Positions 1 to 64,000 of a stretch of DNA of 64,000 bases are shown in pieces. The notes under the pieces are model-generated. The model did not search any database. It saw nothing but the letters and a program-made list of their open reading frames with translations, and was not told where the DNA came from. Each line of letters starts with the position of its first letter. Position 1 is the first letter of the stretch. The stretch lies in NCBI GenBank assembly GCA_913061315.1, contig CAJXUC010000006.1, positions 9,078-73,077 of the forward strand, given 5' to 3'. Position numbers and translations under genes: made by a program. The stretch comes from an uncultured Gammaproteobacteria bacterium. Lineage in GTDB: Bacteria > Pseudomonadota > Gammaproteobacteria > GCA-001735895.

Positions 1-100
1 TGTAGGCCTGACTCTTTTCCTATTTCAGAGTGACTATGCTTTAGGCATTACAGTCCATGTATGTTAAATTTAATTAACTTCAATCCAAGATAAATCACCA

Positions 101-988
101 TTGACCGAATATCTCACCACTAAAGAACTAGCTGAATTACTCCGCATTAAGGAACGTAAAGTTTACGATCTGGCAGCCTCTGGCAGCGTGCCCTGCTCTC
201 GTGCCACTGGAAAGTTATTATTCCCTAGAAACGCTGTCGATGCATGGCTAGAAAGTCACGAGTCTCGTGTTAGCCATCCATCTAAACCTAGACCATTGGT
301 TATTATTGGCAGCCACGACCCTTTATTAGAGTGGTCATTACGTGAATCCCGTTGTGGCTTGGCGAGCTACTTAGATAGCAGTCTTGATGGTTTGGACCGA
401 TTCGAACAAGGTGACGGAATTGCAACTGGACTTCACGTTTATAATGTAGAGTTAAATGACTGGAATACACCCTTGGTTAAGTCTCGTTTGTTTAATCAGA
501 ATTTTGCTAGTTCCGGTGTTGTTTTAGTGGAATGGGCCAAACGAGAGCGCGGCATGATTGTTAATCCAGATAAGGTTGAGGAATACCAGTCCTTGCTCGA
601 TATTAAAAGTAAAACGATGGTGCCAAGACAAGTAGAAGCGGGCAGCCAAGTATTACTTGAAGCATTGATGGCAGAACAATCAATTGATCCCGGCAGTCTA
701 CTCTGGACATCAGCAGCTCGAAGCGAGATGGATGCCGTTGTTGACGTTCTTGAAGGCAAAGCAGATTTAACCTTTGGATTAGCCACATTAGCCTCCCAGT
801 TCCGGCTTGGCTTTATTCCTGTTGTTGAGGAACGCTACGACTTGTTAGTCGATCGAAAAGCTTGGTTTGAACCAACGTGGCAAAAATTCATTCAATTCTG
901 TCAGTCTAAAGCCTTCGCTAACAGAGCTAACGAATTGACTGGTTATAATCTAACACAACAATTTCATGTTAATTTTAATAGTGAGTAA
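101..988 (+). CDS. Tungstate/molybdate-responsive regulator, TunR-like: N-terminal excisionase-type HTH fused to a periplasmic-binding-protein-like oxyanion-binding domain
   Basis: N-terminus MTEYLTTKELAELLRIKERKVYDL is a typical MerR/excisionase-family HTH; C-terminal 200 aa look like a PBP-like molybdate/tungstate-binding fold; divergent/convergent partner of tupBCA; TTG start. Confidence 0.55.
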   Translation: MTEYLTTKELAELLRIKERKVYDLAASGSVPCSRATGKLLFPRNAVDAWLESHESRVSHPSKPRPLVIIGSHDPLLEWSLRESRCGLASYLDSSLDGLDRFEQGDGIATGLHVYNVELNDWNTPLVKSRLFNQNFASSGVVLVEWAKRERGMIVNPDKVEEYQSLLDIKSKTMVPRQVEAGSQVLLEALMAEQSIDPGSLLWTSAARSEMDAVVDVLEGKADLTFGLATLASQFRLGFIPVVEERYDLLVDRKAWFEPTWQKFIQFCQSKAFANRANELTGYNLTQQFHVNFNSE

Positions 989-1799
989 GAGCGTTTGGGA
1001 AGAACAACTGCTGACCTTCAAGCTCATATTCAGCAATAACATCCCGACCCTTTCTAGATAGCATCCAGTCTATCAATTTTTTTGCCTGAACTGATTTCAC
1101 CTGAGGACACCTCTTTGGATTAATTTGAATGATGCCATACTGGTTAAACAAACTTTCATCACCTTCAACTTGTATTTTATAATCCTGTTTATTTTTAAAA
1201 CTAATCCAAGTAGCTCTATCCGTCATTGTATAAGCGCCTGAACCAACCGCAATATTAAGTGTAGCACCCATTCCCGAACCCGTTTCCAAATACCAGTGAC
1301 CACTCGACTGCTGTGGCTTGATTCGAGCTGCATTCCATAGCGACACTTCTTTTTTATGGGTTCCTGAATTATCAGCTCTTGAAGCAAATTGAGACTGGCT
1401 CATGGCAATATTGGCTAATGCAATGGTTGCCAACTGGCCACCTGAAATTTTAGCAGGGTCTTCTGGTGGCCCGACCAATATGAAGTCGTTATACATGACG
1501 TCATATCGTGCGATGCCAAAACCTTCAGAAACAAATTTTTGCTCGGCCAACTTCGCGTGTACCAGCAAAACATCCCCATCACAGTTTTTCGCGTTTTTAA
1601 TCGCCTGACCGGTACCAACGGCAACAACATGTACGGTTATTCCCGTTTCTTTTTTAAATATTGGCAGCAGATGATCATATAAACCTGAATTCGCTGTCGA
1701 TGTGGTTGACTGCAGTATAATTGACGATTCATCCGCACGCGCATCGCTCACACTCATGTGGATAGAGAGGACTATTAGGAATATCTTGAAACACTGCAT
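975..1799 (-). CDS. tupA: Tungstate ABC transporter substrate-binding protein
   Basis: Signal peptide; TupA-like motif STTSTANSGLYDHLLP; ~270 aa periplasmic binding protein; last gene of the tupBCA order on the minus strand. Confidence 0.7.
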   Translation of the reverse strand: MQCFKIFLIVLSIHMSVSDARADESSIILQSTTSTANSGLYDHLLPIFKKETGITVHVVAVGTGQAIKNAKNCDGDVLLVHAKLAEQKFVSEGFGIARYDVMYNDFILVGPPEDPAKISGGQLATIALANIAMSQSQFASRADNSGTHKKEVSLWNAARIKPQQSSGHWYLETGSGMGATLNIAVGSGAYTMTDRATWISFKNKQDYKIQVEGDESLFNQYGIIQINPKRCPQVKSVQAKKLIDWMLSRKGRDVIAEYELEGQQLFFPNALTHY

Positions 1800-1863
1800 T
1801 TAGTATGCCCTTTTAGGCGTTAAAACTTAAAAATAGGGGTTGAAGTTAGGGTAGCTTATGTAA

Positions 1864-2616
1864 TTAAAACAATAAACGGCCTTCGAGATAAGCCTTAGCC
1901 GGCTCACTTGATGGGTGGTTAAAAAATTCATTCGATACGCTATGCTCAATCAATCTTCCACCATGCATAAACATGACATCATCAGCTAGTCGGCGAGCCT
2001 GTGCTATGTCATGGGTGACCAAAAATATTTTTACTCCCTTGTCACGAGCTAACTCTAATCGAGTTTCGATTTGAAAAGTAGTCGCAGCATCTAGACTAGC
2101 CGTTGGCTCGTCAAGTAGCAGCACTTCTGGTTTGGTAGCTAATGCCCTTGCCAGCGCCAACCTTTGTTGCTCGCCACCCGATAATAGCCTAGCTGGCTGG
2201 TTTCGTTGATCGAACAAACCCGCCTCGTGTAAAACGGCGTCACGTTGTTGAATCAAATCGGATGTTCTTGGTTTCAGTATAGACTTGCTCAGCACGAATT
2301 CTATATTGGCTGACACTGAGCGTTTTAATAAAATCGGTTTTTGAAAAACCAGTGCCTGACGTTTACGTATCACTAAATCTAGCACTTGATCGTTCCATTT
2401 AATGGTTTGTTGTTCAGATGGAAGTAAACCGTGCAACAAACGAACAAACAAACTTTTACCCGCACCATTTGCGCCCAAAACCACACTCACGCCTGTTGAG
2501 TTAACGGTCGCATTGATGTTGTCGAGTAATAGTTTTTCATTCACCTTATAACTAAGGTTTTGGACCACTAAAGGCAATAGCGATAAAGGCTGCATCGAGG
2601 ATTTGAACTTAATCAT
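1864..2616 (-). CDS. tupC: Tungstate ABC transporter ATP-binding protein (ORF track start 2688 overlaps tupB; Met at 2616 more likely)
   Basis: Walker A GANGAGKS, ABC signature LSGGEQQRLALARAL, Walker B LLLDEPT. Confidence 0.7.
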   Translation of the reverse strand: MIKFKSSMQPLSLLPLVVQNLSYKVNEKLLLDNINATVNSTGVSVVLGANGAGKSLFVRLLHGLLPSEQQTIKWNDQVLDLVIRKRQALVFQKPILLKRSVSANIEFVLSKSILKPRTSDLIQQRDAVLHEAGLFDQRNQPARLLSGGEQQRLALARALATKPEVLLLDEPTASLDAATTFQIETRLELARDKGVKIFLVTHDIAQARRLADDVMFMHGGRLIEHSVSNEFFNHPSSEPAKAYLEGRLLF

Positions 2617-2620
2617 AATA

Positions 2621-3328
2621 TCAAGTATGGGCTGAACGATGCGCACTGTTGCGCAAAATATAAGCAGCTGCATTAATAGACAATGCAAGAATTAACAAAA
2701 TGATTCCCAGAGCCAGGGCCAATGACAGGTCACCCTTAGAGGTTTCGAGTGCTATTGCAGTCGTCATAACACGAGTCAGATGGTCAATATTGCCACCCAC
2801 CACGATGACCGCCCCAACCTCAGCAATGGCACGACCAAAGCCTGCCAGTACAACGGTGATTAAACTATATCGAGCATCCCAAATAAGCGTCATCACAATA
2901 CGTGACTCAGGCAAACAAAACGAACGGAGCTGTTCGTCATATTCTTTATGTAAGTCTTCGATTATCTGCCGAGTTAGTGCAGCAATAATAGGTGTGATTA
3001 AGATGCTTTGAGCGATGATCATCGCAGTAGGTGAATATAATAGATTCATCCAACCGAGTGGGCCCGCACGTGAAATCACCAAATAAACCAGAAGACCAAC
3101 CACAACAGGTGGTAGGCCCATCAATGCATTTAAGGTAACAGCCAACACTTGCCTACCGGGAAATCGAACGACCGCAGTCACTGCACCAAGTGGAAAACCA
3201 ACCGCAACGGAAAAAAAAACCGCACTGAAACTAACGGACAGAGACAAGCCGATTATCTCGATTAAATCAGCATCAGCATTAAAAATTAATGAGAACGCTA
3301 AACTAAAGGCTGTAGAAAAATCTTGCAT
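2621..3328 (-). CDS. tupB: Tungstate ABC transporter permease
   Basis: 235 aa polytopic membrane protein with the ABC permease EAA-like region; adjacent to tupC/tupA. Confidence 0.65.
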   Translation of the reverse strand: MQDFSTAFSLAFSLIFNADADLIEIIGLSLSVSFSAVFFSVAVGFPLGAVTAVVRFPGRQVLAVTLNALMGLPPVVVGLLVYLVISRAGPLGWMNLLYSPTAMIIAQSILITPIIAALTRQIIEDLHKEYDEQLRSFCLPESRIVMTLIWDARYSLITVVLAGFGRAIAEVGAVIVVGGNIDHLTRVMTTAIALETSKGDLSLALALGIILLILALSINAAAYILRNSAHRSAHT

Positions 3329-3413
3329 AGAAACTTAATAGCTGCATTTTTTACTAATTCTATATATATTTAGTAAATTATGCAATTTACTGGAAGCTTC
3401 AACCCTAAGTTGA

Positions 3414-4358
3414 CTACAACCAACCAGAGCGCATTAAATATAAAAATGTGGTTACCGTTAGCATAGCTAACAAAGTCGATATTACTATCGTACTAGAGGC
3501 CCTTTCTTGCCAAACGCCATATTGTTCAGCCAATACAAATACATTCGTCGCTGTGGGTAAAGTCGCCAACAATACAGCGCTATACAGCCATATGGGATTA
3601 AGTTCAGGTACTAGCCAAACCAATAAACCGTAAACTAAAAAAGGGTGCAGAATAAGTTTTATTGGAATGATGTAGCCAAGTGCCACAGGGACGCGTTTAA
3701 GTGGACGCAACGCTGCACTAATACCCATTGCAAATAGGGCACAAGGCCCTGCAGTTTTTGATAATAGATCGAATGTTTGGTCAGCAAACGCGGGTAATTT
3801 ATAAGAAAAAACCGATGCCAATACACCCGCTATTGTTGCAATAATAAAAGGATGAGTGAAGATTTTGACCATGATGTGCCTAACCAATGCGAATTTTGTT
3901 TGTTTGTTACTATTACCCAGCGCCATGAACAAAGGTGCAACAATAAAATGCATCGCGTTTTCAAAGCAAAAGATAAGAGCCACCGGAACTCCAGCGGCAG
4001 GCCCAAATGCAGCCAGCCCAAGCGGTATACCCATATAGCCAATATTGCCATAAGCGGCAGCAAGCCCCTGAATGGTGGCTTCAGACTGTTGACTTTTTCG
4101 CCACCTAGCAATCAGATATACCAAAAGAAATATAGCAAACGTGCTGCCTATGGAAATCAGAATAAAGCCAATTTGAGTAAACTGGCTGACCGGTGTTCTG
4201 GATAAAAGCTGATAAAACAGGGCTGGTAAAGCCACGTAGATAATATAAAAATTCATCCACCCCAAACCTTCAATGGGAAGTCGAGCCAATTTACCCGCAA
4301 CAAAACCAAGAACGATAATGGCAAATAGAGGCAATACGAGTTCAATAACAGCGAGCAT
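3414..4358 (-). CDS. AEC (auxin efflux carrier) family transporter
   Basis: 314 aa, about 10 TM helices, typical AEC N- and C-terminal repeats. Confidence 0.6.
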   Translation of the reverse strand: MLAVIELVLPLFAIIVLGFVAGKLARLPIEGLGWMNFYIIYVALPALFYQLLSRTPVSQFTQIGFILISIGSTFAIFLLVYLIARWRKSQQSEATIQGLAAAYGNIGYMGIPLGLAAFGPAAGVPVALIFCFENAMHFIVAPLFMALGNSNKQTKFALVRHIMVKIFTHPFIIATIAGVLASVFSYKLPAFADQTFDLLSKTAGPCALFAMGISAALRPLKRVPVALGYIIPIKLILHPFLVYGLLVWLVPELNPIWLYSAVLLATLPTATNVFVLAEQYGVWQERASSTIVISTLLAMLTVTTFLYLMRSGWL

Positions 4359-5160
4359 TTAATCTTTCCTGAATTTGCCTAATTACATATTAATAACTAC
4401 ACCAAGATAATTTATCTCAAAATCCTAGATGCGGTTATATGACTTGAGGTGGAAGAGGACCCAATCTTTTTTGATACCTAGCTAACGACTGCATAATGTA
4501 GAGCTCGACAAATTTTGAAATAGCAGCCTAAGATTCGTTAACAAACCTTTACTTTGATTGAGCTAAATGTCATTTCATTGATACACATATTACTGTTATT
4601 CGTTATGTTTAATTTTTTTAACAACCCAAAGAAATATAACACACCTCGCTTTATAGCCACTGGTCAGAGAGCCAGGCCTATGAGCCATCCATTAAGCCAT
4701 AATGTTGACACCAATAAAGGTCTTGATTTTCAAACAACAATGGCCGGCACAGCCTTTTTATTATTGCGTTTGTTGCCGCTTTGCGTTTTTTCATAACGCC
4801 GAGGACTTTAGTTTAAGGCTGGGGCAGAGAAATACTTGCTTTAACAATGACCTAGCCAATGGGTGCTGCGGGTTGACAAAACCCGTTGCTGGAATGCTTG
4901 CAGACCTTTTAAGGGATTTGATTAGGTGGTCGGATAATTGATTTCCATCAAGACAACACACCCATGTGGTAGTGGGTGATGGGCTTTGGTGTGTTAGCGC
5001 AGTTTTACATATGGAAATTAATGAACGCCTAGTGACAATAGCTAACTATCAGTCAAAATAAATCAACTTAATCAATAATTGCCTGTAATGTTGACCCCAT
5101 TTATTTCAACCTCTAAGCCTTGCCCTTGTATTATTTTCCTGCCAAGAATCAGCCTCTTGA

Positions 5161-5526
5161 TTAACCAGCAATCATATAAATTTTGCGTAACGTCTCAGTA
5201 ATATGCCAAGTGCATTGAGCACCCTTAGGGATAAAGAAGACATCACCAGCAGTAAACGTTTCTGACTTTCCTTTTTTATTAGTCAATGTCACTGAGCCCG
5301 AAATAATAGTCATCATTTCATGTACTGGATAGCTTTCGATTTCTTCTTTGCAGGGTGCACATTCCCATACACCCGCTAAAACGTTTTTATCACCTGATGC
5401 AAAATATGATTGGTTTAGTTCGGTCTGATCATCAGTAGTAAATGCGTCTAATTCGACCATACTAGAAGGTTCAACTTCTACCAAAGAATCGTTTCCCGAC
5501 AGTATTCTCATAAATGTATCGTTCAT
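5161..5526 (-). CDS. Cupin domain protein (cupin_3/DUF861-like)
   Basis: 121 aa; small beta-barrel cupin signature region GDVFFIPKGAQCTWHI. Confidence 0.5.
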   Translation of the reverse strand: MNDTFMRILSGNDSLVEVEPSSMVELDAFTTDDQTELNQSYFASGDKNVLAGVWECAPCKEEIESYPVHEMMTIISGSVTLTNKKGKSETFTAGDVFFIPKGAQCTWHITETLRKIYMIAG

Positions 5527-5839
5527 TATATTTTCTCCTAGATTATTTTTTAACTGGCCTATAACGGAGCTATTACTAGTCGACCCTATGAGTCCAAAAT
5601 ATACTTAGTATTTTAATCTGATTACTTTTTTTCTTCACCTAAATGTTAGAAATAACATTAGCATACGCTGGATACTAGTTCACCATTGTAATGAATTATT
5701 AAAAGTAGGCTCTATTCCTTAACTTTTCATTAAGCCCACTTTTTAACCAATGGTTACGGTTCATCGAAAAAATTTAGTCAGTAGTACCACGACCCAAACC
5801 CTATTAAACTCATGCTATAGTCAAACTTTGGACCACTAG

Positions 5840-6730
5840 ATGACAATTTCTGAGTATGCTTCAAAACTAAGTTTACCGCAGGTTAATCCTGGCGTAACAA
5901 CAGTGCTGGAATACCTGATCATCAAGTTTCCTTATATTAATGCTCAGATTTGGCAGCAACGCATTGCAGATGGAAAAGTGCATTGGCACGACGGTTCATT
6001 GATAACAGACCAATCATTGTTTCAGGCACAACAACGAGTCTACTATTACAGAGAGGTTGAGAGTGAGCCCAGCATTCCTTTTAAGGAAACTATACTGTTT
6101 CAGGATGAACATATTTTAGTGGCTTATAAACCCCACTTTTTAACAGTAACTCCCGGTGGTGTTTATGTGAATGAGTGTTTACAAAACCGATTACGCCGCA
6201 GCACTGGCATTGAGGCTTTACAAGCATTACACCGTTTAGACAGAGTGACAGCTGGTTTAGTAATGTTCTCTACTAATTTGCATACTCGCAATCAGTATCA
6301 TGATTTGTTTCGAACCCGAAAAATACTCAAAACATATCAAGCCATTGCCAACATTAGTGGTGATGAAAAAATTATAGGCCAGACATGGGAAGTTAAAAAC
6401 CGTATTGTTCATTGCGAACCACGTTTTAGAATGTGTGTGGTCGAAGGCGAAGCCAATAGCCATTCTGTGATTCGATGCTTACAGCAATCAGATCATCAGG
6501 CATTGTTTGAATTGAATCCTGTGACGGGTAAAACTCACCAATTACGTGTGCACATGCAGACACTAGGCCATCCCATACTGAACGACAACTACTACCCAAA
6601 TTTAAAGGCACTATCAGCAGATGACTATTCAGCACCTTTGCAGTTACTGGCAATGAAGCTTCAATTTAATGATCCAGTCACTCAGCTACCAAGGCGTTTT
6701 AGTTATGAAAGTCACTTATCACTAAGCTAA
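5840..6730 (+). CDS. RluA-family pseudouridine synthase
   Basis: Catalytic motif HRLDRVTAGLVMF (HRLDxxTSG of RluA/TruC family); 296 aa. Confidence 0.7.
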   Translation: MTISEYASKLSLPQVNPGVTTVLEYLIIKFPYINAQIWQQRIADGKVHWHDGSLITDQSLFQAQQRVYYYREVESEPSIPFKETILFQDEHILVAYKPHFLTVTPGGVYVNECLQNRLRRSTGIEALQALHRLDRVTAGLVMFSTNLHTRNQYHDLFRTRKILKTYQAIANISGDEKIIGQTWEVKNRIVHCEPRFRMCVVEGEANSHSVIRCLQQSDHQALFELNPVTGKTHQLRVHMQTLGHPILNDNYYPNLKALSADDYSAPLQLLAMKLQFNDPVTQLPRRFSYESHLSLS

Positions 6731-6832
6731 GGCAGGGAGAGAGGGAGGCAGGCGTAAAAAATTTAATTTTTAAAAAAACATAAAGGCTAACGCATTGAAT
6801 AAGTAAACCAGAATTTATCCTAATGAAGTAAC

Positions 6833-7270
6833 TTAATGGCTTACCTTGTCCCAAATTAAGAACGCCAAAGTAATCGAACCATTGAGTGTAAGCAGCCAGA
6901 CGAATGCGCCGCTGTTCAATATCACTGTCAACCAAAAAACAGTACGGAATGATTGTTTCTTAGTCTTGTGCCGAAACGTTTGCTGCGCGATCATTGCACC
7001 AGGCCAACCACCCACTAATGCTAAAAGGTGCAGGGTACTTTCTTGCGTTCTCAACGCTCCAGCTTTGGCTGTCGATTTATCTAAAGCATACATAACGAAG
7101 GTCACTAAACTGGTAGCAACATATAGCACCAAAATTAGGGAGGATATTTTAGTTAGAATAACAGAGACGGTAACAATAATTAAAAAGCAAATGGCAATAA
7201 AAATAAGAAAAACAGAGGCGGTGAGTAATTTTGAAAACAGTATATTGTTATGGAATATTACCTTCTTCAT
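6833..7270 (-). CDS. DUF1294 membrane protein
   Basis: YALDKSTAKAGALRTQESTLHLLALVGGWPGAMIAQQTFRHKTKKQSFRTVFW matches the conserved DUF1294 core; probable start at the internal MKKVIF. Confidence 0.55.
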   Translation of the reverse strand: MKKVIFHNNILFSKLLTASVFLIFIAICFLIIVTVSVILTKISSLILVLYVATSLVTFVMYALDKSTAKAGALRTQESTLHLLALVGGWPGAMIAQQTFRHKTKKQSFRTVFWLTVILNSGAFVWLLTLNGSITLAFLIWDKVSH

Positions 7271-8134
7271 ATTAAGGATATTTATATGTAATTGAATATA
7301 TGTGGCATTCATTCTCACACGAAAATAAAGTTTCTACAGCATCTAATCTAAAGCGCATAGCATTGGAGCTATCTTTTCTGGCAATATAAATAGGACTCCT
7401 ATAGTTTTTGCAACACACCTTCACTTTAAAATCGTTAGTCTCAAATTCTTTAATATAATCTGGTCCGATAAACGTTAATTTCCTCAAATCAACTGGATTA
7501 TTAGTAACAAAAGCCTCCTTGTTCTGACGAATACTGAGGACAATGGGAAATAGAAATTTCTGAAAGATTCAATCGCATCTATAGCTGACCTTATTGCATA
7601 AACATTAACAACTAATCATCAGACAGCCATTTATTATTCATAAATACCATTAAGGGATTAGGAACATTGTTATCAATAGAATGAACGAACTTGACATTTT
7701 TTAAGACCCTATGGGCATTGATGAGGAACAAAAATACGATGTTTTAGCAACCCAAAACTACTTGGAAACACCTGTTAAAATCAAATCTATCACCAAGTCT
7801 TTGGTATTCCTGAAAAAAAAGTTGCAAAGAAGAATAGGACAATCTAAAAAAAATTTTATTTACAAAGCGAATTTTGACTAAGATGAGAACATACTAACCT
7901 AATGGATCAAAATTCAGCTAGGCTATTATTAACATTAGGGTCTTAGGGGATGTCTATTAGTAGTAAAAAGTTTCACACGCTCAAATTAACTATTCGTACT
8001 GTTTTCCAGTCTTTTCACACCCTTTTTTTGATACTAGTGAGATCCAAGTCAAACAATCTGTTCACCAATCCAACTCTAGTCAGATTATAATCAAAAAAAG
8101 AAAAAACATTAATTGACTCAATAGCGTTAAGGCA

Positions 8135-9700
8135 TCAGCCCTTTTTATCGTTATACTCGTTGCACAATGTCAAATAATATAACGCGGCAATATCACTAGG
8201 TACGCTCTTAACATATTTCTCAAAACGCCCTTTAGCAGAAGCATAAGATTTAACTTGAAAGTGTTTTACAGCGTCTTCGAAAAGTTCAATAGATTCATCA
8301 CTTACCCTATTTTTACCATCAGAATCAGTAGAAAAAATATCATAAAGCGTTACCGATTTAGCTTTTCCTTTTACCTTAACCTCTCCAATCAAACGATAAC
8401 GTAAGTCATCTTTTTGCTCCAAATTTTGTAACGCATACTCACTGATCAAGAACTGTGAACCAAAAATTTTTGTTTCGTTTTCTATACGTGCAGCTAAGTT
8501 CACAGCGTCGCTTATAACCGTGCCATCCATACGATTATCCTCACCAACTGTGCCTAGACGCAATTTACCACGGTGTACGCCCACGCCAATATTAAGATCG
8601 CTCGGTAAATTACTCACATTTTCAGTATTGTAACTTTTTAATACCTCAATCATTTGAAGACCTGCATTAACAGCATCATCAGTGTTATCAAATAAAGCCA
8701 TAATGCCATCACCAATATACTTATCGATAAAGCCATTATTGTGACGAATAATAGGCCCCATTACGCCCAAATAAGTATTAATAAATTTGAAACTTTCTTC
8801 AGGCGTCATGCCTTCAGATAATGTAGTAAATGAACGGATGTCAGAAAATAGAATAGTCATTTGCTTTTCGACATTATCACTTAACTCAACATCAATAATG
8901 CTTTGCTTATTGAGGTAGCTCAAAAATTCATGGGGTACGAAACGATTGTATGCCGTGTTCGTTAATGACAGCATGCGGATGGAAGTGCGCAGAGCTTGAA
9001 TAATTATATAAATAATCAACAATAAAATAATAAAACTGCTTACCATTGTAAAAAGTGTCATTAACCAGCCGTCTTGAGCAATATTATGAACTTGATTTAA
9101 TTCTATATTGACGACACGAGCCCCCCTAACATCTCCTACAGTCCAATCTTTTTTAGTGCTATTAGGATGACTGTTATGACAATTCACACAACTTTGAGCC
9201 ATGACTAAGGATTTGGAATAACGAAGTGTTAGCTGGTTGTTAATTGTTTCGTAGGCAATAAAGGGTAAAGTTTTATCATCTGAAAAGCGGAGATGACTTA
9301 AAGCACTGTGTTCATATTCATCTTTCGGACCTCCGTTTAACCGATTTTTGAAAGGAAAGTTACTATACAATCTAGTAGTCACACCACTTTCTTTTTCGGA
9401 AATTTTCTCAGCTAATTCAATACTAAAAGTGGCCGGCACCGGAATAGCGCCAGGTATATCTTTGTATTCAGCACTTACTACTATGCCTGCTATTTTTGCA
9501 CGCGTGACAACGTCTGTAGAGTATAAGCTATGAAATGTATTCAAAGCTATTAAGTACGAGTCTGCGTATTTCAATGAAAGTTCTTTATTGATACTTCTGG
9601 ATAAATACACCATGTTGCCAAAAATAGCCCCCCCACCAAAAATACATAAGATAAAAATGGTTATTAGTGGCCGTTTATGAATAAAATTTAAATATTTCAT
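8135..9700 (-). CDS. Class III adenylate/guanylate cyclase with N-terminal periplasmic sensor domain carrying a CXXCH c-type heme motif (DUF3365-like)
   Basis: TM1 - about 190 aa periplasmic domain with CVNCH - TM2 - cyclase homology domain (FSDIRSFTTLSE, YIGDGIMALF, GVHRGKLRLGTVG, NLAARIE). Confidence 0.75.
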   Translation of the reverse strand: MKYLNFIHKRPLITIFILCIFGGGAIFGNMVYLSRSINKELSLKYADSYLIALNTFHSLYSTDVVTRAKIAGIVVSAEYKDIPGAIPVPATFSIELAEKISEKESGVTTRLYSNFPFKNRLNGGPKDEYEHSALSHLRFSDDKTLPFIAYETINNQLTLRYSKSLVMAQSCVNCHNSHPNSTKKDWTVGDVRGARVVNIELNQVHNIAQDGWLMTLFTMVSSFIILLLIIYIIIQALRTSIRMLSLTNTAYNRFVPHEFLSYLNKQSIIDVELSDNVEKQMTILFSDIRSFTTLSEGMTPEESFKFINTYLGVMGPIIRHNNGFIDKYIGDGIMALFDNTDDAVNAGLQMIEVLKSYNTENVSNLPSDLNIGVGVHRGKLRLGTVGEDNRMDGTVISDAVNLAARIENETKIFGSQFLISEYALQNLEQKDDLRYRLIGEVKVKGKAKSVTLYDIFSTDSDGKNRVSDESIELFEDAVKHFQVKSYASAKGRFEKYVKSVPSDIAALYYLTLCNEYNDKKG

Positions 9701-10148
9701 TTTTAATCCCTAACAATAAAATATAGGTTATTACAGCTAACGGCTGTTATTAGTTTTTGGTACTTGAAATTCTTATTATGCAATGCGCTGATTTTTTCAC
9801 CTGCTAAAAAATCATCTCCACCACAGTCATCTAAAAAATACTTAAAAAAGTAGCCATTAAAAAAGTTCCTTCTGTATTTTCTTTCCATTTATATTATCTT
9901 ATTGATAATAATCTAAATGATTGCGATTTATTTTACGTCTGAGATCCACTAATTGAAGAGCGAAGCATAGGGGTTCCATGTGAACCGATTGCTATGAATA
10001 TGTTTATTAATGGACGGTAATGAGCTGGTAAACTGGGAGTTTTTTTGATTTTTTTTTGATAACGCCAGACAAGAAATCATTGGCGAAGAACAGTTTTTTT
10101 TTGCTTTGAAACTCCATTTTGAAACACTCCTTTTCGTCAGCAAGTATC

Positions 10149-10577
10149 TTACTGTAATATTTTAAATCGTAACAGACAATTTATTATAGTTGAAGGTTTT
10201 GTGTTGGTGGCCATAATTCTTTGAATTGTTAAACCCGGCTGTGTAAAGATCAATGCCGTATCATTAAAACAGATTGTCATTACTGTATTAATTGATAGTG
10301 AGAGTGAAAACTGAAATTTCAAGCCATTCTTGATAGTAATTTTTACCGTAGTGTAGAAATGACTTAATTTCACCTGACTGGTCTCTTTTTGATAGCCTAA
10401 CACATTTAAATAATTACCCTGACCATCGGCAAAAAGACTTTTAATTGATTCAAAATATTTAATTCGTGGTCGCGTGAAAAAAGTGCGTATTTTCTCAACA
10501 TAAGGGTTTGCAGCAAAATTAGCATCAGGGTCTCCCAAGATATAGCCAGACTTGTCTTTGACTTTCTCTGGTCCCAA
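10149..10577 (-). CDS. Hypothetical protein (TTG start; low-complexity C-terminus; possibly degraded)
   Basis: 142-aa ORF with no recognisable motif; immediately followed by a second 64-aa ORF (9949-10143) after a 5-nt gap, suggestive of a frameshifted remnant. Confidence 0.25.
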   Translation of the reverse strand: MGPEKVKDKSGYILGDPDANFAANPYVEKIRTFFTRPRIKYFESIKSLFADGQGNYLNVLGYQKETSQVKLSHFYTTVKITIKNGLKFQFSLSLSINTVMTICFNDTALIFTQPGLTIQRIMATNTKPSTIINCLLRFKILQ

Positions 10578-11027
10578 AATAAAAGTAGGCCACTTAAGGT
10601 GAGTACATTCTAGAAATAATATCGTTTGAAAGTATCTGAGTGGATTCCTACCAAGCCCTAAGCTATATTCAAATGCAGAATATAAAAAAAATAAATATTA
10701 CTTTACTGGTAACAATGAGGCCAATTACAAACATTAGCGTTACAAATTGTATAAATATTAGATATATTGAAAGCCAATTAATATTCCCTGGCTTACAAGA
10801 CATCGTCAACCGAGTTTTAGAACTCCAATTTACTCCAGGCCTTCAGAAACACTCATAAAGGCTTTATTAGTAAAAAATTGGGGGTTTTCATGACATTTTT
10901 AATACTGTTATATCTATTTATTTCTATGGTTATTTATGAAGCTATCGTCTGTCTCGTATTTTCTTCTTAACTGTTACGGCTTGGTCTACTTAATAAGTGC
11001 TTGAGCAGGTCAGAGCAGCAAAACTAC

Positions 11028-11699
11028 TTAGGTTTTTGCCCGATCTGAATATAACTCATCATTAGTTTCAGTCAAACGACCAGCCAAAAATTTTAACAGA
11101 ACAGCATAGGCTGGCAGAAATAGCAGTAGACTGATAATAAGTTTGAACGCGTAATCAACCAGTGCAATCTCTACCCAATTCTCAGCCATAAAAGCATCTG
11201 GGCTTTGATAAAAAGCCATGGAGAAAAACAAAAGCGTATCCAGCGCATTACCCAGTACGGTAGAAGCAGCCGGAGCAACCCACCAGCGCCGAGTGCGCCG
11301 AAGTCGATTGAAGACTTGCACATCCAGAAATTGCCCAAATACATAAGCAACGAAACTTGCCAATGCAATACGTCCCACAAAAAGATTAAATTCAGCCAAT
11401 TGGCTCAGACCTTGAAAAGCGCCTTCATAAAATAACACCGAAAGTACATAGGACAGAAATAAAGCCGGTATCATTGCACGCAGAATAATACCTCGTGCCA
11501 TTGGCGCACCAAAAATGCGTACCGTCAAATCTGTAGCGAGAAAAATAAATGGAAAACTAAAAGCCCCCCAAGTGGAATGGAAGCCAAACAAAGTAAATGG
11601 TAGTTGAACCAGATAATTACTAGCAGCAATAATCAGAAGATGACTTGCAACCAAAAAAGTGAGTGCTTTATTAGATTGAACTGTGGTGAAAACTTTCAT
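11028..11699 (-). CDS. yhhQ: Queuosine precursor (preQ0/preQ1) transporter, YhhQ/QPTR (DUF165) family
   Basis: Strong similarity to E. coli YhhQ from MKVFTTVQ (SNYLVQLP, GFHSTWGAFSFPFIFLATDLTVRIFGAP, RLRRTRRWW); true start is the second Met (11699), with the first ATG (11717) lying inside the riboswitch. Confidence 0.75.
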   Translation of the reverse strand: MKVFTTVQSNKALTFLVASHLLIIAASNYLVQLPFTLFGFHSTWGAFSFPFIFLATDLTVRIFGAPMARGIILRAMIPALFLSYVLSVLFYEGAFQGLSQLAEFNLFVGRIALASFVAYVFGQFLDVQVFNRLRRTRRWWVAPAASTVLGNALDTLLFFSMAFYQSPDAFMAENWVEIALVDYAFKLIISLLLFLPAYAVLLKFLAGRLTETNDELYSDRAKT

Positions 11700-11705
11700 A
11701 TGTAA

Positions 11706-11738
11706 CCTTTTTGTCATTGGGGGCGAGGGAACCCAAAT
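11706..11738 (-). promoter_or_regulatory. Candidate preQ1-I riboswitch in the yhhQ leader
   Basis: RNA 5'-UUGGG UUCCCUCGCC CCCAA UGACAAAAAGG-3': 5-bp P1, 10-nt loop starting UUC and ending in the ligand-reading C, A-rich tail running into the SD, which is the same architecture as the T. tengcongensis (CUGGG-UCGCAGUAAC-CCCAG-UUAACAAAACAAGG) and B. subtilis aptamers; loop CCU can pair with the SD AGG (P2). Confidence 0.45.
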
Positions 11739-12020
11739 TATAATAATATTAAGTGGCTTTAGTGATGCCGCGGGTGATTCTATTCTAAGTTATGATTTTG
11801 TAAAGCACAGAGTGATATTTGGATATTTTTTGCTCCATAAAAATTAAATAAAATAGGTATCTAGATCTTATATTCATTTTTTACACACTACTAATTGAAA
11901 TAGGTCTGAAAGAATTATTGCAACGTAACACATGAGGGCCAAACGCCAGCTTTGCAAAACTTAAACTGTTTTCTATTCTATGGGTCTATTATGTATGTAT
12001 TACATTGCTTCATCTAAAAA

Positions 12021-12722
12021 TCACAGTCTATTTTTTTGTGGTACATCGATTAGCAATACCTTAGCCTCACTGATTGCTTTCAGTCTGATTGATGAAAGCC
12101 CTGAAACTTCTAATCCATCGCCCTTGTCGAGTGAATACCCCTCTATTTCGAGTGTTCCTTCAGACACAAGCACGTAAGCCTGATGCTTTATTGTATGACT
12201 CAGTTCAGTACCTTCACAAAGATGACCACCATAAATAAAAGCGTCCTGATAGATTGATAACGGTGCCTTCCCATCACCTGACACTAACAAAGTGAGTGAA
12301 GCCAATGTCGGCTCTTTAGGAAATTCATAGCTATCCCACCTAGGCTTGACATCCAATTGGTTCGGTTCAATCCATATCTGTAAGATATTGGTATCATCAG
12401 TCTCAAGATTGAATTCAGAATGATATACACCAGTGCCTGCGCTCATTACTTGAACATCACCCGCCACGGTGCGTCCAACATTGCCATCACTGTCTTGATG
12501 AGTAATTCCGCCTTTTTTAACATAGGTTATGATTTCCATATTCTTATGAGGATGAAGAGCAAAACCTGCACCCGCTTTAATAACATCATCGTTAATGACT
12601 CGCAGAACACCAAACTGCATTCTTTTTTGATCTTGATAACCTGAAAAGCTAAAATGGTGCCTTGCATTCAGCCAACCATGATTAGCATGGCCTAGATTTT
12701 TATACGGATAATGAGTAATCAA
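12021..12722 (-). CDS. Pirin family protein
   Basis: N-terminal GHANHGWLNARHHFSFSGYQDQKRMQFGVLRVINDD and HPHKNMEIITYV metal-binding cupin motifs. Confidence 0.8.
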   Translation of the reverse strand: MITHYPYKNLGHANHGWLNARHHFSFSGYQDQKRMQFGVLRVINDDVIKAGAGFALHPHKNMEIITYVKKGGITHQDSDGNVGRTVAGDVQVMSAGTGVYHSEFNLETDDTNILQIWIEPNQLDVKPRWDSYEFPKEPTLASLTLLVSGDGKAPLSIYQDAFIYGGHLCEGTELSHTIKHQAYVLVSEGTLEIEGYSLDKGDGLEVSGLSSIRLKAISEAKVLLIDVPQKNRL

Positions 12723-12777
12723 TTTATGCCTCCTATAATTTCTTTTGCCATTTATCGTCTGCTTTTATCAACATATA

Positions 12778-13239
12778 TTAATCTTTCAGCGTTTTAGGGA
12801 TCAATCTGTCAATCACTGGAACACTTTTGATGGCGAAACTGCCTGCACCTTGGACTGCAACGACTATCGACAATACAGCGAGTAATACAGGAAATTCCCA
12901 ACCGCCCCCTTCATTACTAAATAACCAGCCATTACCGAGATGAGCCCAGGTTGCACCGAGCAGAATAGGCAAGCTGAGTAAGGCAATAAAACGTGGATAA
13001 ATACCTAAAATAAGTGCAGCTCCACCAAACACTTCGCCAAAGATAGTCAGATAAGCAACTAGTGCTGGCAGACCCAAACTGCCAAAAAAACCAACAGTGA
13101 CAGGAATAGTGAAAACAAATATTTTAAGCGCACCGTGTGCCAGTAAAATAATACCAAGGGTGATACGTGTTAGAAAGGCGCCGTGGTTAGCAGTAAGGTT
13201 ATTCATAGTTATAGTCTCGTGTTGATTGAAAGAGAACAC
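12778..13239 (-). CDS. DoxX family membrane protein
   Basis: 153 aa, 4 TM, RITLGIILLAHGALK typical of DoxX. Confidence 0.65.
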   Translation of the reverse strand: MFSFNQHETITMNNLTANHGAFLTRITLGIILLAHGALKIFVFTIPVTVGFFGSLGLPALVAYLTIFGEVFGGAALILGIYPRFIALLSLPILLGATWAHLGNGWLFSNEGGGWEFPVLLAVLSIVVAVQGAGSFAIKSVPVIDRLIPKTLKD

Positions 13240-13309
13240 ATCATACTAGTTCCATTTAAAATGATAATATGCAATATTATAATTTTATTAGTTCCAAAAA
13301 GTAATTAAT

Positions 13310-14212
13310 ATGGATCATATATCACGCGTTGGCGTGTTCCTTGAAGTGGTGAAGAACGAAAGTTTTGCAGGGGCTGCACGTGCCCTTGGGTTAACTGGAC
13401 CCGCTATCAGTAAACAAATTAAATCTCTTGAAGACCAACTAGGTGTCAAGTTACTGAGCCGAACAACCAGGCACGTCAGGCTGACTGAAGAAGGTGCTAT
13501 TTATTATGAAAAGGCTCAGCAAGCACTAGCAGACCTGAACGAAGCTGAGCAACAGATTCTGGAATTGAAAGCCTACCCCATCGGCAAACTCAAAGTGAAT
13601 GCGCCGATGTCATTTGGAACACAGTTTTTGACTCGCCCAATTGCTGCCTTTGCGGAACAGTACCCTGAAGTTGAACTTGAAGTTGATTTTGATGATCGCT
13701 GGGTCGATGTAGTGGCAGAAGGATTTGATGTTGTTATAAGAATCGGTGCACTCGAAGACTCAACGCTAATGGCTCGAAGATTAGCACCTTGCCCCGTCAT
13801 TTTATGTGCTGGTAAAAAATTGCTAGATAAATATGGATTACCTAAATCCGTCGAACAACTGTCTGAGTACCCTGGAGTTGTTTACAATAGACACCAACAA
13901 AAAGAAGTATGGCGTTATCGTGATAACAATGGATTAATCGGAACACAAACCCTAAACCGTAACTTCGCTGCCAATACCGCAGAAATGCAGCTCGAGGCCT
14001 GCTTAAGTGGTTTAGGCGTTTCACTACTCCCGATCTTTAGCGCCGAAGCGTATCTAAAATCGGGTGAGCTAATGGCATTACTGCCTGAATACTCGACTTA
14101 TCCCGAACTTGGCATTTACGCACTGTATCCTCAGAACCGTTATCTCTCGACTCGAACACGATTGTTTATTGATTGGTTAAACAAAGCTAGTGAAGACTTT
14201 GCCTGGTGCTAA
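13310..14212 (+). CDS. LysR family transcriptional regulator
   Basis: N-terminal HTH (FLEVVKNESFAGAARALGLTGPAISKQIKSLE) plus LysR substrate-binding domain; divergent from DoxX/pirin. Confidence 0.8.
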   Translation: MDHISRVGVFLEVVKNESFAGAARALGLTGPAISKQIKSLEDQLGVKLLSRTTRHVRLTEEGAIYYEKAQQALADLNEAEQQILELKAYPIGKLKVNAPMSFGTQFLTRPIAAFAEQYPEVELEVDFDDRWVDVVAEGFDVVIRIGALEDSTLMARRLAPCPVILCAGKKLLDKYGLPKSVEQLSEYPGVVYNRHQQKEVWRYRDNNGLIGTQTLNRNFAANTAEMQLEACLSGLGVSLLPIFSAEAYLKSGELMALLPEYSTYPELGIYALYPQNRYLSTRTRLFIDWLNKASEDFAWC

Positions 14213-14511
14213 ATCAAACCTCTGCCAACAGGTTTAAAAATCAACTGGTTTTTTTAACTTTAAAGCTGTGCAAAAAATTGTCAGAACTCACTGTTTAAAG
14301 CCTACAAAAGAGTGACGACAGTCAGCCATACTATCCTAAGAACTAGGTTCTAAAATTTTTTTGCCTGCAAAATGCAGAATTCTATAGTGAGTGATAACGT
14401 TTAAATATATCAACACTTAGTATGAGCGTTTTTTTTGACACTAAAGCTTAAACTGAGTTCTATTCGTTGTTACCTTTAACCACAAAGTTTGATAATGACA
14501 AATAAACTGGG

Positions 14512-14976
14512 CTAAAGACCTTTAATATCACCACGGTTATTATCTAACCAAGCCATTAACTTTTCAAGATGCCGCTCCAACTCAGATAGCTCATCATTAG
14601 CGAAACTTGAGTAAATATTTTGAATGTCAGGTTCAAACAAGTTAAGGGTTATCGAACAGATTTTAAGCCCTTTTTCGGTTATTTTTAAATGCTTTTTACG
14701 ACGATCACTGGTATCAGGTGTTGCTAACATAAGACCTTTATCAACTAATTGAGTCACCACCTTGGTAATGCCAGGTTGATTCATTTCCATGACATTAGCC
14801 AGCTCGCTGACCAACCAACTTCGCGTTGGGTTATGGGTGAAATGTAACAATAACCCAAACTGTGACGAGGTAATGGATAAATTAGCAAATAGTTTGTTTT
14901 GTCGAGTCGTTAATAACTGTTGCAATATACCAAATAAAATAGCCACTCTGACCTCACTTTTCGTTCTTGCTGCCAT
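14512..14976 (-). CDS. MarR family transcriptional regulator
   Basis: 154 aa winged-helix; divergent from the 15128 gene. Confidence 0.7.
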   Translation of the reverse strand: MAARTKSEVRVAILFGILQQLLTTRQNKLFANLSITSSQFGLLLHFTHNPTRSWLVSELANVMEMNQPGITKVVTQLVDKGLMLATPDTSDRRKKHLKITEKGLKICSITLNLFEPDIQNIYSSFANDELSELERHLEKLMAWLDNNRGDIKGL

Positions 14977-15127
14977 TCTAATCGTCTCTTTTTATTACTA
15001 TATTTCACCTAATAACCCAAAGGTTCAATGAACCATTGTTAAAATCGTTTAGAAAAATAGCTTGACTTGCATTCTTTAGAATATAACATACATTCTAAGG
15101 AATGTAGTTTTAAAGTCACTTTTCAGG

Positions 15128-16321
15128 ATGATAAACATGAACAGACGTCAATTTATTCGCATTTTTGGACTCTCTACCGGCGCTATTGCATTAACCACTG
15201 GCATCACTGGCTGCGGTGACTTGAAATCGTCTTTTAGTTCTTCAGATGAATCAGATAATTATGGATGGAATGGGCCCACAGCAGATATTAAAGATATCCG
15301 CTTACAGGTCTTGGCTTATGCCATCCTGAGCCCAAACCCGCATAATAAACAGCCTTGGGCTATCAAGCTAACAGGGCCATTAAAATTTGAACTGTATGTG
15401 GATCAAGAGCGTTTATTACCCGCCACCGACCCCTATTTTAGACAAATACATATAGGCCAAGGTACCTTCTTAGAAACTGCATCTATTGCGGCATCTGGCT
15501 TAGGGCATGATGCAGAAATCACGCTTTTCCCTCAGGGTATCTATAGCAATACTCAAGTCCTCAATAAACCAGTAGCAAAGGTATCTTTGACCCCAAATGA
15601 GTCAGTAAAAACTAACCCTCTATTTGCTAACCTATTAAGTCGTCACTCTAATAAACGTGAGTATAGCGATCAGCCATTGACCCAAAATCAAGTGTCAGAA
15701 TTAATCCGTTTTAATACTGATAATAACCAAAATTCACTCACCTTAGTGGATTCTCCTGCCGCCAAAAAACAACTTGAGCAAGTCTTAACCAAAGCAATGC
15801 AAATAGAGGTGGGTAACAAAGGCAGGGATGAGGAAACCATTAAAATGTTCCGATTTAATCAAGCAGAGGTAGAGCAGTACCGTGATGGTTTCGGCACTGC
15901 ACAAGCTGGGCTATCGGGCTTAAAGCGATTATTGGTTGAAAACTTTATCCTGTCTCGTGAAAGTACCGAAAAAGATCCGACTGAATTCGGACAACAAGCA
16001 GTCTCCATGACCCAAAAAGTCGTTGAATCAACAGGTACATTTGCTTGGATCACAAGCGCTTCAAATAGTCGCATCGATCAGATCAATGTGGGTCGCGAGT
16101 ATTGCCGTATTAACCTTAAGACGAATTCGATGGGTCTAGCACAGCACCCGTTGAGCCAAATATTACAAGAATATGAAGACATGCTGCCAATGCAAGCGGC
16201 TTTTAAGGACTTCTTCAATATTAAAACAAGTGACACGGTACAAATGTTATTCCGATTAGGCACGGCAGAAATAACACAACATAGTCCTCGTCGTACTGTA
16301 ACGGATATTATTCAAGCCTAA
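15128..16321 (+). CDS. Tat-signal exported nitroreductase-superfamily (Acg-like) protein
   Basis: Twin-arginine signal MNRRQFIRIFGLSTGAIALTTGITGCG (lipobox-like Cys); size and composition resemble Tat-secreted nitroreductase-fold proteins; the functional call is tentative. Confidence 0.45.
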   Translation: MINMNRRQFIRIFGLSTGAIALTTGITGCGDLKSSFSSSDESDNYGWNGPTADIKDIRLQVLAYAILSPNPHNKQPWAIKLTGPLKFELYVDQERLLPATDPYFRQIHIGQGTFLETASIAASGLGHDAEITLFPQGIYSNTQVLNKPVAKVSLTPNESVKTNPLFANLLSRHSNKREYSDQPLTQNQVSELIRFNTDNNQNSLTLVDSPAAKKQLEQVLTKAMQIEVGNKGRDEETIKMFRFNQAEVEQYRDGFGTAQAGLSGLKRLLVENFILSRESTEKDPTEFGQQAVSMTQKVVESTGTFAWITSASNSRIDQINVGREYCRINLKTNSMGLAQHPLSQILQEYEDMLPMQAAFKDFFNIKTSDTVQMLFRLGTAEITQHSPRRTVTDIIQA

Positions 16322-16396
16322 TTATTCCGATTAGGCATGGTAGAAATAACGCGACATAGTCCTCGTCGTGCCTTAACGGATATCATTATAAATTAA
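16247..16396 (+). repeat. Imperfect tandem duplication (2 x 75 nt) of the last 24 codons plus stop of the 15128 gene
   Basis: 16247-16321 and 16322-16396 align end to end (about 64/75 nt identical); the second copy is in-frame right after the TAA and ends in its own TAA. Confidence 0.8.
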
Positions 16397-16435
16397 GAGA
16401 TCAGTGGTACATAAGGACCATTCCATAGTACGATC

Positions 16436-16458
16436 AAACCCTTTGGGTTTCGTTTTTT
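16436..16458 (+). terminator. Rho-independent terminator
   Basis: aaaccc-ttt-gggttt followed by cgtttttt. Confidence 0.45.
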
Positions 16459-16545
16459 ATTTAATAATAACTATTGTATTCGTTTGCATACAATCTCGGT
16501 GTTACATTAAAATTATTTCGGGGTACCCCAAACCTCTTTTTTTCG

Positions 16546-17016
16546 CTACGCCAGTAAGCCATTTGAATATGATCCATTACTATAAGTAAGTACTATTGCT
16601 CTATTAGTAGTTTCTTCGTCCTTGAGACTGACATGCACCCAGCCTGAATTAGGCTCCCCCTTTCGGTAGCACTCTAAAATGACTTGGTCGAATTCTAAAT
16701 TTTGTTCAATCCAGACTGCAAGCTCATAGTTACTTATTCCGGCTATTTCGATATCAACAGCCTCTGCTTTACAGTGTTGTGATGAAGATGACCCATTGAT
16801 TTCTGAATTAAGCTCAGTGCTTCTATAACCACTATTAGGCCTAAAAGGCTTTCCATAATGTAACCGCACTGGCTCTAGTATTTCAGAACATAAACGCTGT
16901 AACTTTACTATTAAGTGATCGGGTGGTGAGTTATCAATATTTTTTCTTTCTGCTGTTTCTGACCTTATTAGCTCTCCAAAGGTAAAATGATCTGACAGTT
17001 TTTCATTCCTATCCAT
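16546..17016 (-). CDS. Peptidase M15 (D-Ala-D-Ala carboxypeptidase/endolysin-like) family metallohydrolase
   Basis: SGYRSTELNSEINGSSSSQHCKAEAVDI and GWVHVSLKD resemble the Zn-binding H/D/H region of M15 peptidases; 156 aa, no signal peptide. Confidence 0.55.
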   Translation of the reverse strand: MDRNEKLSDHFTFGELIRSETAERKNIDNSPPDHLIVKLQRLCSEILEPVRLHYGKPFRPNSGYRSTELNSEINGSSSSQHCKAEAVDIEIAGISNYELAVWIEQNLEFDQVILECYRKGEPNSGWVHVSLKDEETTNRAIVLTYSNGSYSNGLLA

Positions 17017-17461
17017 TTTTTATACCCCTTATTGTTCTTAGGTTTTGTTTTATTAGTTATCTATTCGATCAGCTAACTTTTAAATGTGCTGGTACTATCA
17101 TTTTTGCCTGCGGTTGCAATAACAAACCTAACTTGACCCAAGTTTTGCATCAAGATCAAAGCGAGTTAAAGTTTATTTAATATCAATTTCATGCAATTCA
17201 ACCTCTGATTTGTAAACTTACTTGATTAATCACGCTGATGATATAGACAGAAAGCATTAGAAATTGTCAGATGAGAACTACATTAAATGACGTCCTATCA
17301 GAAAAAATGTAAATTGCCTTTGCTAAGGAAGATGGATCAATGACGATTAAGGTGCGCGCTATCCTGTGCTGTTAAATCAACCAATAGCCCCAAGCAACCA
17401 TTAACGTGTTATTTATATACTGCCTGTGAGCAGTTAGATGGCAGAACAACTTGTCACTTAC

Positions 17462-18421
17462 CTAGGAAAGTCCCATAAAATACAAGGCCGTTGTTAGGCT
17501 GGTTTGATTAATTTGGTAGGGTGTTGCTTTACACGTTGCGGGCTTACCTTGGTAAGCAATCCCTAAACCCGCTAGCGTTATCATTGGGATGTCGTTTGCA
17601 CCATCGCCGATTGCACAGCACTCGACCGGGTCGATACCCATTTTGGCTGCGATCGACAACAACAATGCTCGTTTCGAATTTGCGTCAACTATTGGAGCCA
17701 ATACACCGCCGGTTAAGATTCCGTTATCGACCTCTAACCGATTACTGTGGACTTCATCAAAGCCTAGTCGCCGTGCAATGGGTCGGGCGATGGTATCGAA
17801 GCCACCACTGATCAAAACCGTATACAGTCCGGCTTGGCCTGCTTTTTGCACTAGCTGTTCGGCCCCTGGGTTTAAACGACAAGCATTTGCCATGTCGATA
17901 AATGCTTGCTCTGGTTGCCCTTTTAGTAATCCTACCCGTTGCCTTAATGAGGCATCAAAATCTATTTCACCTCGCATTGCCTGTTCGGTTATTGTTGCAA
18001 CCTGTTGACCAATGCCGACTGCTTCTGCCACTTCATCAAGTGTTTCTGCATCGACTATTGTTTTATCCATATCGCAAATAAGTAATTTTTTAGTACGCTG
18101 ACTAACAGGTTGAACCGCTATATCAACATTTACTAATTGACTATTCAGGGATTGAAAAATCTGCCACGCAGCTGAACTGGTGACGTTGAATTCTATATCA
18201 TGAGCCACGCCTATCATACGGCACCGATCGAGAACAATAGGCGGCCCTTTGTCCTCGATCAGTTGTTTCGCAACTTGCACCTGTGAGTCAAATCGTTTCA
18301 AGTCAAGATCAATCGACCCACAGAGCGTTATCACAAAACCCTGATGATCGTTCTGGTCGTCAGTAACCCAGGCGGGTGGTTTACTTAGTGTTTGAGATTT
18401 CTTCACTTGATAGGACATCAC
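17462..18421 (-). CDS. serB: Phosphoserine phosphatase
   Basis: HAD motif I LLICDMDKTIV, C-terminal GDGANDIPM; 319 aa with N-terminal ACT-like regulatory region. Confidence 0.8.
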   Translation of the reverse strand: MMSYQVKKSQTLSKPPAWVTDDQNDHQGFVITLCGSIDLDLKRFDSQVQVAKQLIEDKGPPIVLDRCRMIGVAHDIEFNVTSSAAWQIFQSLNSQLVNVDIAVQPVSQRTKKLLICDMDKTIVDAETLDEVAEAVGIGQQVATITEQAMRGEIDFDASLRQRVGLLKGQPEQAFIDMANACRLNPGAEQLVQKAGQAGLYTVLISGGFDTIARPIARRLGFDEVHSNRLEVDNGILTGGVLAPIVDANSKRALLLSIAAKMGIDPVECCAIGDGANDIPMITLAGLGIAYQGKPATCKATPYQINQTSLTTALYFMGLS

Positions 18422-18431
18422 GGGTCACAAA

Positions 18432-20066
18432 CTATAACGATGGGAAGTTAAGATACTTGACTGTATTGATATTAGCCAAGGCGCTTAATTTTTGCATTGC
18501 ATCGTGACTTGGCTGCGCTTCTATCTCGAGTAAGGCCATGGCATTGCCACCACTGGCCTCGCGCCCTAGATGCAGGTTGGCAATATTGATAAGGCTAGTA
18601 GCTGCAGATGTGCCGATATCACCAATGACACCCGGCGTATCTTGGTTGGTAATATAAAGCATGTGTTCTCCTAGTTGTGATTCCAATGGAATGCCTTTCA
18701 CGTCAATCACTCGAGGTCGATGTTGGATTAGAGTGCCACTAATGCTGTGAGTGTGCGCCTCTGTTTTGACGGCAACGGTAATACGACAGGGGTACTCATC
18801 CTTACCTTCACTTAATGCTTCTATTAAGTCGATATTACGTTGGGTTGCTACCTCACGTGCATTCACTGAATTGACAAAACTGCTGTGACGCTCGAGTAAC
18901 GATTGAACTACCTGCGTGGTTAATGGTGAAAGATTTAAACCATTGGCTTCGCCACCATAGGTGACGGTCAATGATTCGATTGGGTCATCAGTCAACTGGC
19001 CTATAAATGAACCCAAGCGTTGTGCAAGCTGAAGGTAGGGTTTCAACTGTTTGGCTTCCTCTGCACTTAAACTGGGTGCGTTTAACGCATTATTAATTGC
19101 ACCACCCAACAAGTAATCACTCATTTGCTGAGCCACTTGAATCGCTACCTTTTCTTGAGCCTCGACCGTAGAAGCCCCTAGGTGTGGCGTACAAATTATA
19201 TTCGGTAGGCCGAATAATGGATTATTTTTGGCGGGCTCTACTTCGTAAACATCGAGTGCGGCACCTTTTATATGGTTACTTTTTAAAGCCACCAGTAGGG
19301 CTAGTTCATCGACTAAACCACCCCGAGCACAATTGATTAACAGGCTACCACGCTTCATTTTGTTGATTGCCGAGGCACTGATAATATTTGCCGTTTCGGG
19401 TGTTTTAGGGACGTGTAATGAAATGATATCTGAAGTGCCCAAAAGTGTATCTAAGTCGACCTTTTGAACGCCTAACTTGTCTGCTCTTTCTTCAGTTAAG
19501 AATGGATCGTAAGCCTGAACTCGCAGCCCATAACCAATTGATTTTTTTGCGACTATCGAGCCGATGTTTCCAGCGCCAATAATACCCAACAATTTACCGG
19601 TCAGTTCCATGCCCATAAATTTAGACTTTTCCCACTTGCCTTCATGGGTTGACTGATTTGCCTGCGGAATATGGCGTGCCAGCGATAACATCATCGCCAT
19701 GGCATGTTCAGCAGTAGTAATGGCATTACCAAATGGTGTATTCATAACTACAACGCCACGTTTTGTACAAGCCGCTACATCGACGTTATCAACACCAATA
19801 CCTGCCCGTCCAACCACTTTCACATTGGACGCATACCCGAGTAGCTCTTCGGTTATCTGTGTTGAGGACCTGAGTGCAATGCCATCAAACTCTCCGACCA
19901 TATCAAACAGTTCTTGTTTCGATAATTTCCCTGGGGTTATTGCTTCAATGCCACGTTCCTCAAAGACTGCAAGGGCCAGGCTCGACATTGTGTCGGCTAT
20001 AAGTACTTTAGGTTTTACAATCGAAGTATGGTTCATTTTTTCACTCGTTATTTTTGCGTCAGTCAT
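18432..20066 (-). CDS. serA: D-3-phosphoglycerate dehydrogenase, type I (long form with ASB and ACT domains)
   Basis: NAD-binding GIIGAGNIGSIVAKK, catalytic domain ICTPHLGAST, 544 aa length typical of Mtb/Bacillus-type SerA. Confidence 0.85.
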   Translation of the reverse strand: MTDAKITSEKMNHTSIVKPKVLIADTMSSLALAVFEERGIEAITPGKLSKQELFDMVGEFDGIALRSSTQITEELLGYASNVKVVGRAGIGVDNVDVAACTKRGVVVMNTPFGNAITTAEHAMAMMLSLARHIPQANQSTHEGKWEKSKFMGMELTGKLLGIIGAGNIGSIVAKKSIGYGLRVQAYDPFLTEERADKLGVQKVDLDTLLGTSDIISLHVPKTPETANIISASAINKMKRGSLLINCARGGLVDELALLVALKSNHIKGAALDVYEVEPAKNNPLFGLPNIICTPHLGASTVEAQEKVAIQVAQQMSDYLLGGAINNALNAPSLSAEEAKQLKPYLQLAQRLGSFIGQLTDDPIESLTVTYGGEANGLNLSPLTTQVVQSLLERHSSFVNSVNAREVATQRNIDLIEALSEGKDEYPCRITVAVKTEAHTHSISGTLIQHRPRVIDVKGIPLESQLGEHMLYITNQDTPGVIGDIGTSAATSLINIANLHLGREASGGNAMALLEIEAQPSHDAMQKLSALANINTVKYLNFPSL

Positions 20067-20067
20067 T

Positions 20068-21252
20068 TCATGTCACCTTGTTTCGTTGTTTAAACCGATC
20101 AAAAGCCCAATCCATCCAAGGTGTTAAGGCCATTAGGTCGTCTGTTTCTATAGTTGCACCACCCCAAATCCGAAAGCCTGCAGGTGCACTGCGGTAATTG
20201 GCAATATCCAAGGCACAGTTTTCTTGTGCTAACCAGCTCAGCATTAAATTAATAGCTTGCTGTTGCTCCTCACTTTCGAGTTGATTAAATTCAGGGTCAA
20301 TAATGCGTAAACACATAGAAGAAGGCGAACGGGTCTCGGCGGACGTTGCCAACCAATCGATCCACGCTGTTTGCTGAACCCACTGATCTAACAGGTCAAA
20401 ATTTTGTTGCGTGCGCTTCCAAAGTGATTCAACACCGCCAATACGATCTGCCCAATCGAGGGCAGCATGTAAATCTTCGACCGCCAACATACTAGGCGTA
20501 TTGATAGTGGCACCCGAAAATAACCCTTCGATTAATTTTTGGTTTTTAGTGAGTTGAAATATTTTAGGTAATGATCTTGAAGGGGTATAACTTTCTAATC
20601 TTGCAATTGCCTTTGGACTCAGTGCCAGCATGCCATGGGCTCCTTCACTGCCCAGCACTTTTTGCCAAGACCAAGTAACGACGTCGAGTTTAGAAAAATC
20701 GATCGGCATGGCAAAAGCGGCAGAGGTTGCATCGCATAACACCAGACCATTACGATCGCTATCGAGCCAATCTAAATGCGGAACCCGCACGCCACTGGTT
20801 GTGCCGTTGTAAACCATAACAACATCGTGATCTGACTTGATTTGGGTGAGGTCTGGCAAGTCACCATAATCGGCTTTGTATACGTTCAATTCAGGCAAGC
20901 CGAGTGTTTCGAGGTCTTTTGCCCAATCGGCAGAAAAACTGTCCCATACCAATGCATCAACAGCACGGGCACCTAACATTGACCACATGGCCATTTCAAA
21001 TGCACCGGTATCAGAGCCAGGTACTATCGCAAGTTTCCAGTCATCGGGTAATTTAAGTAATTGATGTGAACGTAATATGGCGTCACTAAGACGCTGCTTG
21101 GGTTGTTTAGCGCGATGGCTTCGACCCAATTGTTCAAGGTTGAGATGTTTAATATCCCAACCCGGATATTTCTTACAGGGACCCGAAGAAAACCGTGCGT
21201 CTTGCGGGCGCAAGCTCGGTTTTTCGGGAAAGCCAATGGCTTTCTCGATCAT
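20068..21252 (-). CDS. serC: Phosphoserine aminotransferase, Mtb-type (SerC family 2); ORF track start 21369 is an over-extension
   Basis: ARFSSGPCKK near the N-terminus parallels M. tuberculosis SerC GRFGSGPSKV; GAGG RBS 7 nt upstream of the Met at 21252; 1-nt gap to serA. Confidence 0.7.
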   Translation of the reverse strand: MIEKAIGFPEKPSLRPQDARFSSGPCKKYPGWDIKHLNLEQLGRSHRAKQPKQRLSDAILRSHQLLKLPDDWKLAIVPGSDTGAFEMAMWSMLGARAVDALVWDSFSADWAKDLETLGLPELNVYKADYGDLPDLTQIKSDHDVVMVYNGTTSGVRVPHLDWLDSDRNGLVLCDATSAAFAMPIDFSKLDVVTWSWQKVLGSEGAHGMLALSPKAIARLESYTPSRSLPKIFQLTKNQKLIEGLFSGATINTPSMLAVEDLHAALDWADRIGGVESLWKRTQQNFDLLDQWVQQTAWIDWLATSAETRSPSSMCLRIIDPEFNQLESEEQQQAINLMLSWLAQENCALDIANYRSAPAGFRIWGGATIETDDLMALTPWMDWAFDRFKQRNKVT

Positions 21253-21684
21253 GATATAACCTCTAGTTATTCGGTGGTTTGCTCCACCAAGCATAATTAG
21301 GCTAACATAATCGTGGATAAGTCGTGCAGTATTTGTTAAACCTAAAGTGACTATGAATATAACCAACATTAGTAATGGAATGGATTATACGCAGAAAGTT
21401 GGGACGATTAACCCGAGTTTAAAGTTTGAACACATGCAAAACTGCAAGGGTCCAGATTTACTTCTGATAACCCATAATCGTTATGAAAACCCTACGTTTG
21501 TCGGTTCTAGATGACTTTGTTGAAGAAGCTTTGGTTTGTTCTAGGCTGATTTCTAATAGACGCAGATGAATCAGATTTAAAGTATATGTGTAAAAGGGGC
21601 ATACCTAACGATTGATACAAAACCATGCTGCCCTCAGCCTGGCTAATTTAGCTTTTCTAATATCCCCATTAACTAATTTAAGCA

Positions 21685-21903
21685 CTAAAAACTTTTAAGA
21701 TATAGCTGTTCCACTTTTTCTCTAGCCCAAGCTGTTTTGCGGAGAAATTTTAAACTTGATGAAATACTTGGATCACTATTAAAACACTTGATATCAATCA
21801 GATTACCCAATGACTCCCAGCCGTGTTTATCAACAAGCTGAGTCACTACTTCTTTTAGAGTGACTCCATGTAAGGGCTCTTTTGAAACTTTTTTATTGGT
21901 CAA
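21685..21903 (-). CDS. DUF2132 (VF530-like) small helical protein
   Basis: 72 aa; [20 protein letters not shown] conserved core. Confidence 0.45.
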
Positions 21904-22121
21904 CAGATTTACCTGTAATTGTCTTTGATTAGCAAGTTCATAATTGGTATGTTGTCATAAAAAACAAACTATACAATCGATAATTGAAAAGTGTATTTTT
22001 AATTGATGTGATAGCAATCTAATAATATGAAGTAATTTAACGATTTTTGTGATCAATATTTGGCGGACACCGATAGATAGATTAATATTAGGTTTACGTA
22101 GATAACCCAAAAACGGAAAAC

Positions 22122-22673
22122 ATGGCATCACTGCAAGATCAATTACTCAAAGCTGGCGTGATTAATAAGAATAAGGCTAAGAAAGTTAAAAATGACCAGC
22201 ATAAACAGGCCAAAGTGATTCGCAAGATGGGTGGAAAAACGGTCAATGAAGCGAAAACAACTGTTGTCAGTGAGCGGGCAAAGAAAAATGAACGTGATCG
22301 CGAATTAAACTTAAAGAAACAGCAAGAAGCCAATCAAAAGGCAGTTGTCGCTCAGATTAAACAATTGATAGACCTCAATAAAATAGCCGATAACAAAGGA
22401 GATATTCATTATCGCTTTGTTTATGAAAAAAAAGTTAAACACATTTACGTCACCAGCGAAATGCAAGATCACCTCAGTCGAGGACGACTAGCCATTGTGG
22501 CGCTATTAGGTAATGTGACTGAAAAATTTGAAATTGTGCCTGCCGGTATCGCTGAAAAAATTGCCCAACGGGATAGTGATTATATCGTTCAGTTAAATAT
22601 TAAAGAGTCGTCTGAAGAGATCGAAAATGATCCCTATGCTGATTATCAAATACCCGATGACTTAATGTGGTGA
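22122..22673 (+). CDS. DUF2058 (YaiL-like) protein
   Basis: MASLQDQLLKAGVINKNKAKKVKNDQHKQ Lys-rich N-terminus typical of YaiL. Confidence 0.55.
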   Translation: MASLQDQLLKAGVINKNKAKKVKNDQHKQAKVIRKMGGKTVNEAKTTVVSERAKKNERDRELNLKKQQEANQKAVVAQIKQLIDLNKIADNKGDIHYRFVYEKKVKHIYVTSEMQDHLSRGRLAIVALLGNVTEKFEIVPAGIAEKIAQRDSDYIVQLNIKESSEEIENDPYADYQIPDDLMW

Positions 22674-23149
22674 GTACACAATTTAAACTTATTAACAACC
22701 CCGACTACCGTCCCAACGTTGGGATTATGTTAGTCAATGACGATCGACTCATTCTCGCCGGTGAAGCATTCCATTACCGTGGCGATTGGATGATGCCTCA
22801 AGGTGGCATTGACTCTGGCGAAACCACGTTAGAAGCAATGCAACGTGAATTATTTGAAGAAACCAGCCTAGTACCAGAACAAACTCGAATAGTGAGAGAG
22901 CATGATAAATGGCTGAGCTATCAGTTTAGAAAGCCCGTGAAAAAAGAAGGCATTTTATATAAAGGCCAACGACAAAAGTGGTTTTTGCTGGAGTATAACG
23001 GCCCACTACCAGACGCGACCAAAACTCAGGATAGGGAGTTCACCCACTTCAACTGGGTAACACCACAGTGGCTAATTGACCACACAACGCCATTTAAAGC
23101 TGAAGTTTACAAAACTATTTTTAACGAATTCGAAATACTAATTCGTTAG
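22667..23149 (+). CDS. rppH: RNA pyrophosphohydrolase (Nudix)
   Basis: YRPNVGIMLVNDDRLILAGE plus Nudix box GGIDSGETTLEAMQRELFEETSL; 160 aa. Confidence 0.8.
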   Translation: MVSTQFKLINNPDYRPNVGIMLVNDDRLILAGEAFHYRGDWMMPQGGIDSGETTLEAMQRELFEETSLVPEQTRIVREHDKWLSYQFRKPVKKEGILYKGQRQKWFLLEYNGPLPDATKTQDREFTHFNWVTPQWLIDHTTPFKAEVYKTIFNEFEILIR

Positions 23150-23162
23150 TGAGTTAAAATTT

Positions 23163-23645
23163 TCAACTTGATTTTCGGCTATCAACAACCCCTTTGGCAT
23201 ATAATCCAATCACAAAAAACCATTGCAACAGCACGAAATATAAAAATTTCTTTTGGATTTTGTAACCCGTATCGATTGAATCCTTATAACTAAAAATTGA
23301 CTGCCCGTTAATGCTGAGATCATAAATAATGGGCTCTTGCTCTAAAAGCCCTTGATATAAAATTTGTAACGGAAGACCCAGCACCCAACTTTTTTTGGCC
23401 TCTGTACAGTCAATACCTTCAACAGCAAGACTTAACCAAAAGTCTGATTCAGCAATTTTTAAGTTATGTGCCATCCTATCTTTTTTACAACCAATATCCT
23501 CTAACGTTCCATAGAGTGGGGTTAAACTCTGTTTCGAAACCACTTCATCATTCGATGAAATAAGCACAAAATAGAGAAGCGCGGCTGTTCCCAACATTGC
23601 GACTACAATAATTGGCGAAATACGTCTTAGGACTTCTTTATTCAT
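23163..23645 (-). CDS. Hypothetical membrane-anchored protein
   Basis: N-terminal TM helix, no recognisable motif. Confidence 0.3.
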   Translation of the reverse strand: MNKEVLRRISPIIVVAMLGTAALLYFVLISSNDEVVSKQSLTPLYGTLEDIGCKKDRMAHNLKIAESDFWLSLAVEGIDCTEAKKSWVLGLPLQILYQGLLEQEPIIYDLSINGQSIFSYKDSIDTGYKIQKKFLYFVLLQWFFVIGLYAKGVVDSRKSS

Positions 23646-23725
23646 AAGGCAGATATTAGGTTATATAAAACGGTTAACGAGCAGAGGGAGGTAAACTCAA
23701 TCAATAACATGACTTGCCTGCATGA

Positions 23726-24613
23726 CTAATGAGCGTTGCCAACGGGTTTCACTAACGTTAACCCAATAAGTGAAACAACAACAGCAATCCAGATCCAGAT
23801 ACTATGCTCTTCACCATAGAATATAATACCCAAAAAAACACCTGAAATGGTAATAATATAGGCACACTGACTGGTAAATACTGCCCCTGCAATTTTAATC
23901 GCATAAAAGTAGAGTGCGTAGGCTAAGCCTGTGCCGATTGCCGCCCCAACCACGCCATAACCTGCTGGTGTTATAAGCCATGTGACCGGTTCAGTCACGC
24001 CCAACCATAAACCCACAGGAACCATCATCATGATAGCCACGATATTGGATCCACACAGTAACTCGGACACATCAATCTTGGGGTTAACTTGATGTTCAAT
24101 ATAGACGCCTTCAGTCGCATAGCTAAAAGCACAAGAGACCGCCAGTAGAATCCAAAGATTGGCATCTTCACTGGAAAGGCCTTGATCAGGGATGACTAAA
24201 AACAAGATGGCTATCAGGCCAAAAACAATACCAAAGACTCGCTTTATAACAACTCTTTCCACTTTTAATACCAGCATGATGATATAACTAAATAGAGGGA
24301 TAGCAGAAATGCTAATCGATAAAATGCCAGCAGTCAGATGAGATGCTGCGTAATAATAGGACAAACTTGGAAACGATATACCAACGATGGCGAGAACAGT
24401 ATAGTGATCTAAATTAACTCGTCGAAAGATCGGTTTTTTAACCAGCACTCGATAAACAACAAATAGCAATGCAGTTATGATTACCTGCCAAACTGAAATG
24501 CCTAGTGGATGCGCACCCTCTGATGCCGCTAACAATACCAATGAAAAGACACCACCCCAAATAGCACCCGCAATAATAATTAGCGCATAGGATAGGTAAA
24601 GCGTTTTTGACAT
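23726..24613 (-). CDS. DMT/EamA family transporter
   Basis: 295 aa, 10 TM, duplicated EamA halves. Confidence 0.65.
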   Translation of the reverse strand: MSKTLYLSYALIIIAGAIWGGVFSLVLLAASEGAHPLGISVWQVIITALLFVVYRVLVKKPIFRRVNLDHYTVLAIVGISFPSLSYYYAASHLTAGILSISISAIPLFSYIIMLVLKVERVVIKRVFGIVFGLIAILFLVIPDQGLSSEDANLWILLAVSCAFSYATEGVYIEHQVNPKIDVSELLCGSNIVAIMMMVPVGLWLGVTEPVTWLITPAGYGVVGAAIGTGLAYALYFYAIKIAGAVFTSQCAYIITISGVFLGIIFYGEEHSIWIWIAVVVSLIGLTLVKPVGNAH

Positions 24614-24692
24614 TATTTAGTGGGTCCTAATGCACACTATATAACCCAAAATAGTCTGTGGTAATTTATTTTAGCTTGAAGGTTAATCGTAT

Positions 24693-25559
24693 TTAATGGA
24701 ACAATAAAACAGGAATTTTGCAAGAAGCAAGCATCGCTGATGTTGTCGACCCGACGAAAAAATTACGAATGTGCGAATGCCCATAGCCTCCCATTACCAG
24801 TAAATCAAATCCATCTGTTTCAACATGTCGTGATATGACTTCTTCCGGTAGCCCCTGCTCAATATTAACGTCAACAGAAAAACCTGCGCTGCGCAGCTTA
24901 GCAGCTGCTTGTTGAAGCTGTTGTGCCCCCTTAGATGACTCTGAACCGACCACCAACAGTTGGCATTCAATATCCTTAAAAACAGGGCTATTGGCTAGAT
25001 GATCGATTGCTTTATTGGCACTACTGCCGCCATCGAAGGCAATTAATAATCGGTTAATGGGTTTAAAAACACGTGATGCGACCAGTACAGGCTTTTTACT
25101 TGAGCGCACAACATGCTCAAGATTGATGCCCAAATGTGACATATCGTGCTCGGCAGATATACCTCGCTTCCCAATGACAAGCAAGTCAGCTCCTTGATCA
25201 CTTTCTTCAACTGTTTCGACCACTTCACCATGACGCAGGCGAGTGGTTACTGCCTCGATACCATCTTCATGCATTCTATTTTTAGCTTCATCAAGAATCG
25301 CTCGACCTATCTTATGCGACAACTTGGCCTTTTGGGAGTCAAGCTCGACCAGCTCTTCCATTAACGCTGTTCTAGCACCAAAGCCAATACTGCCACTTAA
25401 ATTGGATGCATCATCAGCAGCACTTTGCTGTCGAGCCAAAACATGAACTAAATCAACTGATGCTTTGGCTTTTTGTGCAAGCCAAGCAGTATGATCACAA
25501 ACACTTTGTGCATAGACTGAGCCATCAACCATGGCCATGATTTTAGTTATAGAATACAT
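24693..25559 (-). CDS. Universal stress protein, tandem-domain (UspE-like)
   Basis: Two USP domains, each with a GSxxxxVxxxAxxPVLxV-type C-terminus (PVLVAS, PVLLFH). Confidence 0.7.
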   Translation of the reverse strand: MYSITKIMAMVDGSVYAQSVCDHTAWLAQKAKASVDLVHVLARQQSAADDASNLSGSIGFGARTALMEELVELDSQKAKLSHKIGRAILDEAKNRMHEDGIEAVTTRLRHGEVVETVEESDQGADLLVIGKRGISAEHDMSHLGINLEHVVRSSKKPVLVASRVFKPINRLLIAFDGGSSANKAIDHLANSPVFKDIECQLLVVGSESSKGAQQLQQAAAKLRSAGFSVDVNIEQGLPEEVISRHVETDGFDLLVMGGYGHSHIRNFFVGSTTSAMLASCKIPVLLFH

Positions 25560-25562
25560 TAC

Positions 25563-27053
25563 TTAATGCCCCAATAATCGTTCTAAAGCGCCTGGTTTAT
25601 CGTGTTCGCCTAACTTGTCGACGATCGTTTCACTGGCTTCGTTTAACCCTACTATTTCTACTTCTGCACCTTCTCGGCGGAATTTCAAGACCACCATATC
25701 CAACGCAGTAACACTGGATATATCCCAGATGTGCGCATTACTGACATCGATCGTGACATTTTCAAGCGCCTCTTTAAAATCAAATGATGTCGAAAACTCA
25801 TTCGCTGAAGCAAAAAATAGCTGCCCTTCAACTAGATATTTACGCGACATGCCGTCCTCTGACAGAGTCGATGTAATTCGAAAGATCTGTGCAATTTTCC
25901 AAGCAAAAAACAGACCTGAAAACAAAACACCAGCTAACACACCTAGCGCCAAATTATGCGTTGTCACGACGACCCCGACGGTAACTAACATAACTATTGA
26001 GGAGCTACGTGGGTGATTTTTCAAATCTTTGATAGAGGACCAGCTAAAGGTTCCAATAGAAACCATAATCATAATCGCAACGAGCGCCGCCATTGGGATT
26101 TGTTTCACCCAGTCACCCAAAAAAACAATCATTATGAGCAAAAATATGCCTGCACAGAAAGTCGATAAACGACCTCGACCACCAGACTTAACGTTGATCA
26201 TCGATTGTCCAATCATTGCACAACCAGCCATTCCTCCGATAAAACCGGTCGCCGTATTGGCTATACCTTGGCCAATACATTCGCGGTTTTTATCACTCGT
26301 GGTGTCCGTTAACTCATCGACTATGGATGCTGTCATTAATGATTCAAGAAGTCCTACTGCAGCAACAGCTGCCGAGTAAGGCAAAATAATCATCAAAGTT
26401 TCAAGGTTTAAGGGTATTTGAGGAATTAAGAAAATAGGCAATGTCGAGGGAAGTTCTCCCATATCACCCACTGTTCGAATATCCCAACCCAGCCAGATCG
26501 ATAATCCAGTTAAGACCAAAATACACACTAGGGGTGATGGAATTGCTTTTGTTAGGAGAGGCAGTAGATAAATGATGCCTAACCCTGCGGCCACTAAAAT
26601 GTAGGTGAGCGAAGGCACATGAATCAATTCAGGTAACTGCGCCATAAAAATAAGTATCGCGAGAGCATTCACAAAGCCTGTCATCACTGATCTGGACACA
26701 AACTTCATAACGTACCCAAGCTTCAGCAGGCCTGCGACTACTTGCAATAGGCCTGCTAATACGGTGGCAGCAAGCAGATACTCTAGTCCATGGTCTTTTA
26801 CCAGAGTGACCATTAATACAGCCGTGGCGGCAGTTGCAGCTGAAATCATGCCTGGTCGACCACCCGTTATTGCAACAATTACGGCAATAGAAAAAGACGC
26901 GTACAACCCTACTTTGGGGTCAACGCCAGCAATGATTGAAAATGCAATGGCCTCAGGTATGAGGGCCAACGCAACAACCAGTCCAGCTAAAATATCGGGG
27001 CGTATATTGCCTAGCCACTCGGTTCGTAACCGAGAAAACGCATCAGTTTTCAA
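25563..27053 (-). CDS. SulP family anion transporter with C-terminal STAS domain
   Basis: SulP N-terminal signature region, about 11 TM, STAS domain at the C-terminus. Confidence 0.8.
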
Positions 27054-27343
27054 ATTATTCTCAAATAGTAATGTATCAGTGTGATTTCGAGTTTAACTGA
27101 GCAAGCGTTAATGTCGCTAATGCCTGTCGGTATAAATACTTAGTGTAAAAGCAATTGTTGTGAATATAGTCAGATTTTTAGAAAGTGCACCCAGTATTAG
27201 GATGTTTTTTTCAATTTCAAGCGATCTTTTGCTATTGCCCCTAAATCATTTACCTTGGGCACCCTAATTATTGGGCAAAATAGAAAACTCTAGGTTGTCA
27301 GGTAATTCTTAAACGTCACCTCTTATAATTTAATTATGAATAC

Positions 27344-27622
<279 letters not shown>

Positions 27623-27634
27623 TCATAAAACAGT

Positions 27635-28132
27635 TCAAGTTTTTGAACTTTCCAATTTATCAGTCAATTTTTGTAAAATTGAAGGGTGTAGAAACTCAGA
27701 CACATCTCCCCCTAGACGAGCAATTTCACGGACTAAGCTCGAGGATACAAAGGCATAATGTTGAGCAGCCGTGAGGAAAACTGTTTCAATTTCGTTAGCA
27801 AGAGAACGGTTCATACCCGCGAGCTGCACTTCATACTCAAAGTCAGATATTGCTCTTAATCCTCTAATAATAATTTGAGATTCGCAATCGCGGGCAAAAT
27901 CAATGAGTAACCCAGAAAAAGGTCGAATCGAGATTTTTGGATTATTCGCAAAGACCATCTCAAGCATTTCAGTGCGTTCATTCACATCAAAGAACGGCTC
28001 CTTAGCGAGACTATCGGCCACGCCGATAACTACATGATCAAACATTTTTGCCGCCCGCTCACAGATATCTATATGACCTTTAGTCACAGGGTCAAAAGTG
28101 CCTGGGTAAATTGCAATTCTTTCCATTTTCAT
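27635..28132 (-). CDS. coaD: Phosphopantetheine adenylyltransferase
   Basis: IYPGTFDPVTKGHIDI (T/HxGH) motif; 165 aa. Confidence 0.85.
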   Translation of the reverse strand: MKMERIAIYPGTFDPVTKGHIDICERAAKMFDHVVIGVADSLAKEPFFDVNERTEMLEMVFANNPKISIRPFSGLLIDFARDCESQIIIRGLRAISDFEYEVQLAGMNRSLANEIETVFLTAAQHYAFVSSSLVREIARLGGDVSEFLHPSILQKLTDKLESSKT

Positions 28133-28192
28133 CTCACGGGAGATCAGCTAGAAAAAGCCAGTCAAGTTAACTACAAAAATTCATGAACTATC

Positions 28193-28783
28193 TTAACGGC
28201 TTCCTAACCATTCGACCATAGCATAATTAACTTGTCCGGCTTTTTTCTGTTTAAGCCAGACAAAATCTTCCGACGGCAATTCAAATCGCTCATGTTTTGG
28301 CCATTCAAGATAAAGCTTAGCGCTCTGATTAAGTCTTTGGGACTGAACTAAACACTCCATTACAGTTTGCTTCAAATGACCCTCAGCAAAAGGCGGGTCA
28401 ATAAAGACTAAATCAAACTTTAATGTCAGTTGCTCAACCAGTTGCAAGGCATCTCCCTGTTGAACATCTAGCTGCGACGTCTCCACCGACTCACCTGCCA
28501 GTCGCTCGGCTTGAAATATCAAATTCTTGCAAGCCAAACGGCTCTTCTCAAGCATAGTAACTTGCTTCGCATCTCGAGATAACGCCTCAAAACCCAATGC
28601 ACCGCTTCCTGCAAAACAGTCAAGCACATGAGCACCAGGGCAGTCTAATGCGACCCAATTAAAAAGGGTTTCACGCACCCGACTCGTGGTCGGCCGGAGC
28701 CCGTCAATATCGGCCACCTGAAGTTTACGGCCACGCCAACGCCCACCGATAATTCGTACCTGCTGTGATTTTCCACTATTCAT
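28193..28783 (-). CDS. rsmD: 16S rRNA (guanine966-N2)-methyltransferase
   Basis: VLDCFAGSGALGFEALSR and DPPF motifs; divergent from ftsY as in E. coli. Confidence 0.8.
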   Translation of the reverse strand: MNSGKSQQVRIIGGRWRGRKLQVADIDGLRPTTSRVRETLFNWVALDCPGAHVLDCFAGSGALGFEALSRDAKQVTMLEKSRLACKNLIFQAERLAGESVETSQLDVQQGDALQLVEQLTLKFDLVFIDPPFAEGHLKQTVMECLVQSQRLNQSAKLYLEWPKHERFELPSEDFVWLKQKKAGQVNYAMVEWLGSR

Positions 28784-28899
28784 TTATTTATGTCGTAGAA
28801 TGGGTAACAGAATATGTGTCTGATGGTAAATCAGAGCGCACAGATTTGATCGCTTTCTGTTAGCATATTGTGCCTGAAATCCCTTGCGTAGGAAATTAG

Positions 28900-29880
28900 A
28901 TGTTTGGCTTTAAGTCGGTTGACAAGAATAAGGACACCGAGCCTCAGAAAAGCAAAGGTTTGTTTTCATCTTTGCGCGAAAGGCTGTCCAAGACCCGCTC
29001 TAATTTATCAACCGGCCTTGCCAATATCTTATTGGGAAAGAAACGTATTGATGATGATTTACTTGAGCAACTCGAAGATCAACTGCTGTTAGCCGATATA
29101 GGCTTACCAACCACTCAAAAAATAACCTCGACACTGACCGAGTTACTTAATCGTAAACAATTAAGTGATAGCGAAACAGTGTTGTCGGTTCTGAAACAGG
29201 TAATGTCTGATGTGCTCAGGCCTAGCGCTGTTCCTCTCAATATTGATACTCATCACAAGCCTTACGTTATATTAATGGTCGGTATTAATGGTGCAGGTAA
29301 AACAACAACTGTTGGAAAGTTAGCCCAAAAATTAAAGTCTGAAGGTCATAGAGTCATGTTATCCGCAGGTGACACTTTCCGAGCTGCTGCGGTTGAGCAG
29401 CTTCAGACCTGGGGCGACAGACTCGATATTCCTGTCATTCAACAAGGCCAAGGCGCAGATTCAGCATCCGTTATATTTGATGCCCTCCAATCTGCTCAAG
29501 CCCGAAATATTGACGTACTCATTGCCGATACTGCAGGACGACTGCACACCCAAAGCAACTTGATGGACGAGCTGGAAAAAATTAAACGCGTACTCAGTAA
29601 ACTTGACCTGACGGCTCCACATGAAACTATGTTGGTACTGGATGCCGGTACAGGTCAGAATGCGATGGTTCAAGCGGCACAATTTAAAGAGTCAATCGGT
29701 GTTACTGGCATTACATTAACCAAGCTTGATGGGACAGCCAAAGGTGGCATGATATTTAGTGTTGCTGAACAACTCAAACTACCCATACGATTTATTGGGG
29801 TTGGTGAGTCAGTTGAAGATCTTCGAACATTTGACAGTGATGAATTTGTTGACGCGCTGTTAAATGAATTTGAAAGCTAA
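28900..29880 (+). CDS. ftsY: Signal recognition particle receptor
   Basis: NG domain GINGAGKTTTVGKLA, DTAGR, TKLDG; short A domain. Confidence 0.85.
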   Translation: MFGFKSVDKNKDTEPQKSKGLFSSLRERLSKTRSNLSTGLANILLGKKRIDDDLLEQLEDQLLLADIGLPTTQKITSTLTELLNRKQLSDSETVLSVLKQVMSDVLRPSAVPLNIDTHHKPYVILMVGINGAGKTTTVGKLAQKLKSEGHRVMLSAGDTFRAAAVEQLQTWGDRLDIPVIQQGQGADSASVIFDALQSAQARNIDVLIADTAGRLHTQSNLMDELEKIKRVLSKLDLTAPHETMLVLDAGTGQNAMVQAAQFKESIGVTGITLTKLDGTAKGGMIFSVAEQLKLPIRFIGVGESVEDLRTFDSDEFVDALLNEFES

Positions 29881-29911
29881 TCCTTTGCCTTGCTAAACCT
29901 ACAACTTATTT

Positions 29912-30598
29912 ATGATCGAATTTAAGAATGTAACTAAACGATACGAAGGTGGTTTTGAGGCTCTTCGTAACGTCAACATGCAACTCGATGACGGGGAAAT
30001 GGCTTTCTTGACCGGTCATTCTGGCGCGGGTAAAAGTACACTCCTTAAAATTATTGCTCTAATTGAAAAACCTACCCGTGGGCAAGCTTTGCTCAATCGT
30101 ATTAATTTAAAAACAATCTCTAAGAATAAAGTCCCTTATATAAGACGTAACATTGGTATTATTTTTCAGGATCATCAGCTGTTATTTGACCGAACTGTGT
30201 TTGACAATGTCGCTTTACCCTTGACTATTCAGGGATATCGATATCAAGAGATTGCAAAAAGAACCCGCGCCGCCTTAGATAAAGTCGGTTTGCTTGGTAA
30301 AGAAAAAGCCATGCCAATTACCTTATCAGGGGGTGAACAACAACGCATTGGGATCGCTCGAGCCGTCGTACACAAACCCATGTTGCTGTTAGCCGACGAA
30401 CCGACAGGCAATCTTGATCCTGCGCTGTCGCGTGAAATCATGCAAATTTTTGTCGACTTTCATCAAGTAGGGGTCTCTGTCTTGGTTGCAAGTCATGATT
30501 TAAGTTTGATCAATGATCTGCAAAAACCCGTACTCACTCTAAACGGTGGACAAATGACTCATAATGACCTCCAGCCTATAGTAGGATACCAATCATGA
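29912..30598 (+). CDS. ftsE: Cell division ABC transporter ATP-binding protein
   Basis: GHSGAGKST, LSGGEQQRIGIARA; ftsYEX order. Confidence 0.9.
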   Translation: MIEFKNVTKRYEGGFEALRNVNMQLDDGEMAFLTGHSGAGKSTLLKIIALIEKPTRGQALLNRINLKTISKNKVPYIRRNIGIIFQDHQLLFDRTVFDNVALPLTIQGYRYQEIAKRTRAALDKVGLLGKEKAMPITLSGGEQQRIGIARAVVHKPMLLLADEPTGNLDPALSREIMQIFVDFHQVGVSVLVASHDLSLINDLQKPVLTLNGGQMTHNDLQPIVGYQS

Positions 30599-30614
30599 TT
30601 AGACCTCATTAGTC

Positions 30615-31580
30615 ATGGTTATGGCGACAAGCACCACCCGAAGAGATAGGCCAGAGGCTGCCAATAGGCTACTCGCCTACTTTATACATCATCTTCAATC
30701 GCTTATATTTAGTTTGGGTAAAATTTATACAGCGCCGACCACCACCATTATGACTGTGGCTGTTATTGGCATTACATTATCACTACCCAGCGGTTTCTAC
30801 GTTTTTCTTAAAAATATAGAGGCTATGTCAGGAGACTTAAGTTCGAGCACACAAATCTCCTTATATCTTGACCTTAATATCAATGAGACAGTGGCACTAA
30901 AGTTAAGCAAAAAACTTGCTCATCAAGCGAACGTCCAAGAAACTAAATTTATTTCTCGTGACAGCGCTCTCCTATCGTTTCGTCAAAGCTCTGGGTTTGG
31001 TAAAAGTATTGACACTTTATCGAGTAATCCCCTACCCCACACTATTATCGTCATCCCCAAAAGGAGCAGTGATAGATTTGTAATAAAGAATCTGCTCAAT
31101 AGCCTGCAGTCTTTAGCCGAAGTTAAACTAGCCAAACTGGATACTGAATGGCTAGAAAGGCTTTTTACTATATTAGAAATAGCGAAACGGGCTGTTGGTA
31201 TCATTACACTTTTATTTGCTTTTGCAGTCTTACTCATAATTGGTAATACGATTCGGCTCGATATACAAAATCGGTATCAGGAAATTATTGTCACTAAACT
31301 CATCGGAGCTACCAATGCCTTCATCCGTCGACCATTTTTGTATGGCGGTTTATGGTATGGCCTTTTAGGCGGCATAATATCTTGGCTTATTGTAGAACTG
31401 GGGTATCTGGCTATTTCTGGGCCGCTCGAGCGTCTTAACCTACTGTATCAATCAGAACTTGATCTCGTTACCTTTTCATTGCAAGATTTTATTATTTTGC
31501 TCACTTCAAGTGCCCTACTAGGCCTTTTTGGCTCGTGGATTGCCGTAGCTAAACATCTGAACCAAATAGAACCAAAATAA
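30615..31580 (+). CDS. ftsX: Cell division ABC transporter permease
   Basis: 321 aa, 4 TM with a large periplasmic loop, follows ftsE. Confidence 0.85.
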   Translation: MVMATSTTRRDRPEAANRLLAYFIHHLQSLIFSLGKIYTAPTTTIMTVAVIGITLSLPSGFYVFLKNIEAMSGDLSSSTQISLYLDLNINETVALKLSKKLAHQANVQETKFISRDSALLSFRQSSGFGKSIDTLSSNPLPHTIIVIPKRSSDRFVIKNLLNSLQSLAEVKLAKLDTEWLERLFTILEIAKRAVGIITLLFAFAVLLIIGNTIRLDIQNRYQEIIVTKLIGATNAFIRRPFLYGGLWYGLLGGIISWLIVELGYLAISGPLERLNLLYQSELDLVTFSLQDFIILLTSSALLGLFGSWIAVAKHLNQIEPK

Positions 31581-31971
31581 AGCTTAGTACAAACAAGCGT
31601 TAATTATGAATGGATAATCTGTCCACGATGTCATTGCCTAGGATAAGGCTATAAAGCTGATGTTTTGAATTATATTTAATTTATTTTAAATTGAAATTAT
31701 AATCTCATTATTTACTTGAGAATTAGCGTCCAAGCCAAAGGTTGTAATATCGTTGTTCCCATTGAATTTCAAGAGGTTTTTGTTTGTATCAAAAAGCAAA
31801 AATTATTTTTCATTTTATTATCAATAGCTTTTGATTGAGCATTTTAGCCCTAGGTTTGTTCAATTACTTGGGATACTTGTGATCTTATGTTAGTTCAAAA
31901 TCGTATAGTTATTAAATATTAGAATTTTATTTATTTTTCTTTGATTCCTAATTTTTTCATTAGACATGGTT

Positions 31972-31998
31972 GAACTAAGTATTCTATCCATGCTCTAA
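31972..31998 (+). promoter_or_regulatory. SigmaE (sigma-24)-type promoter for rpoH
   Basis: GAACTA - 16 nt - TCTAA matches the E. coli rpoH P3 GAACTT-N16-TCTGA. Confidence 0.4.
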
Positions 31999-32051
31999 TG
32001 TTTGGCACTCCTCTATGAAGAGTGCTACACACACTAAACACGAGGTTTATT

Positions 32052-32921
32052 ATGAGTACACAGCTGGTCAGTACTAGCAATTCACTGCCAATCCTTATGG
32101 GGTCGTCAAATTTAGACGCCTACATACAGGCTTCGCGAAGAATCCCTATTCTCACACCAGAAGAAGAGTATGCATACGCCACTGATTTGCAGGCGACCGG
32201 TAACCTAGCGTCAGCTCAAAAGCTAGTTTTACCCCATTTAAGATTTGTAATTAAGATTGCCAATAATTACGCTGGTTATGGATTGGCTATTTCTGATTTA
32301 ATTCAAGAAGGTAGTATTGGCCTAATGAAAGCTGTTAAGCGCTTTGATCCAGAAGTTGGTGTCCGGCTTGTTTCTTTTGCAGTGCATTGGATTAAGGCCG
32401 AAATACATGAGTTCATTTTAAAAAATTGGCGCATCGTGAAAATAGCGACGACTAAAGCTCAGCGAAAGTTATTTTTTAAGTTACGTAGCCAAAAAACCCG
32501 CTTAGGTTGGTTCAAAGCAGAAGAAATTACCCATGTCGCTGAAACACTTGGTGTCACGCGTGAAAATGTCATGGAAATGGAAAACAGGCTCAACAACCAA
32601 GATATCGGTTTCAACATGAGCAGTGATGAAGATGACGACTCGGCCTACATAGCGCCAGAAAATATGCTCATGTCGAGTACACTTTCACCAGAAATTACGC
32701 TTGAATCTAAAGACTCGAAGCAGCAAGACAGTCTTCATTTGAGAAAGGCGCTCAATGAGTTAGATGATCGTAGTAAAGAGATCGTTTCACGTCGTTGGTT
32801 AGATGATGATTCGAAAGCAACATTGCACGAACTTGCTAATGAATTTGGTGTGTCTGCAGAGCGCATTCGTCAGATAGAAAAAAATGCATTTAAGACAATC
32901 AAGGCAAAATTTGTAGCTTAA
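32052..32921 (+). CDS. rpoH: RNA polymerase sigma-32 heat-shock factor
   Basis: RpoH box-like region and conserved sigma regions 2 to 4; GAGG RBS at 32042; located downstream of ftsYEX as in Enterobacteria. Confidence 0.9.
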   Translation: MSTQLVSTSNSLPILMGSSNLDAYIQASRRIPILTPEEEYAYATDLQATGNLASAQKLVLPHLRFVIKIANNYAGYGLAISDLIQEGSIGLMKAVKRFDPEVGVRLVSFAVHWIKAEIHEFILKNWRIVKIATTKAQRKLFFKLRSQKTRLGWFKAEEITHVAETLGVTRENVMEMENRLNNQDIGFNMSSDEDDDSAYIAPENMLMSSTLSPEITLESKDSKQQDSLHLRKALNELDDRSKEIVSRRWLDDDSKATLHELANEFGVSAERIRQIEKNAFKTIKAKFVA

Positions 32922-32945
32922 TTTTATAGGCTTAACGCTCCAATT

Positions 32946-32977
32946 AAAGCACGGTTTTATTTGCCGTGCTTTTTTTG
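32946..32977 (+). terminator. rpoH rho-independent terminator
   Basis: aaagcacgg / ccgtgcttt 9-bp stem followed by ttttttt. Confidence 0.6.
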
Positions 32978-33155
32978 ACCCTTAAAAAGATAACTCATCA
33001 TCCCTGTTCCCTCATTCTTGTTTTAATATAGTCCAGCAACATTATAATTTTCATTGAACTGAATTACTTTGGGTTACGAACTCTTGCTGTAATAATTCTG
33101 GATCAGCTGAGGGTCACTGTTAAAACTAATATTGCCATAAATTTTTATGACAAAT

Positions 33156-33185
33156 AAAAAAACGCGACCTTTAGTCGCGTTTTTA
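33156..33185. terminator. Bidirectional rho-independent terminator downstream of coxC
   Basis: aaaaaaa-aacgcgac-cttt-gtcgcgtt-tttt: a hairpin flanked by an A-run and a T-run. Confidence 0.55.
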
Positions 33186-33216
33186 AGAATCATTTTGTGA
33201 TTATTCTATCGAAGTT

Positions 33217-34089
33217 CTATATCCAATAAACAAACACAAATAAACCTAACCAAACTACGTCCACAAAATGCCAGTACCAGGCGACTGCTTCAAAGGCAAA
33301 ATGGTTTTTACCGTTGAAATGGCCTTTCATTGCTCGGATCATCATAATTAGCAACATGATTGCACCCATAGTAACGTGAAATCCATGGAAGCCCGTTAAT
33401 AGATAAAAAGTACTGCCATAGATGCCTGAATCCATTCTCAAATTGAGATCGTTATAAGCATGTGAATACTCTAATGCTTGCAAACCAACAAATATAAAAC
33501 CCAATGCAACAGTCGCAAACAACCAGTAAACTACTTTTACTTGGTCATGTTTTTTAATCGCCCAATGTGCAAATGTCAGTGTTAAACCAGACGTCAAAAG
33601 AATAGCCGTATTGATTGCAGGTAAACCCCAAGGACCCATTGCCTCTTTAGCAACGGTAAATTTATCAGAGGAAGGTAAATTAATTAAAGGCCACGCGGCT
33701 TCAAAGTCTGGCCATAATAACCAAGCGGTTGCATCGTTATTTGAGGCACCATCCAACCATGGAATTGAAAGTGCACGTGCATAATAAAGCGCTCCAAAAA
33801 AGCAGGCAAAGAACATTACTTCGGAAAATATAAACCAGCCCATACCCCAACGAAAAGATCTATCAACCTTTTCACTGTAAAGGCCCGCTAAGCTTTCATC
33901 GACTACCTGACCAAACCAACCATACATCATGAAAATGAGGATGGCTAAACCAACAAACATAACGGTTAGCTCAGACCCGTGCAGATAGTTAGCAAAACCA
34001 ACCACTGTCGTAGTCAAACCAATTGAGCCTATAATTGGCCAATGGGTACCATTCGGTATGTAATACGTCTCTTCCGATGCTGAACTCAT
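33217..34089 (-). CDS. coxC: Cytochrome c oxidase (aa3) subunit III
   Basis: 290 aa, 7 TM, conserved subunit III sequence. Confidence 0.9.
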   Translation of the reverse strand: MSSASEETYYIPNGTHWPIIGSIGLTTTVVGFANYLHGSELTVMFVGLAILIFMMYGWFGQVVDESLAGLYSEKVDRSFRWGMGWFIFSEVMFFACFFGALYYARALSIPWLDGASNNDATAWLLWPDFEAAWPLINLPSSDKFTVAKEAMGPWGLPAINTAILLTSGLTLTFAHWAIKKHDQVKVVYWLFATVALGFIFVGLQALEYSHAYNDLNLRMDSGIYGSTFYLLTGFHGFHVTMGAIMLLIMMIRAMKGHFNGKNHFAFEAVAWYWHFVDVVWLGLFVFVYWI

Positions 34090-34152
34090 GAATAATCTCT
34101 CTTTAAATTATCTGAACTTTAAACTGCTTTTGAACAGCTATTTTATTTTAAC

Positions 34153-34692
34153 TCAACCCTTATCCAAACTGAAAAAGGTATACGATAGTGTTATTTGTTC
34201 AACCTTGTCTGAAATGCCGTTACTGATTATAAACTTCAAGGGCATATCTCTCGTCTCAAAACCAGCTAAATTTTGATCGTTAAAACAAAAACACACGGTC
34301 TTATTAAAATGTTGTGCCGCAATTCCTGGAGAAACGCTGGGTATTGCCTGACCTTTTGTTTCTCGATCTGTCGTACTGCGAACCCGATAAATTGCTTCGT
34401 ACAATTGACCAGGGTGAACGTCCATCTTGGTGACTAGTGGCTCAAAACTCCATGGAAGTCCTGCCGTTGTATTGGCTAAGAATCTGACTTCAATAGTTCG
34501 GGACCGATCAACATCACTTTCGTCTATCATTGACGCTTCTACGCGTCCTGTTTTACCATTCAAACCAGTTATGTCACACAGCACATCATATAGAGGCACC
34601 ATTGCGAACCCAAACCCAAACATGAACACAGGGACAAGACAAATTTTAATCATCTGCGATCGAGGAATGATTTTTTTAAAAACGTTACTCAC
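34153..34692 (-). CDS. ctaG: Cytochrome c oxidase assembly protein CtaG/Cox11
   Basis: 179 aa, N-terminal TM, Cox11 copper-chaperone region with the CFCF motif. Confidence 0.8.
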   Translation of the reverse strand: MSNVFKKIIPRSQMIKICLVPVFMFGFGFAMVPLYDVLCDITGLNGKTGRVEASMIDESDVDRSRTIEVRFLANTTAGLPWSFEPLVTKMDVHPGQLYEAIYRVRSTTDRETKGQAIPSVSPGIAAQHFNKTVCFCFNDQNLAGFETRDMPLKFIISNGISDKVEQITLSYTFFSLDKG

Positions 34693-34781
34693 AAGAAGTC
34701 ACTCAATTGTAGCGCTAACAAAACAACAATATCCTAAAAATATGCCTCAGTTTAGAACTGAGACATATTACGTTTACAATT

Positions 34782-36374
34782 TCACTTAACTTCAGGAGCC
34801 GTATTGAAACTATGATAGGGTGCAGGAGAAGGCAGTTCTTCGAACTCTAGACCCGTAGCACCTTCCCAAACAATATCAGTCGCTTTTTTGCCGCCTTTGA
34901 TCGTCTTAACAATAATAAATAAGAAAAACACCTGAGCTAGGCCAAAACAGAATCCACCAATACTCGAGATCATATTAAACTCTGCAAATTGCAAAGCGTA
35001 ATCAGGGATACGACGCGGCATACCTGCTAGACCTAGAAAGTGTTGTGGGAAAAACAATACGTTGACAGCAATTGTTGACCACCAGAAATGAATCTTTCCT
35101 AGGGTCTCGTTGTACATATTACCCGTCCACTTTGGAACCCAATAATAATAGGCCGCAATAATTGAGTACAAAGCACCAGTTACTAATACATAGTGAAAGT
35201 GAGCCACAACAAAATAAGTGTCATGATATTGCGTATCGACTGGCGCTACGCCCAGCATCAAACCGGACAATCCACCAATCGTGAACATGACAATAAAACC
35301 CAACGCCCACAACATCGGTGTTTCGAAAGTCATCGACCCTCTCCACATTGTTGTTACCCAGTTAAATACCTTAACCCCTGTTGGGATTGAAATCAGGATA
35401 GTGGCATACATAAAGTATAACTCTCCTGCAACCGGCATACCCGTGGTGAACATGTGATGAGCCCAAACCATAAATGATAAAATAGCGATGGAACCAGTCG
35501 CATAAACCATTGAGCTATAACCAAATAATGGCTTGCGCGCAAAAGTTGGTACGATTGCAGAGATTATACCAAACGCGGGCAAAATCATGATATAGACTTC
35601 AGGATGACCAAAAAACCAGAATATATGCTGGAACATTACCGGATCGCCGCCACCAGCAGCATCAAAAAATGACGTTCCAAAATGACGATCAGTTAACATC
35701 ATGGTGACTGCACCAGCTAATACAGGCATAACTGCAATAAGCAGGTAAGCAGTGATTAACCAAGTCCATACAAACAATGGCATTTTCATTAACGTCATGC
35801 CAGGAGCACGCATATTCAAAATCGTAGCGATAACATTAATCGCACCCATGACGGATGAAATACCCATTAAATGAACACCGAAAATAAAGAAGTCGGTACT
35901 TGCAGGTGCATACGTTGTAGAAAGTGGTGCATAGAAAGTCCAACCAAAAGCGGGACCACCGCCTTCCATAAACAAGCTACTGAGCAACATGGAAAAAGCG
36001 AATGGTAATATCCAGAAACTCCAGTTATTCATACGCGGCAGGGCCATATCGGGTGCGCCAATCATCAATGGTAACATCCAGTTAGCCAACCCAACAAAAG
36101 CTGGCATGATCGCACCAAAGACCATAATCAAACCATGCATGGTAGTCATTTGGTTAAAAAAATGTGGTTCTACAAATTGTAATCCAGGCTGAAATAATTC
36201 AGCACGAATCACCATTGCAAAACTCCCTCCGGTCAATAGCATAATGAAAGAGAACCAAAGGTATAACGTACCAATATCTTTATGATTTGTAGTCGTTATC
36301 CAACGAGATAATCCATAGGCAGGCCCATGATCGTCGTGATCGTCGTGATCAGTTGTAGTAGTTGCATTTGTCAT
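34782..36374 (-). CDS. coxA: Cytochrome c oxidase subunit I
   Basis: GHPEVYILILP, WAHHMF and other heme-copper oxidase signatures. Confidence 0.95.
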   Translation of the reverse strand: MTNATTTTDHDDHDDHGPAYGLSRWITTTNHKDIGTLYLWFSFIMLLTGGSFAMVIRAELFQPGLQFVEPHFFNQMTTMHGLIMVFGAIMPAFVGLANWMLPLMIGAPDMALPRMNNWSFWILPFAFSMLLSSLFMEGGGPAFGWTFYAPLSTTYAPASTDFFIFGVHLMGISSVMGAINVIATILNMRAPGMTLMKMPLFVWTWLITAYLLIAVMPVLAGAVTMMLTDRHFGTSFFDAAGGGDPVMFQHIFWFFGHPEVYIMILPAFGIISAIVPTFARKPLFGYSSMVYATGSIAILSFMVWAHHMFTTGMPVAGELYFMYATILISIPTGVKVFNWVTTMWRGSMTFETPMLWALGFIVMFTIGGLSGLMLGVAPVDTQYHDTYFVVAHFHYVLVTGALYSIIAAYYYWVPKWTGNMYNETLGKIHFWWSTIAVNVLFFPQHFLGLAGMPRRIPDYALQFAEFNMISSIGGFCFGLAQVFFLFIIVKTIKGGKKATDIVWEGATGLEFEELPSPAPYHSFNTAPEVK

Positions 36375-36386
36375 TAATAAATCCTC

Positions 36387-37520
36387 TTATCTCAAGCCAG
36401 TGATAGCTGATGGTTGAACCATGTCACCCACGCTATTGCCTAGAGCATTTCGTTCATAAGTTACTACTGCCGCTATATCAACGTCACTAAGCATCGTTTT
36501 AAACGCTGCCATTGCAGTACCTGCTTTTCCGTTCACAATGATGTCGATATGCCCTGCAATATCACCAAGAACTATATCGCTCCCTGTCATAGCAGGAAAC
36601 ACATTAGGAATGCCAGCACCAGTAACACCATGGCAGCCAGAGCAGTTAACTTTATAGACTGTTTCACCTTTAGCGATTAAGTCTTCCATAGACCACTTTT
36701 CTTCAGCGGCTGCAGCTACGGCTAAAGCCTGAGCTTTTTTACCATTGAGCCATTTTTCATAGTCAGCCTGTGTTACAGCCTCGACAACAATGGGCATAAA
36801 ACCATGCTCTATTCCACATAATTCTGCACATTGACCACGGTAAGTGCCCACTTCTTCAATTATCGCCCAAGAATCATTAATGAAACCGGGTATAGCGTCT
36901 TGCTTAACAGCCAGAGCAGGCACAAACCAAGCATGAATGACGTCGTTAGAATGAAATAGAAAACGGATTTTTTTGTTGATTGGTAAAACAATTGGTTCAT
37001 CTACTTCAAGAAGATAATTTTCATTCCCCAACGGATCTTTAACTACGTCTCGACTACTTTGTGCTAACGAACTAATAAATTCGACATCTTCATCAACAAA
37101 CTTATACTTCCACTTCCACTGAATACCCGTAACCTGAAGGTTGATATCAGCGTCCGTTTTAGCATCTTCAAGATCGAGAAGTGTGCTGGTCGCTGGAATA
37201 GCAACTGCTATCAAAATTAACAGCGGTGCCAATGTCCAAATGATTTCAATTTTAGTACTTTCATGAAAGTTTGAAGCCTTCACCCCGCGAGATTTTCTAT
37301 GAAAGAAAATTGACCATGCCATTACTGCAAAAACCGCTGAACCGATTGCAACACAAATCCAGAATACAACCATATGCAGACCGTGCAAGTCACGACTTAT
37401 CGGGGTTACGCCCTCAGTCAGATTTAAGGTGTACTCTGCATTCGCAACCGACACCAATAGCATGGATAAAACACCCGCTATTGCTGCAAACCACCGTGCG
37501 GTTAACTTTTTAAAACTCAT
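36387..37520 (-). CDS. coxB: Cytochrome c oxidase subunit II with fused C-terminal cytochrome c domain
   Basis: CuA site (HxxxxxxxxxCxExCGxxH region: CAELCGIEHGFM) and C-terminal CSGCH heme c motif. Confidence 0.9.
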   Translation of the reverse strand: MSFKKLTARWFAAIAGVLSMLLVSVANAEYTLNLTEGVTPISRDLHGLHMVVFWICVAIGSAVFAVMAWSIFFHRKSRGVKASNFHESTKIEIIWTLAPLLILIAVAIPATSTLLDLEDAKTDADINLQVTGIQWKWKYKFVDEDVEFISSLAQSSRDVVKDPLGNENYLLEVDEPIVLPINKKIRFLFHSNDVIHAWFVPALAVKQDAIPGFINDSWAIIEEVGTYRGQCAELCGIEHGFMPIVVEAVTQADYEKWLNGKKAQALAVAAAAEEKWSMEDLIAKGETVYKVNCSGCHGVTGAGIPNVFPAMTGSDIVLGDIAGHIDIIVNGKAGTAMAAFKTMLSDVDIAAVVTYERNALGNSVGDMVQPSAITGLR

Positions 37521-37924
37521 TATAAAACCTCAATATTAATGCTTACTCTATATTCCATACTACTAACCTAGGCATTCCATGCCCCAGTAAAATTGTCGGT
37601 ATCTAAATAAAAAATTCCGCCCATGTCGAATGACTCAGAACGGCGCTAAAAATCCTCACGAATTATACAGTTTTTCAATTCAAACGCTAGCAGATCACGC
37701 CTTGTTTTGTGAGGATTCTCTCATCTAAATTGAACCGCTAACCAATAAATTTCAACACGCCTCGAGTGACCCATTACTCGTTATATATAGTTGCAATATA
37801 TTATTTACAAGGCCATTAAAGTTAATCACTTACTTTCTTTTAAGTACCTATATCAACCAGGGTTAATAATCGGCACAATGAGGTTAGATAACTTCAATTT
37901 TACTTAATCACTTGGAAAAATACC

Positions 37925-38152
37925 TTGGAAGAAGACAACGAAGAAAAAGAAAAAGTCACTATCAATTTTTGGCAGCTACTGATGAGCACTATGGCTGCTT
38001 TTATTGGCGTACAAAGTAACGCCAACCGAGAGCGAGATTTTAAACACGGTAAAGTTTCCCACTTTATTGCGATAGGTATATTGTTTGGAATTACTTTTGT
38101 CTTAGCCATCACTACTTTAGTCAAAGTGGTAATGATTTCTCTGGGTGCCTAA
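37925..38152 (+). CDS. DUF2970-like small membrane protein
   Basis: FWQLLMSTMAAFIGVQSNANRERDFKHG matches the DUF2970 core; start uncertain (TTG at 37925 or ATG at 37981). Confidence 0.4.
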   Translation: MEEDNEEKEKVTINFWQLLMSTMAAFIGVQSNANRERDFKHGKVSHFIAIGILFGITFVLAITTLVKVVMISLGA

Positions 38153-38179
38153 ACAGACCTATTGAGTCTAAAGTTTAAC

Positions 38180-39082
38180 TTAGGCTAAATATCCTCGAAT
38201 GAAAATTCTGGCGTAATGGTCAACTAACAAGAAGCCAAATAAAACACTGAGGTAGAAAATAGAATAGCTAAACGTTTTCATTGCAATAATATTAGGCTCA
38301 TCATCTTGATAAAGCTTAATTGCATAATATAAGAATCCAATACCAAGAGACACTGCTCCTGCGAGATAAATCAAGCCGCTCATCTGCACCAAAAATGGCA
38401 CCAGAGTAACAACAAACAAAAGCACTGTATAAAGTAGAATTTGAATCTTAGTAAAATACACACCATGCGTCACCGGTAGCATGGGTATATCAGCTTTGGC
38501 GTACTCTTCTCTTCGGCGAATTGCCAATGCCCAAAAATGAGGTGGAGTCCAAATAAAAATAATTAAAAATAACAAAAGCGCTTCAGTTTCAACCTGCCCA
38601 GTGACTGCAGTCCAGCCCAGCAAAGGGGGTGCTGCTCCCGCTGCACCGCCCAACACGATATTCTGAGGAGTGGCTCGCTTTAAATACATAGTATAGATTA
38701 GTGCGTATCCAACTAATGAGAAAAAAGTTAAGACTGCTGTTAACACGTTGATAAAAATTAGCAGCATCGCAATACCAATAACACCAAGAGACAAGGCGAA
38801 TATCAGCGCTTTTCTCTGCCCTAAATCACCACTAGCGATAGGGCGACCCTTTGTTCTTTCCATAATCTGATCGATGCGCTCATCAACCACGTGATTAATA
38901 GCTGCTCCTGAAGCTGCCGCAAAGCCAATACCCAGTAAACCAAAAACAAAAATATCGAGCGGCACCGCTCCGTCTACTGCCAGCAACATGCCAACCATTG
39001 CAGTAAAAACAATGAGGTAAACCACTTTAGGTTTAGTCAATTTATAGTATTGCGACCAAGTGGCCATAGTTAAAGTAGTCAT
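38180..39082 (-). CDS. cyoE: Protoheme IX farnesyltransferase (heme O synthase)
   Basis: UbiA-family prenyltransferase; QYYKLTKPKVV N-terminus like CyoE; ORF-track start 39115 is probably over-extended. Confidence 0.85.
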   Translation of the reverse strand: MTTLTMATWSQYYKLTKPKVVYLIVFTAMVGMLLAVDGAVPLDIFVFGLLGIGFAAASGAAINHVVDERIDQIMERTKGRPIASGDLGQRKALIFALSLGVIGIAMLLIFINVLTAVLTFFSLVGYALIYTMYLKRATPQNIVLGGAAGAAPPLLGWTAVTGQVETEALLLFLIIFIWTPPHFWALAIRRREEYAKADIPMLPVTHGVYFTKIQILLYTVLLFVVTLVPFLVQMSGLIYLAGAVSLGIGFLYYAIKLYQDDEPNIIAMKTFSYSIFYLSVLFGFLLVDHYARIFIRGYLA

Positions 39083-39141
39083 TTTATGTTTTAGCTTTCG
39101 AGGAGCAAGCCCCAAGTAATTTAATCGATATCATTTCAAGA

Positions 39142-39744
39142 TCACCCAATTTGGGACAATTTTATCAATTTCCTAATATCTTCCAGAATTTTGTTTTGAT
39201 CATTTTCTGCCGGATAATGCATCATATAGTTTTGGTCAGGGTCGACAAGGTATAATTTAGGCGAATCACCCACAACATCTTCACCTTCATCCTGGAACTG
39301 CTTAAATAGTGCAACATCGTCTACTTTATCAATGACAATTAAATTAGGATAATCGACGAAAAAGACCTTTAACTCTTCACTGAGCGGCTGTGTGCTTATG
39401 AATATATTCGAAATACGCTGAGTATCACGTCCAAGCAGAGTCCGTAACTGGCGCATATAGTACAGATTAGATTGGCATAATTCAGCACAAATACCTTTAT
39501 TAAGCATAATAAAGGACCACTGGCGTCCCAACCCATTTTCATAAATATCACCCTGAGTACTTTCTAACACCGGCCAACTCAATCGCTTAACCGGCTGAAC
39601 AAGCGTGCCATAATTGCCGCTGGCTGGCCTAACTTCAAATACATATAGCGCCATCCAACCACCAATAAAAGGGGCTAAAAAAACACCAATAAAGGCTAAT
39701 AGCTTCGCTCTGTGCCAAAACAAACTTTTATTTTTCTCAGTCAT
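39142..39744 (-). CDS. SCO1/SenC family copper chaperone
   Basis: Single N-terminal TM, CAELC (CxxxC) and downstream YLVDPD...H thioredoxin-fold motif; start taken as MTEKNK directly after the SURF1 stop. Confidence 0.55.
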   Translation of the reverse strand: MTEKNKSLFWHRAKLLAFIGVFLAPFIGGWMALYVFEVRPASGNYGTLVQPVKRLSWPVLESTQGDIYENGLGRQWSFIMLNKGICAELCQSNLYYMRQLRTLLGRDTQRISNIFISTQPLSEELKVFFVDYPNLIVIDKVDDVALFKQFQDEGEDVVGDSPKLYLVDPDQNYMMHYPAENDQNKILEDIRKLIKLSQIG

Positions 39745-40535
39745 TTCACTTTCCGTAAATTTAAAAACAAATATAAACCGACCGCAATGAGAGCAAAAAT
39801 AATCCACTGTAAGGCATAAGCTCGACTTTTGTCAGGATCGGCCCAAACTGGATTCCAGTTGCGTTCATAGTAACCTGGCTGATCAGGTGCGAGCCATATC
39901 ATTAGCGGTAACAATTCACCTGAAAAAGATGCCTGCATCGCATCAATATCAGTATAAGGCACTACTTGCGGCCAACTCTTCGTTAAGTTCACGACGCCCA
40001 TTCGAAAGCCCTCAGTAGTGGGTACCGAAGCGATGCCCTTGACCTGAGTTAGCAGCACTGGAGGTTCAATTACCGGTAAAGTATCTCGGCTATCACCTAC
40101 CCCAATCCAGCCTCGATTGACCAGAACAATTTTTTGACTGCCGGACAATATAAAAGGCGTTAAGACGTCATAACCTGCTCGTCCTTTAAACAATTTATTA
40201 TCAACTAAAATGGTTCGACTGACATCAAAATCACCTTCAAGAATTAAGTTCCGATAATCAATATCAACTAGTGAGTCACTTGCTGAAAAAAACTCATAAT
40301 CAGTTGCCAACCTAGACTCGAACTTGTCTTTAACCAAATCTTTAAATTCAGCACGATCCAACTGCCACATTGCTAGCTTCACAAATATAACTACCACCAC
40401 AAGAGTAATCATCGTTATTAGCCAACTTGGCTTAAAACACCAGTTTTGAATAATCATATCGCAGTCGAAGCCCCTATCGAGTAAACTAACACTTCTGTTC
40501 GTTTGCGCTACGGCCTTAAAAGTTAGACCCCGCAT
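39741..40535 (-). CDS. SURF1 family cytochrome oxidase assembly protein
   Basis: N-terminal TM then WQLDRAEFK, C-terminal TM; SURF1 topology. Confidence 0.7.
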   Translation of the reverse strand: MRGLTFKAVAQTNRSVSLLDRGFDCDMIIQNWCFKPSWLITMITLVVVVIFVKLAMWQLDRAEFKDLVKDKFESRLATDYEFFSASDSLVDIDYRNLILEGDFDVSRTILVDNKLFKGRAGYDVLTPFILSGSQKIVLVNRGWIGVGDSRDTLPVIEPPVLLTQVKGIASVPTTEGFRMGVVNLTKSWPQVVPYTDIDAMQASFSGELLPLMIWLAPDQPGYYERNWNPVWADPDKSRAYALQWIIFALIAVGLYLFLNLRKVK

Positions 40536-40634
40536 CGAAATTTCTTTAAAAATATTTATATCGCTTCAATTGCGAATATAAAACGCCTATTTTTTCTGTA
40601 GAATCTGCGTTTATAAAGCTAAAGTCATAAAATT

Positions 40635-40853
40635 ATGTTCATAAAAATCATCATCTTAATTTTATTTATCCTGATATTGGCGAGCCTTGCTGCCAGCATG
40701 TTCACCTTTATAAGAGATAGGGAAAACAAACAGCGCACAGCAAAACTACTTACAATTCGGATCACTTTGTCGATCATTTTGTTTGCTGTACTTGTAATAT
40801 CTTTTTTAATGGGTTGGATACAACCACACCCACTAATGCCAGCAAGGCCTTAA
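40635..40853 (+). CDS. DUF2909 twin-TM small protein
   Basis: 72 aa, two TM helices separated by RDRENKQRTAKLLTIRI; commonly found adjacent to cox clusters. Confidence 0.5.
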   Translation: MFIKIIILILFILILASLAASMFTFIRDRENKQRTAKLLTIRITLSIILFAVLVISFLMGWIQPHPLMPARP

Positions 40854-41677
40854 ACACCAGGAGACGCCTCATTGATCCAGGCGTGACCATAAATAACTTC
40901 ATAGCTAGCAATGAATTTGCCATCCTGAAAACCTTTTTCTCGATACGCCGCCTCCAGCTTTTTCAATCGGCCTGGCGTCATTAATCCTTTATTCCGATTC
41001 TTATCGGCATTACTCGCACCAATATTTTTCAAATCATTTAATACCTGACGAAAATCGTTATACTCTAGTTTGATAATTTCAGCATCGACCACCGGCTGAG
41101 AAAAACCAGCCTTCATCAACGAATCACCAATATCATGCATATCGATAAACTGATGAACATGCGGACGCTGATCAACTTCAAACCAACTGTCTCGAAGTTC
41201 TATCAGAGTCGACGGGCCAAAAGTAGCGAACATAAATAACCCCCCTGGCTTACCAATGCGAGCCGCTTCTTGAAACGCAACGTTTAGATCGTTAGCCCAC
41301 TGCAAAGCCAAACAGGAAAACATCAGGTCAAAGCAATTATTCCCAATTGGCAATCGCTCCATATCAGCATTGATCATTCTCTTTCTACTCAAAAGTCTGA
41401 ATTGCTTTTTAGTCTCTTGTAGCATTGAATAAGCCATATCAAGACCAATCACTTTGGCGCCAGAATAAATTTTTTGAAGGCCAGCAACACCGCGGCCCGT
41501 ACCACACCCAATGTCAATGGCCGACGCTGGATCAAGGCGAACATATTGTAGTCGACCTAATAATCTAGAGAGCACCTCATCCTGTAGGACACCCGCTTTG
41601 TTATAGCTCGTAGCCGCGCGATTAAATGATTTTTTAACCGCAGCCTTATCCAGTCGAGGTAAATTCAACAAATCCAA
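40850..41677 (-). CDS. bioC: Malonyl-ACP O-methyltransferase
   Basis: SAM-binding motif DIGCGTG; 275 aa; immediately downstream of bioH. Confidence 0.7.
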   Translation of the reverse strand: MDLLNLPRLDKAAVKKSFNRAATSYNKAGVLQDEVLSRLLGRLQYVRLDPASAIDIGCGTGRGVAGLQKIYSGAKVIGLDMAYSMLQETKKQFRLLSRKRMINADMERLPIGNNCFDLMFSCLALQWANDLNVAFQEAARIGKPGGLFMFATFGPSTLIELRDSWFEVDQRPHVHQFIDMHDIGDSLMKAGFSQPVVDAEIIKLEYNDFRQVLNDLKNIGASNADKNRNKGLMTPGRLKKLEAAYREKGFQDGKFIASYEVIYGHAWINEASPGV

Positions 41678-41740
41678 AATTAAAACCTTAGTTGAGCATT
41701 AGAGGGTAAAGATCCAAACATAATTCAATTAATTCTCTAA

Positions 41741-42529
41741 TCAAATTATCGAGGCAATTTGTGCCGGATGCGATAAAAAAGGTGCATGTGCAGCATCGAT
41801 TATCAATTCTACCTGAATCTGTGGGTTAACCTCACAGATTTCTTGAGTGATACTGACTGGAACCAGTGCATCTAAACGGCCAAATATCATCTGAATGGGT
41901 AGATCTAATTGAGATAAGACTAAACGGGTATCGGCAGACTTCAATAAATCTAACCCAAAACGTAACGCTGCCGGATGTGGCTCCCCTACCTGTTCAAGTT
42001 TAATCATTAAATCGCGCACCAACTGTCGAGCATCAGTGTGCCCCAACATTTGTAACGTTAAAAAATGCCTTACTGTGTGCCGCCACCCTTGCCGTAACGA
42101 TTGCGAAAAGTCTTCAAATACTGACGCATCAACTGCAAAAGGCCAGTTTTCACGGCTAACAAAGCAAGGATTGCTACACATTAAAATTAATCGACTAAAA
42201 CGATTTGGCTTCTGCCTGACCATTTCTGTGGCATATAGGCCGCCCATTGACCAACCCAGAAGAATACCCCGCGGTACTTGCTCACTGATTAAGGCTACCT
42301 GATCTTCAAAAGTCAAAGATTCACACCACTCGCTTTGTCCGTAGCCAGGCAAATCAACCGTAATCACTTCATATTGATCAGACAGCAACTCACATAGCGG
42401 ATCAAAAACAGACGCACTCATACCCCAACCATGCAGCAGAATAATTGCTTCACCTTGACCCGACCGATTAACAGACAGTATTTTATTCAAAGCTTTTGAT
42501 CCCTTCACATCGCATAAAGCCAAACCCAA
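41741..42529 (-). CDS. bioH: Pimeloyl-ACP methyl ester esterase
   Basis: Alpha/beta hydrolase with LLHGWG and GWSMGG nucleophile elbow; 262 aa. Confidence 0.75.
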   Translation of the reverse strand: MGLALCDVKGSKALNKILSVNRSGQGEAIILLHGWGMSASVFDPLCELLSDQYEVITVDLPGYGQSEWCESLTFEDQVALISEQVPRGILLGWSMGGLYATEMVRQKPNRFSRLILMCSNPCFVSRENWPFAVDASVFEDFSQSLRQGWRHTVRHFLTLQMLGHTDARQLVRDLMIKLEQVGEPHPAALRFGLDLLKSADTRLVLSQLDLPIQMIFGRLDALVPVSITQEICEVNPQIQVELIIDAAHAPFLSHPAQIASII

Positions 42530-42562
42530 TAGATTCTGCTAGAGTGGTGGCAGTTCCCATAA

Positions 42563-43168
42563 ATTCAACCACTAGGTTACGCAATTACAGCATTATTCGA
42601 AACAATCAGCCTGCTTAGCCTTAGCTATATTTTAGGGTCGTTATCTTCAGCCATTATATTAAGTAAAATAATGGGGTTTGCTGATCCAAGAAACGATGGG
42701 TCAAACAACCCTGGTGCAACCAACGTATTACGCATAGCAGGCAAAAAAGCGGCGTTTTTAACACTTACCGGTGATTCACTGAAGGGACTAATACCCGTTC
42801 TTATTGCACAGTGGCTTGCATTCAGTGAATTAGTTGTTGCTCTGACAGGACTGTGTGCGTTTCTGGGTCATTGCTATCCATTGTTTTTCCGTTTCAGAGG
42901 CGGTAAAGGTGTTGCAACATCCATAGCAGTTGCAGTGAGCTTTAACTGGATGATTGGTCTCGCCATTATCGCCATTTGGTTGTTATTTGCTAAAGTTTTT
43001 AAAATATCCTCACTTGCCGCTATCGTAGCGTTTGGCATATTGCCTTTACTTTTATACTGGACTGGCTCTTCAACTTCGGTCACCTTAGTCTTCTGTTCAA
43101 TATCAACCGTACTTATCTGGCGTCACCGCAGCAACATTCAGCGCCTACTCAGTGGGACAGAGGCTTAG
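42563..43168 (+). CDS. plsY: Glycerol-3-phosphate acyltransferase PlsY; the ATG at 42671 would truncate the conserved first TM helix, so the start is placed upstream at a non-canonical codon
   Basis: GSNNPGATNVLRIAGKKAA and HCYPLFFRFRGGKGVAT are PlsY signatures; the frame is open back to the TAA at 42560 and encodes LLSLSYILGSLSSAIIL, which aligns to the E. coli PlsY N-terminus. Confidence 0.7.
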   Translation: MQPLGYAITALFETISLLSLSYILGSLSSAIILSKIMGFADPRNDGSNNPGATNVLRIAGKKAAFLTLTGDSLKGLIPVLIAQWLAFSELVVALTGLCAFLGHCYPLFFRFRGGKGVATSIAVAVSFNWMIGLAIIAIWLLFAKVFKISSLAAIVAFGILPLLLYWTGSSTSVTLVFCSISTVLIWRHRSNIQRLLSGTEA

Positions 43169-43224
43169 CACTCAACGTGTAACATTTAAGCCTCTGTCGA
43201 CTCAATTTCAACACGTTAATAATA

Positions 43225-44244
43225 TTAGGCCGGAATTTCATCCAAATCTTCGAGCGACCAACGCGCCAGCACGTCAAAGACGTTATCGTCCTCCAAACCC
43301 GCGTCCAATCTTAGGGCTCCTGCATAGGCAATCATTACGCCATTGTCGGTGCAATATTCATGTGCAGGAAAATAAGTTTTACCAGATCGGTCCTTTGTTA
43401 ACTTAGCCAATACTTCTCGTAGGCGACTATTTGCTCCCACGCCACCAGCCACTACCAGTCGAGAATAGCCCGTTTCAGTTAAAGCCCGATCGCACTTAAT
43501 ACGAAGGGTATCAACAACGGCATGCTGGAACGCAAAACAAATCTCAGCTCGTAAAATATCATCTAGCGGCTGGTGCTTGTGAATAATATTGAGTGCAGCT
43601 GTTTTCAACCCACTGAAGCTAAATTCAAGACCCGGACGATTTACCATTGGCCGCGGAAAAACAAACCGTGATTCGTTAAGCTGATCCGCAAGGGCAGCCA
43701 GTTCAGGCCCACCTGGGTAGGGCAACCCGAGTAATTTCGCGGTTTTATCAAACGCCTCTCCAACGGCATCATCGAGAGACTCGCCCAAAATCCTATAATC
43801 GCCTAACGCCCGAACGTCAACCAGCATAGTGTGCCCACCGGATACTAATAACCCCACAAAAGGGAACTCTGGCTTATCTTCTGAAAGCATTGGCGCCAAC
43901 AAATGTCCTTCCATATGGTGAACCCCAAGCAAAGGCTTATCAGCTCCCCAGGCTAGACCGCGCGCAATACTCGCACCCACCATTAATGCCCCCGTTAATC
44001 CTGGACCGCGGGTATAAGCAATTGCATCAATATCGTCTAACGAGCCAAATTCGAACAAAATATCTTTTATCATTGGCGCTGCTTTAACAACGTGGTCTCG
44101 TGATGCTAACTCAGGCACAACACCACCATACTCACGATGTTTCTCAATCTGTGAATACAATCGTTGCCATATTTCACCTGTCTCAGTATCGTAAATTGCG
44201 ATTCCAGTCTCATCACAAGAGCTTTCTAGACCCAAAACCTTCAT
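43225..44244 (-). CDS. tsaD: tRNA N6-adenosine threonylcarbamoyltransferase
   Basis: [25 protein letters not shown] metal site; divergent from rpsU as in most Proteobacteria. Confidence 0.9.
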
Positions 44245-44379
44245 ATTTTCACCATAAATCGTAACTTATTTGCAATTCGCAATTGATATTTAATATAGCC
44301 TCCTTATAATTGTCCGGCTCAAAAGAGGCGTGTGACTTTTTATTACGCCAAAAATTCAACATACCGGATATTTCTTAAT

Positions 44380-44595
44380 ATGCCATCAGTTAAAGTAAAG
44401 GACAACGAGCCGTTTGATTTTGCACTTCGTCGTTTCAAAAGATCTTGCGAAAAAGCCGGTGTTCTAACCGAAACACGTCGTCGTCAACATTACGAAAAAC
44501 CCACAGCTGTGCGAAAGCGTAAATCTGCCGCCGCAGTAAAACGTAATTTCAAACGTATTTCTAAGGATTTCGGTACTCGTCGTCGTATGTATTAA
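44380..44595 (+). CDS. rpsU: 30S ribosomal protein S21
   Basis: [29 protein letters not shown] is near-identical to the E. coli S21 N-terminus; 71 aa. Confidence 0.9.
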
Positions 44596-44607
44596 GTTTC
44601 TGTTGAA

Positions 44608-45060
44608 ATGTCAGAAGCTAACCTAAAAGTACAACTTCAGGCTGATATGAAGTCGTCAATGAAAACTGGCGATAAGTCCCGGCTTCTAGTAATTCGTACA
44701 ATGCTTGCTGCTATCAAGCAGATCGAAGTCGATGAAAGAATTGAACTCGACGATGATCGCATCGTCGGTGTTCTTGATAAGATGTTAAAGCAGCGGCGTG
44801 AGTCAATCAGCCAGTTCACTTCAGCTGGACGCGATGATCTGATTGCGATTGAAGAAGCCGAACTTGTCATTATCAAAGAATTTTTGCCAGAGGCTTTTTC
44901 TGAAAAAGAAATAGCGGCTCTCATTGAGCTAGCAATTAGCAACACAGGGGCTACCTCGATAAAGGATATGGGCAAGGTAATGGGCATTCTTAAACCTCAA
45001 CTGCAAGGTCGAGCTGACGTTGGAAAAGTTAGTCAATTAATAAAGCACAAATTGACTTAA
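44608..45060 (+). CDS. GatB/YqeY domain protein
   Basis: 150 aa YqeY-like; occupies the position between rpsU and dnaG seen in Vibrio/Shewanella. Confidence 0.75.
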   Translation: MSEANLKVQLQADMKSSMKTGDKSRLLVIRTMLAAIKQIEVDERIELDDDRIVGVLDKMLKQRRESISQFTSAGRDDLIAIEEAELVIIKEFLPEAFSEKEIAALIELAISNTGATSIKDMGKVMGILKPQLQGRADVGKVSQLIKHKLT

Positions 45061-45076
45061 CACACAGCGCTAATAA

Positions 45077-46501
<1,425 letters not shown>

Positions 46502-46527
46502 TCCTTAAGTAATAGGAAACACTCGAA

Positions 46528-47598
46528 TTGAAATTTGCACCATTACAAAATGATCGTATGATCAAAGCGTTATTGCGCCTACCCACTGATACCACACCCG
46601 TTTGGATCATGCGTCAGGCAGGCCGTTACCTGCCAGAATATAGAGAGATACGAAAAAAAGCTGGCGGATTTCTAGATCTTTGTAAAAATAAAGAACTCGC
46701 CTGTGAAGTTACATTGCAGCCCTTACGTCGTTTTGATTTGGACGCAGCTATACTATTTTCTGACATACTCACTATTCCCGATGCAATGGGTTTAGGCCTC
46801 TATTTTAGTGAAGGTGATGGGCCAAAATTCGAACGCCCCGTTCGTTGTGAGCGTGATGTTGACCAGCTGGGTGTTCCCGATCCTTCAGAAACGTTACGCT
46901 ATGTCACAGATGCCGTTACTTTGATTCGACAAGAACTGAACGGAAAAGTCCCTCTTATTGGCTTTAGTGGCAGTCCATGGACATTAGCAACTTATACGGT
47001 AGAAGGTGGTAGCTCAAAAGACTATCGTTATGTCAAAGGTATGCTTTATGAAAACCCTGCAGCCATGCATCGCCTTCTGGATAAGTTAGCTCAATCAGTG
47101 GTGTTATATTTAAACGCACAGATCGAAGCCGGTGCTCAAGCCGTGATGATATTTGATACTTGGGGCGGTGTGCTATCCCCTGAGGCTTATCTAGAATTTT
47201 CACTTAAATACATGCAGCAAATTGTATCTCAGTTAAAGCGTAATCATGACGGACAAAGAATACCTGTGACCCTTTTTACTAAAGGTGGCGCGCAATGGAT
47301 AGAAGCAACCGCCGACACTGGCTGCGACGCTATTGGTCTAGACTGGACGATTAATATAAACGAAGCAAGACAACGCGTTGGAAATAAAGTCGCATTACAG
47401 GGCAATCTTGATCCTTGCACGCTTTATGCCCTACCCGATACGATTCGCACTGCAGTCAAAAAAATATTGGCTGATTTTGGATCTGGCCCGGGTCATGTAT
47501 TTAATTTAGGGCATGGTATACACCCGTCAATCAATCCAGACCATCTTAAAGTTGTTGTCGATACCGTGCATGAATACGGCTACAAAATACGTCAATAG
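46528..47598 (+). CDS. hemE: Uroporphyrinogen decarboxylase
   Basis: [16 protein letters not shown] signature; 356 aa. Confidence 0.9.
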
Positions 47599-47641
47599 CT
47601 TTTGGTTCGATGGAATCAGATTGTTAAGTCAGAGCTTTAGG

Positions 47642-50125
47642 TTAAAAGATTTCTTCAACCATTTGATCTTCGCTTTCTGGTTCAGCTGCTGACGAAGGCG
47701 CTAGAGTATTGTCTCTTGTTCTAGAAATTACTAGCTCTTTAGGTGCGTTGGCCGCTCTAAAAATTTCGAACCGGCTAGTAACTGTATCCTGCCCGGCTCG
47801 CTTCCCAGTTTCTGCATCAATCTTGACGGTTACCATGTCATCAGGTTGTGGCTCAAGATCTTCGGGCATTCCACTTAACGCCAAACGCATATACTTAATC
47901 CAAATCGGTAGGGCAGCCCTACCACCAGTCTCACGAGCACCCAATGTCTGCTGATTATCGAATCCAACCCAAACCGTTGTTGCCACTTGGCTATTCAGGC
48001 CACTAAACCAAGCATCCACTTGGTCATTAGTAGTACCTGTTTTTCCACCAATATCCTTTCTACCTAATACCTTGGCACGAACTGCCGTGCCTCTTTGAAC
48101 CACTTCTCGCATAATAGATCTCATTATATAGGCATTTTGAGCCGTAATGACTCTTGGAGCGTATAGAATCTCTGGTATTTCAATCAAAGCAAAATCTTCT
48201 CCAACTTCCGTATTCTGTGCTTTTAAAGCTAATGCCAGTCCCCTATCAACCACCATATCCGCCTCAACGGGTGTTTCGATAAGGCAGTCATTACAAACAA
48301 TTCTGGGAATATTTTCGAACACTATTTCACCAGAACCTGATTCAACTCGACTAATCAAATAAGGGTCTATTAAGTAGCCACCGTTGGAAAATACGGCATA
48401 ACCTCGAGCAATTTCAAGTGGTGAAAAAGCAGCACTCCCTAAAGCCAAAGACAAATCATAAGGCATGTCTTCTCGTAAGAAACCAAATTTCTGAGCATAG
48501 TCAATGGCAAAACTTAACCCAACTGATCTTAACACTCGAATAGACACCAGATTGCGTGATTTAACTAACGCTTCTCGCAAACGTGTCGGTCCATACACTC
48601 GACCCGAATAATTTTCTGGTCGCCATGTAACTTCTAAGGAGTCATCGTCGAATACAACAGGCGCATCATTAATAAGACTCGCAGTTGTAAACCCCTTTTC
48701 AAGTGCCGCAGAATAAACAAACGGTTTAAAATTTGAACCCGGTTGACGTTTTGCCTGCATCGCTCGGTTAAACTTATTTTGAAAAAAGTCAAATCCACCT
48801 ACCATTGATCGGATAGCCCCGTTACTAGAATCTAACGAAACTAGAGCACCCTGAACTTGAGGCAGATCGGCAAGCAACCATTTATCATCTCGCTGCTCTA
48901 ACCAAATAACGTCACCTAGCGCCAATACATCGCTTACCGTAGCGGGTTTTTTACCTCGTTTATTAACCGTTATAAATTCACGGGCCCAATCAATGCCCCC
49001 CTTAAATAAAACCTCAACCTGCTCATAATTTGAAATTAATACTGATGCCGTTAATTCATCAACTGACAAAACAACGCCTTTACGTAAATTGCCAATGCGC
49101 TCATCACTCACAAAATCCTCTTCAAATGGATCATCTCCAATCAAACTTAAATCTATATTATCAATAACACCGCGATAGCCATGACGACGATTGTAATCAA
49201 GCAATGCCGTTCTTAACGCCCTATTTGCAGCGCCCTGCAGTTCACCATCGATAGAAGTATAGACATTCAACCCTGTTTTATAGGCGTCACTACCATATCT
49301 TTCAAATAAGTTGGCTCGAATAGACTCAGCAACATATTGCGCATCGGCCACAGTGCGAGTCGCATGTAACTCTGCGGTGACTTTTTCCTCTTTTGCCCGT
49401 GCATATTGGACATCATCAATATATCCCAGCACATTCATTCGATTTAAAATGTGATCACGCCTGATAAGCGCTCTCTCAGGGTTAATAATCGGGTTGTATT
49501 TTGACGGCGCTTTGGGTAGGCCAGCGATCATAGCTGCCTGCGCCAAAGAAAGGGCTTTCATCGGTTTATCATAATAGACTTGTGCCGCTGCCGCTAAACC
49601 GTAGGAACGGTGACCTAAATAAATTTTATTGAGATAGAGCTCCATAATTTTTTCTTTACTCAACTCACCCTCCACTTTTAAAGCCAGCAATATCTCATTA
49701 AGTTTTCGAGTGTAAGTTTTTTCTGAACTGAAAAAGTAGTTTTTCACCATTTGCATAGTAATGGTGCTACCACCACGGGTTTTTTCCCCGGTTGTTATTA
49801 GCTGATAAGCCGCGGCCATTAAGGCCTGTAGATCAACACCAAAATGATTCCAATATTCACTATCCTCAGCAGACACAAACGCATCAACTATATACTTGGG
49901 AATTTCCTCAAAAACAACGGGGATTCTTCTGTGCTCGCCAAATTCAGCTAGCAACCTATCATTCTTATCATAAATACGCATTGGCACTTGGAGCTGAGTA
50001 TCCTCTAGGTTCTCTATAGACGGCAGGTTAGGTACCAAAACACCATAGACATAAAGCCCCATAGCCAGAATCAGAATTGATCCGGTGGCAAATAGCACTG
50101 ATATTATTTTTACTAGTTTTCTCAT
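47642..50125 (-). CDS. mrcA: Penicillin-binding protein 1A
   Basis: Glycosyltransferase motifs (EDSEYWNHFGVD, RGGSTITMQ) and transpeptidase SxxK/SxN/KTG. Confidence 0.9.
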   Translation of the reverse strand: MRKLVKIISVLFATGSILILAMGLYVYGVLVPNLPSIENLEDTQLQVPMRIYDKNDRLLAEFGEHRRIPVVFEEIPKYIVDAFVSAEDSEYWNHFGVDLQALMAAAYQLITTGEKTRGGSTITMQMVKNYFFSSEKTYTRKLNEILLALKVEGELSKEKIMELYLNKIYLGHRSYGLAAAAQVYYDKPMKALSLAQAAMIAGLPKAPSKYNPIINPERALIRRDHILNRMNVLGYIDDVQYARAKEEKVTAELHATRTVADAQYVAESIRANLFERYGSDAYKTGLNVYTSIDGELQGAANRALRTALLDYNRRHGYRGVIDNIDLSLIGDDPFEEDFVSDERIGNLRKGVVLSVDELTASVLISNYEQVEVLFKGGIDWAREFITVNKRGKKPATVSDVLALGDVIWLEQRDDKWLLADLPQVQGALVSLDSSNGAIRSMVGGFDFFQNKFNRAMQAKRQPGSNFKPFVYSAALEKGFTTASLINDAPVVFDDDSLEVTWRPENYSGRVYGPTRLREALVKSRNLVSIRVLRSVGLSFAIDYAQKFGFLREDMPYDLSLALGSAAFSPLEIARGYAVFSNGGYLIDPYLISRVESGSGEIVFENIPRIVCNDCLIETPVEADMVVDRGLALALKAQNTEVGEDFALIEIPEILYAPRVITAQNAYIMRSIMREVVQRGTAVRAKVLGRKDIGGKTGTTNDQVDAWFSGLNSQVATTVWVGFDNQQTLGARETGGRAALPIWIKYMRLALSGMPEDLEPQPDDMVTVKIDAETGKRAGQDTVTSRFEIFRAANAPKELVISRTRDNTLAPSSAAEPESEDQMVEEIF

Positions 50126-50309
50126 AAATTAAATTACACACAAAGTGATACATACAACTAAACTAACATTACCTTGAACTGGACTCGACTACAGTTGAAA
50201 TAAAGTCATTTTGAATTTAATAGACTTACAACTCAGTAAGGACTCAAATTATCACATAAAGTGATTAAACTATAGACCTATAACTGAGGCATATGACTGT
50301 GGTAACCCT

Positions 50310-51377
50310 GTGTTTTTAAATCGAAAAAATCAACCACTGATTGGTTTAGATATCAGTTCAACATCCGTCAAAGTGATAGAGCTGAGCAAAACTGGACCTC
50401 GTTACCAAATCGAAGGAATAGGCATCGAACCATTGCTAGACAATGCCGTTGTCGAAAAAAAAATAATCGAAATTGAAGCCGTGGGTGAGTCTATAAAGCG
50501 TGCGCTTCACAATGCAAAAATTAAAAATAGAAATGTGGCCATTGCCGTTGCTGGTTCCTCTGTCATCACTAAAATAATCACAATGCCTGTTTCTCTATCA
50601 GAAGAAGAAATGGAAGGCCAGATTCAGCTCGAGGCCGATCAGTATATTCCCTACCCTCTAGAAGAAGTAGCCCTAGACTTTCAAGTTATGGGCAAAACAA
50701 AACAAAATCCTAAAACAGTGGACGTGTTGCTTGCTGCCTGTCGCCAAGAAAACGTTGATGACAGAATGGCTGCAGTTGAGCTAGCGGGCTTGCTGCCCAA
50801 AATTGTTGACATTGAAGCTTATACGATTGAATCAATATTTTCATCATTGGCATTCCAATTGCCTGATGGTTATAACAAAAAAACGATTGCTATTGCGGAT
50901 ATTGGCGCAACTATGACAAGCCTTAGCGTTATTCAGAACCATAAACTCATCTACACTCGGGAACAAAACTTTGGTGGCAAACAACTTACTGAAGAAATAA
51001 TGCAACATTATGGGCTGTCACTTGATGAAGCAGAGCTTGCTAAAAGACAGGGTGGGTTGCCTGAAAACTATACACCAGAACTGCTAAATCCATTCAAAGA
51101 AACAACCATTCAGCAAATTAGTCGATTCCTACAATTTTTTTATTCCTCGGGAGAAGGTAATGATGCAATCGATTACCTAATACTGGGGGGTGGAAATGCT
51201 TGTTTACCAAACTTAGTTGAATTAGCAGAGCTCCAAATTGGAGTACCAACCTCGATAGCTAAACCGTTCATCAATATGTCTGCTTCTAAAAAAGTAAATA
51301 AAGCTACTTTTGAATCTGATTCACCGTCTTTCCTAATTGCCGCAGGACTCGCTATTCGAGGCACAAAATACCAATGA
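50310..51377 (+). CDS. pilM: Type IV pilus assembly ATPase-like protein PilM
   Basis: Actin-like fold, 355 aa, first gene of the pilMNOPQ operon. Confidence 0.85.
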   Translation: MFLNRKNQPLIGLDISSTSVKVIELSKTGPRYQIEGIGIEPLLDNAVVEKKIIEIEAVGESIKRALHNAKIKNRNVAIAVAGSSVITKIITMPVSLSEEEMEGQIQLEADQYIPYPLEEVALDFQVMGKTKQNPKTVDVLLAACRQENVDDRMAAVELAGLLPKIVDIEAYTIESIFSSLAFQLPDGYNKKTIAIADIGATMTSLSVIQNHKLIYTREQNFGGKQLTEEIMQHYGLSLDEAELAKRQGGLPENYTPELLNPFKETTIQQISRFLQFFYSSGEGNDAIDYLILGGGNACLPNLVELAELQIGVPTSIAKPFINMSASKKVNKATFESDSPSFLIAAGLAIRGTKYQ

Positions 51378-51955
51378 CCACCATTAATCTTTTACCTTGG
51401 CGAGAATGGAAAAGGCAGGAACAGAAGAAACAGTTTGGAATCTGGTGTGTTTTATCATTACTCCTGGCAGGTTCAATCATGGCGCTCATTCACATGGAAA
51501 TGGCAAGGAAAATTGATTATCAGCTTTCACGAAATAATTATATATCGACTGAAATTAATGAACTTGATAAGCAAATCGCAGAAATTAGTGCGTTGCAAAA
51601 AGTTCGTCGCAGCCTCATTGAGAGAATGGAAGTCATTCAAAACCTTCAGCGAAGCAGGCCCTCTATCGTCCATTTATTTACCGAAATAGTCACTACGGTG
51701 CCAAACGGTGTTTCCCTGCAAACACTGTCACTTACGGACGGCAATCTAATAATTAATGGTGAAGCAGAATCTAATGCTCGAGTATCCAATTACATGAGAA
51801 ACTTGAGCAATTCTGATTGGTTTAAAGACCCCAATTTAACTGTTATACAAATAAAAGACAAAAAAGTGAATCGAATTAGCACCTTCACACTGACCGTTAA
51901 ACAGACGTCACCTAATTCAACAGCTAAAAAACATAATGAAGGCGGCATTCATTAA
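51374..51955 (+). CDS. pilN: Type IV pilus assembly protein PilN
   Basis: MTTINLLPWREWKRQ N-terminus, single TM. Confidence 0.8.
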   Translation: MTTINLLPWREWKRQEQKKQFGIWCVLSLLLAGSIMALIHMEMARKIDYQLSRNNYISTEINELDKQIAEISALQKVRRSLIERMEVIQNLQRSRPSIVHLFTEIVTTVPNGVSLQTLSLTDGNLIINGEAESNARVSNYMRNLSNSDWFKDPNLTVIQIKDKKVNRISTFTLTVKQTSPNSTAKKHNEGGIH

Positions 51956-52560
51956 TGACTTTTGAAGATATTCAACATCACCTTGCACCAGAAAACATAG
52001 GTCAAGCACCGATTTCAGTGAAGCTTTCAATACTTTTGTTGATTTTTATGGCCGTCATTGGAACCGGCCTTTTTTACGATACAAACGACCAGTTCATTCA
52101 ATTAGAACAACATGAAAAAAAAGAAATTAAACTAAAAGGTGAATTTAAAATTAAAGCCAACAAAGCGGCAAAACTGGAAATATTCAAACAACAATTGGAA
52201 AAAATGCAAGTTTCATTTGGTGCGTTACTTCGTCAGCTACCTGAAAAGACAGATGTCGAGTCACTGCTGGTGGATATATCACAGACGGGATTAGCCAGCG
52301 GGCTTGAAATCAAAAAGTTCAAGCCTGATATCGAAAAAAAGAAAATATTTTACGCTGAACTTCCCATAATACTTGAAGTATCTGGCTCGTTTCATCAATT
52401 AGCCTCATTTATTAGTGGCATTGCGGCATTGCCTCGAATAGTAACAATACACGATTTAAAACTTTCGCCCATTACAAACGAAGACAATACGTCTCATAAT
52501 AAGCTGAGCATGTCTGCCATTGCTAAAACGTATCGCTACCTGCAGGAGGATGAGCAGTAA
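51955..52560 (+). CDS. pilO: Type IV pilus assembly protein PilO
   Basis: Position and TM plus coiled-coil architecture. Confidence 0.75.
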   Translation: MTFEDIQHHLAPENIGQAPISVKLSILLLIFMAVIGTGLFYDTNDQFIQLEQHEKKEIKLKGEFKIKANKAAKLEIFKQQLEKMQVSFGALLRQLPEKTDVESLLVDISQTGLASGLEIKKFKPDIEKKKIFYAELPIILEVSGSFHQLASFISGIAALPRIVTIHDLKLSPITNEDNTSHNKLSMSAIAKTYRYLQEDEQ

Positions 52561-53102
52561 TGTCTAGTGTCAAAGGTGTTCTACGTTTCGTCATTGTTTT
52601 AATTTTTTGTGGGTTTTTATCAGCTTGTAATAAAGGCTTAGGGGATTTACAACAATTTGTTCAGGAAACTATTAGTCAACCTCCTGGTGAAATTGAACCA
52701 ATACCGGTATTTCAGACTTATCAAAACGTTGAATACACCTCACAAGATTTACGCGACCCTTTCAGGCGGGTCGACTTTAGACGGCCCAATGAAAATCAAA
52801 ACACAACTAACACTGAAGCCAACGGGCCTAGACCTAATATTAACCGCATTCGTGAACCCTTAGAAGAATTCCCGTTAGACACATTAAGTCTAAAGGGCTC
52901 AGTAACCCAAAATGGCGTCAAGTGGGGGCTTGTATTCGCACCAGACAATACGGTACACCGAGTAATTAAAGGCCACTACATGGGGCAAAACCACGGACGC
53001 GTTATCTCTGTCACCGACCAGAAAATTGAGTTAACTGAGATTATTTCTGACGCACTTGGCAACTATATCGAACATTCATCAGCCATAGCTTTGACGCAGT
53101 AG
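52560..53102 (+). CDS. pilP: Type IV pilus assembly lipoprotein PilP
   Basis: Lipobox (FLSAC), 180 aa, located between pilO and pilQ. Confidence 0.75.
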   Translation: MSSVKGVLRFVIVLIFCGFLSACNKGLGDLQQFVQETISQPPGEIEPIPVFQTYQNVEYTSQDLRDPFRRVDFRRPNENQNTTNTEANGPRPNINRIREPLEEFPLDTLSLKGSVTQNGVKWGLVFAPDNTVHRVIKGHYMGQNHGRVISVTDQKIELTEIISDALGNYIEHSSAIALTQ

Positions 53103-55243
53103 TGGGAATAAATCTAATGACATCAGCAGATGACAAAAATATCGTGCATAAGATACTCAAGGCTTCATTCGGCATTATCATGTTAATAATTCTCGTTGTT
53201 AATAGTGCCATTGGCCGAAGCTTGATAGGACTCGATTATACTATGTTGGCGGGTAATGCGGTGCAGCTCGTTTTTACTTTTGATGGCGCAGCGACAGAGC
53301 CTCAAACATTTACTATCGACCAACCGGCACAAATTTCACTCGACTTTGCCAACACCTCAAACAAACTACCCCAAAGGAATTTTGAGGTGGGTATCGGTAG
53401 CATGCAAAGCATTATTTCTGTAGCGACTAAGAATCGTACTCGAGTGGTACTAAACCTAACAAAGGAGGCAGCATTTTCAACAGAAGTTAGTGGTAATCAA
53501 ATGACTTTGACGCTGGCAGGCTCAAGTCAATTGAAAACTCAAAACGATAGAACCCAATCAAAACCTATTACTAACGTCAAAATGGCAGATTCGCCGATAG
53601 GCATTGCAAAAGGCATTACAAATATAGACTTTAAACGAGGCAAAAAGGGAGAAGGGCTAATTATAATCAACATGACCAACTCATCTATCAACACCGATGT
53701 TTGGCGTGAAAACAACCTGATATATGTTGAATTTGCTTCATCCCAATTACCAAAAGAATTACAACGACGCATGGAGGTTGGTGATTTCGCGACCCCTATT
53801 AGCCATATTGATACCATTCAAGATGGGTCAAATATCCAAATGACCATTGAATCAGATACTGACTTTGAACATTTAACTTACCAAACGGGCTTAATCTATA
53901 CCATCGAAGTTGCACCAATTTCGATTGCAGAAAAAGAAAGTAAGAAAAAAGATGAATTTGGTTTTACTGGTGAACGTTTATCACTCAACTTTCAGGATAT
54001 TGAGGTCCGCTCTGTTTTACAATTACTCGCAGATTTCACTGGCCTCAACCTAGTCGTCAGTGACTCGGTTACCGGTAGCCTAACGCTTCGACTGAAAAAT
54101 GTCCCGTGGGATCAGGCTATGGACATTATCCTAAAAACAAAAGGTTTATCACAACGCCGATCCGGTAACGTTATTTTAGTGGCACCTGCAGACGAAATAG
54201 CAGCCCGTGAAAAACTAGAGCTTGAGGCTAGAAAACAATCTGAAGATCTAGAACGGCTTCGAACTGAGTTTATTAAAGTCAACTATGCAAAAGCACAGGA
54301 GATGGCCGATTTACTCAAACAAAAAGACAACTCTATCCTATCCACCCGGGGCTCTGTCAGCGTTGATGTTCGAACCAACACTTTACTAGTGAAAGATATC
54401 AATTCAAGCCTAATCAGCGTTAGACGATTGTTAACCGAACTCGATATTCCCGTACGACAAGTACTAATCGAATCCAGAGTAGTCGTAGCTAACGACGATT
54501 TCAGTAAAGAGTTGGGCGCTAGGTTTGGAGTAACAAGTACTGACGCAAGCCCTACTTCAGGCTTAGGAGCCACAACTTCGGGGACACTGCCCGGTGTGGC
54601 AATCGCAGAAAATGGCCAATTTAGTCCAGGTGCAGGGGGATTAAATACGAACTTACCCGTTCAAAATGCTGCTGGCACTTTTGCCCTTGCCTTAGCTAAG
54701 TTACCATTAGGTACACTGCTAGAACTTGAATTATCAGCGGCTCAAATAGAAGGCAGAGGCGAAGTGGTGTCGAGTCCAAGAGTCATAACATCAGACTCTC
54801 ATACAGCCAGAATTGAGCAAGGCGTTGAAATTCCATTTTTCAGCGTTAGCGATGGGCAGGCAACTTTAAGCTTTAGAAAGGCGGTTCTGTCGTTAGAAGT
54901 TACACCTCAAATCACACCGGATGATCGAGTTCTTATGGATCTTGAAGTGCATCGAGATACTCAGGGCTCTTTAGTAACGTTTGGCACTGCTAACATTTCA
55001 GCACCGACCATTGATACTCGCCGAGTTCAATCTCAGCTGTTGGTGGATAACGGGCAAACCGTAGTTCTTGGAGGTATTTACGAAACAACCCAGACAAATT
55101 CTGTGACCAAAGTGCCCTTACTTGGTGATATACCTATATTGGGACAGTTATTTAGAACCACACGCAGTGTTGATAATCGATCGGAGTTACTTATTTTTGT
55201 AACACCTAAGATACTTCAAGGCGTTGATATCAACTTTCAGTAG
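53102..55243 (+). CDS. pilQ: Type IV pilus secretin PilQ (probable start at the Met at 53117)
   Basis: AMIN domains, secretin C-terminal domain (VPLLGDIPILGQLFR, ELLIFVTPKI). Confidence 0.9.
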   Translation: MGINLMTSADDKNIVHKILKASFGIIMLIILVVNSAIGRSLIGLDYTMLAGNAVQLVFTFDGAATEPQTFTIDQPAQISLDFANTSNKLPQRNFEVGIGSMQSIISVATKNRTRVVLNLTKEAAFSTEVSGNQMTLTLAGSSQLKTQNDRTQSKPITNVKMADSPIGIAKGITNIDFKRGKKGEGLIIINMTNSSINTDVWRENNLIYVEFASSQLPKELQRRMEVGDFATPISHIDTIQDGSNIQMTIESDTDFEHLTYQTGLIYTIEVAPISIAEKESKKKDEFGFTGERLSLNFQDIEVRSVLQLLADFTGLNLVVSDSVTGSLTLRLKNVPWDQAMDIILKTKGLSQRRSGNVILVAPADEIAAREKLELEARKQSEDLERLRTEFIKVNYAKAQEMADLLKQKDNSILSTRGSVSVDVRTNTLLVKDINSSLISVRRLLTELDIPVRQVLIESRVVVANDDFSKELGARFGVTSTDASPTSGLGATTSGTLPGVAIAENGQFSPGAGGLNTNLPVQNAAGTFALALAKLPLGTLLELELSAAQIEGRGEVVSSPRVITSDSHTARIEQGVEIPFFSVSDGQATLSFRKAVLSLEVTPQITPDDRVLMDLEVHRDTQGSLVTFGTANISAPTIDTRRVQSQLLVDNGQTVVLGGIYETTQTNSVTKVPLLGDIPILGQLFRTTRSVDNRSELLIFVTPKILQGVDINFQ

Positions 55244-55430
55244 TGTGGTCCTGATCGCATAATAAAAGCACCTTCAGTACTTTATTCACAATATCAGACA
55301 ATTAAATTCTCGGCTCATTAGATTCATTATTCAAACTTTTATTAGTACAATTTGATTAAAGTCGTAACAAAGCTGAAATTATTAACGCCTTAACATTAAT
55401 AATTCTAGCAACTTCTAGTATCATATCGGT

Positions 55431-55952
55431 ATGAATAATCGAAACATCATTCTTATCGGTCCAATGGGGTCAGGAAAATCGACTATCGGTCATATAATGG
55501 CCAAAAAACTCAATCGTGAATTTCAAGATAGCGATCATTACATCGAACATAAAACTGGCGTGGACATACCCCGAATTTTTGACGTTGAAGGAGAATGTGG
55601 GTTTAGAGACCGAGAAACACAAGCGCTGCAGGAACTGTTACAACTAAACAACCAAATCATTGCAACCGGCGGTGGCTCTGTAATACGAGAAGAAAACCAG
55701 ATGCTGTTAAAATCTAATGGCTTCGTCATATTTCTAGACACGTCAGTCAATCAACAAATGCATCGCCTGAGACGAGATAACAAAAGACCCTTACTACAAA
55801 CTGATAACCCGCGCCAGCGCCTTGAAAGTTTGCTTGAGATTCGACGTCCGATTTACCTTGATCTGGCCGACTTAATTGTCAAAACTGATAGACGGTTAGC
55901 GCGCAAACTGGCTAACGACATTATTACCCAATTACCTGAATCGCTGAATTAA
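55431..55952 (+). CDS. aroK: Shikimate kinase
   Basis: IILIGPMGSGKSTIG P-loop; 173 aa. Confidence 0.9.
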   Translation: MNNRNIILIGPMGSGKSTIGHIMAKKLNREFQDSDHYIEHKTGVDIPRIFDVEGECGFRDRETQALQELLQLNNQIIATGGGSVIREENQMLLKSNGFVIFLDTSVNQQMHRLRRDNKRPLLQTDNPRQRLESLLEIRRPIYLDLADLIVKTDRRLARKLANDIITQLPESLN

Positions 55953-55955
55953 TCT

Positions 55956-57044
55956 ATGGAACATAATCACACTCTAACGGTTGAACTTGGGGATAGAAGC
56001 TACCCTATATTTATTGGAAGTGGGCTACTTAGTCAACCAGAGCTACTCTGCCGATATGTTAAAGGAGGCACGGCGCTGATTGTCTCAAACACAACGATTG
56101 CACCACTCTATATAGAACAAATAAAAACCAATTTAGATAGCCAAAATATCCAACATGACTGCGTCATTCTAGAGGATGGTGAGCAATTCAAAACCCTTGA
56201 GGCAGTTCAGACAATAATCACTACGCTGCTTGAAAAAAAACACAATCGACAGACGACTCTTATTGCACTTGGTGGCGGTGTTGTTGGCGATATCACCGGC
56301 TTTGCAGCAAGCGTCTATCAACGTGGCGTTAATTTCATTCAAATTCCTACAACAACCTTATCTCAAGTTGACTCGTCAGTCGGCGGCAAAACAGGCGTCA
56401 ATCATATTTTGGGTAAAAACATGATAGGTGCTTTTCACCAACCTCAGTGCGTAATTGCCGATATATCTACACTAAGCACATTGCCTAATCGTGAGTTCAG
56501 TGCAGGATTGGCCGAAATTATTAAGTATGGATTAATTCATGACGCAAAATTTTTCAAGTGGTTAGAACAAAACATAAGCAAACTGATGGCCCGAGATAGC
56601 GACATAATTGCCCAAGCTATATTGGTCTCATGCCAAACCAAAGCCAATATCGTCTCCATAGATGAAAGAGAATCAGGCATTCGTGCCATACTTAACTTAG
56701 GGCATACCTTTGGCCATGCGATCGAGGCAACAATGGGTTATGGCAATTGGCTTCACGGTGAAGCAGTAGCAGCAGGCATGGTAATGGCTGTTGACCTATC
56801 TTGTCGCCAGCAATGGATCGATAACAGTTTAAAACAACGTACGATAGACTTGCTTAAAAATGCGAATCTACCGGTCACCTCCCCCACCAACATGACGGTC
56901 GACCAATATATGTCTGCGATGTCCATCGATAAAAAGGTAATCAATGGAACAATCCAATTTATATTACTAAAAGGATTAGGTGAAGCAATTGTTACCTCTG
57001 ACTACAACCCAGACTTTTTAAAGGCAACGCTCACCAACAGTTAA
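55956..57044 (+). CDS. aroB: 3-dehydroquinate synthase
   Basis: [25 protein letters not shown] motifs. Confidence 0.9.
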
Positions 57045-57185
57045 TGCACCCTATGGGGGCGCCAAATTATCCATACCCTCTGTTGGCTATTTCCACTTTA
57101 AATAATTGAAGTTCAATGCGCTTCACGCGTATACTAATCGGTGAATTATTGACTCTTTTGCCGCACTGAGACAGGTATAAATTGA

Positions 57186-60100
57186 ATGAGTACAAACACC
57201 AAACTCAAAGGCCTTTACCATCCTAGTTTTGAAAAAGATAGTTGTGGTTTTGGTTTAATTGCCAACATCGACGACAAACCCAGCCACTGGCTCATAGAAA
57301 CATCGATAGCCGCCCTCGCTCGGCTCACTCATCGAGGTGCTGTGGCAGCCGATGGGAAATCTGGCGATGGCTGTGGCTTATTAATTAAAAAACCAGATTC
57401 GTTTCTTCGTCAAAAAGCAGCGGAACTTGGTATTAAATGTGATAAAGAATACGCCGTTGCAATGATCTTTCTCTCCCCTGATACTGAGGAAAAAACGATA
57501 TCTAAAGCTATTATCGAACAAAAAATAGCTGACCAAGGTTTAGATTTTGCTGGCTGGCGCGAAGTACCCACTGATTCTTCCGCCTGTGGCGAAGAATCCC
57601 TCAAATCTCAGCCTGCAATTTATCAAGCCTACATCAATGCAGCCCAACATCACACCAATGCTGAGTTTAACCGGTCGTTATATCTTGCACGTCGGGCTAT
57701 CGGTAAAGCACATGAGGCCCTAGAACAAAAAAGTATTAACGAACATTACTATGTGACGAGTATGTCATCGAGCGTCTTGTCTTATAAAGGACTCATTACG
57801 CCTGAAAATTTACCCATATTTTATCCAGACCTCAATGACGATTCGATGGAAAGTGCCATCTGTGTTTTCCACCAGCGATTTTCAACTAATACTTGGCCTC
57901 AATGGAAACTGGCTCAACCTTTTCGCTATTTGGCTCACAATGGCGAAATCAATACTATTCAAGGTAATCGGAACTGGGCCAATGCCCGCGCTTACAAATT
58001 TGATTCTGACTTACTGCCGGATGTCGACGCGATTAACCCACTAGTTAACATGTCCGGGTCAGACTCAAGCTCCATGGACAACATGCTCGACTTTCTTCTC
58101 ACTGGGGGTATGGATATTTTTCGCGCCATGCGCTTGTTAGTTCCACCAGCCTGGCAAAATGTAGATCATATGGATCCTGCACTTTCTGCTTTTTATGAAT
58201 ACAACTCAATGCATATGGAACCTTGGGATGGCCCCGCTGGCATCGTATTGACAGAGGGTCGTTATGCCTGTTGCGTTATGGACAGAAACGGCCTACGTCC
58301 AGCCCGCTGGGTAATGACTAAAGATCGTCATATTACGCTGGGTTCTGAAATTGGTATCTGGGACTACGCACCAGAGGATGTCATCGCTAAAGGTCGATTG
58401 AAGCCAGGTGAAATGATTGCCATTGACACCGAAACCAGTAAATTTTTATTATCAGCTGACATCGATAAAATGCTTCAGGAACGTAACCCCTATGAAATAT
58501 GGTTACGCAATGGTTTACAGCGTTTGACTGCCAACCCGGCTCATACCAATCTGTCTGCGTTAGCCATGAGCAAGGAAGTGCTTGCACGTTTAGAGAAACA
58601 ATTTCAAGTCAGCTACGAAGAGCGTGATCAAATACTCAAAGTATTGGCACAAGATTCCCAAGAAGCAACTGGTTCAATGGGTGACGACACACCGTTACCC
58701 GTTTTATCTAGGCACCATCGTTCGCTTTACGATAGTTTTCGTCAGCAGTTCGCACAGGTAACCAATCCGCCGATTGATCCGCTGCGTGAAAAGATCGTGA
58801 TGTCACTTGAAACCTGTATAGGTCGCGAACACAATTTGTTCAAAGAAGGACCTGAGCACGCGAATCGTTTAAAAACAAGTTCACCCATCTTATCCGAAAG
58901 GAAATATCTGGAGCTTTTATCAAAGCATAACGATGGCTACCCGAATGAAACAATTGATCTAAGTTATGATCCAGATGTAACCAACCTTAAACAAGCCATT
59001 AACGCTATTGCTGACCAAGCAGAACGAGCATCTCGACGGGGTATTGTTGTGCTCATATTAAGTGACAAAAATGTTCCAAAAAACCGATTGCCGGTACACG
59101 CTGCACTCGCCACTGGGGCCGTTCATCATAGGCTCTGTCATACGGGTGGCCGTTGCGACACCAATATCATTATTGAGACAGGCACCGCCAGAGACTCACA
59201 TCACATGGCCGTCTTAATCGGCTATGGTGCGACCGCAATCTATCCATACTTAGCGTATGCAAGCATCGTCGGCATGACCCGTAACGGTGAGCTACCCGAT
59301 TTGCAATGCCCCAATACTGGCACGAATTACCGCCGGGGTATCAACAAAGGTCTTTACAAAATCATATCAAAAATGGGAATTTCCACTATCTCTAGCTATC
59401 GTGGCGCTCAACTCTTCGAGATAGTTGGCATACACCACGAAGTTGTTGATATTTGTTTTAGAGGGACCATTTCACGCATTGAAGGCATTAAATTTGAAGA
59501 CATCGAGAATGACACAAAGGCCCTCAGTAAACTGGCCTGGAATCCACGTAAACTAGCCAGCCAAGGCGGGTTACTCAAATATGTGCATGATGGTGAATAC
59601 CACGCCTACAATCCAGACGTAGTCAATACACTGCAAAATGCCGTCAACGATGGTAATTACGATGACTGGAAGATCTATGCCAATACAGTCAACAATCGTA
59701 CCGCCACCGCACTCAGAGATTTACTCAAGTTACGACCACAAACGCCGATTGATCTTGAAAAGGTCGAGCCGTTAGAAGCCATACTGAATCGATTTGATTC
59801 TGCCGGTATGTCCCTTGGGGCGTTGTCACCCGAAGCCCATGAAACACTGGCACAAGCAATGAATCAATTGGGTGGGCGGTCGAATTCTGGCGAAGGTGGC
59901 GAGGACCCCGCCCGGTTTAAAGACGATCGAAACTCTAAAATCAAACAAATCGCATCGGGTCGATTTGGCGTCACACCTCATTACCTAGTCAACGCAGAAG
60001 TGCTTCAAATTAAAGTAGCACAAGGGGCAAAACCTGGCGAGGGCGGTCAGCTACCTGGCGATAAAGTAACCAAACTCATTGCCGAGTTAAGAAACTCAAA

Positions 60101-61670
60101 ACCAGGTATCACCCTGATATCACCGCCACCACATCATGATATCTATTCGATAGAAGATTTAGCCCAGCTGATCTTCGACTTGAAGCAAGTCAACCCGAAG
60201 GCACTCGTCTCAGTCAAGCTTGTTTCAGAAGCGGGTGTCGGAACCATCGCCGCGGGTGTTGCCAAATCCTATGCAGACTTAATTACCATCGCAGGCTATG
60301 ACGGTGGCACCGGAGCCAGTCCATTAACATCGGTCAAGTATGCTGGGGCACCGTGGGAGCTAGGTCTCACTGAAACACACCAAGTTTTGCGCGCCAATAA
60401 AATGCGTGACCGAGTTCGAGTACAAACCGACGGTGGTTTAAAAACCGGATTAGACGTTATCAAAGCAGCCATATTAGGTGCAGAAAGCTTTGGTTTTGGC
60501 ACAGGGCCCATGGTTGCCATGGGCTGTAAATACCTTCGTATTTGCCATCTCAACAATTGTGCTACCGGTGTGGCTACCCAAAATGTAACGTTAAGAAAGG
60601 TACACTTTGTTGGTAACGTTGAAAAAGTTAAAAACTACTTCCGGTTTATTGCGAGAGATGTACGAGAAATTATGGCGACTATTGGTATTGCCAAAATGGA
60701 AGATCTTATCGGCCGGACTGATTTGCTCGAAGCCATCGAAGGGACTACGCCAAGCCAAAGGAACCTAAATCTTGAACCACTCTTGTTTGATGGTGGCCTC
60801 GATCCTAACTTGCCGCAGTTTTGCACTCAAGCAAGCAACCAGCCTTTTGATAAAGGCGAATTAGCCGAACAGATGGTGATCGATTGTTTACCCACAATCC
60901 AAAAAGGCAGCGGGGGTGAATTTCATTACAAGGTGAAGAATATTCATCGATCTATTGGCGCCCGATTATCCGGTGAGATCGCCAGAGTGCATGGCAATCA
61001 CGGCATGTCAGATAATCCTATTCACTTAAATTTATCAGGTTCAGCCGGTCAAAGCTTTGGCGTTTGGAATGCCGGTGGACTCAACATGACACTCGAAGGT
61101 GATGCCAACGATTATGTTGGTAAAGGCATGGCGGGAGGCAAACTTGTTATTGCTCCACCCAAAAACAGTCACTTCAAAACGCAAGACTCAACCATCATTG
61201 GTAACACCTGCTTATACGGCGCAACGGGTGGCAAACTCCTTGCGGCAGGCTTAGCAGGAGAACGTTTTGCTGTCAGAAACTCAGGTGCTCACGCCATGGT
61301 CGAAGGTATTGGTGATCATGGCTGCGAATACATGACCGGGGGTATCGTGACTATTCTAGGCAATACTGGCCTCAATTTTGGTGCAGGTATGACAGGGGGA
61401 ATCGCTTATGTGCTTGATCTTGACCGAAACTTTATTGATCGAGTGAACAAAGAACTTATTGATATTCATCGTATTACTGACGAAAGCATGGAGAGTCATG
61501 GCGCCTACTTGGATGAAGCTATTCGAGAGTATGTTGCCGAAACAGGTAGTGAATGGGGCCAATATATACTCGAAAACTTCAATCACTTTAAGCGCAAAAT
61601 CTGGATGGTAAAACCAAAAGCGGCTGAATTTGATTCGTTGTCAGTTACGTTACAAAAAAATGCTAGCTAA
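57186..61670 (+). CDS. gltB: Glutamate synthase large (alpha) subunit
   Basis: N-terminal amidotransferase Cys (DSCGFG), FMN/3Fe-4S and GXGXG C-terminal domains; 1494 aa. Confidence 0.95.
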
Positions 61671-61692
61671 ATAAAGGATCTCACTTGAGCTA

Positions 61693-63411
61693 ATGGCTGG
61701 TAAAATTCCGCGCTTATTTATCGATGACTTACTCAATCGTGTTGATATTGTAGAAGTCATCGATACTCGTGTTCCCCTGAAAAAAAAGGGCAAGGAGTAC
61801 TGGGCCTGCTGCCCTTTTCATGGTGAAAAATCAGCATCCTTCTCAGTCAGCCAAAACAAGCAGTTTTATCACTGTTTTGGCTGTCAAATGTCCGGTAATG
61901 CCATCAGCTTTTTGATGGAATACGACCATATGGAATTTGTTGAAGCAATAGAAACACTCGCCCAGATAATGGGATTAGAGGTACCTTATGAACAAGGTCA
62001 GGCACCTTCGGCACCCACCCATAGTGTTGAACCGCTGTACGACTCTTTAGAACAATGTTCAAGTTACTTCCAATCTCAATTAAAACAAAACCCACTGGCC
62101 ATTGAATACCTCAAACAGCGCGGTATTAGTGGTGATATTGCGCGTGATTTCGCCATTGGCTTTGCTCCCAAAGGCTGGAACAACCTAACGGGCAACAAAA
62201 AAACACTGACTGAAGCTGGCATGTTAATAGAAAAAGACAACGGCCAGCCTTATGATCGTTTTCGTCATCGCTTAATGTTTCCCATCCGAGATCGCCGAGG
62301 CAGAACCATCGCCTTTGGTGGCCGTGTTATCGATCCAGAAGACAACCCTAAATATTTGAATTCACCAGAATCACCAGTGTTTCACAAAGGCAGTGAAATA
62401 TACGGTTTATTTGAGCTTAAAAAGGGATCGAATAATATCGATCATATTCTCATCACAGAGGGTTATATGGACGTCATTGGGCTCGCCCAGCACGGTGTCA
62501 AAACGGCAGTTGCTACTTTAGGTACTGCCATAAATAATGAACAAATAGAGAAACTATTCCGCAGCAGCAAATCATTAATTTTTTGTTTTGACGGTGACAA
62601 TGCAGGCAAGAAAGCAGCCTGGCGGTCACTTGAACAATGTTTGACCTCTTTAAAAGAAGGCCGTATCGCCCGCTTCTTGTTTTTACCCGAAGGGCACGAC
62701 CCAGATAGTTACATACAAGAGTTTGGGCAACAGGCCTATCTCGAAGAGGTTCAAAAAGCCACGACACTCAGTGAGTTTTTATTTGATACCTTGATAGCAG
62801 AATGTGACATTTCGTCCTCAGAAGGCAAGGCAATGCTACTCGACCGTTTAGATCCCTACGTCAAACAGATACCGTTACAAAGCCTAAAGGACCAAATACT
62901 GAGCAGAGCGGAAGGACTCACCTCAGATAAACACGAAGCTCGGCTTCAAAAATTGCTTTCGCGCAGCAATAATAATCACGAAACCAGAATCCTTGCACCC
63001 GAACAAACTTGGACACCGACTCGACTCGCCATCAATCTATTACTTCAAAAACCAGCCTTGGCCCAGGGCATAGGCAATCAATACGAACTTTCAGAAACCA
63101 AAATACCGGGTATTGACCTGTTACTCAAAATTCTAGATCGAATACAAGATGAGCCAGACATCAGTACACAAAATTTACTCCAACGATTTCAAGGTGATGC
63201 ACATGAATCTCATTTGTATCAGTTAGCTGCTATGCGACCTCAGGTAGAGGACGAAGCCAGTTTGAAAAAAATGTTTCAAGACTGCCTTAACCGTCTCCAG
63301 AAAGAATACATAAAATATCGAAGAAATCTTTTAATCAAAAAACTCCAGTCAGAGGGTGCTATTTCAGAGTCAGAGAAAACTGAACTGAAACAATTGTTCA
63401 CTATTCAGTAA
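61693..63411 (+). CDS. dnaG: DNA primase
   Basis: Zinc-binding CPFHGEKSASFSV...CFGC, TOPRIM (ITEGYMDVI), C-terminal DnaB-interaction domain. Confidence 0.9.
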   Translation: MAGKIPRLFIDDLLNRVDIVEVIDTRVPLKKKGKEYWACCPFHGEKSASFSVSQNKQFYHCFGCQMSGNAISFLMEYDHMEFVEAIETLAQIMGLEVPYEQGQAPSAPTHSVEPLYDSLEQCSSYFQSQLKQNPLAIEYLKQRGISGDIARDFAIGFAPKGWNNLTGNKKTLTEAGMLIEKDNGQPYDRFRHRLMFPIRDRRGRTIAFGGRVIDPEDNPKYLNSPESPVFHKGSEIYGLFELKKGSNNIDHILITEGYMDVIGLAQHGVKTAVATLGTAINNEQIEKLFRSSKSLIFCFDGDNAGKKAAWRSLEQCLTSLKEGRIARFLFLPEGHDPDSYIQEFGQQAYLEEVQKATTLSEFLFDTLIAECDISSSEGKAMLLDRLDPYVKQIPLQSLKDQILSRAEGLTSDKHEARLQKLLSRSNNNHETRILAPEQTWTPTRLAINLLLQKPALAQGIGNQYELSETKIPGIDLLLKILDRIQDEPDISTQNLLQRFQGDAHESHLYQLAAMRPQVEDEASLKKMFQDCLNRLQKEYIKYRRNLLIKKLQSEGAISESEKTELKQLFTIQ

Positions 63412-63508
63412 TTTGTCAACGTAAAACCCTCAAAAACCTTGAAAAATTGAGATAAGGTCTTATATACTGGCGGATTACGCTGTCCTATTCCATCATCGTC
63501 GAGGCACC

Positions 63509-64000
63509 ATGGATAAAGATCAACAATCACGTCTTAAAGAGCTCATAGCAAAAGGCAAAGAGCAAGGATTCTTGACCTATTCCGAGGTTAACGACCACCT
63601 GCCAGAAGGCATCGTAGAGCCTGAACAAATTGAAGATATCATCCGCATGATTAATGACATGGGTATTAAAGTCCATGAATCAGCGCCAGCAGAAAGCAAT
63701 GATATTTTAAACGACAACGAAACAGAGACAGATGAGGACGCCGCTGAAGAAGCCGCTGCCGCACTGGCCTCACTCGACAGTGAATTTGGTCGAACCACTG
63801 ACCCAGTCCGTATGTACATGCGTGAAATGGGTACGGTCGAGCTACTCACTCGTGAAGGCGAGATTAAAATTGCTCGACGCATTGAACACGGCCTAAACCA
63901 AGCCATGAGCTCACTCGCACGCTATCCCGACACCATGCGAATGATCATTGACAAATACAGCGCAGTGCGAGAAGAAGAAGCTAAGCTGACGGACGTACTG
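63509..64000 (+). CDS. rpoD: RNA polymerase sigma-70, 5'-partial in window (runs off the 3' end)
   Basis: MDKDQQSRLKELIAKGKEQGFLTYSEVNDHLPE followed by an acidic spacer and TDPVRMYMREMG (region 1.2); no stop in the window so absent from the ORF track. Confidence 0.9.
   Translation, partial: MDKDQQSRLKELIAKGKEQGFLTYSEVNDHLPEGIVEPEQIEDIIRMINDMGIKVHESAPAESNDILNDNETETDEDAAEEAAAALASLDSEFGRTTDPVRMYMREMGTVELLTREGEIKIARRIEHGLNQAMSSLARYPDTMRMIIDKYSAVREEEAKLTDVL

Follow-up and report, generated by a model that had tools for sequence, protein, structure and literature searches.

The leader of yhhQ on the minus strand of the window, by which we mean the whole 64-kb stretch of DNA analyzed here, very probably contains a class I preQ1 riboswitch of type III at positions 11736-11706 that controls the translation of YhhQ. 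A class I preQ1 element had been proposed at this site in an earlier note. Comparison with the validated E. coli riboswitch supports the proposal, and the subtype, which was left unspecified at that time, is type III. The element is of an already described kind and is biologically ordinary, a further example of a well-studied type of riboswitch located before its usual gene; little new is learned about the biology. In terms of annotation, its recognition sets the start of yhhQ at 11699 and explains the conserved leader. Type III preQ1-I riboswitches are said to have been first described by McCown et al. in 2014. The type III consensus used here is that given in PMC10622847 and PMC11625349.

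Architecture of the yhhQ leader

The minus strand from 11736 to 11706 reads UUGGG-UUCCCUCGCC-CCCAA-UGACAAAAAGG, and it is followed by UUACAU and by the AUG at 11699-11697. This is exactly the sequence that had been claimed. The 5-bp hairpin, the 10-nt loop starting with UUC, the unpaired C before the 3′ strand and the A-rich tail running into the Shine-Dalgarno (SD) sequence, all described previously, are present. The tail, UGACAAAAAGG, spans 11716-11706, and the 35-nt RNA of the element is UUUGGGUUCCCUCGCCCCCAAUGACAAAAAGGUU. The parts of the leader and the gene that follows it are listed below.

11706-11736, minus strand: putative complete preQ1-I type III riboswitch, a 31-nt H-type pseudoknot (UUGGGUUCCCUCGCCCCCAAUGACAAAAAGG) with aptamer and expression platform in one, assigned with the R1 model and by the match to the E. 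coli 36-mer
11732-11736, minus strand: 5′ strand of P1, UUGGG (U11736, U11735, G11734, G11733, G11732), pairing with 11717-11721
11722-11731, minus strand: 10-nt pyrimidine-rich loop, UUCCCUCGCC, the residues of which were mapped onto the E. coli element
U11731 and U11730, minus strand: loop residues, predicted ligand and floor contacts by equivalence to E. coli U7 and U8 (wild-type numbering)
C11729, minus strand: loop residue between U11730 and the anti-SD
C11728-C11727-U11726, minus strand: anti-SD, i.e., the 5′ strand of P2
C11725-G11724-C11723, minus strand: L2, one nt longer than the E. coli L2
C11722, minus strand: predicted preQ1 specificity cytosine, equivalent to E. coli C15, unpaired and immediately preceding the 3′ strand of P1
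11717-11721, minus strand: 3′ strand of P1, CCCAA (C11721, C11720, C11719, A11718, A11717), holding the A of the apparently spurious ATG 11717-11715
11710-11716, minus strand: L3 linker, UGACAAA, the 3′ adenines of which correspond to those docking in the P1 minor groove of the E. coli element
11706-11709, minus strand: Shine-Dalgarno sequence AAGG, which doubles as the P2 3′ strand; A11709 corresponds to E. coli A33, a ligand reader
11028-11699, minus strand: coding sequence of yhhQ, for a preQ0/preQ1 transporter of 223 aa according to the NF008406 equivalog and homology to E. coli YhhQ

The complementarity of P2, as read from the sequence, comprises U11726-A11708, C11727-G11707 and C11728-G11706. 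Thus, the loop CCU can pair with the SD AGG in the window as had been suggested, and the same pairs are seen in the crystal structure of the E. coli element (PMC10622847).

When the leader was compared with the type III consensus, the following features were found: a short P1 with covariation, UU followed by the UUCCCU loop, an unpaired specificity C, an A-rich L3 ending in AAGG with P2 pairing, a position in the leader of yhhQ in Pseudomonadota, and a significant covariance model score. The ′AC′ of the 9-nt loop, i.e., the adenine right before the specificity cytosine in the published consensus (PMC11625349), is absent, and the window has G-C-C in a loop of 10 nt.

The gene downstream is of the expected kind. 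The window YhhQ matched Pfam PF02592 (Vut_1) and reached 352 bits, at a cutoff of 252, with the NCBIfam equivalog NF008406 (7-cyano-7-deazaguanine/7-aminomethyl-7-deazaguanine transporter). The earlier remark that the YhhQ family occurs downstream of preQ1 riboswitches is in line with the literature, in which the association with yhhQ is the hallmark of type III preQ1-I riboswitches in Pseudomonadota (PMC10622847, PMC11625349).

Comparison with the E. coli riboswitch and other preQ1 systems

The wild-type E. coli yhhQ 36-mer was given by Schroeder et al. (2023) as AUUGGGUUCCCUCACCCCAAUGGUUAAUCAAAAAGG (Table S1, PMC10622847). This element binds preQ1 with a KD of ~58 nM without the need for a protein, and it represses a reporter 6.1-fold in vivo (PMC10622847). 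Its crystal structure is an H-type pseudoknot with the pairs U11-A28, C10-G29 and C9-G30 (crystal numbering), in which the first SD adenine reads the ligand and the 3′ adenines of L3 dock in the P1 minor groove (PMC10622847). Each of the substitutions U7C, C15U, C16U and A33C abolishes regulation by the E. coli element (PMC10622847), and U7C lowers its affinity for preQ1 35,000-fold. The equivalents of these four essential residues are present in the window as U11731, C11722, C11721 and A11709. The specificity cytosine C15 is 97% conserved. Binding of preQ1 and ligand-dependent repression have been shown for the representatives from E. coli, Shigella dysenteriae and Enterobacter cloacae.

The E. 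coli element shares with the window the GGGUUCCCUC segment (GGG-UUCCCUC), the specificity C, CCCAA, AAAAAGG, a 6-nt spacing to the start codon, the yhhQ gene itself and the complementarity of the loop CCU to the SD AGG. The two elements differ in the loop, which has 10 nt in the window, with C-G-C as L2 before the specificity C, and 9 nt in E. coli, with C-A at this place. P1 has 5 bp in the window, where the sixth position is U-U, whereas it has 6 bp in E. coli. The distance from the end of P1 (counted as 5 bp) to GG is 9 nt in the window and 14 nt in E. coli, so that L3 is 5 nt shorter; the length of 9 nt is also that of the engineered E. coli 30-mer construct used for crystallisation.

Nearly all complete E. 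coli genomes (5414 of 5426) carry the E. coli element, 6 nt ahead of the yhhQ ATG. The copy at L081:901-936, which corresponds to 4426036-4426071 of E. coli O157:H7 NZ_AP018488.1, is the crystallised riboswitch. Among the eight E. coli records listed, none has an annotated feature under the riboswitch.

The window element was also compared with the other preQ1 systems. Type II elements, exemplified by those of Thermoanaerobacter tengcongensis and Bacillus subtilis queC, which are detected by RF00522, share with it the H-type pseudoknot, the 5-bp P1, the A-rich L3 and, as ligand readers, the first loop U together with the C that precedes the 3′ strand of P1. In contrast to them, the window has a pyrimidine-rich loop (UUCCCUC) instead of a mixed one, contains the full AAGG SD inside P2 and the pocket, and is tied to yhhQ, whereas type II is tied to queT or queCDEF. 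The window also falls below the RF00522 listing limit (gathering score 39), while classical examples reach 50-51 bits. The type I element of Carnobacterium antarcticum has the same UU after the P1 5′ strand and the same overall fold, but its loop is three nt longer and it binds two stacked ligands (PMC10622847, PMC11625349); the loop in the window is too short for this type. The preQ1-II (RF01054) and preQ1-III (RF02680) riboswitches recognise the same ligand and likewise work by occluding the SD, and they have unrelated, larger HLout pseudoknot folds. When the motif string was looked for in the full text of the literature, all matches were primer sequences unrelated to it.

Conservation of the leader among yhhQ loci

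A YhhQ protein scan, with one genome taken per species, yielded 80 loci from gamma- and betaproteobacteria, whose sources include Vibrionaceae, Marinomonas, Proteus, Symbiopectobacterium, Lonepinella, Thiothrix, Alcaligenaceae and Comamonadaceae. In 77 of them, the motif immediately precedes the start codon (Vibrionaceae, Marinomonas, Proteus, Thiothrix, Pasteurellaceae, Alcaligenaceae and Comamonadaceae). Hairpin and A-rich tail are kept in orthologous leaders, as the earlier note required of a genuine riboswitch. The conserved pattern is GGG-[U/C]UCCCU-N2-3-C-CCC, then a variable A-rich linker and AAAGG; in most loci, AAAGG lies 5-8 nt ahead of the start codon. Outside the motif, the leaders cannot be aligned between families. 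UUCCCU and the final C were found in 77/80 loci, one of these 77 (L044) having CUCCCU, and the specificity C was present in 79/79 leaders.

The 35-nt segment of the window is identical in the leaders of Grimontia marina and several Enterovibrio. The aptamer is the same in these genera although their YhhQ proteins are only 66-70% identical to that of the window. The eight closest relatives (L001-L008), gammaproteobacterial metagenome-assembled genomes (MAGs) with YhhQ 79-87% identical to that of the window, have CCCAUU in place of the CCCAAU of the window, which makes their fifth P1 pair a U-U mismatch.

Base pairing in P1 was evaluated with several alignments. In the MAFFT alignment of 45 leaders (A1), the 1-nt insertion in L2 and the length differences in L3 were misplaced, so that the 3′ strand of P1 lost its register. 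A1 was excluded for this reason, and the pairs were counted in the gap-free sub-alignment A2, in the model-fitted alignment A3 and by a strict, ungapped, motif-anchored count. The strict count, performed on 34 distinct sequences, showed that the three G-C pairs of P1 (GGG/CCC) are invariant. The fourth pair is UA in 31 sequences, AU in two and CG in one, and it is thus paired in all of them. At the fifth, AU (16), UA (12) and CG (3) occur, and three sequences are unpaired. The sixth pair is mostly absent across the leaders. In A3, which as a model-fitted alignment leans towards structure, 100% of the cells were paired and none of 500 shuffles reached the observed covariation score. Both strands of P2 are invariant, and covariation consequently speaks neither for nor against this helix.

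One leader carries a natural substitution at the first loop position. The locus of Proteus penneri ATCC 33519 (L044:1460-1494) reads GGGCUCCC, with C at this place. The same change (U7C) ruins the E. coli riboswitch. The switch of P. penneri may therefore be blind to the ligand; a sequencing error at this base is the other possibility.

The type III motif is missing from three of the yhhQ homologues. In Ignatzschineria (L047:1436-1480), a classical preQ1-I element of the RF00522 type is located directly upstream of the gene (51.4 bits). In Snodgrassella (L050:870-914), a classical preQ1-I element (49.9 bits) was found ~590 nt upstream, perhaps ahead of an upstream gene in an operon. Rappaport israeli (L056) has neither the type III motif nor a classical preQ1-I element. 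The first two cases indicate that different preQ1-I subtypes serve the same transporter family.

Motif statistics, covariance model and Rfam searches

A single copy of the core GGGYTCCCTNNNCCC is present in the window, free of mismatches, and about 0.14 occurrences are expected even with one mismatch allowed. A covariance model, R1, was built from 21 gap-free leaders of Proteus and Alcaligenaceae, all with a 9-nt loop; the window and its clade were excluded from it. The model was run against the 64 kb on both strands with the filters off. The only significant match was at 11704-11738 on the minus strand, with 21.3 bits and an E-value of 1.3e-4. The next best one scored 10.7 bits and was merely SD-like (CAAAAAGG). 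For the validated E. coli element, also absent from the model, R1 gave 36.7 bits.

The search of the whole window with Rfam 15 at gathering thresholds returned no match, including preQ1-II (RF01054) and preQ1-III (RF02680). In the region 11600-11900, no preQ1 family matched at E ≤ 10 (the gathering score of RF00522 is 39 bits). The earlier note had proposed that the lack of an RF00522 match should count against the riboswitch. This lack was confirmed in the window, but the test itself turned out to be invalid, since the validated E. coli type III element, used as a positive control, gave no family matches at E ≤ 10 either. The silence of RF00522 on the window is thus uninformative, and the missing match was rejected as evidence against the riboswitch. 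In a further control with 16 yhhQ loci of other genomes, RF00522 found only the classical elements of Ignatzschineria (51.4 bits) and Snodgrassella (49.9 bits), and the 14 motif-bearing loci had no RF00522 match at the gathering threshold. The public RNA family library has a gap here: RF00522 of Rfam 15 is blind to type III, and this release offers no public model for the type. The lack of an Rfam hit upstream of yhhQ in Proteobacteria does not mean, then, that a preQ1 riboswitch is absent.

The only local Rfam match was a weak one to SAM-SAH (RF01727) at 11831-11866 on the minus strand, which reached 11.1 bits (gathering score 40) with an E-value of 5.2. It is almost certainly due to chance in AT-rich intergenic sequence, and it was rejected.

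The 10-nt loop and alternative explanations

The 10-nt loop is not restricted to the window. It was found in 43 of 79 leaders, or in 12 of the 34 distinct sequences, mostly as N-C-C, and its carriers (Vibrionaceae, the clade of the window, Thiothrix and Comamonadaceae) belong to both proteobacterial classes. We regard it as a tolerated sub-variant within type III, because its position, its gene and all ligand-contacting residues are otherwise homologous. A13 of the E. coli element (crystal numbering) makes a contact to U11 at the ceiling of the pocket and is the proposed gatekeeper (PMC10622847). With G-C in place of this adenine, affinity or selectivity could differ from those of E. coli. As the proposed gatekeeper is replaced and L2 is longer, the gating may be different as well. 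It nevertheless appears unlikely that the 10-nt-loop form (N-C-C), as found in the window, Vibrionaceae, Thiothrix and Comamonadaceae, constitutes a functionally distinct type III sub-variant. If it did, its gating or its preference for preQ0 or preQ1 might differ from that of the E. coli switch.

A rival explanation holds that the window element is a type III homologue whose behaviour was changed by the extra L2 nucleotide (GCC for AC); it might bind more weakly, differ in its selectivity for preQ0 and preQ1, or be a constitutively open leader that is blind to the ligand. Besides the loss of the gatekeeper contact, the slipped P1 register permitted by the extra C points in this direction, as it is the minimum free energy (MFE) fold of the window leader, and so do the scores of R1, which was built on 9-nt-loop leaders only and gave 20-43 bits for leaders with a 10-nt loop vs. 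27-62 bits for those with a 9-nt loop. However, the 43 leaders with the longer loop strictly keep the other key residues, which indicates purifying selection on a working switch. Moreover, the type II aptamer of T. tengcongensis likewise has a 10-nt loop and a 3-nt L2, consistent with the residue numbers in the literature. We consider a changed behaviour improbable, and favor a type III riboswitch that works in the usual way.

The remaining two explanations deny that a metabolite-sensing RNA is present, and both are extremely improbable. A chance hairpin beside an ordinary A-rich SD region, with no regulatory function, would fit the tiny size of the element, the missing Rfam match and the MFE folding of the leader, which was no better than that of shuffled sequences (z = +0.96). 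Such a non-significant value is expected, since a tiny ligand-dependent pseudoknot is beyond the model of the folding program, and MFE folding of a single sequence was not used as evidence for or against the riboswitch. A chance origin is refuted by the presence of a near-identical motif in 77/80 orthologous loci with otherwise unalignable flanks, and the covariation in P1, the R1 match (E = 1.3e-4 over 64 kb) and the agreement with an element of known crystal structure argue against it as well. High conservation of the primary sequence would also be typical of a DNA operator or a protein-binding RNA site, but the outer positions of P1 vary on both strands with pairing kept, which is a signature of RNA structure. 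In addition, the motif is specific to one strand and keeps its place with respect to the SD and the start codon, and preQ1 binding by the E. coli homologue is direct and needs no protein (PMC10622847).

Proposed mechanism

For the type III riboswitch of the window, we infer by homology that it binds the ligand, that it folds into the pseudoknot, and in which direction and manner it regulates yhhQ. When no ligand is bound, the SD AAGG (11709-11706) would be free and yhhQ would be translated from the AUG at 11699. When preQ1 is abundant, it would bind atop the 5-bp P1 and stack on G11732-C11721, where it would be read by C11722 (through its Watson-Crick face), U11731 and A11709. The adenines of L3 are predicted to dock in the minor groove of P1, and C11728-C11727-U11726 would pair with G11706-G11707-A11708, so that the H-type pseudoknot closes and the whole SD is buried. 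This burial should reduce the binding of the 30S subunit and the production of YhhQ, i.e., it would act as feedback repression of the import and salvage of queuosine precursors. A scan of the leader for terminators revealed no intrinsic terminator between the aptamer and the start codon, which fits translational control and leaves transcription attenuation unsupported. Two terminator-like sites at 11550-11583 fall within the coding sequence and do not exceed the number expected by chance, and they were rejected.

Start codon, promoter and surroundings of yhhQ

The sequence supports the AUG at 11699-11697 as the true start of yhhQ, and the in-frame ATG at 11717-11715, which falls within the P1 3′ strand, is probably spurious, as the earlier note had also held. 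Three observations argue for this choice. E. coli YhhQ, which is 66% identical to the window protein, aligns its annotated Met1 to the Met1 encoded at 11699; the spacing between the SD and this AUG is 6 nt (UUACAU); and the closest relatives, which have CCCAUU there, possess no ATG at the position of 11717.

Upstream of yhhQ, on the same strand, lie genes for a pirin and a DoxX protein, and a LysR regulator gene is divergent. These neighbours have no relation to queuosine. The tRNA scan of the window found none.

Two further features were noted upstream of the aptamer.

11777-11804, minus strand: candidate sigma-70 promoter of yhhQ, with the -35 hexamer TTTACA (11804-11799), a 16-nt spacer and the -10 hexamer TAGAAT (11782-11777)
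11753-11771, minus strand: weak 5′ leader hairpin with a GGC/GCC core (-3.6 kcal/mol), between the promoter and the aptamer and outside the latter

The candidate promoter has 10 of 12 consensus matches and is located ~40 nt upstream of the aptamer. Alignment A4 shows that L001-L008, the eight closest relatives, keep both hexamers, and transcription would start downstream of this TTTACA/TAGAAT promoter. One of these relatives, L001 (JBLHID010000012.1, labelled MAG: Polaribacter sp.), has a yhhQ locus 87% identical to that of the window. It is placed in a Bacteroidota bin, yet its leader and promoter are of the gammaproteobacterial type, and the contig is probably mis-binned.

The leader hairpin was also observed at the same position in L001:1430-1450, L005:1429-1450 and L020:1427-1454, with other stem sequences and with energies from -8.4 to -12.2 kcal/mol. 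It is therefore strong in relatives and degenerate in the window. The transcript probably begins with this hairpin, which may be a 5′ stem-loop that stabilises the mRNA.

Follow-up and report, generated by a model that had tools for sequence, protein, structure and literature searches.

A conserved two-hairpin leader ahead of a predicted serC-serA-serB operon in uncultured marine Gammaproteobacteria

A conserved two-hairpin leader resembling the 'serC motif' of Alphaproteobacteria precedes serC in the 64,000-nucleotide stretch of DNA analysed here (the window), which derives from an uncultured marine gammaproteobacterium and carries a chromosomal serC-serA-serB operon for serine biosynthesis. 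The leader is the new point; the operon is routine biochemistry in a routine arrangement, and its main use is to correct the impression, gained from E. coli, Vibrio and Pseudomonas, of these genes being scattered in Gammaproteobacteria. We consider it probable that the locus as a whole represents a vertically inherited gammaproteobacterial operon with its own promoter, in which the conserved leader gates serC.

The three genes lie head to tail on the minus strand with spacings of 1 nt and 10 nt, the positions of the open reading frames (ORFs) bearing out the order and gap sizes given in the first-pass annotation. The first gene, serC (20068-21252, minus strand), encodes a phosphoserine aminotransferase of 394 aa belonging to the TIGR01365/NF002841 subfamily, serA (18432-20066, minus strand) a type I (long) D-3-phosphoglycerate dehydrogenase (PGDH) of 544 aa with an ASB and a probable ACT domain, and serB (17462-18421, minus strand, GTG start) a phosphoserine phosphatase of 319 aa with a predicted N-terminal ACT-like domain and a HAD domain. 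The open serC ORF spans 20068-21369, and the ATG at 21252 was chosen as start because homologues are 391-399 aa long and because of the conserved leader. An alternative serB start, an ATG at 18418 located 3 nt past the GTG, would give a protein of 318 aa, and close homologues are called in this way. At the serC-serA junction (20064-20079, minus strand) we read from the sequence an AAGGTG (20079-20074) 7 nt upstream of the serA ATG (20066-20064), which is separated by 1 base from the serC TGA (20070-20068); the serA TAG is likewise read to be followed by 10 nt to the serB GTG, or 13 nt to the ATG. The 1-nt serC-serA spacing recurs in a relative, L001, and several more distant relatives have 4-nt overlaps instead. 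No paralogues of serC, serA or serB were found elsewhere within the window. The genes share a strand, are separated by very short gaps, keep their order across genomes, and in a consensus scan contain promoter- and terminator-like sites only at or below chance level; a terminator scan found no canonical terminator downstream of serB. The same order of three consecutive steps of one pathway recurs in dozens of independent contigs and the clustering is therefore not due to chance. The single transcription unit proposed earlier is plausible given the lack of above-chance internal sites and the presence of a conserved -10-like element and leader ahead of serC in all relatives, and from the sequence we infer a promoter, a transcription start and co-transcription of serB.

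In E. coli, the genes for the same three reactions are located at separate loci (serC-aroA, serA and serB), SerA is a 410-aa protein and SerC is of the TIGR01364 type, whereas here the genes are clustered, SerA is the long form and SerC is of another subfamily. Well-studied Gammaproteobacteria employ other enzyme forms for this pathway. SerC exceeds the cut-offs of both NF002841 (578 bits, cut-off 477) and TIGR01365 (522 bits, cut-off 448), which define the 'Methanosarcina/alphaproteobacterial' type. The initial description of an Mtb-type enzyme was right in separating this SerC from the classic protein of ~360 aa (TIGR01364, 65 bits against a cut-off of 444), but not in the family named, as the score with the mycobacterial model TIGR01366 is 103 bits and thus far short of the 401.65 required. 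The E. coli-type model NF003764 (PRK05355) was also rejected (60 bits, cut-off 253). The nearest solved structure is nonetheless that of M. tuberculosis SerC (2FYF), at only 90 bits, and K198 in the SWQKVLG motif is invariant across the SerC alignment (A1).

SerA matches TIGR01327 with 615 bits (cut-off 454; positions 1-524/525 aligned) and contains the Pfam domains PF00389, PF02826 and PF19304, the last being the intervening ASB domain at residues 340-457 (E=8e-30), in agreement with the long type I form recognized at the outset; the E. coli-type model NF008759 was rejected (276 bits, cut-off 404). As in the type I PGDH of M. tuberculosis (1YGY/3DC2), four domains can be assigned, namely substrate-binding, NAD-binding, ASB and a probable C-terminal ACT. 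Similarity between the two proteins is moderate, with residues 18-530 aligned to 1YGY (E=3e-94). Pfam reports no ACT domain in SerA at E<=1e-3, and the alignment to the M. tuberculosis ACT domain reaches residue 517. The DxPG ACT motif is kept, as are the equivalents of Asp463 and Asn481, while the Tyr461 equivalent is Asn; from the structure papers on the M. tuberculosis enzyme we take these three to be its serine-contact residues. Judged from this homology, SerA may plausibly be subject to serine feedback via its ACT domain. SerB scores 218 bits against TIGR00338 (cut-off 144), and its HAD motifs DxDxT (D117, D119, T121) and GDGAND (272-277) are invariant in the SerB alignment (A5). Its N-terminal domain was undetected by sequence search; an AlphaFold2 model (pLDDT 92.7) shows residues 26-105 as a beta-alpha-beta-beta-alpha-beta unit and can be overlaid along its entire length on Brucella SerB 7QPL (TM 0.79/0.85, 36% identity) and on 4EZE. 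An ACT-like domain is thus predicted at the N-terminus, as in long SerBs. On this model SerB would resemble the proteins of Brucella melitensis (7QPL), Salmonella (4EZE) and Vibrio (3N28) in having one N-terminal ACT-like domain and a HAD phosphatase, and it carries the catalytic motifs of one-ACT-domain phosphoserine phosphatases, in contrast to Mycobacterium SerB2 with its two ACT domains.

Across the sampled loci, serA directly follows serC in 53 of 80 genome loci and in all 37 informative metagenome loci, and serB comes next in 19 of the 24 informative metagenome loci of the gamma clade. serC-serA is also the usual alphaproteobacterial operon. Members of the gamma clade have the same enzyme types and serC-serA core as Alphaproteobacteria, with serB appended in most of them. 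The first-pass annotation left a choice between a horizontally acquired module and a lineage-specific organisation, of which the latter is the correct reading. Recent gain of the whole serine module from Alphaproteobacteria, Firmicutes, Actinobacteria or Archaea might be suspected from enzyme types unlike those of enterics, Vibrio and Pseudomonas, from the Brucella origin of the nearest solved SerB structure, and from serC-serA with these enzyme types being the alphaproteobacterial norm, but is extremely improbable on several grounds. The GC content and codon usage of the operon are indistinguishable from those of flanking core genes; its GC3 of 0.41-0.42 (window mean 0.373 +/- 0.030) equals that of gltB and coxA, and the codon distances of its genes are typical. 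No mobile-element genes adjoin the operon. The same chromosomal context is found in L001, with synteny over ten genes (75-97% identity), SerC and SerA being 88-90% and SerB 75% identical. Trees of SerC and SerA, neighbour-joining (NJ) only, are congruent and both place the window inside a gammaproteobacterial clade that stands apart from alphaproteobacterial sequences in 200 of 200 bootstraps. Identities of SerC, SerA and SerB co-vary over 33 loci (rho 0.85-0.94). Among nearest SerC and SerB homologues with a named source, all are gammaproteobacterial metagenome-assembled genomes (MAGs) apart from 'Proteobacteria' or unclassified labels and a misbinned 'Polaribacter' contig, MAG taxon labels being coarse and sometimes wrong; their identity falls off in parallel with that of DnaG, the named relatives of which are all Gammaproteobacteria MAGs. 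The neighbourhood includes mrcA (PBP1A), pilM...pilQ, aroB and gltB, presumably the ponA-pilMNOPQ-aroKB-gltB order typical of Gammaproteobacteria. Together, synteny with the relative, branching within the gamma clade and ordinary composition largely refute a recent horizontal gain, the exception to a universally shared operon being serB, which is unattached in L002, L007, L014, L016 and L083, some of them near relatives. Judged by these comparisons, a vertically inherited serC-serA-serB arrangement is the norm across a large group of marine Gammaproteobacteria that are uncultured.

The 5' leader RNA (~42 nt; 21253-21294, minus strand) lies directly ahead of the serC ATG and consists of two covarying hairpins. 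P1 (21288-21284 with 21277-21273, minus strand) has 5 bp and the loop AGCAAA, and P2 (21270-21265 with 21261-21256, minus strand) has 6 bp and the loop AGA. The serC Shine-Dalgarno (SD) sequence AGAGG (21260-21264, minus strand) occupies the P2 loop and 3' arm, 7 nt before the ATG, which itself lies 3 nt past the hairpin. In an alignment of 19 loci (A2), pairing holds in 99% of cells and compensatory changes are seen at 7 of 11 pairs; the observed score is reached by none of 500 shuffles, and RNAalifold returns the same two-hairpin structure. Positions A50, G51, A52 and G53 of the SD region are invariant in this alignment, and the 3-nt P2 loop is AGA in 19/19 and 64/64 sequences. The covariance model built for the leader (R1) has a single match in the window (21250-21294, 67.3 bits) and its other matches (57-72 bits) are confined to sequence immediately ahead of serC in the gamma clade. 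Of 64 informative metagenome loci, 56 have the leader just before serC, which begins 4-6 nt past the pattern. A candidate extended -10, TGtTAGCCT (21299-21307, minus strand), was read from the sequence and ends 10 nt before P1; it is absent from the list produced by the promoter consensus scan. A TAnnnT element is found equally far away in aligned relatives, several of which also have a TTGnCA-like -35, and we infer that the candidate -10 belongs to the serC promoter.

The location of the inverted repeats immediately downstream of this putative -10, a frequent repressor position, and the high conservation of the stem sequences would also suit a DNA operator for a dimeric transcription factor. 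We consider an operator very unlikely, as U-G pairs are found on the sense strand only (P2.6 is U-G in 55/64 sequences, with others at P2.5 and P2.1) and would appear as C-A mismatches on the other strand, the stems swap compensatorily around fixed loops, which a sequence-specific operator would not do, and the second repeat is centred on the SD sequence. Given a real RNA, it may still sense nothing, P1 acting as a 5'-stabilising hairpin and P2 as a constitutive context for the ribosome binding site (RBS) that sets a fixed expression level. P2 is indeed weak at 37 C (-2.2 kcal/mol, compared with -5 to -6.5 kcal/mol at 4-15 C) and therefore may repress little by itself, the leader is very small, and about 20 years have yielded no ligand for the analogous alphaproteobacterial motif. 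Such a passive role seems rather unlikely, however, because, across lineages with SerC only 58-65% identical, four loop nucleotides (A31, C33, A34 and A35) never vary and neither does the GC of columns 22-23 in the GCCU-like 5' flank, which is more constraint than stability alone would need. We regard the RNA leader, which the first-pass annotation does not mention, as a likelier control point of the operon than serine feedback through the SerA ACT domain.

The alphaproteobacterial serC motif (RF00517; Corbino et al. 2005, PMC1273637) has remained an orphan among riboswitch candidates since 2005. This element comprises two stems with a promoter directly upstream, an RBS in the last hairpin and a start codon <=11 nt downstream, and serine, threonine and PLP-related compounds did not bind to it (PMC1273637). 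We found it directly upstream of serC in the alphaproteobacterial loci examined here. The gammaproteobacterial leader has the position and putative promoter (the conserved -10-like element), the two covarying stems and the RBS and start codon placement of RF00517, but lacks the GNRA tetraloop on the final hairpin. Both lie between a promoter, putative in the present case, and the serC start codon in operons with the same SerC subfamily and long-form SerA. Both comprise two hairpins (5-6 bp each) with a first loop of 6 nt and a linker of 2-3 nt, place the SD within loop and 3' arm of the final hairpin, where C-G and U-G pairs form the closure (CU...GG), and have a start codon within a few nucleotides and a GGGCC-like 5' flank. 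They differ in the P1 loop (AGCAAA here, CCCAAC in the alphaproteobacterial motif), in the P2 loop (an AGA triloop as against the tetraloop), in the length of P1 (5 bp as against 6 bp), and in the gammaproteobacterial occurrence with serB usually appended. A covariance search with RF00517 gave no match at its gathering threshold (35 bits) and relaxed searches returned nothing at E<=10 in 5.3 kb or in 86 nt; reciprocally, R1 with filters off misses the alphaproteobacterial leaders. The covariance models detect neither leader from the other, and homology of the two is not demonstrable.

These parallels bear on the ultimate origin of the locus. Leader, serC and serA may have been transferred en bloc between alpha- and gammaproteobacterial ancestors, with vertical descent thereafter and serB recruited at a later stage, a history that touches the origin only and is compatible with our main explanation. 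Gene order, enzyme subfamilies and an SD-sequestering two-hairpin leader at the same position are common to both classes, two MAGs labelled Alphaproteobacteria (L015 and L020) bear a leader of the gamma type and form a sister branch of the gamma clade, and other enzyme forms are established for well-studied Gammaproteobacteria. We treat this ancient transfer as possible without favouring it, since unrooted NJ trees of 80 loci give neither direction nor event, an operon already present in the proteobacterial ancestor and replaced in enterics would explain the data just as well, and the covariance models detect no homology between the leader types.

In the explanation that we prefer, the operon encodes the whole phosphorylated pathway from 3-phosphoglycerate to serine. 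Transcription would begin at the promoter whose -10 precedes the leader, and the leader folds into the two hairpins shown by covariation, with P2 holding the serC SD in its loop and 3' arm. Initiation of serC translation would be gated by the opening or stabilising of the weak P2 on recognition of the invariant P1 loop (AGCAAA) and the flanks by some factor. Given junctions of no more than 1 and 10 nt, translation of serA and serB may follow that of serC. A second layer of control would be allosteric, by homology, with the ACT domain of SerA as its probable site and the SerB ACT-like domain as a possible further one. We tentatively suggest that the leader could be a hitherto undescribed equivalent, in Gammaproteobacteria, of the orphan serC riboswitch candidate, which may have diverged from a common ancestor or arisen independently and would answer the same signal. 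The signal in that case would be a metabolite or an RNA-binding protein reporting serine or one-carbon status.

The gammaproteobacterial leader represents a second, sequence-divergent leader class before an orthologous operon in abundant marine bacteria, and provides an independent set of conserved and covarying positions usable for the design of binding and reporter assays. The two leader types share a GGGCC-like flank on the 5' side, a P1 loop containing CA, and an SD enclosed by the CU...GG closure; because these features are few, comparison of the two would, if the leader is such an equivalent, reveal the minimal core needed for recognition and give a lead to the ligand. Entering the leader in RNA family libraries would also allow such 5' UTRs to be annotated in marine metagenomes.

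Serine biosynthesis in the window is encoded by three consecutive ORFs on the minus strand, serC (20068-21369, 394 aa when started at the ATG at 21252), serA (18432-20066, 544 aa) and serB (17462-18421, 319 aa). The first-pass annotation had described a head-to-tail serC-serA-serB arrangement with gaps of 1 and 10 nt, and the ORF list and a reading of the junctions confirm it: the TGA of serC is separated by one base from the ATG of serA, with AAGGTG 7 nt upstream, and the TAG of serA is followed after 10 nt by a GTG or after 13 nt by the next ATG, at which gene callers start near-identical SerB homologues. The serC start assumed in that annotation is also correct, since homologues of SerC are 391-399 aa long and the conserved leader ends just before the ATG at 21252. 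No paralogues of serC, serA or serB were found elsewhere within the window.

SerB and SerA score above the curated cut-offs of NCBIfam TIGR00338 and of the long-form phosphoglycerate dehydrogenase (PGDH) model TIGR01327, respectively, the latter with a full-length match, and SerA also contains the ASB domain (PF19304), as expected of the long form that had been proposed for it. Its alignment to the Mycobacterium tuberculosis (Mtb) PGDH structure 1YGY runs right through the ACT domain; equivalents of Asp463 and Asn481 are retained and Tyr461 is replaced by Asn. SerC exceeds the curated cut-offs of NF002841 and TIGR01365, and falls below both the mycobacterial model TIGR01366 (103 bits vs a cut-off of 402) and the classical model TIGR01364 (65 bits vs 444). 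The earlier label of “Mtb-type” SerC is therefore imprecise, holding only insofar as the nearest solved structure is the distant Mtb enzyme 2FYF (90 bits). Sequence searches with the N-terminal ~105 residues of SerB returned no match; a confident AlphaFold2 model (pLDDT 92.7) predicts a beta-alpha-beta-beta-alpha-beta ACT-like unit in this region, and over its full length this model can be superposed on 7QPL, the SerB of Brucella, with TM scores of 0.79/0.85.

Alignment of gamma-clade upstream regions revealed a near-invariant element of ~42 nt ending 3 nt ahead of the serC start, represented in the window by GCUUGGUGGAGCAAACCACCGAAUAACUAGAGGUUAUAUC-AUG (leader at 21294-21253, minus strand). 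In the proposed fold a first hairpin, P1 (GGUGG/CCACC, loop AGCAAA), is followed by a second, P2 (AUAACU/GGUUAU, loop AGA). Across 19 sequences 99% of cells are paired and 7 of the 11 pairs show compensatory changes, a degree of pairing approached by none of 500 shuffles and by no slid register, and RNAalifold independently yields the identical structure. Metagenome loci were retrieved with a fixed pattern that constrains part of each leader sequence; at the unconstrained positions, the P1 partners pair in all 64 distinct leaders, alternating between G-C/U-A and A-U/C-G, and five kinds of pair occur at the free outer position of P2, which stays paired in 59 of 64. Because U-G pairs are frequent, we favour an RNA fold over a DNA operator. 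Every relative has a TAnnnT element whose end lies ~10 nt ahead of P1, and a -35 element can often be recognised as well; the leader is therefore probably the extreme 5' end of the mRNA. At 37 °C P2, which contains the Shine-Dalgarno sequence AGAGG, is a weak hairpin (-2.2 kcal/mol); between 4 and 15 °C its folding is worth -5 to -6.5 kcal/mol. A leader peptide, T-box or glycine riboswitch was rejected, as ~42 nt is too short for any of these and none has an Rfam match. At gathering thresholds Rfam finds nothing in the whole window, and at E≤10 over 16900-22200 it returns only a chance match to an Enterococcus sRNA (Ref64, 17245-17321, E=2.1), and in 86 nt around the leader it returns nothing. 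The Ref64 match lies in a 445-nt gap downstream of serB (17017-17461), which has no ORF longer than 28 aa and no canonical terminator and is kept at 71% in the comparison locus L175.

A covariance model built from the leader alignment (R1), a home-made model with rough E-values, has one match in the window, and elsewhere its matches are confined to positions just ahead of serC in gamma-clade loci. Among metagenome occurrences with enough sequence, serC starts 4-6 nt past the pattern in 56 of 64, and leader occurrences not fitting this spacing are decayed or duplicated remnants. Second leader copies in two loci, L112 and L128, raised the prospect of a wider regulon, which was rejected as the copy in L112 belongs to a duplicated stretch (promoter, leader and 5' stub of serC) beside an inserted gene. 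In L112 (3465-3560 and 5866-5904; L128 likewise has two copies) the duplication extends from the promoter through the leader to the first ~15 codons of serC and flanks a ~2.3-kb insertion carrying a TPR/sulfotransferase-like gene on the opposite strand. Leader motifs without serC in L108, L118, L140, L147 and L160 are orphan remnants, and L140, L149, L165 and L166 contain decayed serC fragments; no other regulated gene is indicated by any of them. The truncated or decayed serC follows an intact promoter and leader in L140 (7190-7566), L149 (646-940), L166 (2440-2730) and L165 (3922-4175), with serA still downstream in L149 and L165. These four loci look like cases in which serC became a pseudogene and the leader was kept, unless they are artefacts of assembly.

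The serC motif of Alphaproteobacteria (RF00517) was reportedly updated by Greenlee et al. in 2018. This element is present directly before serC in the alphaproteobacterial loci that we retrieved, and was not found in gammaproteobacterial loci or the window, even in 86 nt around the leader at E≤10. Reciprocally, R1 run with filters off had no match at the leader positions of six alphaproteobacterial loci (five with RF00517 by cmscan, and L028 by sequence pattern only), and homology of the two leaders is thus not demonstrable. By eye, they are alike in overall architecture, in a GGGCC-like 5' flank, in a CA in the P1 loop and in a P2 of the form xUAxCU...GGxUAx. As originally described, the alphaproteobacterial element has two stems directly after the promoter and before serC-serA; its last hairpin holds the ribosome binding site, the start codon follows within 11 nt, and serine, threonine and PLP-related compounds did not bind it (Corbino et al., PMC1273637). 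We treat the window leader as a functional counterpart of the serC motif that cannot be shown to belong to RF00517; it is a new variant or, possibly, a convergent analogue. Upstream of serC, the alphaproteobacterial locus L040 keeps an alpha-type P2 (GCUUCUGGAAGGGAGC) with a different first hairpin and L018 has neither leader type, so that variation across the wider family seems to be greater in the first hairpin than in the second.

The first-pass annotation had also raised the possibility of a horizontally acquired module. Composition gives no indication of this: the three genes have GC3 values of 0.41-0.42 (window mean 0.373, sd 0.030), equal to those of gltB, coxA and sulP, and codon-usage distances that are typical of their lengths. 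The flanking genes are ordinary (peptidase M15, VF530, DUF2058, NUDIX, EamA, Usp, SulP), with no mobile-element genes among them. Elsewhere, the window encodes, in this order, mrcA (PBP1A), pilM, pilQ, aroB and gltB, in addition to coxAB and dnaG; as judged from a scan covering mrcA, pilM, pilQ, aroB and gltB, the order agrees with the ponA-pilMNOPQ-aroKB-gltB cluster typical of Gammaproteobacteria. All named DnaG relatives are MAGs from marine datasets labelled “Gammaproteobacteria bacterium”. In the segments 45080-46501 and 57186-63411, a gltD-family small-subunit gene lies 11 kb upstream of gltB, separated from it by mrcA, the pil genes and aroB, and dnaG directly follows gltB. GC content is lower at 6000-12000 (0.35-0.37 vs ~0.42), a stretch that may be an accessory island and includes a 521-aa ORF (8135-9700) to which no NCBIfam model matches at E≤1e-10. 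For a 397-aa protein (15128-16321, plus strand), which carries a twin-arginine-like signal (RRQFIR), Pfam gives no match at E≤1e-5.

Ten consecutive genes are common to the window and locus L001 (75-97% amino-acid identity), with identities of 88, 90 and 75% for SerC, SerA and SerB; in L125 these are 97, 98 and 90%, and the triple is also present in L175. L001 (JBLHID010000103.1) was deposited as a “Polaribacter sp.” MAG, a label contradicted by its gammaproteobacterial synteny, and is almost certainly a misbinned contig. The ~385 nt that separate the serC promoter from the VF530 gene (21300-21684, minus strand) contain no convincing ORF, and their conservation is 78% in L125, 68% in L175; this region is absent from L001, where only ~100 nt intervene. 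Trees, all neighbour-joining, are congruent for SerC and SerA and place the window in a clade of Gammaproteobacteria, Granulosicoccaceae and Thiotrichaceae MAGs (coarse taxon labels), apart from alphaproteobacterial sequences, and the gamma/alpha and inner splits of the concatenated alignment recur in 200/200 bootstraps. Over the 33 loci with all three genes, the identity of each protein to its window counterpart rises and falls with that of the other two (Spearman rho 0.85-0.94), the pattern that co-inheritance as a unit would give. Composition, L001 synteny, congruent trees, bootstraps and identity co-variation together lead us to reject recent transfer of the operon; an ancient exchange between alpha and gamma lineages is possible.

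The arrangement extends well beyond the window. In 53 of 80 genome loci, among them most of the Alphaproteobacteria, serA comes next after serC, and serB takes third place in L001, L003, L005, L008-L012 and the contigs encoding proteins P0005 and P0084. A short-chain dehydrogenase gene replaces serB after serA in L002, L083 and L084, and L007 also lacks serB. Among leader-retrieved metagenome contigs, serA follows serC in all 37 informative cases and serB follows serA in 19 of 24. L015 and L020, MAGs labelled Alphaproteobacteria that form a sister branch of the gamma clade, have a gamma-type leader and the serC-serA-serB operon, with a short SerB (212-215 aa) lacking the N-terminal ACT-like domain. 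The three genes are also consecutive in a Pelagibacterales MAG (L069); a recent survey found the phosphorylated serine pathway to be absent or incomplete in 135/135 complete Pelagibacter genomes.

The identities, order and conservation of the genes and the secondary structure of the leader RNA are established here; the following model of control is proposed. A putative promoter before the leader would start transcription 2-5 nt before P1 and produce a single serC-serA-serB transcript, on which P2 would gate translation of serC, and translation of serA and serB may in turn depend on the tight junctions, with the ACT domains probably exerting allosteric control over the encoded enzymes.
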